Source of the DNA: a virus
Taxonomy: Duplodnaviria; Caudoviricetes
Reading direction: 5' to 3' (one strand)
Virus record (IMG/VR): IMGVR_UViG_3300027772_000043
Location: 1-46,334 of that record
Length of the DNA stretch: 46,334 nucleotides
Part shown: piece after piece, positions 1 to 46,334 of the stretch
Layout: every line of letters begins with the position of its first letter
Numbering within the stretch: position 1 is the stretch's first letter
Notes under the pieces: generated by a model
Database searches by the model: none
Told to the model about the DNA's origin: nothing
Seen by the model: the letters and a program-made list of their open reading frames with translations, nothing else
Made by a program: the position numbers and the translations under genes

Positions 1-175
1 TACCGTATAGCTTTGGCATCAATTGCCTCCTTATCCTTGAATAATTCCCACGCTATCTCCACCTAGTGGATCGTAGGTTAAACTAAAGTTATCTACTGTA
101 TTTCCCGCTCCAGGACTTGCAGACCCTAGCGTGCCGATTATAATACCATGACCTACGGCAGACTGCCAGTCGCTA
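1..175. repeat. Imperfect terminal direct repeat, left copy (matches 46160..46334)
   Basis: Ungapped manual alignment at offset 46159 with about 20 mismatches in 175 nt. Confidence 0.9.
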
Positions 176-1206
176 ACCCCAGAGGCTGTCACCCCAGTGT
201 CTGACACTGAAGTTGTTCCTGTTCCGTCTGTGTACCCAAGCACCCGAAATGTTGCCGAACTTGTAATTACCCTCATATTGCTAAAATAACCGCTGCTGCT
301 TCCTAGGTCAGCGTAGAAAAGGTTGGTAACGTTTGTAGCACTACCCCCTACTATTCGGTCTACTCGCAGGTAGTATTCGTAGCCGTAGTTATTTGTCGTG
401 GTACTTCCGCAGATATTGCAACTGGTTCCGCTCGCTGCGGCGTTGTAGTTTGTTGTGCATCCGCTACAAACTGCCGAGCAGTTCCTGTTAGAACGTCCCG
501 TACTTCCACAACTCCCACCGCAGGTTGTTGAAGAATAACTACATGTAGCACTGCCGCATTTCCTGCTTGTTGAGGAACCTGAGCAAGAAGTTGAACAACT
601 GGTGCTTCCAGAATTCGTACTTCCGCAACTAACTTTATTTCCAGACCCTGAGCAGTTCATTGAAATTCCGCTAGTTACGCTAGTGCAAGATGACCCGCAA
701 GATGCATAGGTGTAAAGAAGATGCGTCCCATTTCCGCCAAGTTCTGCACATGTATACGATGCAGCACTGCATGATCCACTTGAGCAAGAACCACACCCGC
801 TGTAGTTTTGTTCTACGGCTGTGGAGGTTGATTTAGAACACCCTGAAATGTTGGCAACGTTGCACCCACCAAAAGAACAATCAGTACAACTGTTGCAGTT
901 AGTTGTCTGACTGGCAAGGTATCGGTTTGACCTGAGCCAAGCCATCCAAAAATTGGTAGAGTCTTTTACCCAGAATGCTATTCCTGCGCCATTTTGATTA
1001 TTTGTTGACATCAAAATATTAGCGTTGGGCTGACCATTGCTAATCCACGATGGCGATTCAGTAGTGCCGTTGTTCAGCGCAGTATTTGAGTTAATCTGCC
1101 AATTTGATGCGTTCTGCCAAGCCAGCGTAGCGCCAGTTTCCGTAGACCCCAGCGTGCCGACGGCAGTATCTGCGCGTGTGAATGTATCAGAAACTGTAAT
1201 AGCCAT
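31..1206 (-). CDS. Putative virion/fibre-tip protein: beta-sandwich (lectin-like) with a 24-Cys Ser/Thr/Gly-rich insert
   Basis: Last of the fibre-like genes; Cys-free N- and C-terminal halves (DTFTRAD...W..W; GHGI...DNF) flank a Cys-rich segment at 409..897. Confidence 0.6.
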   Translation of the reverse strand: MAITVSDTFTRADTAVGTLGSTETGATLAWQNASNWQINSNTALNNGTTESPSWISNGQPNANILMSTNNQNGAGIAFWVKDSTNFWMAWLRSNRYLASQTTNCNSCTDCSFGGCNVANISGCSKSTSTAVEQNYSGCGSCSSGSCSAASYTCAELGGNGTHLLYTYASCGSSCTSVTSGISMNCSGSGNKVSCGSTNSGSTSCSTSCSGSSTSRKCGSATCSYSSTTCGGSCGSTGRSNRNCSAVCSGCTTNYNAAASGTSCNICGSTTTNNYGYEYYLRVDRIVGGSATNVTNLFYADLGSSSGYFSNMRVITSSATFRVLGYTDGTGTTSVSDTGVTASGVSDWQSAVGHGIIIGTLGSASPGAGNTVDNFSLTYDPLGGDSVGIIQG

Positions 1207-2588
1207 TAGTAGGTTGCTTCAACAGTTACCGAAAGGTCAGCGCCAGATGATCCAGCGCTGACAATTTCAACTTGTAGTGTGTCGCCAACGGCAAGCGATG
1301 TAACCGTGGATAGAGAAGTTGTAACAACTGCAGCGCCCACTGAGGCACTGGTGTTGCCATTTGTTGCGCCGTTTTTTACGAGTCGGTATGTGACCGCAGA
1401 TCCGCCGCCCGCATATGCTAGGGCATTGACAAGTGTGCAAGCAACGGGGGAAATGAACCTCGGCTGCTTAACTCCAGTAGATAGAGTTCCAGCAATGTGA
1501 AATGAGATTGGAATTCTAAGCCCATCAATCTTTGTCTTGTCCGCCGCGCTCATAGAGCCAGCGACAGAGGTTGTTGCTGCCACGATTGTCAAAACGTTTG
1601 AGGTAAGGTCAAGCGGCGCGGTTGCAGTAATGGAACTTGCCCCAGTAAACTGGGTGTAGACTACGTTGTCTGTTCCAATTTTGATTGCGCCAACTGGAAC
1701 AGTTGAAGTCCCTACGGCGGTCATTACAAAGCCGTCGTTTGCGTTTGCCGTTCCGTTTAGACAGAAAACAAAGTCTCCAGCGTTCAACTCACCAGCAGGG
1801 CTGTTGTTTGCGTCGTCGGTTCGGGTAAGAACAAAAGGAGCAGCACCGCTACCAACGGTGGTAACCTTGTAGATTCCATTCTCCGTCTGAGTAGTTTGAT
1901 TTTTGACAAGAATTCGGTCGTTGAGCGCAGCGGAGTATGAGTCAATGCTGATTGCGCCATTAGAGGAGGCGGTTAGTGTCGCTCCGATGCCCAAGCCTCC
2001 GCTCGCATCTGAGGTTCCGTTTGCGTAGGTCGCAGAAAGGTTTGCCGTCGTTGCTGCCTTGACCGCTTCATGGGCGTGAATCCCAGCAGAAATGTTGTCC
2101 GCATACTGTTTTGTTACAGCGTGCATGGCGGTGCTGGGGTCTGTGCCAAGAGTAATCTGGTTAACAGCGGTGTCTCCGCTCGCGTCCCGTAACACGATGG
2201 TGCTTGCAGTCGCGGATGCCGTAGCAGTAGTTTGGTTGTTGAGGACGGTAAGGGTATTGCTGCTGCCGCTGATTGTTTTGTTGGTAAGAGTCTGAGTCTC
2301 TGAAGCGCCAACTACGGCTGTCACACCGTGAGTTGAAGTATCGCCTTCGTGAGTTGTGAGCGCGCCAGCGGCGGTAGCCTCAGCAGCAGACTGAGCGTTG
2401 TTTGCCTTTGTCGTTACGCCGCTAGGGGTGTCAAAAGAATATGACAATGATGTCCAAGTGCTTGAGCCGTTACCAATCTTGATTTTATCGTTTGTGGTAT
2501 CAAGACCAATTTCCCCACTGTTTAGGGTGGGGTTTACTGACGCCCAGTTTGCCGCTGTATCTCGTCGCAACTTGATAATATTTGCCAT
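1206..2588 (-). CDS. Fibre-like structural protein with Mtd_N/hyaluronidase-type N-terminal domain
   Basis: N-terminus IKLRRDTAANWASVNPTLNSGEIGLDTTNDKIKIGNG; central DRILVKNQTTQTENGIY segment typical of phage fibre/head-decoration proteins. Confidence 0.75.
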   Translation of the reverse strand: MANIIKLRRDTAANWASVNPTLNSGEIGLDTTNDKIKIGNGSSTWTSLSYSFDTPSGVTTKANNAQSAAEATAAGALTTHEGDTSTHGVTAVVGASETQTLTNKTISGSSNTLTVLNNQTTATASATASTIVLRDASGDTAVNQITLGTDPSTAMHAVTKQYADNISAGIHAHEAVKAATTANLSATYANGTSDASGGLGIGATLTASSNGAISIDSYSAALNDRILVKNQTTQTENGIYKVTTVGSGAAPFVLTRTDDANNSPAGELNAGDFVFCLNGTANANDGFVMTAVGTSTVPVGAIKIGTDNVVYTQFTGASSITATAPLDLTSNVLTIVAATTSVAGSMSAADKTKIDGLRIPISFHIAGTLSTGVKQPRFISPVACTLVNALAYAGGGSAVTYRLVKNGATNGNTSASVGAAVVTTSLSTVTSLAVGDTLQVEIVSAGSSGADLSVTVEATY

Positions 2589-2590
2589 GG

Positions 2591-3319
2591 CTACTTGAAC
2601 TCCTTCTTTGACCAGAATTGCACCTTGTAGGAATTAAAAATCCTAGTAAGGTGTTTTGAGGTCACTTTGTTCGCTTCTGTAATTTCTGCTTCTCCGCCTA
2701 TTTTCATCTCCCACGATTCTCTTTTGAATGGAATAACCTGAACCATTGGAGTCCCTGCTGGAATAAGACCAGTAAAGTTAGGGTCTATTAAAGTAAACGG
2801 CAAATTTATTTCTTGCGTGTAGGTGTCTGTGTCAACAACCGCAGGAAGGCAGTTAAAGTATCCATTTGAGTTGTGCATCGGAGAGACAATAAGAACAGAA
2901 TAGCCTTGGGGCGTTTTAATCATCCACGGATTGTTGAACTTTGGGACATCCTTGCTCTTGGGAACGGATGGATGTTTTCCTACCTGACCATGAGAGTGAC
3001 TTGTGACCTTAAAGCCGTGTCCGCGTGCAGCGTAGGTCTGGTCATGATCATTTTCTGGAACCTCCACCCACACATCTGAGGGTGTAAACAAAATATAGCC
3101 AGCCGTTATTGCATCTAATACTGGAACGCACTTTTTAATAGTTGCGTTTGGATCTCCGCTTTGGTCGGCTCTCTTTTCCAAGATCACAGATTCTTTGCTA
3201 TTCCCAAATCCGCCATACGACTGCATTTTTGTAAACCACTCTGGAATGTTTTGACTGGCTGGCTTTGGGTAAAACTCTGGGTCAACGTAATGCTTTGAAG
3301 TAAACGTTATGTTTTTCAT
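2591..3319 (-). CDS. Conserved phage protein, dUTPase-like fold (DUF6065-like)
   Basis: Motifs TIKKCVPVLDAITAGY, KFNNPWMIKTPQGYS, AVVDTD, IPAGTPMVQVIPFKR; canonical dUTPase motifs not evident. Confidence 0.55.
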   Translation of the reverse strand: MKNITFTSKHYVDPEFYPKPASQNIPEWFTKMQSYGGFGNSKESVILEKRADQSGDPNATIKKCVPVLDAITAGYILFTPSDVWVEVPENDHDQTYAARGHGFKVTSHSHGQVGKHPSVPKSKDVPKFNNPWMIKTPQGYSVLIVSPMHNSNGYFNCLPAVVDTDTYTQEINLPFTLIDPNFTGLIPAGTPMVQVIPFKRESWEMKIGGEAEITEANKVTSKHLTRIFNSYKVQFWSKKEFK

Positions 3320-3321
3320 TT

Positions 3322-4233
3322 TTATGCTCCCCCTCCGTCAATTGTGACGTTATTTGTGTCTCCCCATGCAGGGTCAGTCCCGTTTGTGGTAAGAAATTTA
3401 CCGCTGTGGCTTGTTTGAACTGGGAGAAGGGCATTGATCGCCTCCCCCACAGTGTCCTGACCAGTGCCTCCATACGCAATCCCGATTGTAGTTCCATTCC
3501 ATGTGCCAGCAGTAACCGTTCCAACAGATGTAAGCGAAGAGGAAACAACAGCGCTGCCAAGTGATGCTGCAGAAAGAACGTCAGTTCCATCAATTTTATA
3601 TGATGCACCAAGGCTTATATCAGCCCCCCCTGAAGTAACCGTAAGACCGTCGTAGAGCGAACTGCCGCCGTTTGCAGTTACCTGAATAACGGCTTTTGTT
3701 CCCCTGTTGCTATTTGTATGGTTCTCTGTGGCATCAAACTTTAGTGAACCACTGTTTGTGCTTGGAAAGTCGCTTGTTCCATATCCTAAAACGCTAACTT
3801 TTCCGAGCGTGTCTCCTGATTGAACTGCGCTTGGTGATGCCGCTGTTCCGCGACTTAGGCGAGTTGCAAAAGTACCGCTCACCCCAGTCCCGTGTGCGTC
3901 TACTAGTGCCGCCGTAGAACTTGAGTCTACGCCGACCGCATGGACTACTGCTCCTGTAACTCCGCCAATCCCAATCGGAGTTGAGGCGTTGTTGTCTACG
4001 GTAAGCGTCCCTCCCACCTTGGGATCTGTCAGTGTTTTGTTTGTAAGAGTTTGAGTCCCCGTGAGGGTGACATCGCCAGAACCAGCGCCGCTTGGAGCAA
4101 GGTCTACCCACGCACCACTGATGCGCGAGTAGACCTTGTTGTCTGTCGTGTCGTAGTAAACGTCTCCGTCTGCTGGGGCGGATGGAGCCGTAGCGTACTT
4201 TGGGAGATTTAATGACGCAGTAAACTTGGGCAT
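3322..4233 (-). CDS. Fibre-like structural protein
   Basis: G/T/S-rich; TQTLTNKTL motif, RGTAASPSAVQSGD motif, and SSLTSVGT..GTWNGT..I.YGGTG block shared with the upstream gene. Confidence 0.7.
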   Translation of the reverse strand: MPKFTASLNLPKYATAPSAPADGDVYYDTTDNKVYSRISGAWVDLAPSGAGSGDVTLTGTQTLTNKTLTDPKVGGTLTVDNNASTPIGIGGVTGAVVHAVGVDSSSTAALVDAHGTGVSGTFATRLSRGTAASPSAVQSGDTLGKVSVLGYGTSDFPSTNSGSLKFDATENHTNSNRGTKAVIQVTANGGSSLYDGLTVTSGGADISLGASYKIDGTDVLSAASLGSAVVSSSLTSVGTVTAGTWNGTTIGIAYGGTGQDTVGEAINALLPVQTSHSGKFLTTNGTDPAWGDTNNVTIDGGGA

Positions 4234-4251
4234 ATAAACCCCCCTTGGTTA

Positions 4252-5409
4252 TTAGCCGATTACGACGATACGGTAATCCCCAGCAACGCTGCACATTACG
4301 GTAATGGTGTTTGTTGTTGCGGTAACAACGTCAGCGATGACGTAGTTATCTGAAGAGTCGTATGCGCTAAACGTTACGTCCTTTGTTCCAAGGTTGTGCG
4401 TAATGGTCTTGGTCTCGCCAGCAGTCCACGTTCCCGTGAATGCATAGCGGGTCATGAAGCCAAGGTTTGTCTTAGCGCCAGCAGCAGTGCCAGAACCAGT
4501 ACCGCCGTCTGCGATAGCGATGTCAGTACCATTCCACACGCCTGTGGTAATCGTCCCAACTGACGTAAGGCTTGAGCCAGTTACCCCAGAGGCGAGCGTG
4601 GTTCCGCTAAGGACTTCCGTGCCATTTACCCTGTATACCTTGCCCGTGAGCAGGTTGAGGTCTTCAGATGAAGTCCACGAATCTGTGGCATCTACCCAGT
4701 TAAACGTCTTGTCGGTTGTACCCTTGAGGGTGATGCCGCCCCCGTCAGCGCCAGCATCCGTTGGGCTTGTGACAGATCCAAGTTCAATGTTCTTATCGTC
4801 AACCGCCACCGTTGTTGAGTTGACCGTTGTGGTTGTTCCGTTGACCGTAAGGTCGCCAGAAAGCACAAGGCTTGTACCTGTTGCTACCCCAATATTTGGC
4901 GTAACAAGGGTTGGGGTGTTGGCAAATACCAGAGCGCCAGTGCCAGTCTCGTCAGAGATGACGCCAGCAAGTTCTGCTGAGGTCGTCGCGGCAAAGACGC
5001 TCAGTTTGTCGGCTGAACTTGCCTTGCCAGCGGCAAGGTCATACGCGGACTTAACCGCAGTAGGCGTTGCGGCGAGGACGCTGCTGGTCGTAGAGGTTGA
5101 GTCGCTAAGGGTTACAGCGCCCTTGACGCTTGTTGTAGCGTCAGCAATGGAGATAGCGGGGGTCGTTCCGCCCGTTGAGGCGATTGCGCCAGTGCCAGTA
5201 ACCGCAGTGACAGTTCCGCCGCCGACTGAAAGAGCAGTCCAAGCAGCCCCGTTGTAGTACTTGAGAACATCAAGAGTCGTGTCGTAGGCGATCTGACCCT
5301 CAACCGCAGGGGAGATCGCGTTGATCTGTGTGGTTGTTAGGTTCTGGATTCGGGCGTTCTGGAGTTCGTTTTGACTGAGGTTAAGATTTGCGAGAAACTT
5401 CGTAGCCAT
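4252..5409 (-). CDS. Fibre-like structural protein
   Basis: Tail-fibre repeat ATTSVKGAVTLSDST..AATPTAVK, GDLTVNGTTTTVNS motif, C-terminal THNLGTKDV domain. Confidence 0.75.
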   Translation of the reverse strand: MATKFLANLNLSQNELQNARIQNLTTTQINAISPAVEGQIAYDTTLDVLKYYNGAAWTALSVGGGTVTAVTGTGAIASTGGTTPAISIADATTSVKGAVTLSDSTSTTSSVLAATPTAVKSAYDLAAGKASSADKLSVFAATTSAELAGVISDETGTGALVFANTPTLVTPNIGVATGTSLVLSGDLTVNGTTTTVNSTTVAVDDKNIELGSVTSPTDAGADGGGITLKGTTDKTFNWVDATDSWTSSEDLNLLTGKVYRVNGTEVLSGTTLASGVTGSSLTSVGTITTGVWNGTDIAIADGGTGSGTAAGAKTNLGFMTRYAFTGTWTAGETKTITHNLGTKDVTFSAYDSSDNYVIADVVTATTNTITVMCSVAGDYRIVVIG

Positions 5410-5418
5410 CGTATCTCC

Positions 5419-5790
5419 TTAATTCAACAATGCTTGCCCTGAGAAAGACCCAGAGAACGTCATGATTATACGGTTATTTGAGAAGTAATTGATTTCTCCA
5501 AAAACAAGACCGCCCGTGCTGTCAATCACCGACACCGAAGGGTAGGCGGCGAGGTTGTGGGTGATGTCCCAAACGCTCGCTGGCACATTTTGGTTGTAGA
5601 CAAAGGTGGCGTGTGAGACTCCAGCAGCCCCAGCAGCGCCCGTGGCTCCCGTAGCACCAGCGGCTCCAGCCACGCCCTGAGCGCCTACCGTGCTGATCGT
5701 TACCGACTGGGCAACTGGGGAGACGATAACCGTTTCATTCTGATCAACGATCTCAACGGTCTGGGTGTTCTGGGTTACGGTGACGCTCAT
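5419..5790 (-). CDS. Small structural protein with a short collagen-like stretch
   Basis: GAQGVAGAAGATGATGAAGAAG followed by WDITHNLAAYPSV domain. Confidence 0.65.
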   Translation of the reverse strand: MSVTVTQNTQTVEIVDQNETVIVSPVAQSVTISTVGAQGVAGAAGATGATGAAGAAGVSHATFVYNQNVPASVWDITHNLAAYPSVSVIDSTGGLVFGEINYFSNNRIIMTFSGSFSGQALLN

Positions 5791-6137
5791 CGCGTGACCT
5801 CTGGCGTGATGACTGCTCCTCCCTCAATGAGACGAGTCACTACCCCTCCAGAAGAGACCAATTCAAGATCGTAGACACCAGTCACTGGCGCTGTAAGCGC
5901 TGCGGTCTGAACTGCAGTAGCCGTCACCGTGATGGTTCCAGCCGCGCCGCCAAGCGCAATGCCGCTGTTGGCTGTCGTAAGCGAAAGCAAAACGGTATCG
6001 GAGGAATGATGCGTCCGAACCGACAGGCGAGCCGTATAACCCGTTAGGTTGATCGCCGTTCCCGACGAATCTTTCCAAGTTGCGACGAGTGAAAGCGTCG
6101 CCCCCTGCTCAATCCTAAGCGTGTATTCGCCAGCCAC
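5787..6137 (-). CDS. Virion structural protein (BppU-N-like Ig-fold adaptor)
   Basis: IEQGAT...INLTGYTARLSVR...GVYDLEL...RLIEG...TPEVTR pattern. Confidence 0.65.
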   Translation of the reverse strand: MAGEYTLRIEQGATLSLVATWKDSSGTAINLTGYTARLSVRTHHSSDTVLLSLTTANSGIALGGAAGTITVTATAVQTAALTAPVTGVYDLELVSSGGVVTRLIEGGAVITPEVTR

Positions 6138-6139
6138 TG

Positions 6140-6325
6140 TTACTTGCCCTGCTTAACAATCTTGCGACCAAACGAGGTCACAATAATAAGCGTGTCGCCA
6201 TCCTTGCGCTCTGCAAGAACAACTTCACCCTCTGCCAAGTCAAGATCAGCCTTCTTTGGCTGTTCCTTCACTGGCGCTACCTGTGGCTCCCGTGCCTCCG
6301 TTGCGATTTCCTTGTCTTTGGACAT
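6140..6325 (-). CDS. Small hypothetical protein
   Basis: ATG preceded by GGAG; same strand and tightly packed with neighbours. Confidence 0.6.
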   Translation of the reverse strand: MSKDKEIATEAREPQVAPVKEQPKKADLDLAEGEVVLAERKDGDTLIIVTSFGRKIVKQGK

Positions 6326-6683
6326 TTATGTTCTCCAATTCTTTGTTCTGTCTATTTTCCCAGTCTGGGTAAACGAGATCAATCACCTCCGCAATGGAGA
6401 TTTCCTTCCCGTTCAAAACCATGATAGCCGCCCTTCGGTTTCGGGTGTAGAACCAAGCAAGGCTTGCAATATAAAAGTTCCCAGCCTCATAAGAAATCGG
6501 CTTTAATGCCACCCAGTCGCGAACGCCGTAGCGGTTTAATTCGGTTAACAAAGCGCCCAGCCGCCCAGTAGCCCCAGCGTGCAGGGTGCATTCCTCCCCG
6601 TCCTGAGATCGCACCGTGCCGATCAACTCCCAGCCAGAATCAAGCAGGTCGTTATCTTGGTAGATCTGAATTTCTAGTTGCAT
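6246..6683 (-). CDS. Hypothetical protein; candidate immunity partner of the MuF kinase
   Basis: Starts 10 nt after the MuF fusion stop with an AGGAG RBS; function inferred from position only. Confidence 0.55.
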   Translation of the reverse strand: MQLEIQIYQDNDLLDSGWELIGTVRSQDGEECTLHAGATGRLGALLTELNRYGVRDWVALKPISYEAGNFYIASLAWFYTRNRRAAIMVLNGKEISIAEVIDLVYPDWENRQNKELENINVQRQGNRNGGTGATGSASEGTAKEG

Positions 6684-6693
6684 TTGGTCTCTC

Positions 6694-9600
6694 CTAGTTC
6701 TGCGGCTCGCCGCTCAATGGAAGAGCAGGGATCTGCCCTTCAATTCTGTTCGGGTCTTCCCTTACGCCAATAATTGGGCTTGTAATGTTTGCGTCCAGCA
6801 GCGACTGACCTTCGTCAAACGCGCCACGAATAGTGGCGTCAGCATTTGGCGACAGCGGGTTGTATTCAGCGCCCGCAAGAGTGTCCCAACCCATGAATTC
6901 CCCAGACCTAAGCATCCAGATCATTCGGTAGAAGAAACCCCTTGTCTTGCTCGCTCCAGCCAGAGTTGTGAGTCGGACATATAATTCGCTCCTGTTTGAC
7001 CAGAGCCTGAGCAGCACCTCCCTCGCCCTTGGGGTAAGGGCTACACCGCTTTGGCTTGTCATAAATGGAGACTCGTTTCCTCCCGCATAGTCCAGATGCA
7101 CCTCTGGATTTGGGAACGCAAGCCCGTTGTCAATTGGCACAATGTTGTACTTCTCCCATAGTGCGCCAGTTCGCTGTCTAGTAACTGGATCAATCGGGTA
7201 GCCATCGCTGTCAAATGCTGGCTGGGTTGCAGTTGGAATTGGAGCAATAAGATAGTTTCCACCGTGGCGGTCGGTGTTCCCGATCAAGGCTTCAAAGACA
7301 CTCATAAGGTCAAAGTTGTCCGCCGTTTGAGGATCTCTATTCCTTTGGCTGCTATGCCCGCTCGGAAAGCCCTCCAGCCAGTCCATAACCAGCGCGGTAT
7401 TTTCCCCAAGCGTTTCCGAACCAGCCCTAATGTCTGGGAGTTCCCTCAGATACGCTTGCGCCTTGCGAATAAACAATCCACCCAACTCGTCAACAACTTG
7501 CGCCGCCCTCTCAGACCAAAGGTCTGCATATTTACCGATTCCCCATCTACTACGAGGATCTGAGGCGTACATGCTGGAAAGGGATTTAATGATGAACTTG
7601 TGACCATCCCACTCCCCCCTCCAAGGTTTGTTGATGCTGCCAGAGCCTAGGGATTTCGGATTGTTTGGCGCAACAAGTTCTGTTGTCGTCACGCCCATAA
7701 TCGTCTGCTCTACGCCCTTCATGATGCCGTCAATTCGGTCGCGATATTGTTCAATCTCGCTCTGCAACTTGGCATCCGTGACGCCAAGGAATTTGTTCTT
7801 TGGGATAGCCTTGAGCGCAGCCTCAAGATCCTTGTCCAAGAGACTTAACGTTTCTTCATACAACTCATCAGAAACAGGCTTTATTGGCTTTCCCTTCGCC
7901 AAGATGCGGAGCCTCTGCTTCTCTGCCTCAATCGCTGAACGCTTTGCGCGGATGAGTTTGCGTGCTTTTGCCGCCCACTCTGCAGCCTTCATGCGCCCGC
8001 CAATAAGTTCAGCGTTATTTTGGTTCAGCGCATCAACAATTTGCTTTCTGGCAAGCGATTGACGCTCTAGTTGCAAGTTGACAAGATGGTCTCGCACAGC
8101 CTTTGCAACAAGGCGAAGTTTCTGTGGCGTGTATGGCGCGGCTTCATCATAATCCGCCTCTGGATTCCTTAGCCGACCATACTTTCTCCACTTAGACGCG
8201 ATAGCCATTCCAGCGCCGTCTGCTGGGATGTCGCTCATGCCGCGCCTTCCAAACTTAACCAATTTGCTGTTGATTGACGCGAGAACTGCAGGGATGAAAA
8301 CGTCTGCCTGATAATCTCCGCCAAGAATTGTCCCTGTTGGCAGTTCACCTTGCGCGTGGGCAACATAGACGTCAAGTATCCCTTCAAACTCTGGAGTTCC
8401 ACGCTGGTATCCAAGCGCTTCTACAATGGGCGCAATCCTTGCCCTGATGATGGCTTGTCGCTGCTCTGAGTGGTCTTTTGTCGCAGCAAGAATCAAATCG
8501 TAGGCTGCCTTAGCGTCTGGGCTTAGGCGAGTATCCCACTCGTATGCATCAAGAAGTTGCGTCGCCTCCCACAGTTCTGGAGTCATCTTTACCGTGCCAA
8601 ACGCATCTTCTGAAAGAACTGTCCCGTCGCTTGCGCCAGCGGGCATGTTCTTTGCCGCTTCGTCTGCAATGATCTCTAGCAGCGTTGCCTCAAGTTCATA
8701 CCAAGAAACGTCTACTGGCTTTGTCGTCCAAGAGGCATCCTTCTTGAGCATTTGACCCTTGAACGGAGCGAGAGAACCCATCAGTTGCCTCTGCTGGTCT
8801 GTTGTATATGCGCGAGAAAGGATTGCCCGCAAGATAAATGAAGGGTCTTGAACCATTCTGTTGACAAGATCCACTCTCGCGTCAACGGCAAGCGAGCGCT
8901 CCTTGTAGAAGACTCCCATCGCTTCAGGCGATGCGGTCGTCGGTGGCTGCTCTGGCATTGGGATGATCGTTTCAGCAAGAGCCGACAGATCTACAAAATC
9001 TATTGGTCTTGTTGCATAGCGACGATTAGTTGCGGATAGGGTGTCTAGAATTTTGGCATAGTGAGGGTTCCCTGCCAGTGCTGGGTTCTCTTTCATTCGC
9101 AGCGTTGCACCGTCAAAATCTCTTTTGTTCTCCCAAAACGGGCTTGCAACAACCTCTGATCCGTCTTGCAAGCGTGGAATGGCAAGGAGCGCCGCAATAA
9201 GAGGGTCGCTTTCGCTTGCCCCGCGCTCAACTGCAGCCCTTGCCACTGCTCGCAGCACATCCTCAAATTGGAGCGGGTCGTTAAGCGCGTCTCTCGCAAC
9301 TCCATCAGCGAGCAGGAGGGCTGACTTCTTTGCTGAAGACTGGAGTTCCTTTGCTAGACTGAGCGCGCTAAATGATGGCAACTCAGTCGCGCTTTGATCC
9401 TCAGTAACCCGAAGCCGACCAGAAACTCTTGGGGATTGTCTTGCATCCGACCTGAAGGAGAGCGTTCGGAACAGTCCAGCGTTGGCAAGACCAAGCAATT
9501 GATTGCCGACTGCGAGCCGCAGAATTTGCGTAAATCCAGCATCGCCCTGCATCGCAACCTCGTTGATCGCCCTAAACGGGAGGCTTGTGTCTTGAAGGAG

Positions 9601-12600
9601 AATCTCCCCAGCACCCATCGGAGCGTTCGCGTCGTAATAGTCAACCGTTGCAGGGATCTCAACGACTGTTCGTTGATTCAACTGCTCGTAAGTCACGCCG
9701 TCTTCGCCAAGAGGCGCTGGAACGAGGAGCGTTAACTTCTTCGCAGCAGAAACGGCGACACCAGAATCTTCAAGGGCAATGCTCGCCATTCCGCTTCCAA
9801 GACCGTCGCGCATCCCGTTCAGGGAAGTCCTGCTGCTAACAAGCACTGTCAAAAGATCTGCGTCGTATAACTTCCGTAGCATGGCAACCCGCTGCTCGCC
9901 AAGCACCTGCTCTGGCGTAATGCCGCGCTCCTGAGCAAACTGCATCAAGTCAAGGGCGTCTGCTCCGTTGCTCTCTGCAAACGGGTCTAGTTTTCCTCCG
10001 AATCCAGTGTACTGGGCGTCTTTAACGCCGCCGCCAGTCAGACCATGCACTCCAAACAGCCTTCGGAGGATAAGCAACCGTGGGAGTTGCGGATTTGCAG
10101 CAATGATCCTTTCCGCAACTTCACCAAACACAGTGTTCTTTAGTTTTTCGGCTCTCCACAATGCGAAATCTTCATTCACATCAAGACCAAGGGTCTTTAG
10201 TTTCCTTCGCAACGCAACGGTTTCAACTGAGTTTCTAATTGTGCTGTCAACATCGCTAAACCCGCTCGCCCAGTCAACAATGTCCTCAAACTTCCTGTTT
10301 GAATCACCATAGCGGTTCGTCGCGGTTTCGTATGTCGCCCGCTCCTCATCGGTCAACTGTTCTCCGCGTCGCTTTTTATTGGCGATCAGGATTAACTGAG
10401 GCAAAATAGCATCAGCATCGGCGATAGAGGCTGGCGGCGTCTCCCAGAGGACTACAGGGTCGGCTCCTTCTGCGTTAGGCGTCCTAAGTGACCCGTCCTC
10501 AATGAGTTCCCCAAAGATGTTGAGGTAGAAATTGTCTTTTGGCTTGTACGTCCCAATTCGCTTGTTGAATGGCAGTAATTTTGCTGGATTAAATGCTCCA
10601 GACTTCTGGTAATAGCCAAGAAGTTTCTCTAGATGCGAAAGAAATGGCACTGCGACATCCCTGCTATTGATCGCGGGAGGCAACACAAGCACAGGGACTT
10701 CCGTCTCCCTTGCCAGCCTCCACCCGCCAAGTGCGTAGTGCGTTTTTGTAAGGTTTACGTCGTATACGCCTGTCTTGTTGTGCAGGAAGTTAAAGATATT
10801 ATCTACCCCGACAATCTTACCGTCAGCAGGGATGATTGACTGTGGCGCTGGAGGGTCAACAAGATCGTGCATCTGGAAAATGCGCTTACCGCTGGCGTCA
10901 ACGAGGTCTACAAGATCTGCGCCCCTGCCAGCGTCAATGATTGACTCGCCAGTGTCTGCGTTGTGCTTGAGGATCAGTGCGCGAGCCTCTTCATTGCCGA
11001 TGTATTGACTTAAGTCAAAGACAAGTTGACCGTCTTCGTTTGTGTACCAAACACTCGTGTTGATGGAGTCCTGCGATGTTTCCGTCCTCCCTGCCACTGG
11101 AAGCGTAAAGATGTCGCCAACAGTCCCAAGCGGGATTGACCCCGCGACAGTCGTAGTCAGGCGAGTATCTGGGACGAAGTAATTCATCACGAAGTCATAA
11201 CCGCTGACGCCAAGGGTGAGTGTCCCCGCAGCAATATCTACCTTTGACATATCTACGTTGCCCATTTCACGCATATCCTTAAAGAACAGTGCGCGCTCTT
11301 CTGGGTCGCTTGGGACTCTGATGTTTAGTACAACCTCCCTGTGAAGATCTGCAACGCGAAGCGTCAGATCCTGTACTGGAATGTACTTGCCAATGAACGC
11401 AAAAGAAGTTTTGTACAGGTAGGGATGGATCGGGTTGTCGTCGCCATATCCAAAGCCCTGATTCTGGTCTGGGGTTCCGATTGGGATAGTGATTGTCTGG
11501 TCTGATGGCGTTCTGCCAATTCCATACCCCTGTGCATCGTCGCTGACAATATCCAGCAGTCCCTTGAGCAGAGCAGAAGATCCGTCCCAGCCACCCTTCT
11601 CCTTAAGCAGCAGCGCCCGTGACGCCAGCGCGCTGCCAAGGTCGCCGATAATTCCCTCTGATCCTCGTCGCCCACCGCCAGAAATGAGTTCTGCTGTGTT
11701 CGCCCCGATCTTCTTTCCCTCTGCCATGAGTATTCCGCGAACGATGGACTCGCGCACAACCTTTGGCAAGGCGTCCCACTTCTTTCGGTCAAACTGGAGT
11801 CTGCCGTTTGCCCAAGGCGGGGTGATGTCTTTGTTTGCACCAAAACCGAAGCCGCCTTCATCAGTTCCCAGCACACGATTCCAGTATTCACGCTGGTTCT
11901 CTTGGTTTTTTCTGTCTGAGCCGACAAGTTCTGACAACTGATCGGCAGATAGATCCCCGATTGACTCGTCTGTTGCAACAATCAGCGGGGTAGGTAGGAC
12001 TGTCTTCTCAACTTCGTCAGGGTCAATCAGAACCTTTTTCTTATTCTTCAGTGGCTTTTTCCTGTTCAACTCTCCACGCTGTTCCGCAAGCCAGTTCTGG
12101 AACTCTGCTGCGTCAACAGAAAGTCGTGGCTGGTGCGTTGCAACACTTGGCAGTGGCTTGAGCAGCGCATTGCGCTCTGCAGTGTTTAGGATCTTTGTGG
12201 CGAACCGAATGAATGAAATAAGGCTTGATGGTCGCTGCCTTGTTCGCACATTTCCGATAAGACCGAAACTCTGCTGAATGCCAGCGATGACGTTGAGGGG
12301 CGATACCCCACGACTCACCGTGATGGGCTGCGGTGGGGCTGTTGGGTCTGCCGCGCCACTCAGTGCGGGAGTCGTTGCATCCTGATTGACAAAGAATGTG
12401 TCTACTGCAGCGTCTGATGGGTCGTAGCCGATGTCGTAATCAAAGCCGTTTGGTGGTACTTCTGGAGCGTAAGAGAACGCCTCACCCCCACCACCTCCAG
12501 TCGCAGTGCCAACCATTTCTCCCTGCTGCATCATGGCGAGCATCTCGCCGAATGATCCATCCCCAGCGTCTGGCATTGCGCCAAGGCGATCTGCAATCTC

Positions 12601-13578
12601 TGGCGGGAATGAAGGCACAACCATGCAACGGCAGTTGACTGCGTGCTTGGCTGGAAGGCTTGGATCTTTCGGGAACTGGGCTGAGAACTCGCCCACCATG
12701 AACGACTCGTTGATCGGGATAATCGTCCCATCAAGTGCGGCGTGTTCTGGGCGCGTCCTGTGGTCGCCTACTGCAATCCACTCTTTGTACATGACACCAT
12801 TTGCGTCAAGCATGTAGGAGCGCTGGTCGGTAGAAAGCCCATAGGGATTTGCTGCGAGCGCTTGGATGCCGCTCATGGCTGCAATGTTGCTCACACGCCC
12901 AAACTCTGTTCGGACAATCGCTTCGGCTCGCACTGCAGCAGTAGGGAATGCCCCAATTGGCGTTGCGACAGAAGTCAACCGTGCGATGCTCTCTGCTGGC
13001 GTACTGAGTGCCAGTGAGTTTCTCAAGATCTCTGCCTTAACCGCCTTTTTGAGCGCTCCAACCTGATCAACGATGAGGTCTGGCACAAAAGAAACAGCAA
13101 TGTCTACTGATCTGGCGTCAATGGCGACTAGCCCACGCCCCTGATTTGTAGAGCGACCAATTTCTGGTCTGGCGGAGTCGGTTGACCTGCTCAGTTTGCT
13201 GGCTGCCTTGGAAACTTCGGTGTTGATTTTGTCGGCTTGCTGCTGCGGCATGCCCTTGGACAGAATCTTGACTTCCTCTGCTGCTGCCCGTGCAATGGTG
13301 AGCAGTTTGCTGCGAAGTTCCCCATCCAGACGCTCCAGTGCCGCCAGTTGCTGCTGTGCGCGGCGTACGCGCCACTCAGGGGCTTGATTCGCCTGAATGT
13401 CGGCAAGGATGGCTGCGACCTCTGTTTGAGCCGCATTCATGGCTGTTTGGATCTTTGCTACGGCATCAGACTCAATGGTGATTTGGTTCTGGGCGCGTCG
13501 CAAGAGAGACTCTGCCCATGTGGAGCGAGCCTTAGACGTCTGCCAATTCTGGCGCTGGTTTTCGGTCTGGCTTGGCAA
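6694..13578 (-). CDS. MuF (SPP1 gp7-like) minor head protein fused to a long extension and a C-terminal PI3/PI4-kinase/HipA-like domain
   Basis: MuF motifs AIVRTE, KEWIAVGDHRTRPEH, HAVNCRC near aa 220-320; kinase motifs LGSGSINKP, FIIK, SERAA, LIGNTDRHGGNYL, PIDNGLAF; follows the portal. Confidence 0.85.
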   Translation of the reverse strand: MPSQTENQRQNWQTSKARSTWAESLLRRAQNQITIESDAVAKIQTAMNAAQTEVAAILADIQANQAPEWRVRRAQQQLAALERLDGELRSKLLTIARAAAEEVKILSKGMPQQQADKINTEVSKAASKLSRSTDSARPEIGRSTNQGRGLVAIDARSVDIAVSFVPDLIVDQVGALKKAVKAEILRNSLALSTPAESIARLTSVATPIGAFPTAAVRAEAIVRTEFGRVSNIAAMSGIQALAANPYGLSTDQRSYMLDANGVMYKEWIAVGDHRTRPEHAALDGTIIPINESFMVGEFSAQFPKDPSLPAKHAVNCRCMVVPSFPPEIADRLGAMPDAGDGSFGEMLAMMQQGEMVGTATGGGGGEAFSYAPEVPPNGFDYDIGYDPSDAAVDTFFVNQDATTPALSGAADPTAPPQPITVSRGVSPLNVIAGIQQSFGLIGNVRTRQRPSSLISFIRFATKILNTAERNALLKPLPSVATHQPRLSVDAAEFQNWLAEQRGELNRKKPLKNKKKVLIDPDEVEKTVLPTPLIVATDESIGDLSADQLSELVGSDRKNQENQREYWNRVLGTDEGGFGFGANKDITPPWANGRLQFDRKKWDALPKVVRESIVRGILMAEGKKIGANTAELISGGGRRGSEGIIGDLGSALASRALLLKEKGGWDGSSALLKGLLDIVSDDAQGYGIGRTPSDQTITIPIGTPDQNQGFGYGDDNPIHPYLYKTSFAFIGKYIPVQDLTLRVADLHREVVLNIRVPSDPEERALFFKDMREMGNVDMSKVDIAAGTLTLGVSGYDFVMNYFVPDTRLTTTVAGSIPLGTVGDIFTLPVAGRTETSQDSINTSVWYTNEDGQLVFDLSQYIGNEEARALILKHNADTGESIIDAGRGADLVDLVDASGKRIFQMHDLVDPPAPQSIIPADGKIVGVDNIFNFLHNKTGVYDVNLTKTHYALGGWRLARETEVPVLVLPPAINSRDVAVPFLSHLEKLLGYYQKSGAFNPAKLLPFNKRIGTYKPKDNFYLNIFGELIEDGSLRTPNAEGADPVVLWETPPASIADADAILPQLILIANKKRRGEQLTDEERATYETATNRYGDSNRKFEDIVDWASGFSDVDSTIRNSVETVALRRKLKTLGLDVNEDFALWRAEKLKNTVFGEVAERIIAANPQLPRLLILRRLFGVHGLTGGGVKDAQYTGFGGKLDPFAESNGADALDLMQFAQERGITPEQVLGEQRVAMLRKLYDADLLTVLVSSRTSLNGMRDGLGSGMASIALEDSGVAVSAAKKLTLLVPAPLGEDGVTYEQLNQRTVVEIPATVDYYDANAPMGAGEILLQDTSLPFRAINEVAMQGDAGFTQILRLAVGNQLLGLANAGLFRTLSFRSDARQSPRVSGRLRVTEDQSATELPSFSALSLAKELQSSAKKSALLLADGVARDALNDPLQFEDVLRAVARAAVERGASESDPLIAALLAIPRLQDGSEVVASPFWENKRDFDGATLRMKENPALAGNPHYAKILDTLSATNRRYATRPIDFVDLSALAETIIPMPEQPPTTASPEAMGVFYKERSLAVDARVDLVNRMVQDPSFILRAILSRAYTTDQQRQLMGSLAPFKGQMLKKDASWTTKPVDVSWYELEATLLEIIADEAAKNMPAGASDGTVLSEDAFGTVKMTPELWEATQLLDAYEWDTRLSPDAKAAYDLILAATKDHSEQRQAIIRARIAPIVEALGYQRGTPEFEGILDVYVAHAQGELPTGTILGGDYQADVFIPAVLASINSKLVKFGRRGMSDIPADGAGMAIASKWRKYGRLRNPEADYDEAAPYTPQKLRLVAKAVRDHLVNLQLERQSLARKQIVDALNQNNAELIGGRMKAAEWAAKARKLIRAKRSAIEAEKQRLRILAKGKPIKPVSDELYEETLSLLDKDLEAALKAIPKNKFLGVTDAKLQSEIEQYRDRIDGIMKGVEQTIMGVTTTELVAPNNPKSLGSGSINKPWRGEWDGHKFIIKSLSSMYASDPRSRWGIGKYADLWSERAAQVVDELGGLFIRKAQAYLRELPDIRAGSETLGENTALVMDWLEGFPSGHSSQRNRDPQTADNFDLMSVFEALIGNTDRHGGNYLIAPIPTATQPAFDSDGYPIDPVTRQRTGALWEKYNIVPIDNGLAFPNPEVHLDYAGGNESPFMTSQSGVALTPRAREVLLRLWSNRSELYVRLTTLAGASKTRGFFYRMIWMLRSGEFMGWDTLAGAEYNPLSPNADATIRGAFDEGQSLLDANITSPIIGVREDPNRIEGQIPALPLSGEPQN

Positions 13579-13584
13579 GGATTA

Positions 13585-15033
13585 TTACTCCCCTTGCGGT
13601 CTTGTCGTCACCTGCTGTACGGGCGTCTTTTTAGGCTGCTGGGGCTGCGTTTGATCAAATACAGTAGAAAGGCTTGGTTGTTGATTTTGCACCTCTGTAG
13701 CAGCCTTTGCAGCCTCCTCTTCAATCATCTCCAATTCCTTCTCTGGCTCCAACTCAATGCCCAACTGCCCAGCAATGCTGAGGAACAACTTGCGCGCTGA
13801 GTCCTCTGAGATAAACTTTGAGTCCTTTGCTGCGGTGAGAGCGCCCATCAGTTGCGGCAATGCTGCGGCAATTCCCTTGGTGTCTTCCACGCTTGGATCT
13901 GGCAAGGTCACCGTCACTGTGCGATCTATGCCCTTTGGCAGTCGCCCCGCTTCAATCGCCTTGGCAATGACATACTGCGCGATGTCCTCAAACACTGCTC
14001 CAACGAGTCGCTGTCGCGCTGTGATCATGCGGTAGGTTGGGTCGCCCTGTGCAGCAAGTGTGGCGCGGTTTGCTGAATCACCATCTGCAAACCAGCCCTC
14101 TGGTACGCCCGCCCCTCCTAGGATCAGATTCTTGATCAGGCGGCTAATGGTCTCTGTCTCTGCCGCACCCAGTGCTGGAGATACCGCTTGCCATGTTTCG
14201 TAGTCGTTGTGGACACGAACTGTGCCAGCCTTCGGTGCAGAAGAGTGCATCTTTGCCCATTCGCCCACTTGGTCAGCGTCGGCGCTTTTCAGTGTGACAT
14301 CCCAAATAAACGAGTTCATGAGGGAGGCGCGATCCAGCGCATTGAACATTACTTGGTCGTAGCCGTCAATCCAGTCGGCAAGCGCCAATGAGTCTGGCGT
14401 TCCACGAGTTGCACCTACTGGGCGATTGATAAAGTACGCAAACACCTCGCCCTCAAACTCTAAGCCAGCCTTTGTTGCGGTTGACTGAATAATCGGGATC
14501 TCCTCAACCCCACCAGCCATACGCTTGCTGAAGAGTTCAATGCTCTGGTCAACAAATGCGTTTTCTGGGTTCTTAAGAACTCCTCGCACGCGGTCTGGGT
14601 CAATGTAGCCAAGCATGACCTTACCGTTCTCGTCGTAGGCTCGCAGGAATAGTTCCCCGTTCACTGCAAGATCCACCACAAGATCACGATGGCGTAGGTT
14701 CATCTTCATGGTCGGATCGTTCCAGAATTCGTTAATGATCTCCTGAACATCCTCGTCTACAGCATTGAAGGTGAGTCCATCGCCCACCACAAAGTCTGCA
14801 GTCATCTCAACCAATCGGCGTGCAAGTGGGTTTTGGCGATGCAGGTAGCGGGCAACCGTGCGGGCGCGCTCCTGAGTAATCGGGCTAAGGTCTCGTGTTT
14901 CCCCAGTTAGTCGCCTGTAAAGGTGGTCGTCTGTATCAATGAGTCCAAGGATCGGCTCAGATACGCCCTCACGAAGTACCCGAATTGCCTTGCCTACGCG
15001 CTGCCTAAAACTTGCCATCTCTCTCCTAACCAC
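13585..15033 (-). CDS. Portal protein
   Basis: 482 aa between TerL and MuF; NPLARRLVE...FVVGDG, GELF, RGTPD, GVPEGW..D...NRAT motifs. Confidence 0.85.
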   Translation of the reverse strand: MVRREMASFRQRVGKAIRVLREGVSEPILGLIDTDDHLYRRLTGETRDLSPITQERARTVARYLHRQNPLARRLVEMTADFVVGDGLTFNAVDEDVQEIINEFWNDPTMKMNLRHRDLVVDLAVNGELFLRAYDENGKVMLGYIDPDRVRGVLKNPENAFVDQSIELFSKRMAGGVEEIPIIQSTATKAGLEFEGEVFAYFINRPVGATRGTPDSLALADWIDGYDQVMFNALDRASLMNSFIWDVTLKSADADQVGEWAKMHSSAPKAGTVRVHNDYETWQAVSPALGAAETETISRLIKNLILGGAGVPEGWFADGDSANRATLAAQGDPTYRMITARQRLVGAVFEDIAQYVIAKAIEAGRLPKGIDRTVTVTLPDPSVEDTKGIAAALPQLMGALTAAKDSKFISEDSARKLFLSIAGQLGIELEPEKELEMIEEEAAKAATEVQNQQPSLSTVFDQTQPQQPKKTPVQQVTTRPQGE

Positions 15034-16498
15034 GCGCCAAGAGGCGCGGTCTCTGAATCTCGTTGCTAGATCCTACCCTGTGTGGACGTACTGTGGAAGG
15101 AATTGAAGCGGAGCCAGCAATGTACAGGCGAGCCAATTCGTTGACTGCACCAGAAATAGCGTCTACTTGGTCATCGTGTGCGCCCTGTGGGAAAGAGTAG
15201 CACTCTGAAATCAAGGCGCTATTCCACGTTCCCCGCACAAGTGACACATTTCCCTTGTTTGCTTGGGCTGCAAAAGCACGCGCTCTTACGTCTTTTGCCC
15301 CCGTTACCCTTGCCCCCTTGAAGTCGTAGCCGTACAGGATCTTTCTGGCGTAATGGTCAATTGCCATAACCCCTGATGCTCCCCCCTCCTGCTCCATTCG
15401 GATGGCTGTGCCACGAGGGTCTTCTGCAGCGCACCTAGCGATCAATGCCTCAATCTTGTCGGGTCGCTCCCTTACCCTCTTCATGTCGCCGATCACTGTG
15501 AGTCCCGTTTTCGCACTCCTGCCCACAAGCGCCCCTGCTGTGTAGTCAGGGTCTCTGCCCTGTTTAGCCTCTGTTGCAGCCAAGTCCCAGTAGCGCACCC
15601 AGCGATACTCGTCCCAGTCCAGATCGTCAACGTACTTGGTCAGTGATTCAGGGTTGAAGAAATCCCCGCTTGGCGTAATAGTCCACGAGCCATCCACAAG
15701 TTGCGCTCTCAGCACATCGTCCAATTCGTTGAGCGAGCGCATATATTCCTCTTGGTCTAGGTGTGGGTTGTCAGTAAGTTTGGCTGGGACAAAGATACGA
15801 GCCTCGCCACTATGGTCACGCGGAACAATCAACTTGCCAGTACGCTCGTCAATCTTTGGGATGAAACGGCTATACACCCAGTCATGCCCTAGCCCATTCG
15901 GGTTAGAAGCCGCCCTCATGCGTGGTGTTGCCTCAAATGCCTTGAGCCGTCGTAGTCGGCTGGTAAGGAACATATACTGCGATTCGGTGAATTGGGTTAA
16001 CTCGTCAAAGCCGATGTACTGGAAGGCAGCACCTTGGTAGCGATACTTGTCGTTTTCGTTCTCAAGGTGACCAAATACCAGCGTTGAGCCGTTTGCCCAC
16101 CGAAACTCTCTGCGGTCGCCATTCCAGCGTGCCTCTGGCGTACCCTGTAGCCAACGCCTAGCCCTGTCCATGATGGCATCGGGCAAAGATAGGTCTTTGT
16201 AGGTTCGGCGCAGCAGGATGGCGCTGTAGTTCGGAATATGGATGTGCTGCAGGGCAGCCATCAGCAAAGCGTCAGACTTGCCTCCACCAGCAGCCCCACC
16301 ATAAAGCGCCTCTCTGTTGCCTAGGCTAAGAAATACCGCCTGTGGCACTTCTGGCTTGTGAGGCACACAATCAGGTAGTTTCGGGTTCAGTATCTCCAGT
16401 AGAGAGGATCGTTCCCTCTGGTCTAGCGACGATACCCAATTGCTCCAGTAGTCCAAGGGCTGCTGATAGCCTTCGCTGCTCTTCTGCTGGGTCTCCAA
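15026..16498 (-). CDS. terL: Terminase large subunit
   Basis: Walker A YGGAAGGGKS, Walker B IGFDELTQF, ASNP motif III, nuclease RYWDLA, DYTAG, HDDQVDA; TTG start after GAGGTG. Confidence 0.95.
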   Translation of the reverse strand: METQQKSSEGYQQPLDYWSNWVSSLDQRERSSLLEILNPKLPDCVPHKPEVPQAVFLSLGNREALYGGAAGGGKSDALLMAALQHIHIPNYSAILLRRTYKDLSLPDAIMDRARRWLQGTPEARWNGDRREFRWANGSTLVFGHLENENDKYRYQGAAFQYIGFDELTQFTESQYMFLTSRLRRLKAFEATPRMRAASNPNGLGHDWVYSRFIPKIDERTGKLIVPRDHSGEARIFVPAKLTDNPHLDQEEYMRSLNELDDVLRAQLVDGSWTITPSGDFFNPESLTKYVDDLDWDEYRWVRYWDLAATEAKQGRDPDYTAGALVGRSAKTGLTVIGDMKRVRERPDKIEALIARCAAEDPRGTAIRMEQEGGASGVMAIDHYARKILYGYDFKGARVTGAKDVRARAFAAQANKGNVSLVRGTWNSALISECYSFPQGAHDDQVDAISGAVNELARLYIAGSASIPSTVRPHRVGSSNEIQRPRLLARG

Positions 16499-16868
16499 CT
16501 GATTTCACCTCAATAGCCTTGCCATCTACGCCTGAGAACTCAATGCCTTCACGCTTACGCCACTCATTCGGGAACCTGCGCTCTAGAATCCAAGCGGCTG
16601 CTTGCCATGATCGCTCATTCTCTGCTGCTGTGGCAACCCTAGACAGGAACCGCATCTCTGCAAATGCTTCTGCTTTTTCTATAGCGTCGGAAAATGTGGG
16701 ATCTAGCCTCATCCACTCGTGCAGTGTATCCCTGTGGATGCCAGCCAATGCAGCAGATCTTTGGCGTGAAGCACCTGCACGCAGTGACTGTAGCAAAGCC
16801 TCTACGCGCTGCTCAGTCTTCTTTGTTGGTCTACCCGCCTCTGAAGGAACAATGATCTCATCAGTCAT
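16371..16868 (-). CDS. terS: Terminase small subunit
   Basis: GRPTK, HTH (AALAGIHRDTLHEW), SWQAAAWILERRFP motif; directly upstream of terL. Confidence 0.85.
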   Translation of the reverse strand: MTDEIIVPSEAGRPTKKTEQRVEALLQSLRAGASRQRSAALAGIHRDTLHEWMRLDPTFSDAIEKAEAFAEMRFLSRVATAAENERSWQAAAWILERRFPNEWRKREGIEFSGVDGKAIEVKSVGDPAEEQRRLSAALGLLEQLGIVARPEGTILSTGDTEPETT

Positions 16869-16896
16869 ATAGCCACCTTACACCCTAAACCTGAGT

Positions 16897-16907
16897 TTTG
16901 TTACAAA
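16897..16907. promoter_or_regulatory. Palindrome TTTGT-T-ACAAA upstream of terS (candidate late-operon regulatory site)
   Basis: Perfect inverted repeat; identical copy at 23063..23073. Confidence 0.45.
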
Positions 16908-16990
16908 TATGCCCCTGTATGCACAACGGAGACAAGAGTTTAATCCATTGTCAATACATAGACACAAGCCGCGCAGCGCAAATCGGTTTT

Positions 16991-17173
16991 TTATTTTTGG
17001 CGAACTTCTTTGCGGTAGTAGGCAAGTGTCTGCCCGTCCAGAAACCAGTCTCTCCCGTGCTTCTTGCCCTTGATGCGTCCCTTGTGCAACTGCACCCTAA
17101 GCGTGGTTGGGCTAATGCCAAGCAACTCTGCCGCCTGACGAAGCGTGTATTCCTTTGTGCTGCTGTCTTTCAA
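16991..17173 (-). CDS. Excisionase-like HTH (HTH_17/MerR-type) DNA-binding protein
   Basis: YTLRQAAELLGISPTTLR...GRIKGKKHGRDW. Confidence 0.85.
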   Translation of the reverse strand: MKDSSTKEYTLRQAAELLGISPTTLRVQLHKGRIKGKKHGRDWFLDGQTLAYYRKEVRQK

Positions 17174-17871
17174 TTGACTAGTCCCTTCTTTCCTGTGCCT
17201 GTTGGGGCATCCTCGCCCCTGTTCTTTTTGCGAATCGCTGAGATTCTGTGAAGCCTCTCAATAATCCTCGTTGCCGTCTCGTCCGTTATGCCCTTGGACA
17301 CCATCCCGCTTTTAAGGTCTTCCTCAAAGGTTTGCGAGATAAAGGCGCTAAGGAACATCTGGTCAAACTCCTCATCTCCTATATATTGGCTCCCGATGAG
17401 CGAGGTCAGCGCAGCAATAGCGAGGTCGCAGCGCCTTTCGGATAGCGCGTAGGGGTCTTTGTCCTCCTCGCCATCTACGCCAATGACCACTACCCGCCCA
17501 GCAACTGGGGCGACCACAATCGGGTTAACCCCCTGCTGCATGCCAATTGCCGCCCTGCGAATGATGGTGGCAAACGAGTTCAGGTGAGAGGCTGTCTTCT
17601 TGCCCGCCACGATCTTGCCGTGGTCTGGCGCTTCCGCGTCAATCCAGAAGCCAACAGAGAATGACATCTTCTCTGGGTCTTCCAGCAACATAGAGCCTAT
17701 TGCCTCTGCGCTGCGAACACGCGGATAGCGAAAGTCCTCCTCGCCCAGCAGTTTACAGATCTGCTCGTCAAGATCGTCGTCGTTCAGTTCATGGCGCTCA
17801 AAGTCATATGAGGTCACTTCCGAAAACATCAACACTGGCTTTATGACAATTGCGTAGTACTTTCTGCTCAT
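17170..17871 (-). CDS. Hypothetical protein
   Basis: Start revised to ATG (MSRKYY) overlapping the upstream stop (ATGA). Confidence 0.7.
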   Translation of the reverse strand: MSRKYYAIVIKPVLMFSEVTSYDFERHELNDDDLDEQICKLLGEEDFRYPRVRSAEAIGSMLLEDPEKMSFSVGFWIDAEAPDHGKIVAGKKTASHLNSFATIIRRAAIGMQQGVNPIVVAPVAGRVVVIGVDGEEDKDPYALSERRCDLAIAALTSLIGSQYIGDEEFDQMFLSAFISQTFEEDLKSGMVSKGITDETATRIIERLHRISAIRKKNRGEDAPTGTGKKGLVN

Positions 17872-18017
17872 CGTGGATTCTCCATTGATCCCCAAACGAG
17901 TATCACATAGAGCGCAATCAATACCCAGAATGCTGCTATCGTGCTTTCCACAAGTTCCCTCCTAGCGTATTTCCATTGATATTTAAACTCTGCGATCAGT
18001 TCCTTTACGTCTTCCAT
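17868..18017 (-). CDS. Small membrane protein (49 aa, not in ORF track)
   Basis: MEDVKELIAEF...TIAAFWVLIALYVILVWGSMENPR fills the gap exactly and has one hydrophobic helix. Confidence 0.65.
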   Translation of the reverse strand: MEDVKELIAEFKYQWKYARRELVESTIAAFWVLIALYVILVWGSMENPR

Positions 18018-18018
18018 G

Positions 18019-18339
18019 TCAGCCCCACGCCTTTGGATCAAGGACGATCTCCCTGACCTGTGCTGCGAGGTCGTAGACCTTTACGCACTCCAGACCATTC
18101 TCGCCACCTAGTGCCATCCCCGCCTTGGCGTTTGGGATGTCGCTGATATAGGTGTCGCCCATGTCCCAGCCGCCGTAAGTGTGTGGAGACTGCACGGCGC
18201 ATAGCCATCGTGCGTATTCATTCTTCTTCTCTCCGTCTGGGCTTTGGTAGCGCTTTAGCACGCGCCACTCCCAATTGCCCGCGTAGAAGATTGCATACGG
18301 ATTCTCAATATCTCGTGTCTTAGCCTGTAGGTTCTTCAC
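18019..18339 (-). CDS. Conserved phage early protein
   Basis: GTG start overlapping the upstream stop after GGAGGAG; WEWRVLKRYQ...YARWLCAVQSP..GDTY. Confidence 0.7.
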   Translation of the reverse strand: MKNLQAKTRDIENPYAIFYAGNWEWRVLKRYQSPDGEKKNEYARWLCAVQSPHTYGGWDMGDTYISDIPNAKAGMALGGENGLECVKVYDLAAQVREIVLDPKAWG

Positions 18340-18527
18340 TTGACTCCTCCTCCATACTTCACAATGTGTTCCGCGCAGTAAACCTGCGCGCATTCCGCGT
18401 GGCACTTGTACGCCTCGCTTACTTTCATGGTGATCCCGCAGTAATCGCACTGCGCCCTGTTGAGTTCCTGCTGTAGTAACTTCCTCTTGTTCATGTTCTC
18501 AATGTCCAAAGCCTTGAACACTCCCAT
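18336..18527 (-). CDS. Small zinc-finger-like protein
   Basis: ATG after GGAGGAGG; CDYC...C...C....C..H. Confidence 0.7.
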   Translation of the reverse strand: MGVFKALDIENMNKRKLLQQELNRAQCDYCGITMKVSEAYKCHAECAQVYCAEHIVKYGGGVK

Positions 18528-18570
18528 TGGTTTTCCTCCTCCTGCGGGGACAGCCCCCGCTTCCACAGAA

Positions 18571-18599
18571 AGCATAAACCCTAGCGTTTCCACTGTCAA
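18571..18599 (-). promoter_or_regulatory. Sigma70-type early promoter TTGACA-17-TATGCT
   Basis: Consensus hexamers, 17-bp spacer containing AACGCTAGGGTT. Confidence 0.8.
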
Positions 18600-19441
18600 G
18601 CCCCAGTTTCCAGACGCTCCGCCAGCCCCGCTGGGAGACCTGCATCCAGAATGTCCTGCTGCGCTCCCCGAATGTCGTACTCCACACGGTGGATCTGACG
18701 TGTAACAATCCCATCTGCATTGACTCGCAGCGAGAGCCATGAGGCTCGCGGGTCGTAATCCCGTGGCTGACCTGTGCTACCCGCGTTCATCCATGCACCA
18801 GCCGCTGGCACTTCCAGCATGTTGGGCTTGAGCGCAGCCGTTGTGTACGGTGAATAGATCCAGCCAAGACCCATCCTGTCCTGAAAATCCTGATCGCTCA
18901 TATCAATTTGCTCTGGGGCTATGGCAGAAATTCGGCGATAGATCTCAGCCGCCTGATGCGTATGACCGTACAGACCAAAGTCTGCGTCAAACTCTTCCAG
19001 CGCCTTGAATGCGTCGCCCGCAACGTGTGCTGACATGTACTCCCACATCGGCGCTCGCGGGCTGCCGTGAACAAGGAGCGCATGTTCGTCGCCGATTGCC
19101 ATGCGCGCCATTGGTCGCAGGTTGTACAGGTAATCGCGTGTCCTGTCGGTAATAATATCCTTCGTCCACAGGATTGCAGCGCGAGCGTCTAGGTTAAAGT
19201 TAAGCGCACCGCTAAAATCCTTGATTGCCTCCTCGTCATGGTTGCCAAGAATTCCGCGAGCGCTGACCCTACGCAGCATGTCGCAGACCTCGTTTGGTCG
19301 TGCGCCGTAGCCGACAAGATCGCCCGTGTGCCAGATCTGATCTGGGTTAAACTTGGCGATGTCCTCTAGTACTGCCCCAAGCCCCTGAATGTTTGCGTGA
19401 ACATCGCTGATCACTGCAACCGTGTTAATTCGTTCAGTCAT
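18596..19441 (-). CDS. Calcineurin-like metallophosphoesterase
   Basis: SDVHAN, GDLVGYG, GNHD, HGSP, GHTH, NAGSTGQPRD. Confidence 0.9.
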   Translation of the reverse strand: MTERINTVAVISDVHANIQGLGAVLEDIAKFNPDQIWHTGDLVGYGARPNEVCDMLRRVSARGILGNHDEEAIKDFSGALNFNLDARAAILWTKDIITDRTRDYLYNLRPMARMAIGDEHALLVHGSPRAPMWEYMSAHVAGDAFKALEEFDADFGLYGHTHQAAEIYRRISAIAPEQIDMSDQDFQDRMGLGWIYSPYTTAALKPNMLEVPAAGAWMNAGSTGQPRDYDPRASWLSLRVNADGIVTRQIHRVEYDIRGAQQDILDAGLPAGLAERLETGA

Positions 19442-19664
19442 TTAGTTCCTCCATCTTCTCCCAGTTAACTTCCCCGTCGGGGCTAATCAATCCATCCAAG
19501 ATCATCTGATGAGCCGTTCGCCCATATGATCCTTGCAACTTCCAAGCCGCTCCTGTCTTGATAAGATAGGAAAACATCTTGATCGTTTCCTGCAGCGACA
19601 GGTTGCCCTCCTCGTAGCGGATGATCGCATCCACCATATTAATTCCACCGATTGCCATAATCAA
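19434..19664 (-). CDS. Conserved small phage protein
   Basis: YEEG.L...LIKTGAAWKLQGSYGRTA motif; start may be a few codons downstream. Confidence 0.7.
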   Translation of the reverse strand: MIMAIGGINMVDAIIRYEEGNLSLQETIKMFSYLIKTGAAWKLQGSYGRTAHQMILDGLISPDGEVNWEKMEELND

Positions 19665-19870
19665 TTGTCCTCCGCATATCCATCAAACCATTCGCCGTAT
19701 TTTGCAAAGATGGCTCGTGCCTTCTTGCTCTTGCATGTACTGCTGCTGGTCTCTGGGTCTTTGCACCAAGCCTGTGCCTCTTCCAAGGTCAGCCCGCGCT
19801 TTATGGTTTTCTCTGGATAATCCTCATAAAACATTCGCACAATTTTGAATTTCTGCTCTGTCATATTCAC
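19661..19870 (-). CDS. Conserved small phage protein
   Basis: IKRGLTLEEAQAWCKDPETSS..WFDGY motif. Confidence 0.7.
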   Translation of the reverse strand: MNMTEQKFKIVRMFYEDYPEKTIKRGLTLEEAQAWCKDPETSSSTCKSKKARAIFAKYGEWFDGYAEDN

Positions 19871-20088
19871 TCCTTCCCCCCTGCGAGGGTCGCCCAGTCA
19901 ATTTTTCCTGCGCCTAGCAGGATTGACGCTGGGTCAATGTTGTAGCCGTAAGCCACAAACTGAGCCATGCCCTCCTCTTGCCCGCAGTCGCTGCACACCA
20001 TGGTGGTGTTGTCGTAGCGAGAAAGCGCTCCTCTGGCTGCGTCAAAGTTATTGCTGCAACCATTGCACTGCTGAATTGCTACTGCCAT
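19867..20088 (-). CDS. Small zinc-ribbon protein
   Basis: CNGC...ALSRYDNTTMVCSDCG; GAGGAGG RBS. Confidence 0.7.
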   Translation of the reverse strand: MAVAIQQCNGCSNNFDAARGALSRYDNTTMVCSDCGQEEGMAQFVAYGYNIDPASILLGAGKIDWATLAGGKE

Positions 20089-20135
20089 GATCCCTCCTCT
20101 GTCTGGCTGGGTTTCCTCTCCCAGTCGCTGATGCG

Positions 20136-20164
20136 AGTATAAACGATAGCGTTCCCTGTGTCAA
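20136..20164 (-). promoter_or_regulatory. Sigma70-type early promoter TTGACA-17-TATACT
   Basis: Consensus hexamers; spacer contains AACGCTATCGTT; leader hairpin at 20107..20124. Confidence 0.85.
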
Positions 20165-20167
20165 CCC

Positions 20168-20578
20168 TCAGCCATAAACCAACTCCCCAAAGATTGCGTA
20201 CTGGATAATGACCTCACCGCCAGTAGCATCCATGTCAACCTCTCCGTCGCGTGCGTTATACAAATGCGGATGCTTGGCAAACGCTAGAGCAAACCCGCGC
20301 TCAAGATCCGCCTTGCGAACTTTGAACCAGTCGTTTGGGTCTCGTGTTGGCTCGCCGTTATCCTCATCCTCCTTGACCTCAACATACACATAGTCATCAG
20401 GGAGATCCTTGAGTTTCTCCCCTTCGTATCGCTCAGTTGATGCAAGCGGGTCTTTCTCGTACCAGTCACTCCAATTGTAATTCTGGCACTCGCCCCAGTA
20501 ATTGATACCGCCCTCAATTGCACAGTGGAGAATATCAACGAGATCCTTTTTCTCTAGTTCTACTTGTACGATCTTCAC
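20168..20578 (-). CDS. Acidic phage early protein
   Basis: AIEGGINYW...DA....IIQYAIFGELVYG motif. Confidence 0.7.
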   Translation of the reverse strand: MKIVQVELEKKDLVDILHCAIEGGINYWGECQNYNWSDWYEKDPLASTERYEGEKLKDLPDDYVYVEVKEDEDNGEPTRDPNDWFKVRKADLERGFALAFAKHPHLYNARDGEVDMDATGGEVIIQYAIFGELVYG

Positions 20579-21189
20579 TTTGCCTCCTCCTTAGTATCTA
20601 CAGTCATCCCGCCAAGCGGATGCTTCTTTACTATCCCAGCACCTGCGTACTGCTCATAAAATGCGTGCCAGATTTCCTTGTCTGACTTTCTCACCCAAAC
20701 GCTGCACCCTGCGGCAAACACATTGCTGGTCGGATCTGCAACAAGCGCCACCTCAAACGGCAGGATTGACTCCTTGTGCATTTCCTGCAATTCACCGCCA
20801 AGGCTGACGATTTCCGTCTGCTCTCCCCAAAGGAAGAGACCGTCCGCAGCCTCAAACCACTCGTAACCAAGCGTTGTCACTGCGTGACCTCGCCAAGCAT
20901 CAGTCCTGATCCAGTTGCGCGTGATGCCTTCGCTCTCGCTCTTGTTGAGATCCTCGTAGTATTCCCCATCAACGATCCAGTTCTCAGACACCTTGACCGA
21001 AACTGGCTTCTCGCCATTTCGTAAATAGGTGATGGTGCTGGCGTGTTCAATATCGGATTCAAAACATCCCCAGCAGAATTCGCCGTTGGATTTATCTGAC
21101 CAGCGACCGCCGTCGCCTTCGTTGTCAATGTCGGACTCGCATCCCACGCACTTCGTGATTGGCGAATCTACCGATCCAAGTTCTTCCAT
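20575..21189 (-). CDS. Hypothetical protein with N-terminal CxxC pairs
   Basis: ATG after GGAGGAGG; CVGC...CWGC, TDAWRG motif. Confidence 0.7.
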   Translation of the reverse strand: MEELGSVDSPITKCVGCESDIDNEGDGGRWSDKSNGEFCWGCFESDIEHASTITYLRNGEKPVSVKVSENWIVDGEYYEDLNKSESEGITRNWIRTDAWRGHAVTTLGYEWFEAADGLFLWGEQTEIVSLGGELQEMHKESILPFEVALVADPTSNVFAAGCSVWVRKSDKEIWHAFYEQYAGAGIVKKHPLGGMTVDTKEEAK

Positions 21190-21228
21190 GTTTCCTCCTC
21201 CTATACGGTTCCTCAACCGATTGATTGC

Positions 21229-21257
21229 ATCCTAAACCCTAGCGTTGCGGATGTCAA
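21229..21257 (-). promoter_or_regulatory. Sigma70-type early promoter TTGACA-17-TAGGAT
   Basis: Spacer contains AACGCTAGGGTT; leader hairpin at 21206..21219. Confidence 0.75.
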
Positions 21258-21646
21258 TAGTCTGCATCCTCTCCGTAGAACAAGCGATGTGCTGCAACGT
21301 AATCACCAGTCGCCTCAAGATCCTTGATGTCTTGAAGTTGGCGAGAGATCAATTCCTGCTCACCGATTCTGGTAAGCGCCGCTGCATACTGGTAGCCCAG
21401 CGGGAACTTCTCTAGCACCTTTTCAACTGCCGACCACCGCGCTGCGCGTCGCTGGCATCCGCCGCACTCGTTTCCGTCGTAGCACGCTTCGTGGCACATG
21501 CAGTCATATGGAAAGCAGCATTCCTGCCGATCCTGCTGACCTTGGATATATTCCATGAGACTGTCCGCCTCCTCCTGCGTCAGTCGCTGCCAGTTCTTTG
21601 TGTTCTCTGGGATTCCTACAATTTCTCGTGCTTCACTTAACTGCAT
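21254..21646 (-). CDS. Hypothetical Cys-cluster protein
   Basis: ECCFPYDCMCHEACYDGNECGGC. Confidence 0.7.
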   Translation of the reverse strand: MQLSEAREIVGIPENTKNWQRLTQEEADSLMEYIQGQQDRQECCFPYDCMCHEACYDGNECGGCQRRAARWSAVEKVLEKFPLGYQYAAALTRIGEQELISRQLQDIKDLEATGDYVAAHRLFYGEDADY

Positions 21647-21657
21647 AATTCCCCCTA

Positions 21658-21786
21658 TTAATTGACTACGCTGGCAGACCTGAGAAGTTGTGCCACCTTA
21701 TTGACAAACTCCCTGTCTGTTAGTTGACCTGTGATCCACTGCCTGTGGAGTTCACCGATCTGCAATGCGAGATCCTCCATCGCCAT
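21658..21786 (-). CDS. Small protein (42 aa, not in ORF track)
   Basis: MAMEDLALQIGELHRQW...; GAGGAGG RBS directly downstream of a promoter. Confidence 0.65.
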   Translation of the reverse strand: MAMEDLALQIGELHRQWITGQLTDREFVNKVAQLLRSASVVN

Positions 21787-21830
21787 GCTGTTTCCTCCTC
21801 TGCGTCGGGTTTCCTCTCCCGATCCCTGCG

Positions 21831-21859
21831 ACTATAAACCCCAGCGTTGGCTGTGTCAA
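21831..21859 (-). promoter_or_regulatory. Sigma70-type early promoter TTGACA-17-TATAGT
   Basis: Spacer contains AACGCTGGGGTT; leader hairpin at 21805..21822. Confidence 0.85.
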
Positions 21860-21863
21860 CCCT

Positions 21864-22634
21864 TTATTTTTCTGGAAGTGTTACATCCTCTTGCTGAACC
21901 TTGATCCTCATTCGGCGGGCGGCAGCCTTGGCTCCATTTGGCTTGTACAGGATCTCATCCTCAACCAGCCCGATCTGTTCCGTCGGATCAAGCCACCGCT
22001 TGCCCAGTTTAAACAGGGTCTTGTAGAAATCGGTGTCGTGACCGCTTTTCCATGACAGCCCGTGCGCGATCTCATGCAGCAGAATCCTGCGCCCAGCCCC
22101 GCCCTTGCTTGGGGCTGTGATGTGGCGCTTCGCCCAGCAGACTCCACCATCTGATTTTCGGAACTTGATGCTGGTCGGGTAGTAGCCTGTCGTCCTGTGG
22201 ATTCCCCTGACCACCTTGCCCACCCACTCCAAATGCTCGCTGGAGACCTGACCTCCGACCCACGTCGCCTTGTCGCCTTTGACGAGGAAGATGCTTTGTC
22301 GGTGCTTGTCGCACACCCGCTTTCCGTAGCGTAGCCGCCCACGAGCGGCGCGGGCGCAGCGGGCTTCAAGCAGTCGCCATTGGCAGCGGGGGGCAGTGGG
22401 CATAAGTCGCATCTTAGCCGCTTGTCGCGCCCGCTGGCGTATCAGTTTGCGGAACTTATTAAGTTGATTATTGTGGATGGCACACAGTGCCAGTTTCTGA
22501 TCTACATATTCTGGGAAGTTGTAAAGGTTGACTGTCTTAACGAACTTGGCAGATCGCTTGCAGCCGTTCTCCCCGTTGTGCAGCAGCCAGAACTGCGGGA
22601 GGGGATGCGCCCCTCCCTGACAGTCGGCGGTCAC
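21864..22634 (-). CDS. Basic protein with zincin/SprT-like HExxH metallopeptidase domain
   Basis: ILLHEIAHGL...GHDTDF; GTG start overlapping the upstream stop. Confidence 0.65.
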   Translation of the reverse strand: MTADCQGGAHPLPQFWLLHNGENGCKRSAKFVKTVNLYNFPEYVDQKLALCAIHNNQLNKFRKLIRQRARQAAKMRLMPTAPRCQWRLLEARCARAARGRLRYGKRVCDKHRQSIFLVKGDKATWVGGQVSSEHLEWVGKVVRGIHRTTGYYPTSIKFRKSDGGVCWAKRHITAPSKGGAGRRILLHEIAHGLSWKSGHDTDFYKTLFKLGKRWLDPTEQIGLVEDEILYKPNGAKAAARRMRIKVQQEDVTLPEK

Positions 22635-22768
22635 TTTCGCCCCTTCTTCTTTCGTGGCGAGTAGCACTTGGGGCAGTGGGCGAGTAGCCCACCAGCCTCG
22701 TTCTGAGTGACGATCATGTATCCGTGGCGTATCCCGCCAACTGGACACAGATTCCAAAAGTTGTACAT
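22631..22768 (-). CDS. Small zinc-binding protein (45 aa)
   Basis: ATG after GAGGAGGG; CP.GG.RH...HCPKC. Confidence 0.6.
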   Translation of the reverse strand: MYNFWNLCPVGGIRHGYMIVTQNEAGGLLAHCPKCYSPRKKKGRK

Positions 22769-22781
22769 ATGCCCTCCTCTC

Positions 22782-22970
22782 TTAAAACCTAAGTCGCTTT
22801 TGGAGTTCCGACATATCCAAGTCGGTTGTTGGTTGCGCCTTTGGCGCTGGCTTTGGGGCTTTCCCCTTTTCCTCCTTGGCTCGCCTTTTGGCGACTGCCG
22901 CGTTGGTTCGGTCGGCATGTGCCGCCACCGACGCGAAGGCTTTATCCCAGTTGAAGGATTTCTTCTTCAT
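22782..22970 (-). CDS. Small basic protein, first gene after a strong promoter
   Basis: ATG (MKKKSF) after GGAGGAGG. Confidence 0.65.
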   Translation of the reverse strand: MKKKSFNWDKAFASVAAHADRTNAAVAKRRAKEEKGKAPKPAPKAQPTTDLDMSELQKRLRF

Positions 22971-23013
22971 GGTCACCTCCTCCTTGGCGGATTTCCTCTT
23001 CCGCTCTGCCATA

Positions 23014-23042
23014 AGTATAAAACATGACAACCTGTTTGTCAA
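23014..23042 (-). promoter_or_regulatory. Sigma70-type early promoter TTGACA-17-TATACT
   Basis: Consensus hexamers; leader hairpin at 22987..23004. Confidence 0.85.
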
Positions 23043-23070
23043 GTCGTGCGTAAACTGGTAGGTTTGTTAC

Positions 23071-23106
23071 AAAAATAAGTCCCCCCACGGAGCGACCGTG
23101 GGGGGC
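23071..23106 (-). terminator. Intrinsic terminator
   Basis: Minus strand CCCCCCACGG-TCGCT-CCGTGGGGGG followed by ACTTATTTTT. Confidence 0.8.
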
Positions 23107-23149
23107 GAAGCCTGTAGGGGAGGAACTCCCACAGGCGAAGTCAACGCCA

Positions 23150-23797
23150 TTACGAGGGCTTGGATGCGCCCTTCTGTTCGGCTGAGAGCGAGTGTAGCCC
23201 ATCCCTTGTGAGTTGTGCGTGCTTTTCTTTGTTGGCGGGAATTGCAAAATACGCTTTGCTGCGAGCGGATGCGCTGGCTCGTGATTCATCAGTTTTTTGC
23301 GCGGTGTTGTGGCGCTCCGCAACAATCAGTCCGCCCTTGATCATCGGCGTGAATGGTCTCAGCGGACAGGATGGGATTCTGCACACGCCATCGTCCACAC
23401 ACTCCCTGCAAAACGCGGTGATCGCCGCTTGCATTGAATTTACCTTCGCGTCTGGCTTTTTCTTTGTGCCAATCTTGCGCGACAGGCGAGCGCAGTCGTA
23501 AGAGCAATACGAGCGGCGGAGATTGCTGGCAACAAATGTTTTCTTGCAATACGGGTTAAGGCACATTCTGGTTCTCGCCTTTACCGTCAGCGACAGAAGT
23601 TTCGGCTCGTCGCACATCAGCGAGAGAAGCGAGGCGTTTTCTGGGCTAGGCATAACTGCGCCAAGTAGCCAGAAATTAATAGTTGTTCGTGTCACCTTGA
23701 GTTGGCGCTCTAGTCGGCGCTTGGTAATCCCTCGCCTCCGCATGCTTTCGGAGAGCAAAGCGCCAAACTGTGTTTGGTGGTGGTTTGGCGTGGTCAT
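23150..23797 (-). CDS. XRE-type HTH regulator with zinc-finger motifs
   Basis: GITKRRLERQLKVTRTTINFWLLGAVMP; CLNPYC..YCSYDC; FCREC...C...CPL. Confidence 0.7.
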   Translation of the reverse strand: MTTPNHHQTQFGALLSESMRRRGITKRRLERQLKVTRTTINFWLLGAVMPSPENASLLSLMCDEPKLLSLTVKARTRMCLNPYCKKTFVASNLRRSYCSYDCARLSRKIGTKKKPDAKVNSMQAAITAFCRECVDDGVCRIPSCPLRPFTPMIKGGLIVAERHNTAQKTDESRASASARSKAYFAIPANKEKHAQLTRDGLHSLSAEQKGASKPS

Positions 23798-24255
23798 CGC
23801 CCAAACGCTAGGCGTATCTCTTTGATGGTCACGTTAATCGCCCCCAAGTGCATAGGAGCCAACTGGCTAAACGCGGCTGGACTTAGGTCAATTGCCCGTC
23901 GGTTGGTCGCAGCCCACCTCTTAGCCTTGAGCGCGTTACGCGCCCCGTGGCAGTAGTCGCGCACTAGCACCCTGACGCAGTTAGTCGTGCCGACCCTGCA
24001 CACGCGAACCCAGTAAGGGGTATCGCCGAATCTAAAACTCCCGACAGCCGCATACATAATTTTTTCCCCTGTGCTGTACGGGTTACAAGAATTCCTATAG
24101 CCACCGTAGCAGAACTTTTCTCCCTGCGGATGTGTGCTGCCATACCAAGTAGCCGTGCCTTTAGTTGGAATTCCGTGCGGGGTAAGGGGCGGAGCGTCAG
24201 GCGGCGGGGTGACAGCCACCGTCATGACGGATAGCGCGAGCAGCGCCGCGATCAA
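23794..24255 (-). CDS. Secreted RlpA-like double-psi beta-barrel protein
   Basis: Signal peptide; GTATWY, VRVLVRDYC, AIDLSPAAFSQLA. Confidence 0.8.
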   Translation of the reverse strand: MIAALLALSVMTVAVTPPPDAPPLTPHGIPTKGTATWYGSTHPQGEKFCYGGYRNSCNPYSTGEKIMYAAVGSFRFGDTPYWVRVCRVGTTNCVRVLVRDYCHGARNALKAKRWAATNRRAIDLSPAAFSQLAPMHLGAINVTIKEIRLAFGR

Positions 24256-24650
24256 GACTCACCCAAAAAGATCGTCGCACCCTCTGGGCGGTCTTCGTCG
24301 GCGTACATTTTGTGAGCGACTACGGTTATCACCTGTGCATCGTCGTTCCAAACATGGGCGCTTGTCAAGGCGTCAAGTACAGACCGCACCATTTTGTCTA
24401 GGTCTGGCTTCACCGTGGGCTGCGCCCTCTTCACGGATTTCGGCTTGTGCAAGTAAAACTCAATGACGACGGCGACCGCCTTTTCAAGCGGCGGCTTGCC
24501 CCCCCACTGATGCCGCGCCTCCCACTCAACCAGCGCCCTCCACGGTTTTAGGTTCTTATTGGCGCTCGTAATGATTGGCTTGCCGTTGACGACAAACGCA
24601 CGCGATGAGCCTTGCGGCTCAGGCTTACCAAGAACTTTGATTTGGTGCAT
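24252..24650 (-). CDS. rusA: RusA-like Holliday junction resolvase
   Basis: GKPEPQGS, KPDLDKMVRSVLDALT, WNDDAQV. Confidence 0.9.
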   Translation of the reverse strand: MHQIKVLGKPEPQGSSRAFVVNGKPIITSANKNLKPWRALVEWEARHQWGGKPPLEKAVAVVIEFYLHKPKSVKRAQPTVKPDLDKMVRSVLDALTSAHVWNDDAQVITVVAHKMYADEDRPEGATIFLGES

Positions 24651-25011
24651 ATGTCTCCGCAGTTGCCGATATGTGTCGTATCCACTTTTGCCTGTATATA
24701 TCCATGATTTCTAGTTGGTCACCGTGAAACGATATTGACGCTGGTCTTATCGTCCTTGCCTTGCGCTGCGTCTTCACCAGCCAGCCGCGATTGATCAGCA
24801 CCAACACCCTGCGCTGCGCTGCGGACACAGTTATCTGCATCGCTTCCGCGATGTCACGCACGCTAGGGCTGCTGCCAAAAAACATCCGATAAGCACTGAT
24901 GTAGGCAAACGTGTTCTCGTATCTAAACTGCTCATCTGCCCCAAGGTCAATCATCGCCTCTATCCCCTTTGGGGTCATCATTGTTGGCAAATGCCCGTCA
25001 ATGATGTTCAT
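24625..25011 (-). CDS. LexA-like winged-helix DNA-binding protein
   Basis: SPSVRDIAEAMQITVSAAQRRVLVLINRGWL...ARTIR. Confidence 0.75.
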   Translation of the reverse strand: MNIIDGHLPTMMTPKGIEAMIDLGADEQFRYENTFAYISAYRMFFGSSPSVRDIAEAMQITVSAAQRRVLVLINRGWLVKTQRKARTIRPASISFHGDQLEIMDIYRQKWIRHISATAETYAPNQSSW

Positions 25012-25352
25012 AGCAGGTCAGAGAACGCCCGCGTCAAGTCTGCCTTGAGCGGGTAGATGTCAAAGATGTTCTGCTCGCGATTCTGAAGTCGCCGCGTCAT
25101 CACCGTTGGGATTCCGCGATACTTTTCGTCGCTGGTCTCGTCAATTTCCCAGCGATACACGTTGCCAAACTCGTCCTCAACAACAAAGTTTCCGCCAATG
25201 GCATTCTGCTCCCCGCTCACCACCCGAACCGCCAACCTGTGTGGCTGTCGTGGGTTCCATCGTCCGCTTTCCGTGTATTCACCGTGATTGCAGCAGTTTC
25301 CCTCGCTGCAGCCGATGCACGCGCACCATTCACAACTCTTAATGTCTGTCAT
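25008..25352 (-). CDS. Hypothetical protein with a Cys-rich N-terminus
   Basis: CEWCACIGCSEGNCC; ATGA overlaps at both ends. Confidence 0.65.
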   Translation of the reverse strand: MTDIKSCEWCACIGCSEGNCCNHGEYTESGRWNPRQPHRLAVRVVSGEQNAIGGNFVVEDEFGNVYRWEIDETSDEKYRGIPTVMTRRLQNREQNIFDIYPLKADLTRAFSDLL

Positions 25353-25855
25353 GACCCTAACCTCCGTAATACGCTCCCGATGCTCTCAGAAGTGCGATAA
25401 CTCCCTTTGGTTTCCTGCTTTATAACCATGGATGTTTGTCCGTCTGTCTGTACGTCCGTACGTCTGTCTGTAGCCACGCTTGAGTCACTGTTATCGGTGA
25501 CGATAGGGTGACGTTTGCGTGACGCTGGCGTGATTGCGTTCATTGGCGGCTGGTACTCATCCCAGTTTGCCACCACCCAGCCCCCCGCCAAGCCTGTGAT
25601 CACCACCCCAAGGGACTTGAACCCGTCGGCGATCACATCAACCTCGCTTTGACTGACACTTACGGCTGGCGAACTAATCGCCACACGCAAATCCAAGTCG
25701 TCGCCAATTACGCCATCGTTCTGACACGCACGAGCCAAAAGGCTAAACCATGCAACTACGCCGTTTGCCCCAAACTCCATGCCAATCCTGCGGATCTTGG
25801 TGTTGCTGTCCCAATCGCGATCAACCCGCATCCATTGCCGACTCGTTCTGCTCAC
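25349..25855 (-). CDS. Putative replication initiator/replisome organiser
   Basis: WMRVDRDWDSNTKI...WFSLLA...NWDEYQP N-terminal domain typical of phage initiators; GTG start overlaps the upstream stop. Confidence 0.7.
   Translation of the reverse strand: MSRTSRQWMRVDRDWDSNTKIRRIGMEFGANGVVAWFSLLARACQNDGVIGDDLDLRVAISSPAVSVSQSEVDVIADGFKSLGVVITGLAGGWVVANWDEYQPPMNAITPASRKRHPIVTDNSDSSVATDRRTDVQTDGQTSMVIKQETKGSYRTSESIGSVLRRLGS
25435..25535. repeat. Iteron-like repeats inside the initiator gene (candidate origin)
   Basis: GTGACG at 25497, 25508 and 25519, GTGATT at 25530 (11-bp period); inverted GTCAC at 25484; adjacent GTCT/GTCC tandem array. Confidence 0.55.
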
Positions 25856-26223
25856 ATCTTCCTCCAAACTGACTGCTGCTTTTTGCAGGTATAGCACCCG
25901 CCGATCCTCAAGTCTTCGGCAAGCGTCGCCATCCCGACCTGCCCCTCTTGGACAGAGTTGCAGCCCTGACACTGCCACACTTCTCGCAGCGGCGCTGGCT
26001 GCTCCCCCGTGAGGAGGCGGTACTGCCACAGCGCGTGGCTTGGTCGTGGATCTGGTCGGGACTCAATATGATGCCCCGCCTTCCGCAACTCTTCAATCCG
26101 CGCAGAGTAGCGAGAACCGCCTACCTCCCAAGAGAGGAGTTCAGAGCCGTAGACCCACTGACCACCCGCTGCAAGCAGAAGGTCATGGATCTTTTCGGCT
26201 CTGGTTCTCTTCTCCTCACTCAA
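25852..26223 (-). CDS. HTH protein with C-terminal zinc ribbon
   Basis: RYSARIEELRKAGHHIES; CQGC...CYTC. Confidence 0.7.
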   Translation of the reverse strand: MSEEKRTRAEKIHDLLLAAGGQWVYGSELLSWEVGGSRYSARIEELRKAGHHIESRPDPRPSHALWQYRLLTGEQPAPLREVWQCQGCNSVQEGQVGMATLAEDLRIGGCYTCKKQQSVWRKM

Positions 26224-26606
26224 AACGGAAGCGATGAAAGATCTGGCTCATCGTCGTGAACGACCTGCTGAACCTGATCCTTCTTCCCCGATGCGACCAC
26301 AACGTCGGTTGCGACCACCTGAATCTTGTGGCGAACGTTTCCGCTCTTGTCGGTGTACGACTGTGGCTCTGGCTTGCCCGTGACCAGCACCTTGCTGCCC
26401 TTTTGTGCAAACTTCTCCAAAGCCTCTGCGGTCTTGCCAAAGCAAACTACCTCGTACCAGACTGGCTGGTTCTCATAGCCCTCATCAGTCTTGACCTGCT
26501 TATTGATCGCCACCGAAAGGCGAGCGAACTTTGACCCAGTAGCGGAAACCTTAACCTCTGGGTCACGTCCCAGATTTCCCATGATCGTGATGTGTGCGAA
26601 ATCCAT
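26220..26606 (-). CDS. ssb: Single-stranded DNA-binding protein
   Basis: GNLGRDPE, KGSKVLVTG, acidic tail ending LPF. Confidence 0.95.
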   Translation of the reverse strand: MDFAHITIMGNLGRDPEVKVSATGSKFARLSVAINKQVKTDEGYENQPVWYEVVCFGKTAEALEKFAQKGSKVLVTGKPEPQSYTDKSGNVRHKIQVVATDVVVASGKKDQVQQVVHDDEPDLSSLPF

Positions 26607-27544
26607 CAGATTCCCCCTTCTGCGCTCTTAGCGAGCGCCCACTTCAAGACTTCCTCAGCCTTTTGCTTTGGAATGTCTGTAAACGAATCCCAGCCACGAG
26701 ACTTGAGCAGCGCGTCGCCGTCAACTCCAGCAGCCACCAAAGCGATACGGATGTTGTTAGCCAACTCCTCGTCAGCCAACTCCTCTTCCGCATCCAGCGC
26801 AGCCGCTACCGCCTCGTCCATCTGGACGCGCTTTACGCCGCCCTTGACGCCAAGCGCCTTGGCAAAGACAGACTCAAAGGTTGGGTCAACGATCTCTGAC
26901 TTCGCGTCATTTGATCCTGTCCGATCCTTGATCACCGTCATCTTGCGTGCGCCGCCATCAATGAACATTCGCAGAACGGTGTCAAAGAAATACGGCGTAC
27001 CCTTTTCGCAATCTGGCTTGCTGCCGATGCGAACCATCTGGTCTCCGCGCTTCTCTGTCTCGTCCTTCTCTCGCGCAATGACAATCGTGTGGATCGGCAA
27101 GTTAATGATTGCCGTCAACAGCGACTTGTACTGGCGCTTAATGCGACCCCAATCCAGCATCTCAAGGTCTGTCTCCTCAACGATGCCGTTGCCACGCCCC
27201 TTCGCTGCGTTTGCAGCAGCGCGCTTGATCTGGGCTGAGTCCTGCAGCGTCTCCCAGATCACCGTCAGCGGGTCAATGACCAGCGTGCCGTATGTCTCTG
27301 GGCTTGCGGCGACAAACTCAACTGCAGCCTTGACGTCCTTGTAGGTCTTGGTCGGCAAGACATCAAAGTCCTGCAAGCCCTCTCGCCCAGCGTAGTGCGC
27401 CGTGCCACCTTCAGTGTCAATCACTGCGATCTTTCCCTTGCCTGATAGCGCAAAGAACGTCTTGCCAACTCCTGAAGCGCCGTAGACCAGCACCTTCATC
27501 TTTGGCTCAACATTCTGTGCCTTCTTGAACGGATTAACTGCCAT
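26606..27544 (-). CDS. Sak4-like/AAA_24 ATPase (single-strand annealing recombinase)
   Basis: VYGASGVGKT, IDTEGG, LVIDPLT, KDRTG; between nuclease and ssb. Confidence 0.85.
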   Translation of the reverse strand: MAVNPFKKAQNVEPKMKVLVYGASGVGKTFFALSGKGKIAVIDTEGGTAHYAGREGLQDFDVLPTKTYKDVKAAVEFVAASPETYGTLVIDPLTVIWETLQDSAQIKRAAANAAKGRGNGIVEETDLEMLDWGRIKRQYKSLLTAIINLPIHTIVIAREKDETEKRGDQMVRIGSKPDCEKGTPYFFDTVLRMFIDGGARKMTVIKDRTGSNDAKSEIVDPTFESVFAKALGVKGGVKRVQMDEAVAAALDAEEELADEELANNIRIALVAAGVDGDALLKSRGWDSFTDIPKQKAEEVLKWALAKSAEGGI

Positions 27545-27553
27545 GTCTCCTCC

Positions 27554-28351
27554 TTACTCTTGGATGCCGCGCCAAGCGGGGCATTCGCTTTTAAAAGCGC
27601 AGCCATTGCATGCAAACTGCGCGTTAAACCCCTGAGTTAGATGCATGTCCAACTCTTTGGCAACTTGGCGCGACCTCTCGCGCTTCGCTGCCTCTGTTCT
27701 GAACGACTCCACCGCAAGCGTTAGCCGTCGGCTGCGTTGCTTGTCATACCAAGGCTTCGTTGCCTTTGGGTTCCACTCCAACACATCCTTCGGCGGGTTC
27801 GCATAGATCAAGGCATCAAGCCCGACCATCGGCGGAAGAGATCCGTAAACCTCAAACAGTCCCCAAGCGTAGTAGGTCAACTGGAAGTCCTTGTCTGCGC
27901 GGCGCTCTTCCAAGCGTCGCTCGCTGGTCTTCAAGTCAATTACCGAGCCGTCAGACAGAATGATGTCTGGATGCGCGTGGTATGTCACGCCTTCAAAATC
28001 CCAGTGCAGTTCAACTTGCGTACCAAAAACATCTGGCATTGTTGGCTGCACCTCTTGTTGCCAGCACCGAACCAAAGCGTTGGCTTTCTCCTTCATTGCA
28101 TCAAGCGCCCAGACTCGCAACGCGGCTGGATCTTCCTCATGCACTGCGGATTCCACTTCCCGATCCGTTTCGGCGAGTTGACCAGCGATCAATTTACAGA
28201 CCGCTGCGTCAACCGCCTTGCCGACCATCGCCGCTTCCCCCATCTGCGGGCGCTTACCCGTGATAGTCGCAGCGTTGGATTTCCACTGGCATTCATCCCA
28301 AAGTTTGTCGCCCGAATACGAGCGATGACTTGGATCAAAGCAGCGGGACAT
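27554..28351 (-). CDS. PD-(D/E)XK (RecB/Cas4-like) exonuclease
   Basis: HPDII...IDLKTS...QLTYY; N-terminal Cys plus C-terminal CNGC....C. Confidence 0.85.
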   Translation of the reverse strand: MSRCFDPSHRSYSGDKLWDECQWKSNAATITGKRPQMGEAAMVGKAVDAAVCKLIAGQLAETDREVESAVHEEDPAALRVWALDAMKEKANALVRCWQQEVQPTMPDVFGTQVELHWDFEGVTYHAHPDIILSDGSVIDLKTSERRLEERRADKDFQLTYYAWGLFEVYGSLPPMVGLDALIYANPPKDVLEWNPKATKPWYDKQRSRRLTLAVESFRTEAAKRERSRQVAKELDMHLTQGFNAQFACNGCAFKSECPAWRGIQE

Positions 28352-28644
28352 CAGATTTCCCCTCGCAACGCAACGATCACCTCATAAGTGCCGTCGGCGT
28401 TTGGTACGCAGCGAGACTTAACCGCCACGCCAAGGTTCCTGAATGCCTGTAGAAGCGTTGCCCGCTTCCGCCATGACACTGCCTTACTTTCTGCCACAAG
28501 CCGAATTGCCTGACCGCTACGAAGTGCCACGAGTGCCGCGTCGTAATCAATCAACGCCGTCGTCTTGTTTGAGCGCCAACTAATGTCGCTCAGGTTGCTG
28601 ATAGCCGTGAAGTCTTCCTGCACGGGCTTAAGCGCGAACGCCAT
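28351..28644 (-). CDS. Hypothetical protein, first gene of the recombination operon
   Basis: GAGGGG RBS; downstream of the promoter at 28723..28751. Confidence 0.65.
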   Translation of the reverse strand: MAFALKPVQEDFTAISNLSDISWRSNKTTALIDYDAALVALRSGQAIRLVAESKAVSWRKRATLLQAFRNLGVAVKSRCVPNADGTYEVIVALRGEI

Positions 28645-28722
28645 GTTCCCCTCATTCCCCTATCACGCTTGCGCGTGTGAGCCTTACCCCTAAGACTGCT
28701 GCGGCTCTGCGGCAGTCGGTGG

Positions 28723-28751
28723 AGTATAAGGGATCTGTTCGCCTAGGTCAA
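28723..28751 (-). promoter_or_regulatory. Sigma70-type promoter TTGACC-17-TATACT
   Basis: Near-consensus hexamers with a 17-bp spacer in an intergenic gap. Confidence 0.75.
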
Positions 28752-28766
28752 CACCTGTTCTTCTGC

Positions 28767-29834
28767 CTATCCTATCTGTGGCAACACAGGGTTATCCGTG
28801 TCAAGGTAAACTACATACTCCGCTGTCACTCCATGCTTGGGGTGGACGAAGCGTAGACCCTGAGATGGGCGACCCACCGCTGCCAGCGCCTCCTGCGCGA
28901 ATGTGTTGTGGCTCTCTGGGCTGCCGTTGCAGCGCGCCGTCACGCGGTTGAGCGTTACCCTCGTTGGCTGATGCCAGTGTCCAAAGTCAGTGTCGTGAAA
29001 GACCTCTGGGATTGCGCCCAGCGCCCAGCCGCCGACCTTCTTCATCAAGCCGTACCAAGGGAAGCCCGACCCGCCGCGCAGGTTGTAGCCATGGAAAAGT
29101 AGCACCTTGTAGTTTGGGAAAACTTCGGCAACCGTGTACCAGTGCGACTCCCCTGAGCCGTCTGGGATGTTGAACGAAACCCGTTTCTCATCCTTGAGCA
29201 GCAGTTGCGTGATTCGGTACGCCATGCGGTCGGCGTTGCTCTCTGGGTTCATGTTCCGACGCTCAGACCCGCCGATAGCACCGTGATTGCCGATGACCAT
29301 GTGGACAGTAATCTTGCCGCTAAAGTTTGCAAGCATCTTGCGGATAAAGTTGGTCAGGATGCGCGGCGCATCAAGGACTGTCTGCTGGTACAGCGAACTG
29401 TCCAACTGCCACTGTTGACTTGGGAAGATCAACTCGCCTTCCACAATGTCGCCAAGAACAAAAATTTGCAGGTCGTTGACTGGGTGATCGGCTCGCTGAA
29501 TTTCCGTCAGTTTAATTACCTTATCTGCGTAGATGTCAATTCGCTCTTCGCAGATCACTGAGTTGTACCCTGCGGTCAACTTACCCAACTGGAAGTCACC
29601 AAGCACAGCAATGGCTGTTTCTGGCTGCTTGCTGCGTTTGTCCGCTTTCGGCGCTTGGACTGGTGGAATAATCATTGCGCTTGCCGCTGACTTTGCTGCG
29701 CGGAAGATTGCTTCGGTGTAGTCATCGCGGTCGCGCTTCAGAGAATCATATTTCTTGAGCGCGGCGTTTAGTTGCGTCCGCAACTCGCCTTCAACTTGTG
29801 CGCGAAGAATTTCTTCCTCTACTGACACGAGCAT
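28767..29834 (-). CDS. Metallophosphoesterase/nuclease (DP1/Mre11-like)
   Basis: GDFQLG, GDIVEG, GNHG, FHG, GHWH. Confidence 0.85.
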   Translation of the reverse strand: MLVSVEEEILRAQVEGELRTQLNAALKKYDSLKRDRDDYTEAIFRAAKSAASAMIIPPVQAPKADKRSKQPETAIAVLGDFQLGKLTAGYNSVICEERIDIYADKVIKLTEIQRADHPVNDLQIFVLGDIVEGELIFPSQQWQLDSSLYQQTVLDAPRILTNFIRKMLANFSGKITVHMVIGNHGAIGGSERRNMNPESNADRMAYRITQLLLKDEKRVSFNIPDGSGESHWYTVAEVFPNYKVLLFHGYNLRGGSGFPWYGLMKKVGGWALGAIPEVFHDTDFGHWHQPTRVTLNRVTARCNGSPESHNTFAQEALAAVGRPSQGLRFVHPKHGVTAEYVVYLDTDNPVLPQIG

Positions 29835-30055
29835 TCCCCTTTCCTATGCCGTCCCACCGATGAGGTCGCGAGTTTTATGCCAAGAGCAACTGCAACGCCC
29901 TTGGCGATTGCAGTGTGTTCAATGGCAGGATTGTCCAGCGCAGACTTAAGGTCGGACGAATCCGCCGCGCTGAGTCCCTGCAGCACACGGCGAACGCCGC
30001 ATACCGCCTTGCTGCTCGTCGGGCGAGCAGCATTGATTGCGTCTAGTAAAGCCAT
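29819..30055 (-). CDS. Small HTH/zinc protein associated with the phosphoesterase
   Basis: CGV...SVGRHRKGECSC. Confidence 0.65.
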   Translation of the reverse strand: MALLDAINAARPTSSKAVCGVRRVLQGLSAADSSDLKSALDNPAIEHTAIAKGVAVALGIKLATSSVGRHRKGECSCQ

Positions 30056-30079
30056 CCCCTAGTTCCCCCTTTTTTTGTT

Positions 30080-30295
30080 TTACTTCTTGGCTGCGACTCC
30101 GTATTCGCCACCAGCCTGTAGATACCGTAGCAGAACCTGCACGCCCGCTGCAATACCAGCAGCAGACAATGCCTTCAATGCCTCAGTGTCAAGGCTCCAA
30201 ATATCAATGCCCAAACCTAGCCACACGGCAAAAGTCGTTGCAAGTGCGGTTCGGGTTGCGTCCTGTAGTGCTGCCTTAAATTCCTTGAGATTCAT
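30080..30295 (-). CDS. Putative holin
   Basis: Two hydrophobic segments; RTALATT..; downstream of the endolysin-like gene. Confidence 0.7.
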   Translation of the reverse strand: MNLKEFKAALQDATRTALATTFAVWLGLGIDIWSLDTEALKALSAAGIAAGVQVLLRYLQAGGEYGVAAKK

Positions 30296-30373
30296 GATCT
30301 ACCTTTCTTTTTGTTAATAGCCTGTTGGCTTTGGCTTTGGCTTAGGTCGCTTTTTCATTTCTACCATTCTTTC

Positions 30374-31186
30374 TTACTTATTAAGTAGTTTTGCTTGCAG
30401 TTGTGCGACGCGATCCCAGAGAGTTCGCTTTGCCGCACCTAGCGGCGTCCGCTTAACCTCTTTTAGCGTTGAAGCCAATTCTGCCTCAGCCGCTTTGATT
30501 TGTGCGGCTTTAACGGTGTTTGGGGCTGTCTTTATAGGCGCTACGGGCTTGCTCGCCTCTGCGGGCTTCTGAGGCGGCTTTACGGGCGTTTTAGGGGCTG
30601 GCTTGGAAGCGTACACCGCGATCCAGATAGGCGTCTTTTTTACGAGCGTCTTGGAGCGGGCAATGCCATCTGCTTCCTGCTCCGAAATTGCCTTGCCGTA
30701 AGTCTCTTTCCCCTTGCCGCTCATCGTCGGGTCGGCGTACTCCCACGCGCCGCCCTCACACGCCAACACGCACCAGTGTCCATAGGGCGCACTGTTTGCG
30801 GGGCGCTTCTTTTGCCACTCTGACCACACACGCTTCGGAATTCCCAGCGGGGCTTCAACATTGACCACAATTGCAGCGCCGTCAACGGCTGCGCGCTTTG
30901 CGGCAGCCCACGCGGGAACCCACTGGGCATAGCCGCCCAACTGCTTGACTGTGGCAATCAATTCGTGAGCGCTAGTCCCCGACCCTTCCCCGTCAACATC
31001 CTTACGCCCTGCGCGCTTGCCCGCATTCCATGCTTCCTGCGGGGTCACCGTGATCTCGCCTTTGCTTGCGTACTGCAGCGCCATCCCCGCGCTCGTCACG
31101 CCGCAATCATCCATCCAGTTGTCGTCTGCTGTCTTGGTGCTTTTGCCCTCAATCAGCGTTGTCTGCGTTACTACTTTAATTGGCAT
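30374..31186 (-). CDS. C39-like (papain-fold) peptidase, probable endolysin
   Basis: Q...DDCG, YGHWCVL, YADP catalytic motifs; Pro/Lys linker and helical tail; lysis cassette position. Confidence 0.7.
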   Translation of the reverse strand: MPIKVVTQTTLIEGKSTKTADDNWMDDCGVTSAGMALQYASKGEITVTPQEAWNAGKRAGRKDVDGEGSGTSAHELIATVKQLGGYAQWVPAWAAAKRAAVDGAAIVVNVEAPLGIPKRVWSEWQKKRPANSAPYGHWCVLACEGGAWEYADPTMSGKGKETYGKAISEQEADGIARSKTLVKKTPIWIAVYASKPAPKTPVKPPQKPAEASKPVAPIKTAPNTVKAAQIKAAEAELASTLKEVKRTPLGAAKRTLWDRVAQLQAKLLNK

Positions 31187-31194
31187 TCCTCGTC

Positions 31195-31380
31195 CTACTT
31201 TCCCTGTCCCTGCATCCAAGCGAGCAGGGAGCCTAGCCCCGTCAGCCCAAGCAGCCCAATGATGGTCTTAGCCAGACGTAGCGCGCCCCTGCTTTCCGCA
31301 AGGTCTACCTTGATTTCAGTAAGGTCACGCTCAATGCGGTCAAGCCGCTTTAATATTTCGCTGTTCTGGCTTGTAGTCAT
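31195..31380 (-). CDS. Coiled-coil plus TM protein (XhlA/holin-like)
   Basis: LKRLDRIERDL... followed by one TM helix; upstream of the endolysin. Confidence 0.65.
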   Translation of the reverse strand: MTTSQNSEILKRLDRIERDLTEIKVDLAESRGALRLAKTIIGLLGLTGLGSLLAWMQGQGK

Positions 31381-31643
31381 TTGTCAATGTTACCATCTAA
31401 ACTGACAGCATCCTGCAATTGGTACTGCCCAGCCCCGATCCTGCGAATAATTTTTCCTTTTTCAAGCAAATCCAGCGGAACAACATCCAGTGAATCAATC
31501 CACTCAAAAACCAGATTGTTTCCAGTCTGGTAGGTAGCGCATTGTGCTTCTGGCATGACCATAATACTCTCAAAGACGCCCGTCTCAGGATCGTATATCG
31601 CGCATGCTTTCATGTTTTCTCCAAAGAAACTAAGGTCTGGCAT
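31377..31643 (-). CDS. Small tail-associated/chaperone-like protein
   Basis: Follows the tail tip gene; AIYDPETG motif. Confidence 0.55.
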   Translation of the reverse strand: MPDLSFFGENMKACAIYDPETGVFESIMVMPEAQCATYQTGNNLVFEWIDSLDVVPLDLLEKGKIIRRIGAGQYQLQDAVSLDGNIDK

Positions 31644-31652
31644 ATTTTCTCC

Positions 31653-34600
31653 TTATGGGACTATTGCAATGCCCTGCGCCCTGCGACCAACAGTCGTTGC
31701 GGAGGAAGTTGTGTTGTAAAGATAAACTGTCGCTGTGGTGCTGCCTTGTGAAAACACCACAGCCGCCAGAGCAACGGAGGTTGACCCAGTCATGTATGGA
31801 CTTGCCACAACATACGGAGCCGACCCTGTGCTAGTCCACGTTAGCGAATGGCTTTGGAATGCGCCAGCATTAATTTGCGTGGTGCTACTTGTTGAGACAT
31901 CCGTGCGAATAAAAGAAGGCAGATTGCTTGAACTAACGGTTCCAGACGCGACTATGGTGTTCGCGTTAATGGTTCCCGCTGCGGTTATGGCTCCCGCTGC
32001 GGTTATGTCTCCGCTACTTACAGTCTCTATGCTTCCGTCAACATACAGGGTGACATCGCCCAATCCCGCCGTCTTCTCAAGGATAACGCGACCAGCAGTG
32101 CCAGCGCTACCACGAATTCTTCCTCTTGATACTCCGCCACCGTCGCTCTCATAAATTTCCAACGATTCCGTACTAGAAGCACCAGCGCCAACTGAAACTC
32201 CATTAATTTGAAGACCATCGGCGTTTAGCGTGCCATTTACGGTGTGGACGTTTCCAGATCCAAGGGAAGACCTTCCAAGAGTGTAAATCCCGTTGTTGTT
32301 AATTGAGAGATCGGTTGTGAACGTACCGAACGCTGTAGATGCAACTGCAGTTCCGCCTGAGATGTATGTGTCGGTCATTGCGATTTTAACGGTAAAAGTC
32401 GTAGAGGTTCTTGCGGAGATTACTCCGCCAAGCAGATCAAGGGTTTCGGGATCGCAGCCAGTAATATCAACTTTTGATCCTACAACGAAACTATTATTGG
32501 CGGTGTATCTGGTGTAGCCAGCACTTGGGCTGTTTAGGGTAACTCCAGTAATTGTCACGGTTGCCGTTGACCCCTCCAGCCAGTGACCGATCTGAACAGT
32601 TTCTCCGTCCTTCACGGCGAAATCACCAACTGCAGCGCTCTTGCTGCTAACAATTCCAGGAGCGATAGTTGAGTCGGTTACGTTAATACTTTTTGCATCT
32701 ACAATTCCGCTCGCTGAAATTGCAAAATGCTCAGATGTAATTGCGACACCCTGCGAGCCGTCAAGCGTTAGTGACCCAGCGGTGATCTCGCTGGCGTTAA
32801 GGTTTACAACATTGATTTGATTGGCGTCAATGCTTCCAGCAAAAATTAAGTCTGCAGTGATGACACCCGCTGGCACAACGCCCATGTCTTTTGCGTCATC
32901 AAAGATTGTTTCTGTACTTGATGCGCCCCATGCAGAAACACCGTTGCTTCGGTACACCGTCGGCACACTGATGTGCGGATCTCCTGCGTCTGGCACAAGC
33001 AGAACGAGCGTACCCGCTGGGAAATCTGATGCATAAATTGTAAGGTCTGGCAGGTTTTGAGCAACGGTCAGCGTAGCGTTCTTTCTGATGACAGACATCT
33101 GCGTGTTTGCCGCTGGAAGTGATGACGAAGTGATAACCTCTGCCGCAGCGCCAGTTACCTGCGGATCAGTGAGGCGGCGACCAGAAGATACATACTCGCT
33201 CTGCTGCATGTTGTGCGAGAACGCTGTTGCAGTAAGGCGCGGCTTTGCTGTTCCGACAAGCGCAGACCCGACTGTTGCGAGAGCAGAGGCGAGGCTACCC
33301 TTTTGCGCTCCGAACTGAATTTCGTATACGATTTCGCCGTTTCCGTATGGCAGGATTGAGTACGCTTCAATGCGGTTGATTGTCAGTTGTCGCGCCGTAG
33401 GCATTCTTTGCATTTCAAATATCTGATATGTTCCAACAATTGGAACGATGAACCCAAGCCTGTCGGAAGAGATTGTGTATGTACCCTCACGAAGTGGCAT
33501 CGCGGACTCAGAAAAGATTGCATCCGCTGCCCGATCCGCTTCCGCTTGGCTGGTTACTTCTGAATCCTCAACAAACGTTCCACTTACCTTGCCGAAGTAG
33601 GCGATAGAGGGAGCAAACTCTTGATACCAAGTGGTGTAGATGTTGCTTCCCTTAACGGTTTCTGCGCCCTTGATTGCGACAGCGTTAATAATTGCGCTTG
33701 CGTCAAGGGATTCCTCGTAATTCATTGGCGCAAAAGTGAACGAGTTATCTGGGGTATCGCTAACAGCAAACGGTGCGTCTTCATGGAGGCATTGCAGGTT
33801 GTCGTAGTAGACCGATCCAGTTGTCGCCCCAGAATAGCCAAGGCGGATCTCAAGATACGCAGCCGTCGCTGGCGCTGTCACAAGTTGCTCTACGCGAACC
33901 CACGAGCCGACGGTCGCAGTGGTAATCGTCGTAGTAGGGCTGAGGTACGCGCCGCTGGCGGTTGCGCGGAAGCGAAGCAGGATCTCCGCTCTGCTCGCAG
34001 AAACGTTTTTTATTGACGCGCTAAAGTAGTATCGCTCCCCAGCAACGGCGGCAACCTGTTGTGTCGCAGCCTCCGTACTGTCGTCGCATTTCAACCCGTA
34101 GTCGTAGTCCTCACCAAGAGTTGGAGCGCCTCCGCTATCGGAGTTCTGTCCAGCAATAGTATTTCTGCTTGTGTTGGCAGTAAGCGTCCAACTTGTAGCG
34201 GTTGACGAGGATGCCGATGGCTGGATGTTTGGCAACTGGAAGCCGCTGTTCAAAATAAGGTTGACGCTTGCACCGACACGCTGAATATTTAGTTCCCCCA
34301 GAACGTCAACCCAGAAAACCATCTTGTTTTCATATGCCTTTAGGCAAAATCGCTCAAGCGCCTGACGCAACGTTTTGCCGCCATATTTAATCGTAGGAAG
34401 GCTGGCGTCGTTGACGCGGTGAATCTTTGCAGCGTTGTAAATGATCTGAGAAAATCCCTCTGATGCTGTGCTGCTTGACAGCAGCCACTGGATGTCATTC
34501 CCCCGCGTCCTACCAAGACCAGTGCGCTCTGCGAGCCTGTTCCTATATGCCTTCTGGTCTAGAAGGCAGTTGGAACTCTGGCAGTCAACCGTAATAAGGT

Positions 34601-34865
34601 TTGCTGCGCCATCAAACGCCCAAGTAATGTTGCCGACATACCCGCGCCAAACCGCCGTTGTTTGTGAGGTTGCTGAGATTGTCACCGTAGAGTTGACGAC
34701 AACTAGAGAGCCAGCCTTAATGTCAATGGTATTGGTTTCGTCCCTTATGTCAAACGAGCAGGTTGTAATGGAATCTCGTGAGCCAGCCTCTGCCGTGAAG
34801 GTCTCCATCAAAATGTAGTTGGTTAGGTCTGTCCCGCCAACCGTGACTGAAAGTACTGCTGACAT
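31653..34865 (-). CDS. Large tail tip/hub protein with a carbohydrate-binding-module-like insert
   Basis: Directly after the tape measure; WRGYV..., FWVDVLGELN hub-like motifs; NLILNSGF...VYYDNL CBM4_9-like domain; beta-rich C-terminus. Confidence 0.75.
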   Translation of the reverse strand: MSAVLSVTVGGTDLTNYILMETFTAEAGSRDSITTCSFDIRDETNTIDIKAGSLVVVNSTVTISATSQTTAVWRGYVGNITWAFDGAANLITVDCQSSNCLLDQKAYRNRLAERTGLGRTRGNDIQWLLSSSTASEGFSQIIYNAAKIHRVNDASLPTIKYGGKTLRQALERFCLKAYENKMVFWVDVLGELNIQRVGASVNLILNSGFQLPNIQPSASSSTATSWTLTANTSRNTIAGQNSDSGGAPTLGEDYDYGLKCDDSTEAATQQVAAVAGERYYFSASIKNVSASRAEILLRFRATASGAYLSPTTTITTATVGSWVRVEQLVTAPATAAYLEIRLGYSGATTGSVYYDNLQCLHEDAPFAVSDTPDNSFTFAPMNYEESLDASAIINAVAIKGAETVKGSNIYTTWYQEFAPSIAYFGKVSGTFVEDSEVTSQAEADRAADAIFSESAMPLREGTYTISSDRLGFIVPIVGTYQIFEMQRMPTARQLTINRIEAYSILPYGNGEIVYEIQFGAQKGSLASALATVGSALVGTAKPRLTATAFSHNMQQSEYVSSGRRLTDPQVTGAAAEVITSSSLPAANTQMSVIRKNATLTVAQNLPDLTIYASDFPAGTLVLLVPDAGDPHISVPTVYRSNGVSAWGASSTETIFDDAKDMGVVPAGVITADLIFAGSIDANQINVVNLNASEITAGSLTLDGSQGVAITSEHFAISASGIVDAKSINVTDSTIAPGIVSSKSAAVGDFAVKDGETVQIGHWLEGSTATVTITGVTLNSPSAGYTRYTANNSFVVGSKVDITGCDPETLDLLGGVISARTSTTFTVKIAMTDTYISGGTAVASTAFGTFTTDLSINNNGIYTLGRSSLGSGNVHTVNGTLNADGLQINGVSVGAGASSTESLEIYESDGGGVSRGRIRGSAGTAGRVILEKTAGLGDVTLYVDGSIETVSSGDITAAGAITAAGTINANTIVASGTVSSSNLPSFIRTDVSTSSTTQINAGAFQSHSLTWTSTGSAPYVVASPYMTGSTSVALAAVVFSQGSTTATVYLYNTTSSATTVGRRAQGIAIVP

Positions 34866-37091
34866 TTAAATCAGAAGGTTAGTTGTTGACGACCCGCTCC
34901 TGAGACCGCCGCGTAGCCGCACCTGCGTGGTAAGTCGCTCAGACAGGCGACGAATGTCTTCGTCCTTCCTGATGCTCTGTGGCTGGAAGTTGTTGTTAAT
35001 GACGACTGAACTAGACTCAGATCCGTAGCCAGCGCTACCCATGCTTGGGGCTGCATCAAATGCTGGGCGCGATGCCGCAACTGCAACTGCAGCGCTCTGG
35101 CGCAAGGCGACACCTGCGCGTCGCATGCCGTCACCGAACGCATTAATCGTTCGCTCTCCCCAAGTATCAATCTCATGAAGTGGCGATTTAACTGTTGGCG
35201 GAGACTTAGCCTCAAGCAGTCCTGACACATCGTTTAGCACGCCTCGCACTGCTCCGACCACTCCCTCGCGACCAGATCTAATCCCGTCTGCGTATGCATC
35301 CATTGTGCGCTTGGCGTACGCCTCGTAGAAGAATGCCCTCTTCTCTGTCTCCAGCCTTGCAACCTCTTGAGCGGCAAACATCTCAGCAGCAACCGCCTCG
35401 CCAACTTGTGTGTATGCGTCCTCGTAAGAGACCTGAGCATCAACGGCAAGGTCGGGGACGCTATTCTTAAGAGCAAATAGGCGCTCTTTTGCCGTTTGCT
35501 CTGCAGACAATGCCGCTGCGCGAACGATTGCATCTTGGCTCTTAAGCGCCTTCCTAAGTTCTTTAGAGTCCAAGAAGTTTTTAAGATCCTTCTTTTCTTT
35601 TGCTGGCGACATTGCTTCCTTAATCGCTTCCTTAAGGAAGTCTCTTGCGCTCTTAACTTCGTCCCGACCTTTCTTAAGGGAATCAGCAACTCCCGACATT
35701 ATTTGCGATGTGCGCTTTAACACTTCTTCCTTTGCGTTTCCAGCAGCATCAGGGAGTGCGCTGAAATACTCGTTTGAAATGTTCTCCATTCCAGGAATTC
35801 CGCGAGCAACAATTGCGCGAGCCTCTTCCTCAGTCGCTTCAACCACTTTTGTTGTTTGAACTCCAATGTCCCTAACCTCGTAGGACATTTCCCTAAGAGA
35901 ATCTGCCATCCCTTTATCAAAGATTCCGACAATGTTTGCAAGGATTTGAATTGCCACGACGAGCGAGTCCTTGATAAACCCTACGACAGCACCGATTGCC
36001 TCAGACACAAGATTAATTGCGCCAGTAACGAAGCCAAAGTTCTCTTCAAGAAGAATTAATGCCCCAGTAACCAAAACGCCAATCGCGATAAACGGCAAGA
36101 ACGGCACAATTGCCGCCCATACTGCCGCAGCAAACCCCCATACAGCCATTGTTGCTGGCACTAGACCGCCCGCGAAGAAAATCAGCGCTACGGCGGCTCC
36201 CATCATGATCGCTGGGAACTGGGTTCCAAGAACTTGAATGATCGGAATAACTACTTCCATAAATCCGATGGTTGCCTGAGTAAGTGTTAGGAAGATTGGG
36301 ATTAACGCTTTTCCAGCCTTCATCATGTTGTCTTGCATCACTGCCGCCGCAACGCGCTGCTGGTTTGCAAGACCGTATTGCGTTCTTGCAAAGTCCCCTA
36401 CGGTTAGGTCAAGTTGCTCAGTCATGACTGCAAAACGAGCCTGAACTTTCTGTTGGGCTGTCAACTCTTTTGCAGTTGCCGCAAATCCTAGTTCTACTCC
36501 CTTAGCGCCAACAATCAACTCGTTCATCTGAACGCCAACGGTACGCATAGGAAGGTACTCTCCTACGAGACCAGAACGCAACTTAGCAAGTGCTTCATCC
36601 ATCGGGATGTTGTTGAACGAAGAAATGTCTGATGCCAACTGAATTGTTGCAAGAGACATCTTTGACGACTCTTCTTCGCTTAATTTCATGGCGCGGAATA
36701 GGTTTGCGTACTCTCCACCGTACTTCAGCACTTGGTTTGTGGAAAGACCCATTGTCCTCGCGGAAGTTTCAGCGGCAGTGTGCAGCAACTGGGCATGCTC
36801 ACCAAGAACTGTATTGATTTTAGTGTAGGACTCAGCGTAGTCCCTCGCGGCGTCAACCGCTGGCTGCATGACAGATGTCGCCATTGAGATTGCCCACTGC
36901 ACAGACTGTAGGTTTTGCAGCATGAAGAACGCCTTTTGCGCCATGCCCATCTGTGCGCCACCAAGAGCGTTCATTGGCGGAACAGCAGCGCCAGTTGACT
37001 TGGCGAGGCTGGTAACTGCGCCCTGTACCCGACCCAACTCCTTGGACGCTAGGTCACGCGCTGTTACATCAATGCCAATCTGTTCACGCAT
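34866..37091 (-). CDS. Tape measure protein
   Basis: Helical Ala-rich; LASDISSFNN..GDFARTQYGLANQQR; hydrophobic central segments; follows TAC. Confidence 0.9.
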   Translation of the reverse strand: MREQIGIDVTARDLASKELGRVQGAVTSLAKSTGAAVPPMNALGGAQMGMAQKAFFMLQNLQSVQWAISMATSVMQPAVDAARDYAESYTKINTVLGEHAQLLHTAAETSARTMGLSTNQVLKYGGEYANLFRAMKLSEEESSKMSLATIQLASDISSFNNIPMDEALAKLRSGLVGEYLPMRTVGVQMNELIVGAKGVELGFAATAKELTAQQKVQARFAVMTEQLDLTVGDFARTQYGLANQQRVAAAVMQDNMMKAGKALIPIFLTLTQATIGFMEVVIPIIQVLGTQFPAIMMGAAVALIFFAGGLVPATMAVWGFAAAVWAAIVPFLPFIAIGVLVTGALILLEENFGFVTGAINLVSEAIGAVVGFIKDSLVVAIQILANIVGIFDKGMADSLREMSYEVRDIGVQTTKVVEATEEEARAIVARGIPGMENISNEYFSALPDAAGNAKEEVLKRTSQIMSGVADSLKKGRDEVKSARDFLKEAIKEAMSPAKEKKDLKNFLDSKELRKALKSQDAIVRAAALSAEQTAKERLFALKNSVPDLAVDAQVSYEDAYTQVGEAVAAEMFAAQEVARLETEKRAFFYEAYAKRTMDAYADGIRSGREGVVGAVRGVLNDVSGLLEAKSPPTVKSPLHEIDTWGERTINAFGDGMRRAGVALRQSAAVAVAASRPAFDAAPSMGSAGYGSESSSVVINNNFQPQSIRKDEDIRRLSERLTTQVRLRGGLRSGSSTTNLLI

Positions 37092-37094
37092 TGA

Positions 37095-37762
37095 CTACCT
37101 ACCAGCCTTTCTCGTCGCTTCGTTTTCGGCTTTTCTTTTTGCCGAAAGGTACGCAAGCGCACGCTCTACGAACCAGTGCGGCGCTTCGCTGAGATCATCA
37201 TACGACCAACCGAACTCTTCGCATAGTAAAACATCTGAGAACCATTGCGGCTGATTTGCAGTCTTCCCGTTGAACAATGCCGCTAAATCGCGGCTTAGGC
37301 TTCCCCCAGCGTTTCACCCTTTTTGCCCTTCTTACCGTCAGCCTCTGGATCTACCTCTGAGAGCAACTTCGGCGATTCCTTGCCGATCTCGCCCATCAAG
37401 AACTGATAAACAGGATTTGGAATCCCGTCTAGAAGTTCCTCTCCGCCCTGCGGAGACCATGGGACAAGGTTGCCGACCTCGTCAAAGATGCGCCAGTCAA
37501 CGATGCCGCCAATAATTCGCGCCCTTAGCGCAGCGGCAGTGTTCCATTCCATTTCCCCAAGTGAGCCGCCCTTGTCAATGCGTGCATTGCTCCCTGCGGC
37601 GATCATGCCCTGAACGACACCGTGCGGCAAGACTCCCCAGAAGGTGACGCTTTCACCCTCAGTAAGCCAATCTTCTGGCTTTACTGCTTCTGGCTTGTCC
37701 GCCGCCGTAATTGTCCTTGTGTCAGCCGAACGGCGGACAGCAAGATTCCTAAACGATCCCAT
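37095..37762 (-). CDS. Tail assembly chaperone: short form 37295..37762 plus long form via -1 programmed frameshift
   Basis: GGGGGAA at 37301..37307 just before the stop; the -1 frame reads ..GGSLSRDLAALFNGK.. into ORF 37095..37277. Confidence 0.8.
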
Positions 37763-37792
37763 AAACGCCCCTTTCCCCTGCTCTGGTTTTTA

Positions 37793-38752
37793 TTAAGACG
37801 CTGTGGTGAAGTTTGTCGCGGTGTAAAGCGTGACAACTGCCAGCGAAGCGTCAGATGAATTGTAAAGAGCCTTGCCCTTTACCGTGATCTCTGGAAGATC
37901 CGAACTCGTGTCAATGTCTGCATCCTCAAAGAACGCAGTGCCGATCTTCAGCCGAAGCGTTGGGGACAAGGCTGGCGTACCAATCGTCGTCCCGTCAGTC
38001 AGGGTGAAGAGAATTGTCAACGAGTCTGTTTCTGCGTTGCGATACTTGTCAAACTCGCCAACGCTGGCAAAGTCGCAAGTGAGGTCAAACTCCACCATGC
38101 GGGAGCCAGTCGTGAATGTCGTTGGGTTAACCGAATTGTTTACCGTGAACTGTGGCTTTCGGTTGCGAGTGATGTTGATTGTACCCTTCTTCAACTTGGC
38201 ATACGAACCAAGGGCGACGCCGTTAAAGGCAACCTGCCCCTTCCACGCAACAAACGGGTTGATTGCGGAGTTGGTGAATGTCGGCTCTGAGCCAAGGGCT
38301 GTGCGTGTAATTCCAAAGCCGTTGACGTTGTAGGTAAGCGTGCCATCTGCCTCAAAGGAGAAGCCCATCTTGTCTACAACTGCGTCCCGAATCTGGTACG
38401 CCTCAGTTGCGCGACGCGGCTGGGTCGTCTCTAGGGTCAAAGCGTTTGGCGCGTCAGTGAACTTGAATACTGAGGTAAATGCGCTGCCAGCAGCGGTGTT
38501 GGTCGGGGTTCCCATTGCGTTGGAAAGCCAGTAGCCAACCGTGTCGTGGTAGACCGCGCTGTCGCCGACAGTCCACTCTTCGTAGGAAACGCCATCGCGC
38601 TTCGCGAAGTGAATGTCCTGACCGCTGCGAACTTCTTCAACTGCAACGTTTGCCTTGACGAGTTTTGACGAAAAGTCTGCTGCAACAGTATTAACTGTTG
38701 CCGCTGCTGTGCCGACCGCAGTCTGGCGACCGACCTTTACTCCAATGCTCAC
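37793..38752 (-). CDS. Major tail tube protein
   Basis: 319 aa, beta-rich, located between tail terminator and TAC. Confidence 0.8.
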   Translation of the reverse strand: MSIGVKVGRQTAVGTAAATVNTVAADFSSKLVKANVAVEEVRSGQDIHFAKRDGVSYEEWTVGDSAVYHDTVGYWLSNAMGTPTNTAAGSAFTSVFKFTDAPNALTLETTQPRRATEAYQIRDAVVDKMGFSFEADGTLTYNVNGFGITRTALGSEPTFTNSAINPFVAWKGQVAFNGVALGSYAKLKKGTINITRNRKPQFTVNNSVNPTTFTTGSRMVEFDLTCDFASVGEFDKYRNAETDSLTILFTLTDGTTIGTPALSPTLRLKIGTAFFEDADIDTSSDLPEITVKGKALYNSSDASLAVVTLYTATNFTTAS

Positions 38753-38940
38753 TTGACACCTTCCTTCGCTGCATCAGCGACAACTGGAGCAGCCTTGAGC
38801 GGCTTCTCCTCTTCATAAAGACCAGTTGCGATCAGCGCATCCGCTTCTCGCTCAGTCACAACAATAACACCAGCGGCTGGGTAGCCGACAACAAAGTCGC
38901 CGCTCCCGACATACCGAATGCTCTTTGATACTTCAGACAT
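38749..38940 (-). CDS. Small virion-associated protein
   Basis: IRYVG..READALIATG motif; neck region position. Confidence 0.6.
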   Translation of the reverse strand: MSEVSKSIRYVGSGDFVVGYPAAGVIVVTEREADALIATGLYEEEKPLKAAPVVADAAKEGVK

Positions 38941-38948
38941 ATTTACTC

Positions 38949-39437
38949 CTACGTTGTTGTCAGGGATTGAACAACCTTTACGACGACCCTGATCTCAGCA
39001 TAATGGCACATTATGTCGCCGATCATGACTGGCGCAGCATCGTTTGGAAGGTCAATGGTAATCGGATCGTGGTCAAGCGCCGTGCCGCTAAGAGATCTGG
39101 TGCTGTCAATTGCGGTTGCTACCGACTCCAGCATGTCCCTGAAGGTTCCATCGCTGGAGGGATGCGCCCAAGACATGTGGCAGCGGATGATGTAGTTAAT
39201 CATTCGGATGGTTTTTACTGCCCCGATCCCGATGGCTTCGTACCTGCGATCTTCGCCTTCGTACTGGATCGTCCACGCTCGTACTTGTCGCTGCCCCCCA
39301 ATAACCACCGTGAGCGTCGTGACAAACTGCGCCCAGTCATTCTTTGGAAACGGCTGGTAGTCGTAGACAACGCCAGAGTCAGCAACGCTTTCAATTGCTG
39401 TCTTTAGAGCCGCCGCCTGATCCCCGATAACGCTCAT
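38949..39437 (-). CDS. Tail terminator/completion protein
   Basis: Size and position in the neck module. Confidence 0.65.
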   Translation of the reverse strand: MSVIGDQAAALKTAIESVADSGVVYDYQPFPKNDWAQFVTTLTVVIGGQRQVRAWTIQYEGEDRRYEAIGIGAVKTIRMINYIIRCHMSWAHPSSDGTFRDMLESVATAIDSTRSLSGTALDHDPITIDLPNDAAPVMIGDIMCHYAEIRVVVKVVQSLTTT

Positions 39438-39439
39438 GG

Positions 39440-40009
39440 CTACCCCTTCCTTGTGACTGTAGACACTTGGTTCATCTCTGGGTTCCTCAGCACTCGCGCT
39501 GCGGCAAACTTCATGTGGGTCTCCGCCATTGCTTGGTGCTGCAGTACGGTTTTCTTATTGTACATTTGCGCCTTCGTGCCGTTTTGGGCAATCTTCCTAC
39601 CGATAAGGAAGGCGACGCTGTTGATCTCCCTGACGCCCTTCACCCTTAAGACCCTGCGAACCCACGTCCTCATTGCCTCAACTGGCGGGAACTTACCTGC
39701 TCCGCGCCCGTACTCAACAAATTGCGCGTAGAGCGAAGCGCCGCCAGTCGCCCCGATTGTTGAAGTCACTTCCCAAGTCGTGCGACCGTGAGTGTTGACA
39801 AAATTGAACTTAGGCGGCGTAAACAGCGTGGAGTTTCGCAGCATGGCGGTTGATCCGACAGGGGTGTTGCGGACAAGTTTTGGGTACAGGTAGACCACTC
39901 CAGCCTTTGCCGCCTCGTACTGAGCCGCCTGAATCAGTTGTGGCGTGTACTTCTTGCGAAAGCCAGTGATGTCGCGAAAAACAATCTGAATTCGTCCGCG
40001 AAAACTCAT
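39440..40009 (-). CDS. HK97 gp10-like neck protein
   Basis: TPVGSTAMLRNS, YAQFVEYG, IAQNGTKAQ. Confidence 0.8.
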   Translation of the reverse strand: MSFRGRIQIVFRDITGFRKKYTPQLIQAAQYEAAKAGVVYLYPKLVRNTPVGSTAMLRNSTLFTPPKFNFVNTHGRTTWEVTSTIGATGGASLYAQFVEYGRGAGKFPPVEAMRTWVRRVLRVKGVREINSVAFLIGRKIAQNGTKAQMYNKKTVLQHQAMAETHMKFAAARVLRNPEMNQVSTVTRKG

Positions 40010-40734
40010 CGGGTCATTTTTCGGTGGAAAAGGTAGTCGCGGCTTGGATCTGGCTGGGAATCCCAGTTGATCCAGTTTGATGCGTGCGGCTTCTCTCCCT
40101 CAGCAACGCCAACGCCATCGCGGTATCTCCGCATGTACATGTCAGCGATGTCTGCCCACTCCTTGCTCTTGCTCCCGTAGTCTGATGTGTCTGCGCCAAG
40201 GATCGGCTCGTGCGCTCGTGCGTACTTGTTGCCAATATCTGCCGCGCAAACAGAAACAACCAGATCTACAACTGCGAAATGATCGTGGTCAAGAACTGTT
40301 GTGCTTGCCGCTGTCGTTGAGTAAGTCCTGTGCGTTGTGTAGTACAGGCGAAGCGCGTCGCCAGACGTTGGCGCGATGCGCGTCCAGCGAATCCTCAGCG
40401 CTGCGCTGTTGGTAGTCCCCTGAACTACTAGGTAGTCGCGCTCGTCAACCCACTGTGGCGGGACGTGGTCTATTGGCGACTCAAGATGCACGATGCGGCT
40501 AAACCCATCGGTAAAGTCCGAAGGTAGACTCAGATAAATCGTGCCGTCAGCCGTGAGCGCGCCGATTTTCTCCAGTGGGCGGTCGTTGGAATATCGGTAC
40601 GTTGCCTTGGAGATGTTTTCTGTAATCTCTGCGTCCGAAAGTAGGCGCGCATCTGCCGTACCAGTCGTATCGCGAAGCACTGCCTTAGCAGAAGCCAAAA
40701 CATTCGCCGATGAATACGATCCCATGTGCGGCAT
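40006..40734 (-). CDS. Head-tail adaptor/completion protein
   Basis: First gene after the capsid; LRDT....LLSDAEI motif. Confidence 0.7.
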   Translation of the reverse strand: MPHMGSYSSANVLASAKAVLRDTTGTADARLLSDAEITENISKATYRYSNDRPLEKIGALTADGTIYLSLPSDFTDGFSRIVHLESPIDHVPPQWVDERDYLVVQGTTNSAALRIRWTRIAPTSGDALRLYYTTHRTYSTTAASTTVLDHDHFAVVDLVVSVCAADIGNKYARAHEPILGADTSDYGSKSKEWADIADMYMRRYRDGVGVAEGEKPHASNWINWDSQPDPSRDYLFHRKMTR

Positions 40735-40749
40735 ATTTTCTCCTTTGGA

Positions 40750-40831
40750 CTTCAGGCGGCGACAGCGCTAGGGGTATCGTTGCCGCCGCCCGAAGATGAA
40801 TGAGGGAGTCGGGTCTCGCCCGACTCCCTCA
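40750..40831 (-). terminator. Tandem hairpins after the capsid gene (terminator/attenuator)
   Basis: 13-bp perfect stem at 40801..40831 and ~18-bp stem with G-U pairs at 40750..40795; weak U-tract. Confidence 0.65.
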
Positions 40832-40856
40832 GATTTTACCCCTATGTCGTCCCTAG

Positions 40857-43013
40857 TTAGGCGACGACGTTGCCCTGAAGACCACGATAATCAAGGACTG
40901 CACCACCATAAATGTGGCGAACCTTGTAAGTGATCTTGTCGTTGCTGAACATTGAGCCATTCGTTGGCTCGTCCTGCACGAACAGTTCAGGCTCTTCGCG
41001 TCCGTTGAGGAAGCCGATCTCAATTGTCGGAACATCCATTGGCGAAGCGGAGAGGAACCAGTTGTTTGTGTCTGTCCAGTAAGGAACGCTGACTACCTCA
41101 AGCCCGTAGGTTCGTGCGTAGTTGGCGTCCGATGGAGCAGCAACGCCCGCACCCGAAGGTAGGACGATGCTGTTCAGGACTGTGAACACATCATGCTCAA
41201 GGTCAACTGGGACAACGAGATAGCGTGGCGTAATGCCAAGGCGCTTGCTGTTGCTCATGTCGGCTTGCTTGAGCATCTGGAGGCGCGCATTCTTTAGAGC
41301 CGTGGCGCTGAACGCCGTGGTTCCAAGGTTTGCGTGCGACGCATGGAACAGCGCAACAGCATCATAAATTGCTGCGTTGTCCTTGTAGAAGTCAAAGACA
41401 AACTCGTGAAGGCTCTGCGCGGCTGCCCGCCCAAGTCGGCGTGGAATGTCTCGGATTGCGCCAAGGTCATCGTTCACGATCATTTCCATCGTGATGACCT
41501 CAGTGCCACCCTTCTTGGTTGGCGCGTAGGTTGCCTCTTCGTCCGTTGGGCTGGTAAGGGCGGCGTAAGCGCTGCCCTCAGTCACCGTGGACAGGTTGTT
41601 ATAGCCACCGAAGCGCACGCGGCGCTGCGTTCGCATGTCGTTAACCGAACCAACGGTTACCAACTTGCGCCAACCATCAAGGTTTGGCTGATTGTAGAAG
41701 TCCAACAGGCGGCGGGTGATGGAGTCACCAAGGATCTCAGCAAACGACGAGGACGAAAGTGCCTCTGTCAGTCGTGAGCCTTCCTGAATCTTGCCCGTGA
41801 AGGAGCGGTCGCCCGAAAGGTCAACGTAAAGACCCTTAATGGACTGGTTGCTCTTGCCCGCGAGGATGTCGTACACCCCTTCGGTCACGCGATCCTGCTC
41901 AGACTTGACGTCTGTCGCAACAGCGCCAGCGTCAACTACGGCAGGGGTTGTTAGGTCAGCGATATAATCGGCTTCCGCCTTGATCGCTGAATCAATCTGC
42001 TGCTCGTCAAGCACCTTGCCTTCAGTCGTCTCCCGAACGCGCTTCTTGGCGCTATCTGGGAGCGTGACACCAGCAAGGCGAGCCTCAACGAGAGCCTTTG
42101 TCAAAATCGCGCCGATCTTTTCGGTCACGACCTCAACGCTAGGGGTCTCAGTCTGGTTCTCCACTGTTTCGTTCTCCTTCTGCGCTTTTAGCGCATCAAC
42201 TGCCTCTGCAAGCAACTGCTCGTAGAGATCTTCTCTCGCCCGCTTGAGTTCTTCAGGCAGGACGACACCTTCAGCGATAAAGCGAACTGCTTCATCCCTG
42301 CTCATAGTAACCCAATCAACTTGTGGCATTGCTTCAGCGCTTGCTACCAAACGCATAGGCATACCACCCGCAGCAGGGTTGACAACGACATCAACACTTT
42401 CAATGGTGTTGATTTTCGTTACATCAATGTATTGCTGGCGCGACTCTCGCACTACTGACGTTTCACCGTCACCAACAATAGAAAAGCCCACAAGGTCTGG
42501 CTTCCCGCGCTTGATAGCGTCTGCCATCATTGATCGGAGCCATGGGGCTGCTTCTGAAATATGGAAATTGGCGGCAACGCCAGAGACCTTTGCATTCTTC
42601 TTTGTTGGATGCGGGGCATCCTGAACCCAGCGAGCGCCTGTGTACCAGCCGACAAGCGACTTGACTCCGCGCTCTTCTGGATTGTGGTCAGTTCCCTTGC
42701 CAGCAAAGGCACGCGCACCCTCAAAGAGTGGAACCGACTCTCGCAGTACTGCTTCTGAATACCGCCGTCGGTTTTTGCTCATCCCAGCCTGAATCAGCAG
42801 AACATCAATGATGCTTCCTGTCGGCTCAACGGATTCCATGATGAGACCCTCTGCCTCGTCTCCGCTAGGAATCTCAAGTTCAGCCTCAACTTCAGCGGCT
42901 GGAGCGATTTCTGTGACCTCTGGTGCGGCTTCTACCGCTTCGGGAGTAACTTCTGCGATCTCTGGCTGTGGCTCGCCTTCAACGGCAACCACCAACTCTT
43001 CAATTTCTGGCAT
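40857..43013 (-). CDS. Prohead protease-scaffold-major capsid fusion (Mu gpT-like capsid)
   Basis: Protease motifs SKNRRRY, DH, GFSI, SVDVVVNPAAGG; coiled-coil scaffold; capsid motifs ITMEMIVNDDLGA, PRYLVVP, GFLNGREEP, DYRG. Confidence 0.9.
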   Translation of the reverse strand: MPEIEELVVAVEGEPQPEIAEVTPEAVEAAPEVTEIAPAAEVEAELEIPSGDEAEGLIMESVEPTGSIIDVLLIQAGMSKNRRRYSEAVLRESVPLFEGARAFAGKGTDHNPEERGVKSLVGWYTGARWVQDAPHPTKKNAKVSGVAANFHISEAAPWLRSMMADAIKRGKPDLVGFSIVGDGETSVVRESRQQYIDVTKINTIESVDVVVNPAAGGMPMRLVASAEAMPQVDWVTMSRDEAVRFIAEGVVLPEELKRAREDLYEQLLAEAVDALKAQKENETVENQTETPSVEVVTEKIGAILTKALVEARLAGVTLPDSAKKRVRETTEGKVLDEQQIDSAIKAEADYIADLTTPAVVDAGAVATDVKSEQDRVTEGVYDILAGKSNQSIKGLYVDLSGDRSFTGKIQEGSRLTEALSSSSFAEILGDSITRRLLDFYNQPNLDGWRKLVTVGSVNDMRTQRRVRFGGYNNLSTVTEGSAYAALTSPTDEEATYAPTKKGGTEVITMEMIVNDDLGAIRDIPRRLGRAAAQSLHEFVFDFYKDNAAIYDAVALFHASHANLGTTAFSATALKNARLQMLKQADMSNSKRLGITPRYLVVPVDLEHDVFTVLNSIVLPSGAGVAAPSDANYARTYGLEVVSVPYWTDTNNWFLSASPMDVPTIEIGFLNGREEPELFVQDEPTNGSMFSNDKITYKVRHIYGGAVLDYRGLQGNVVA

Positions 43014-43017
43014 TCAT

Positions 43018-44961
43018 TCAGTCCTTTTCTTCAGTCTCGGACTCTTTGATAGCAGCCCTGATGTTTAGTTTACATCCACCCTGCGGTCTAATCAGTCCCT
43101 CAACGATCTCACAACCGTTTGGGCTGACCCAGAACGCGCACGTTGAACACATCCGACCTTCGTAGGCAAAGGGCGAGACGGTGACGTAATTTGCCCCGTC
43201 GCTGCCCTGCTGCGTCCACTTCCCGTGGCGCTTGGCAATGGTCTCGTAAGCGTCGTACAGAGCATTTGCATGGGCTGGCAGCACCATGTTGGCTTCGGCG
43301 AGATTGATCCCGCTGTCACCCATTGGCATATCAATGTGAACCTGATCCGCAACGCCTACTGAGTAGACGCTCTGGAGTTCGGCGCTGCGCTCCGATGGCT
43401 CTGAGGGGATGTCAATGGTCTCGTCTTCTGGCGCTGCGGCGACCTCAACGACAATGTAGTCCCAATAGTCAGATGCCTGTGGGTTCCGCTTGAGAACGTC
43501 TGATTTCTCTTTTTCGCATCCGCAAAGCACCTCAACCCACATGGCGATCAGGTCTTCGTATTCAACTGGCGCAGGAGGGATTCCTGTTGACTCTGGGTCT
43601 ACGGCTTCGTTAAATGACACAATCTTTTCTGCGTTGGTGAGTTCTCTGGGCTTTCCTTCGCTGTCAACCCTTCCGCGAATCTCTATGCGGCTGCGGACTC
43701 CGCGACCTGCTGCGGTTTCCACAAACCCATCCCTCGCGTTGTAAGTTGCAGCCACGACATAGGTGAACTTTGGCTGCGGTGGCTGCCCGTCCGACGATGT
43801 AAACGTCCTCTGCGTTCCTGTTTTAATGTCAATGTCTGGAACGCGCTCAATGATGACTGCCCTATCCCATGAGCGCGTGCTACCGCTGACGCCCTGAATA
43901 ATCGCGGCGTTAGCCTTTATGTGACCATCCGTAACCACCGCATCTGGCACATTGCGTTTAATTTTTGCCGATCCCGTGCTGTCAGTTGTTTTGACCTCAA
44001 TGGCTTTTTTGTTTCTTAGCGCTACTGTGCCGCGAATACCGTCAGTCGGGCTTGTGCCAATTCTTGTGGTGATAAACACGCCAACAACTTCATGGGTGCT
44101 TGATGCGGCGCGATAGATTCCCTCGCGTTTAGCCTGAGTTCCGTCCCCAGTTCCGTCAAAAATGATGTCTCCACCCCTGTGGATGCTTACCTCTAGCGAG
44201 CGCTGGGCGACAACCGCAGACTCCTCGTGGACTCGCGCTGCCGCTGTTACCCGCGCTTTGCTGCCAGTAGTGGTAGGAACCATCCTATCGGCGCGAGCCT
44301 CTTTGTCTGCGCCCCAAATACCGTGCTTGGCATGGTCTGAGTTAATAATTGACGCTGTTCCAGTTGGTCTCAGTGTTGTCGTCCCGTCGTCATTCGGCTT
44401 TAACGCTGGCGATGGAATGCGAACGCCAGCGTCCTCAATTGCGCGGCGCATTGCAATTCCCTCTGGGTCACTGCGATCTTCAAGTTTCTTAAGCACCGTT
44501 GTCTTGCCAGACCCTCCTCCGCCGCCCATGATGACAAGCGTTGGCTTCCCGTCGTCGCGAGCAACCCCGCGCTCGCTGACAAGCGATGGACTCATCACCT
44601 GCCTTGAGACAAGTTGTGTGTGCAGCAACTCCCTTTCCCCCGTTAGTTTGCCTTCAGCAGTGGTGTGCATTGAAAGCGTGCCTTTCGGCTCAGTCGCTTT
44701 GATCGTGCTGATTGCGCTTGTCGTCTTCGCGGGCAAGACGCCTAAATTGAGTGTCTGAATCTGCCCAACGGTACTTGGGTCAGTAGAAACAATGCCAATT
44801 TTTGGGGTCTGAAACAGTGTTGGGTCGCTGTACTCTGCTGCGCCGCCTCCGCCACCCCCACTGCTTCCCGTGCTGCCGAAGCGTCCCTTTTTGTCTCGTG
44901 GCTGTCCAGATGCGTACTCCAGCAGCGCGTGTTCAGCGAGGGCTGCCTGAACTTCTTTCAC
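43018..44961 (-). CDS. Zeta-toxin-like P-loop kinase with N-terminal RDxxGRF motif and C-terminal HiPIP-like Cys motif
   Basis: GGGGSGKTT, IINSDHAK, VHEESA, IIFDGT, RNVP...H; CSTCAFW..CEIVEGLIRPQGGC; GTG start overlaps the upstream TGA. Confidence 0.8.
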   Translation of the reverse strand: MKEVQAALAEHALLEYASGQPRDKKGRFGSTGSSGGGGGGAAEYSDPTLFQTPKIGIVSTDPSTVGQIQTLNLGVLPAKTTSAISTIKATEPKGTLSMHTTAEGKLTGERELLHTQLVSRQVMSPSLVSERGVARDDGKPTLVIMGGGGGSGKTTVLKKLEDRSDPEGIAMRRAIEDAGVRIPSPALKPNDDGTTTLRPTGTASIINSDHAKHGIWGADKEARADRMVPTTTGSKARVTAAARVHEESAVVAQRSLEVSIHRGGDIIFDGTGDGTQAKREGIYRAASSTHEVVGVFITTRIGTSPTDGIRGTVALRNKKAIEVKTTDSTGSAKIKRNVPDAVVTDGHIKANAAIIQGVSGSTRSWDRAVIIERVPDIDIKTGTQRTFTSSDGQPPQPKFTYVVAATYNARDGFVETAAGRGVRSRIEIRGRVDSEGKPRELTNAEKIVSFNEAVDPESTGIPPAPVEYEDLIAMWVEVLCGCEKEKSDVLKRNPQASDYWDYIVVEVAAAPEDETIDIPSEPSERSAELQSVYSVGVADQVHIDMPMGDSGINLAEANMVLPAHANALYDAYETIAKRHGKWTQQGSDGANYVTVSPFAYEGRMCSTCAFWVSPNGCEIVEGLIRPQGGCKLNIRAAIKESETEEKD

Positions 44962-45170
44962 GCCTGTTCCTCCTTGCCCCATTTACCAACGGGGCATTCT
45001 GAATGCGGAAGTGACCCTTTTAGCCGCATAAAGCACCCGCATTTCTTACATTGTTTTGTAATTTTGATAAAAAACTCACAGCCCTTGCAGATTGAAAGGC
45101 GCTTTTCTAGCACCTCTTCAGATACGCGACCGATATTTGGATTAAGCAAATCCCAAGGCTTTGATCCCAT
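44958..45170 (-). CDS. Small six-Cys protein (DUF6171-like)
   Basis: RLSICKGC...QCKKCGCFM..K.....CPVGKW. Confidence 0.7.
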   Translation of the reverse strand: MGSKPWDLLNPNIGRVSEEVLEKRLSICKGCEFFIKITKQCKKCGCFMRLKGSLPHSECPVGKWGKEEQA

Positions 45171-45171
45171 T

Positions 45172-45645
45172 TCAACTCCCCATTACTTGCTGTCCCAGTT
45201 TTGCGCCCATTGCAGCCTGAAACTCTCTTGTCCCAATCCAATGTTTTCCGCCGCTTAGTTCCCAGTACAGATTCTTGTTGTTTACCTTGACGTACTTAAT
45301 AAGCCAAGTGAGAACGTCTGAGCCTATGGTTGCGCCAGCCTCTGTTGCCCTGATGTACGGAATGCCTTCAATAAAGTGTTCGTCAATAATAACATTTGTT
45401 AGTTCTGGCTTTAGCCATTCAGGGATGCTGGTATCCTTAAGCCATAGGCAACTGTAGCCAACGCACGGATCTTTTGGACGATCCTCATAGATCGCGCACC
45501 CCTTTCCGCGCTGGGCAAATTGACACGGAATACCCTGCTGCATCCATTCGCCAAGGATATTGGCAGACAGCCACCCTTCGCAGCACTTTGTGCAAGTGCC
45601 GCAAGATCGTTTTTCTCTTTTAACTATGGGGAGTTGTCGCTTCAC
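45172..45645 (-). CDS. YkgJ-like (CxxCxxCC) cysteine-cluster protein
   Basis: CGTCTKCC...PCQF....CAIYEDRP..PC..YSCLW. Confidence 0.8.
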   Translation of the reverse strand: MKRQLPIVKREKRSCGTCTKCCEGWLSANILGEWMQQGIPCQFAQRGKGCAIYEDRPKDPCVGYSCLWLKDTSIPEWLKPELTNVIIDEHFIEGIPYIRATEAGATIGSDVLTWLIKYVKVNNKNLYWELSGGKHWIGTREFQAAMGAKLGQQVMGS

Positions 45646-46178
45646 TTTGTTGAACGAGAGATTCGGTTTACGGCAAGATCAATGTGATCTTTAAGTCGCT
45701 GCTCAAGTTCATCCATCGCTTCTTGAATTCCAGCAGCAATCTCAGCAGACTGGGAAACAGTATCTCCACACCCAGAGACAGAACCCATTGGCTCGCCATC
45801 ATAGGAGAGACCGCCCTGAGTCTTGTGTGAAGTGGTAAGCCCAAGTTTTTCTTCTAGTTTTGTCCTGAAAGCATCTTCCCACCCAATCGCATCGCCAAGG
45901 ACAATACCATTTTCAGCATAAAAGTACTGGGGATAATTAGAAACATTTGCCGCCTCTCGTAGTGCATCGTTTCTTTCAACATCAATCTGTACAACCTGCA
46001 CGCCGAACGGCTCGTACTTTTTTTCCATTGCCTCAACATATGGGTATGCCTTGGCGCAGAATGAGCAACTTTCGGAACTGAAAAAATACACAGTCGGAAC
46101 TGCGGCATTCTCTTCCAGCAACTTTTCCCACAGACTCTTCCGTACGTTTTCTTCCTTATTCCCGTATACCTTTGGCAT
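45642..46178 (-). CDS. Thioredoxin-fold protein with coiled-coil tail
   Basis: YFFSSESCSFCAK (CxxC), QIDVE, cis-Pro motif NYPQY. Confidence 0.85.
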   Translation of the reverse strand: MPKVYGNKEENVRKSLWEKLLEENAAVPTVYFFSSESCSFCAKAYPYVEAMEKKYEPFGVQVVQIDVERNDALREAANVSNYPQYFYAENGIVLGDAIGWEDAFRTKLEEKLGLTTSHKTQGGLSYDGEPMGSVSGCGDTVSQSAEIAAGIQEAMDELEQRLKDHIDLAVNRISRSTK

Positions 46179-46334
46179 AAATTACCTCCCTATCCTTGAA
46201 TAATTCCGACGCTATCTCCGCCCAGCGGCTCGTAGGTGAGACTAAAGTTATCTACCGTATTGCCCGCTCCAGGGCTTGCAGACCCTAGCGTGCCAACTAT
46301 AATGCCATGCCCTACGGCAGACTGCCAGTCACTA
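46160..46334. repeat. Imperfect terminal direct repeat, right copy; encodes a variant C-terminus of the Cys-insert protein
   Basis: 46190..46334 reads SDWQSAVGHGIIVGTLG...TYEPLGGDSVGIIQG*, two amino-acid differences from the left copy. Confidence 0.9.

Follow-up and report, generated by a model that had tools for sequence, protein, structure and literature searches.

The window analyzed here is the whole 46,334-nt stretch of IMG/VR record IMGVR_UViG_3300027772_000043, from a lake phage; the record is classed as linear and is estimated to be 66% complete. Its two ends carry, on the minus strand, a mobile, swappable fibre module bounded by a kinase gene of the phage backbone (Table 1). The five ORFs that the first-pass annotation had assembled into one cassette, from Cys391 to the kinase, are all present and tightly packed, following each other in gene order with an 11-nt gap, a 4-nt overlap, a 1-nt gap and a 25-nt overlap. 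This order crosses the contig ends and is directly observed in loci L081 and L332, which read through the junction, as does one contig of run X1. The circle on which the genes had been laid out was not clean: the ends have no exact terminal overlap and are identical at 154 of 173 nt, which ruled out a genome circular by terminal repeat. The window ends represent two alleles of the 3′ end of the Cys391 gene and the start of the thioredoxin gene, the second of which is carried by L333.

Table 1. The fibre module and adjoining features of the window.
Feature	Coordinates	Strand	Remarks
First codons of second thioredoxin allele	1..19	-	Left contig end; matches L333
Cys391	31..1206	-	391 aa, 24 Cys, every Cys within residues 104–266
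Mtd_N fibre protein	1206..2588	-	460 aa; directly before Cys391 in mapped family loci
DUF6065-like protein	2591..3319	-	One invariant Cys (C64)
Four further fibre-module genes	3322..6137	-	303, 385, 123 and 116 aa; left portion of the mobile block
Zeta-toxin-type P-loop protein (kinase)	43018..44982	-	Four-Cys HiPIP-like tail; boundary, backbone gene
DUF6171 (PF19668)	44958..45170	-	70 aa, six Cys; right-hand end of module
CxxCxxCC protein	45172..45645	-	157 aa, 8 Cys; phrog_9155 match, E 2e-34; optional member
Thioredoxin-fold protein	45642..46178	-	C38-S-F-C41, Pro83 at cis-Pro position; conserved third Cys137 in G-C motif; helical-looking tail
3′ end of second Cys391 gene allele	46190..46334	-	Right contig end

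At least three relatives with the same backbone lack the whole module, which is thus accessory. L371, which shares the backbone, has a fibre with a single Cys and lacks helper genes before the kinase. The low GC noted previously for the first four genes was confirmed (GC 0.45–0.49 and GC3 0.41–0.49, compared to 40-ORF medians of 0.54 and 0.59), but it is not specific to the cassette: the DUF6065-like gene and two upstream fibre genes share it, so that it marks the larger fibre module. The DUF6065-like gene, absent from the earlier description, is present in all ten Cys391-family loci with room for it; a dUTPase fold for its product is a lead only, from a single match (E 0.84). All helper genes are under purifying selection. 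The module is also present as contigs in two RNA runs, a presence that does not imply transcription. Single-protein scans gave three loci in genomes and four in metagenomes; L334 was a chance match in those scans. On the question of the host, the best capsid match is at 39% only.

Cys391 is a predicted sugar-binding protein: its model shows a β-sandwich of the lectin type (about residues 1–100 and 270–380) into which a 24-Cys antiparallel hairpin (residues 104–266) is inserted. The model has the ConA-like β-sandwich of lectin-fold phage receptor-binding proteins, and could be aligned with the receptor-binding domain of TM4 gp23 (9n6a; Z = 15.7, rmsd 3.9, 179 residues aligned), with CBM66 (4b1m; Z = 14.6) and with a Douge baseplate chain (8zdo; Z = 13.8). 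The flanks of Cys391 share the predicted sandwich with these proteins, but with sequence identities no higher than 12–13% over about 150–180 aligned residues, and the 160-residue cysteine hairpin is unmatched in all three. A Foldseek search with the same model returned no match below E 0.001. The match to TM4 gp23 supports the earlier proposal of a receptor-binding-type tip, and Cys391 is likely a receptor-binding spike or fibre tip. Its position behind the Mtd_N fibre gene, the product of which is the likely carrier of the spike, suggests a virion protein that attaches to the host surface. Equally high scores against the Cys391 model were reached by many lectin domains that are not from phages.

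The number of cysteines in the insert was even in all 28 homologues (24 in 21 of them, 26 in six and 28 in one). However, the background was even as well (18 of 20), so parity alone does not discriminate between disulfides and metal sites, and we dropped it as evidence. More telling are three recurrently variable pairs (112/260, 123/250 and 180/199), whose members were gained or lost together in four events on the tree. The position sums of the variable pairs, 372–379, agree with the antiparallel strand register of the model, which was built from the same alignment as the covariation and in which the pLDDT of the insert is often <60. This paired gain and loss in antiparallel register favors disulfides over Cys4 metal sites. 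The cysteine pattern thus behaves like that of the disulfide-rich ladder originally suggested, and the hairpin is likely zipped by about twelve disulfides.

The gene behind Cys391 encodes a thioredoxin-fold protein that scores 31.6 bits against PF00085 (cut-off 23.5), with no signal peptide and no membrane segment predicted, as would befit a cytoplasmic CxxC shuttle of the type found in the poxvirus relay. It is not a classical reducing TrxA: its active site is CSFC rather than WCGPC, and its TIGR01068 score was 23.3 bits against a cut-off of 96.8. The CxxC, Pro83 and Cys137 are kept in 43 of 43 homologues, with a C-x-[F/Y/H]-C site throughout and CGPC in none. The linkage is strict. In all 11 distinct members of the Cys391 family, across several backbones, the thioredoxin gene lies directly behind the Cys391 gene, and it is tied to this family alone; the independent occurrence that would have argued against a dedicated helper was not seen. 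The family thioredoxin is absent from 71 of 75 DUF6171 representatives, among them many whose cysteine ladders are larger; a ladder can therefore form in its absence. We consider the thioredoxin a likely candidate for a dedicated thiol-disulfide folding helper, probably in the role of an isomerase or protector. TraF/TrbB of F-type pilus assembly and BdbA/BdbB of the sublancin cluster are dedicated thiol-disulfide oxidoreductases acting outside the cytoplasm. The arrangement is similar, with a thioredoxin-fold helper encoded beside its Cys-rich client, and the protein has a weak TraF match (Pfam E 2e-5), but it lacks an export signal and has a third conserved Cys.

The last gene of the module encodes a member of Pfam family DUF6171 (36 bits, gathering cut-off 27), a family for which our literature search found no published function or context. 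Its motif, CxxC-x9-CxxCxC-x12-CP, is invariant in 44 of 44 rows, which were selected by that motif, and R, K, P, K and W residues are likewise invariant. The model is a mixed fold with no structural match (best Foldseek E 7, best VIA-align Z 2.5), which does not imply a new fold, and ESM Atlas matches were to DUF6171 or unnamed clusters only. DUF6171 is present in all ten Cys391-family loci with room for it. Among representatives outside that family, an upstream ORF had ≥8 Cys per 120 aa in 30 of 62, a few of these being HNH-type or wrong-strand ORFs. On the downstream side such an ORF was seen in 3 of 63, and 2 of 32 fibre-anchored controls had one (p = 2e-5; the loci are related by descent, so p values overstate their independence). 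The upstream Cys-rich proteins form 15 clusters. This link between DUF6171 and cysteine-tipped fibres is new here. The dependence is incomplete, however: 21 of 66 representatives have no cysteine-bearing fibre, and in Moby, RHph_Y65, G001 (94% complete) and G002 (65% complete), DUF6171 is present and no ladder protein was found across the whole record, so that the claimed tie to Cys-rich virion genes holds in part, with complete genomes among the exceptions. The DUF6171 end motif occurs in an estimated 1,500 or so IMG/VR stretches.

The remaining two genes of the proposed cassette fared less well. The 45172..45645 product is, by its sequence, YkgJ-like only: the CxxCxxCC motif is present, but PF03692 scored 11.3 bits against a cut-off of 23, and five relatives scored 8.8–10.4. 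The gene occurs in 3 of 11 family members, and a Cys-rich gene lies upstream of it in 3 of 60 outside loci, so we rejected it as a dedicated helper as a rule. The kinase was rejected as a module member altogether. It occurs with the cassette in 1 of 11 members and is kept in six of six same-backbone relatives that lack the cassette there, as expected of a backbone gene. Its tail, fused to a P-loop protein, had a match below the cut-off to NCBIfam Iro (E 8e-5; 22.8 bits, cut-off 100) and no Pfam match.

We propose that the block is a mobile fibre module in which the ladder spike travels with the thioredoxin and DUF6171 as dedicated thiol-handling folding helpers, a reading that we regard as about evenly poised between right and wrong. 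The spike would be synthesized in the cytoplasm with free thiols. The C-x-[F/Y]-C site of the thioredoxin, together with its third Cys, would break wrong pairs and reshuffle them so that the nested ladder closes in register, the oxidizing equivalents being drawn from oxygen, either late in infection or on lysis. DUF6171 would probably have a zinc-ribbon-like core plus one spare Cys pair; it would act as a small redox partner and, of the two helpers, would be the one more widely distributed with cysteine-tipped fibres. The YkgJ-like protein would be an optional add-on and the kinase unrelated. Of the original interpretation, this retains the ladder, the fold, the thioredoxin and the DUF6171 link, and gives up the kinase, the YkgJ-like protein, metal loading as an equal option and the oxidase relay. 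A prediction of the thioredoxin–DUF6171 complex scored 0.03 in two runs (mark 0.32), which speaks neither for nor against. For work in E. coli, the module supplies a client whose cysteine pairing has been mapped by prediction, along with two candidate helpers that are small and soluble. It also places DUF6171 in a context for the first time, and suggests that cysteine-tipped fibres form a large family in lake phages.

Disulfides in tailed-phage virion proteins are on record for Pam3 (PMC9942802), Jabs (bioRxiv 10.64898/2026.07.24.740622), and the gp39 tail tube and Milano (PMC13576161). According to the accessible text of these reports, the bonds are mostly inter-subunit and no catalyst is named, whereas the ladder proposed here would be intrachain, with candidate catalysts encoded next door. 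According to two 2026 papers, phage-encoded disulfide machinery is undescribed or an open question. Our literature search, with subscription journals and bioRxiv supplements outside its coverage, likewise turned up no such machinery encoded by a phage, nor any phage fibre accompanied by a thioredoxin or DUF6171 of its own. A close parallel is the cytoplasmic disulfide pathway of poxviruses, E10R, A2.5L and G4L (PMC9282662). Both systems comprise virus-encoded thiol proteins, one of thioredoxin fold, that likely act on the disulfides of virion proteins synthesized in the cytoplasm. Here, however, the helpers cluster behind a single accessory substrate gene, the backbone can do without them, and DUF6171 has no known fold. 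Neither Erv/ALR nor any other flavin oxidase family was recognized by Pfam among the 46 proteins of the window, a record that may be incomplete, and the poxvirus-like relay of the first-pass annotation is therefore not supported.

Alternatively, the ladder might oxidize by itself after lysis, with DUF6171 and the CxxCxxCC protein supplying metal or electrons to the neighboring oxygenases and DUF6065 proteins, or serving another late function, and only sharing a hypervariable slot with the spike. Published work allows spontaneous oxidation, and the neighborhood of DUF6171 gives this reading some substance: 39 of 66 representatives have a 2OG-oxygenase or DUF6065 gene no more than 3.5 kb away, compared to 2 of 32 controls, a linkage nearly as good as that to Cys-rich fibres. 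GlcNAc transferases, a sulfotransferase and 2OG enzymes are neighbors elsewhere, and the CxxCxxCC protein adjoins DUF6171 in four loci that lack a cysteine fibre in the vicinity (L030, L037, L043 and L076). However, the thioredoxin is left unexplained, the cysteine signal around DUF6171 is confined to the upstream side, a fibre without an oxygenase (10 cases) is commoner than an oxygenase without a fibre (four), and a Pfam scan recognized no 2OG oxygenase in this genome. We consider this explanation unlikely.

A complete cytoplasmic relay, in which DUF6171 forms disulfides de novo in a metal- and O2-dependent manner and passes them on directly or via the thioredoxin, so that the ladder closes in the living cell, is rather unlikely. 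The invariant residues of DUF6171 would suit it, as would its location behind numerous unrelated proteins with cysteine tips, in most cases with no thioredoxin, as expected of a general oxidant. DUF6171 also directly adjoins the thioredoxin in L083, L085 and L094, and in the cultured cyanophage S-IOM18 a fibre-like gene with nine Cys, a CPQC protein and DUF6171 are consecutive, an arrangement that also speaks for our main reading; the CPQC protein, with a weak thioredoxin-profile match (probability 13%) and no Pfam or NCBIfam family, is an analogue of the thioredoxin at best. Against the relay stand the lack of a recognized flavin oxidase in the window, the little room for a cofactor in 70 residues, whose only resemblance in sequence, a weak one, is to zinc-ribbon L32 (E 0.05), and the genomes that have DUF6171 and no evident substrate. 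The bolder notion that DUF6171 is a new miniature metal-based disulfide-forming factor on a thousand or more phage contigs, making up with a client-specific thioredoxin a tailed-phage cytoplasmic oxidative-folding pathway that acts on host-binding spikes with disulfide ladders and that arose independently of the poxvirus relay, is doubtful but not far-fetched; if true, a working 70-residue cytoplasmic disulfide helper would be useful for protein production.

The cysteine-rich hairpin of DnaJ contains nested metal-binding Cys4 sites. By analogy, the Cys391 ladder might bind Zn or Fe in nested sites, with the helpers keeping thiols reduced and delivering the metal. The insert does contain CxxC motifs (104/107/110, 138/141, 247/250 and 263/266), the prevailing count of 24 is a multiple of four, and both small helpers look like metal binders. 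However, all four events on the tree changed the cysteines in twos rather than fours, six homologues stand at 26, and among the even clusters of DUF6171-linked fibres, 15 of 41 are not divisible by four. A metal ladder is thus improbable, and metal loading does not deserve the equal standing it had been given. A mainly disulfide-bonded ladder with one or two metal sites is possible, since the register offers no evident partner for Cys 104, 115, 243 and 247.

Finally, it is very improbable that the cysteines are acceptors for S-glycosylation or thioether cross-links: GlcNAc-transferase genes do neighbor Cys-rich fibres in two loci (L099, where there is a fusion to DUF6171, and L108), and in L130 DUF6171 is followed by a radical SAM/SPASM gene, but no radical SAM/SPASM or glycosyltransferase family was found among the 46 proteins of the partial record, and paired Cys–Cys covariation is not expected for single-site modification.

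All five ORFs that the first-pass annotation had assembled into a redox or metal cassette serving the predicted spike protein Cys391 were found with the motifs ascribed to them, and they are as closely packed as described (11-nt gap, 4-nt overlap, 1-nt gap, 25-nt overlap). The order had been drawn on a clean circle; however, the record is classed as linear and 66% complete, and no exact terminal overlap exists among lengths of 10–399 nt. The window ends align over 154/173 nt, each encoding the end of a Cys gene followed by the start of a thioredoxin, as two alleles. The gene order is nevertheless right, because other contigs bridge the junction: two other loci (L081, L332) hold Cys391, thioredoxin and the CxxCxxCC protein in a single piece, one contig of sequencing run X1 reads from the fibre gene through the kinase, and L333 holds the second thioredoxin allele, with a 96% match to the left window end over 159 nt. 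The two module alleles, whose thioredoxins are 84% identical, co-occur and appear to break the assembly at the window ends. Two RNA-run contigs (X18, X19) join the module to another downstream gene. The low GC reported for four of the genes was confirmed, but extends to the DUF6065 gene and two upstream fibre genes, and so marks a larger fibre module.

Coordinates of features in the window and in other loci (L numbers)
Feature	Locus	Position	Strand
Left-end allele	window	1–175	
Cys391 (391 aa, 24 Cys)	window	31–1206	−
Mtd_N fibre gene	window	1206–2588	−
DUF6065 gene	window	2591–3319	−
MuF-type head protein (2,294 aa)	window	6694–13578	
Kinase (Zeta-toxin-type P-loop protein, HiPIP-like tail)	window	43018–44982	−
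DUF6171 (PF19668)	window	44958–45170	−
CxxCxxCC protein	window	45172–45645	−
Thioredoxin	window	45642–46178	−
Right-end allele	window	46160–46334	
Longer Cys391 homologue	L095	4948–6591	
Interrupted Cys391 homologue	L168/L094	6209–7087	
DUF6171 fusion to GlcNAc-transferase-like protein (PF11397 match)	L099	2407–3834	
DUF6171 fusion to GlcNAc-transferase-like protein	L260	2190–3482	
DUF6171 in frame with 14-Cys fibre protein	L127	404–1363	
DUF6171 relative, Oscillospiraceae	L337	3152–3433	

We compared the window with six relatives that carry the kinase tail and whose capsid proteins are 93–99% identical to its own. The thioredoxin, CxxCxxCC and DUF6171 genes are absent ahead of the kinase in 6/6. 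The whole fibre block is missing at this site in L372, L374 and L375. In L373 two of its genes remain, and the fibre ahead of the kinase in L371 is a different one that contains a single cysteine. The block occurs without the kinase in other backbones (L083–085, L003–004, L094, L095, L098), and contigs from four runs part from the reference where the DUF6171 gene ends. The unit is therefore a mobile accessory fibre module that reaches from roughly position 6137 across the junction as far as 44958. The kinase, previously counted as a cassette member, is backbone; it accompanies the Cys391 family in 1/11 distinct loci. Its tail matches the NCBIfam Iro model at E 8e-5, far below cut-off. Proteins of this type (652–917 aa) lie directly before the capsid gene in the window and in L372–L376, preceded in L374–L376 by a 278-aa paralogue sharing the N-terminal motif, and are possibly head-packaged polymorphic effectors. 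The MuF-type head protein has a weak PI3/PI4-kinase-like (HipA-like) C-terminal domain.

The proposed tie between the thioredoxin and the Cys-rich gene held throughout. Deduplication of the 46 loci with the family left 11 distinct sequences, and the thioredoxin lies directly behind a Cys391-family gene in 11/11; the three family loci without it each end at a contig edge. DUF6171 is present in 10/10 with room for it and DUF6065 in 10/10. By linkage the thioredoxin is strictly dedicated to the Cys391 family, probably as a folding helper. It passes the Pfam Thioredoxin model, fails the TrxA equivalog models, and has no export signal. The active sites of 43 homologues are CNYC (17), CPFC (8), CTFC (5), CKFC (4), CNFC (3) and, once each, CVFC, CHFC, CSFC, CPHC, CQFC and CPYC, with CGPC in 0/43; all 43 retain Pro83 and have a third cysteine, Cys137. 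Glutaredoxins and Dsb proteins typically carry an aromatic residue or histidine just ahead of their second cysteine, which makes the site less reducing; for this thioredoxin that is a lead. The direction in which a thioredoxin works depends on its partners (PMC2689190). No phage thioredoxin dedicated to a fibre was found in the literature searched, which came largely from outside the subscription journals.

Cys391 matches no family in Pfam or PHROG. Its AlphaFold2 model (25 homologues; mean pLDDT 68) is beta-rich; residues 85–104 pair with 268–286 in sequence register, and the insert (residues 104–266) runs on as long strands. The flanks are predicted to form a lectin-type sandwich, with the TM4 gp23 receptor-binding domain (Z 15.7, rmsd 3.9, 179 aligned) and the galactocerebrosidase lectin domain (Z 15.8) tied as matches, followed by CBM66 (Z 14.6) and a Douge baseplate chain (Z 13.8). 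Conservation within the insert reaches 93% for cysteine columns versus 39–54% for G, S, T, N and A, and the cysteine count there is even in 28/28 homologues (24 in 21, 26 in 6, 28 in 1). Columns 112/260 are missing together in the same four homologues, while 123/249–250 and 180/199 are present together in the same nine and the same two; these three variable pairs represent four events on the tree, every one paired. Their position sums (372, 373, 379) agree with the possible pairs 107/266, 110/263, 170/208, 174/204 and 185/194. A longer subfamily has a Cys-free repeat of about 100–150 residues mid-ladder, as expected for a hairpin tip. We infer that disulfides close the insert as a nested ladder. 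Four cysteines (104, 115, 243 and 247) lie outside the simple register and could pair crosswise, bond to another chain or form one metal site. The repeat of the longer subfamily (L095, L098, L186, L187) is of the GGNxK / YNAxSY type. In the L168/L094 homologue the reading frame ends after 292 aa and a 79-aa piece comes next, reflecting a broken gene or an assembly error.

DUF6171 loci were collected in two scans, the second taking the best 80 of about 1,500 estimated end-motif stretches, and the 158 loci were reduced to 75 representatives, 71 of which lack the family thioredoxin. Removal of this family's four and of those with <1.5 kb upstream left 62. A Cys-rich ORF, with at least 8 Cys in 120 residues and its end no more than 3.5 kb away, lies upstream in 30/62 (21 of them reach 10 or more Cys), compared to 3/63 downstream and 2/32 in controls. 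The controls were drawn from 72 loci built around an Mtd_N fibre gene, after removal of duplicates, short loci and members of this family. Under a looser rule (fibre-like protein, at least 4 clustered Cys), the counts were 40/62 and 7/32. The upstream proteins form 15 BLAST clusters, including one chain-linked cluster of 22; among them are lectin-like scaffolds bearing different ladders, fn3 proteins, and stalks rich in proline and tipped by a small Cys knot. In the cultured phage S-IOM18, a fibre-like gene (9 Cys), a CPQC protein and DUF6171 stand in a row, and in a Leptospira phage a 12-Cys ORF immediately precedes DUF6171. The suggested tie to Cys-rich genes stands as an association but not as a rule: DUF6171 sits among small non-structural genes in Moby and RHph_Y65, and no ladder protein was found anywhere in these or in two further DUF6171-bearing phage genomes (G001, G002). 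DUF6171 is a candidate helper broadly, not exclusively, associated with Cys-rich fibre-like genes. Its model (pLDDT 79) gave no fold match; the CxxC-x9-CxxC spacing weakly resembles zinc-ribbon L32, and C46 and C59 are possibly a spare Cys pair. No paper on DUF6171 was found in the same literature. In L099 and L260, DUF6171 forms the C-terminal end of a fusion with a GlcNAc-transferase-like protein. The L127 frame, two genes in its near relative L104, is a natural fusion or an assembly deletion. The L337 relative lies behind an arabinofuranosidase-like gene, a non-phage setting.

The CxxCxxCC protein matches phrog_9155 and scores below cut-off for PF03692. It had been proposed as a spike helper, but occurs in 3/11 distinct family loci, and among 60 outside loci a Cys-rich gene lies upstream in 3 and DUF6171 is in the locus in 11; it roams with DUF6171, not with the spike. 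In one lineage, the two genes stand side by side on the strand opposite the structural genes. One or both occupy a variable slot there, with no Cys fibre near, in L030, L037, L043 (two DUF6171 copies), L076, L020, L281, L282, L297 and L313.

The cassette of the first-pass annotation is thus a real and mobile module, narrower than claimed, with one strictly dedicated and one broadly associated putative helper. We consider it about an even bet that the module provides dedicated thiol handling, in catalytic steps that we infer: the thioredoxin would guard the spike thiols and reshuffle pairs so that the non-consecutive ladder closes in register, oxygen would drive oxidation late in infection or at lysis, and DUF6171 would be a small redox partner. 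Considerably less probable is that the genes hitch-hike in a tailoring island while the ladder oxidizes spontaneously; of 66 DUF6171 representatives, 35 have both a Cys fibre and a 2OG oxygenase or DUF6065 gene nearby, 10 the fibre only, 4 the oxygenase or DUF6065 only, and 17 neither. Slightly less probable again is a full de novo oxidation relay. In poxviruses, cytoplasmic disulfides require E10R (Erv/ALR), A2.5L and G4L (PMC9282662); no Erv/ALR oxidase was found among the 46 window proteins scanned, which leaves a relay of that kind unsupported. A ladder of metal-binding cysteines is improbable, and some other sulfur modification of the cysteines very improbable. Virion disulfides are established for the tailed phages Pam3 (PMC9942802) and Jabs (bioRxiv 10.64898/2026.07.24.740622). 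The module allows a direct test of a question stated in print as open.

DUF6065-like proteins occur in one to three copies around Cys-tipped fibres (window, L093, L095, L099, L101, L109, L116). They have one invariant cysteine (KxC motif) and a weak likeness to trimeric dUTPase (E 0.84), and are possibly fibre chaperones or thiol enzymes. Other lake-phage fibres carry long proline repeats (PT, PPHFPPFF, PV) with a 4–22 Cys knot at the end (L111, L116, L119, L128, L134, L274, L285, L305–L329). They are flanked by 2OG-Fe(II) oxygenase, GlcNAc transferase and sulfotransferase genes, and look like prolyl-hydroxylated and glycosylated virion stalks.
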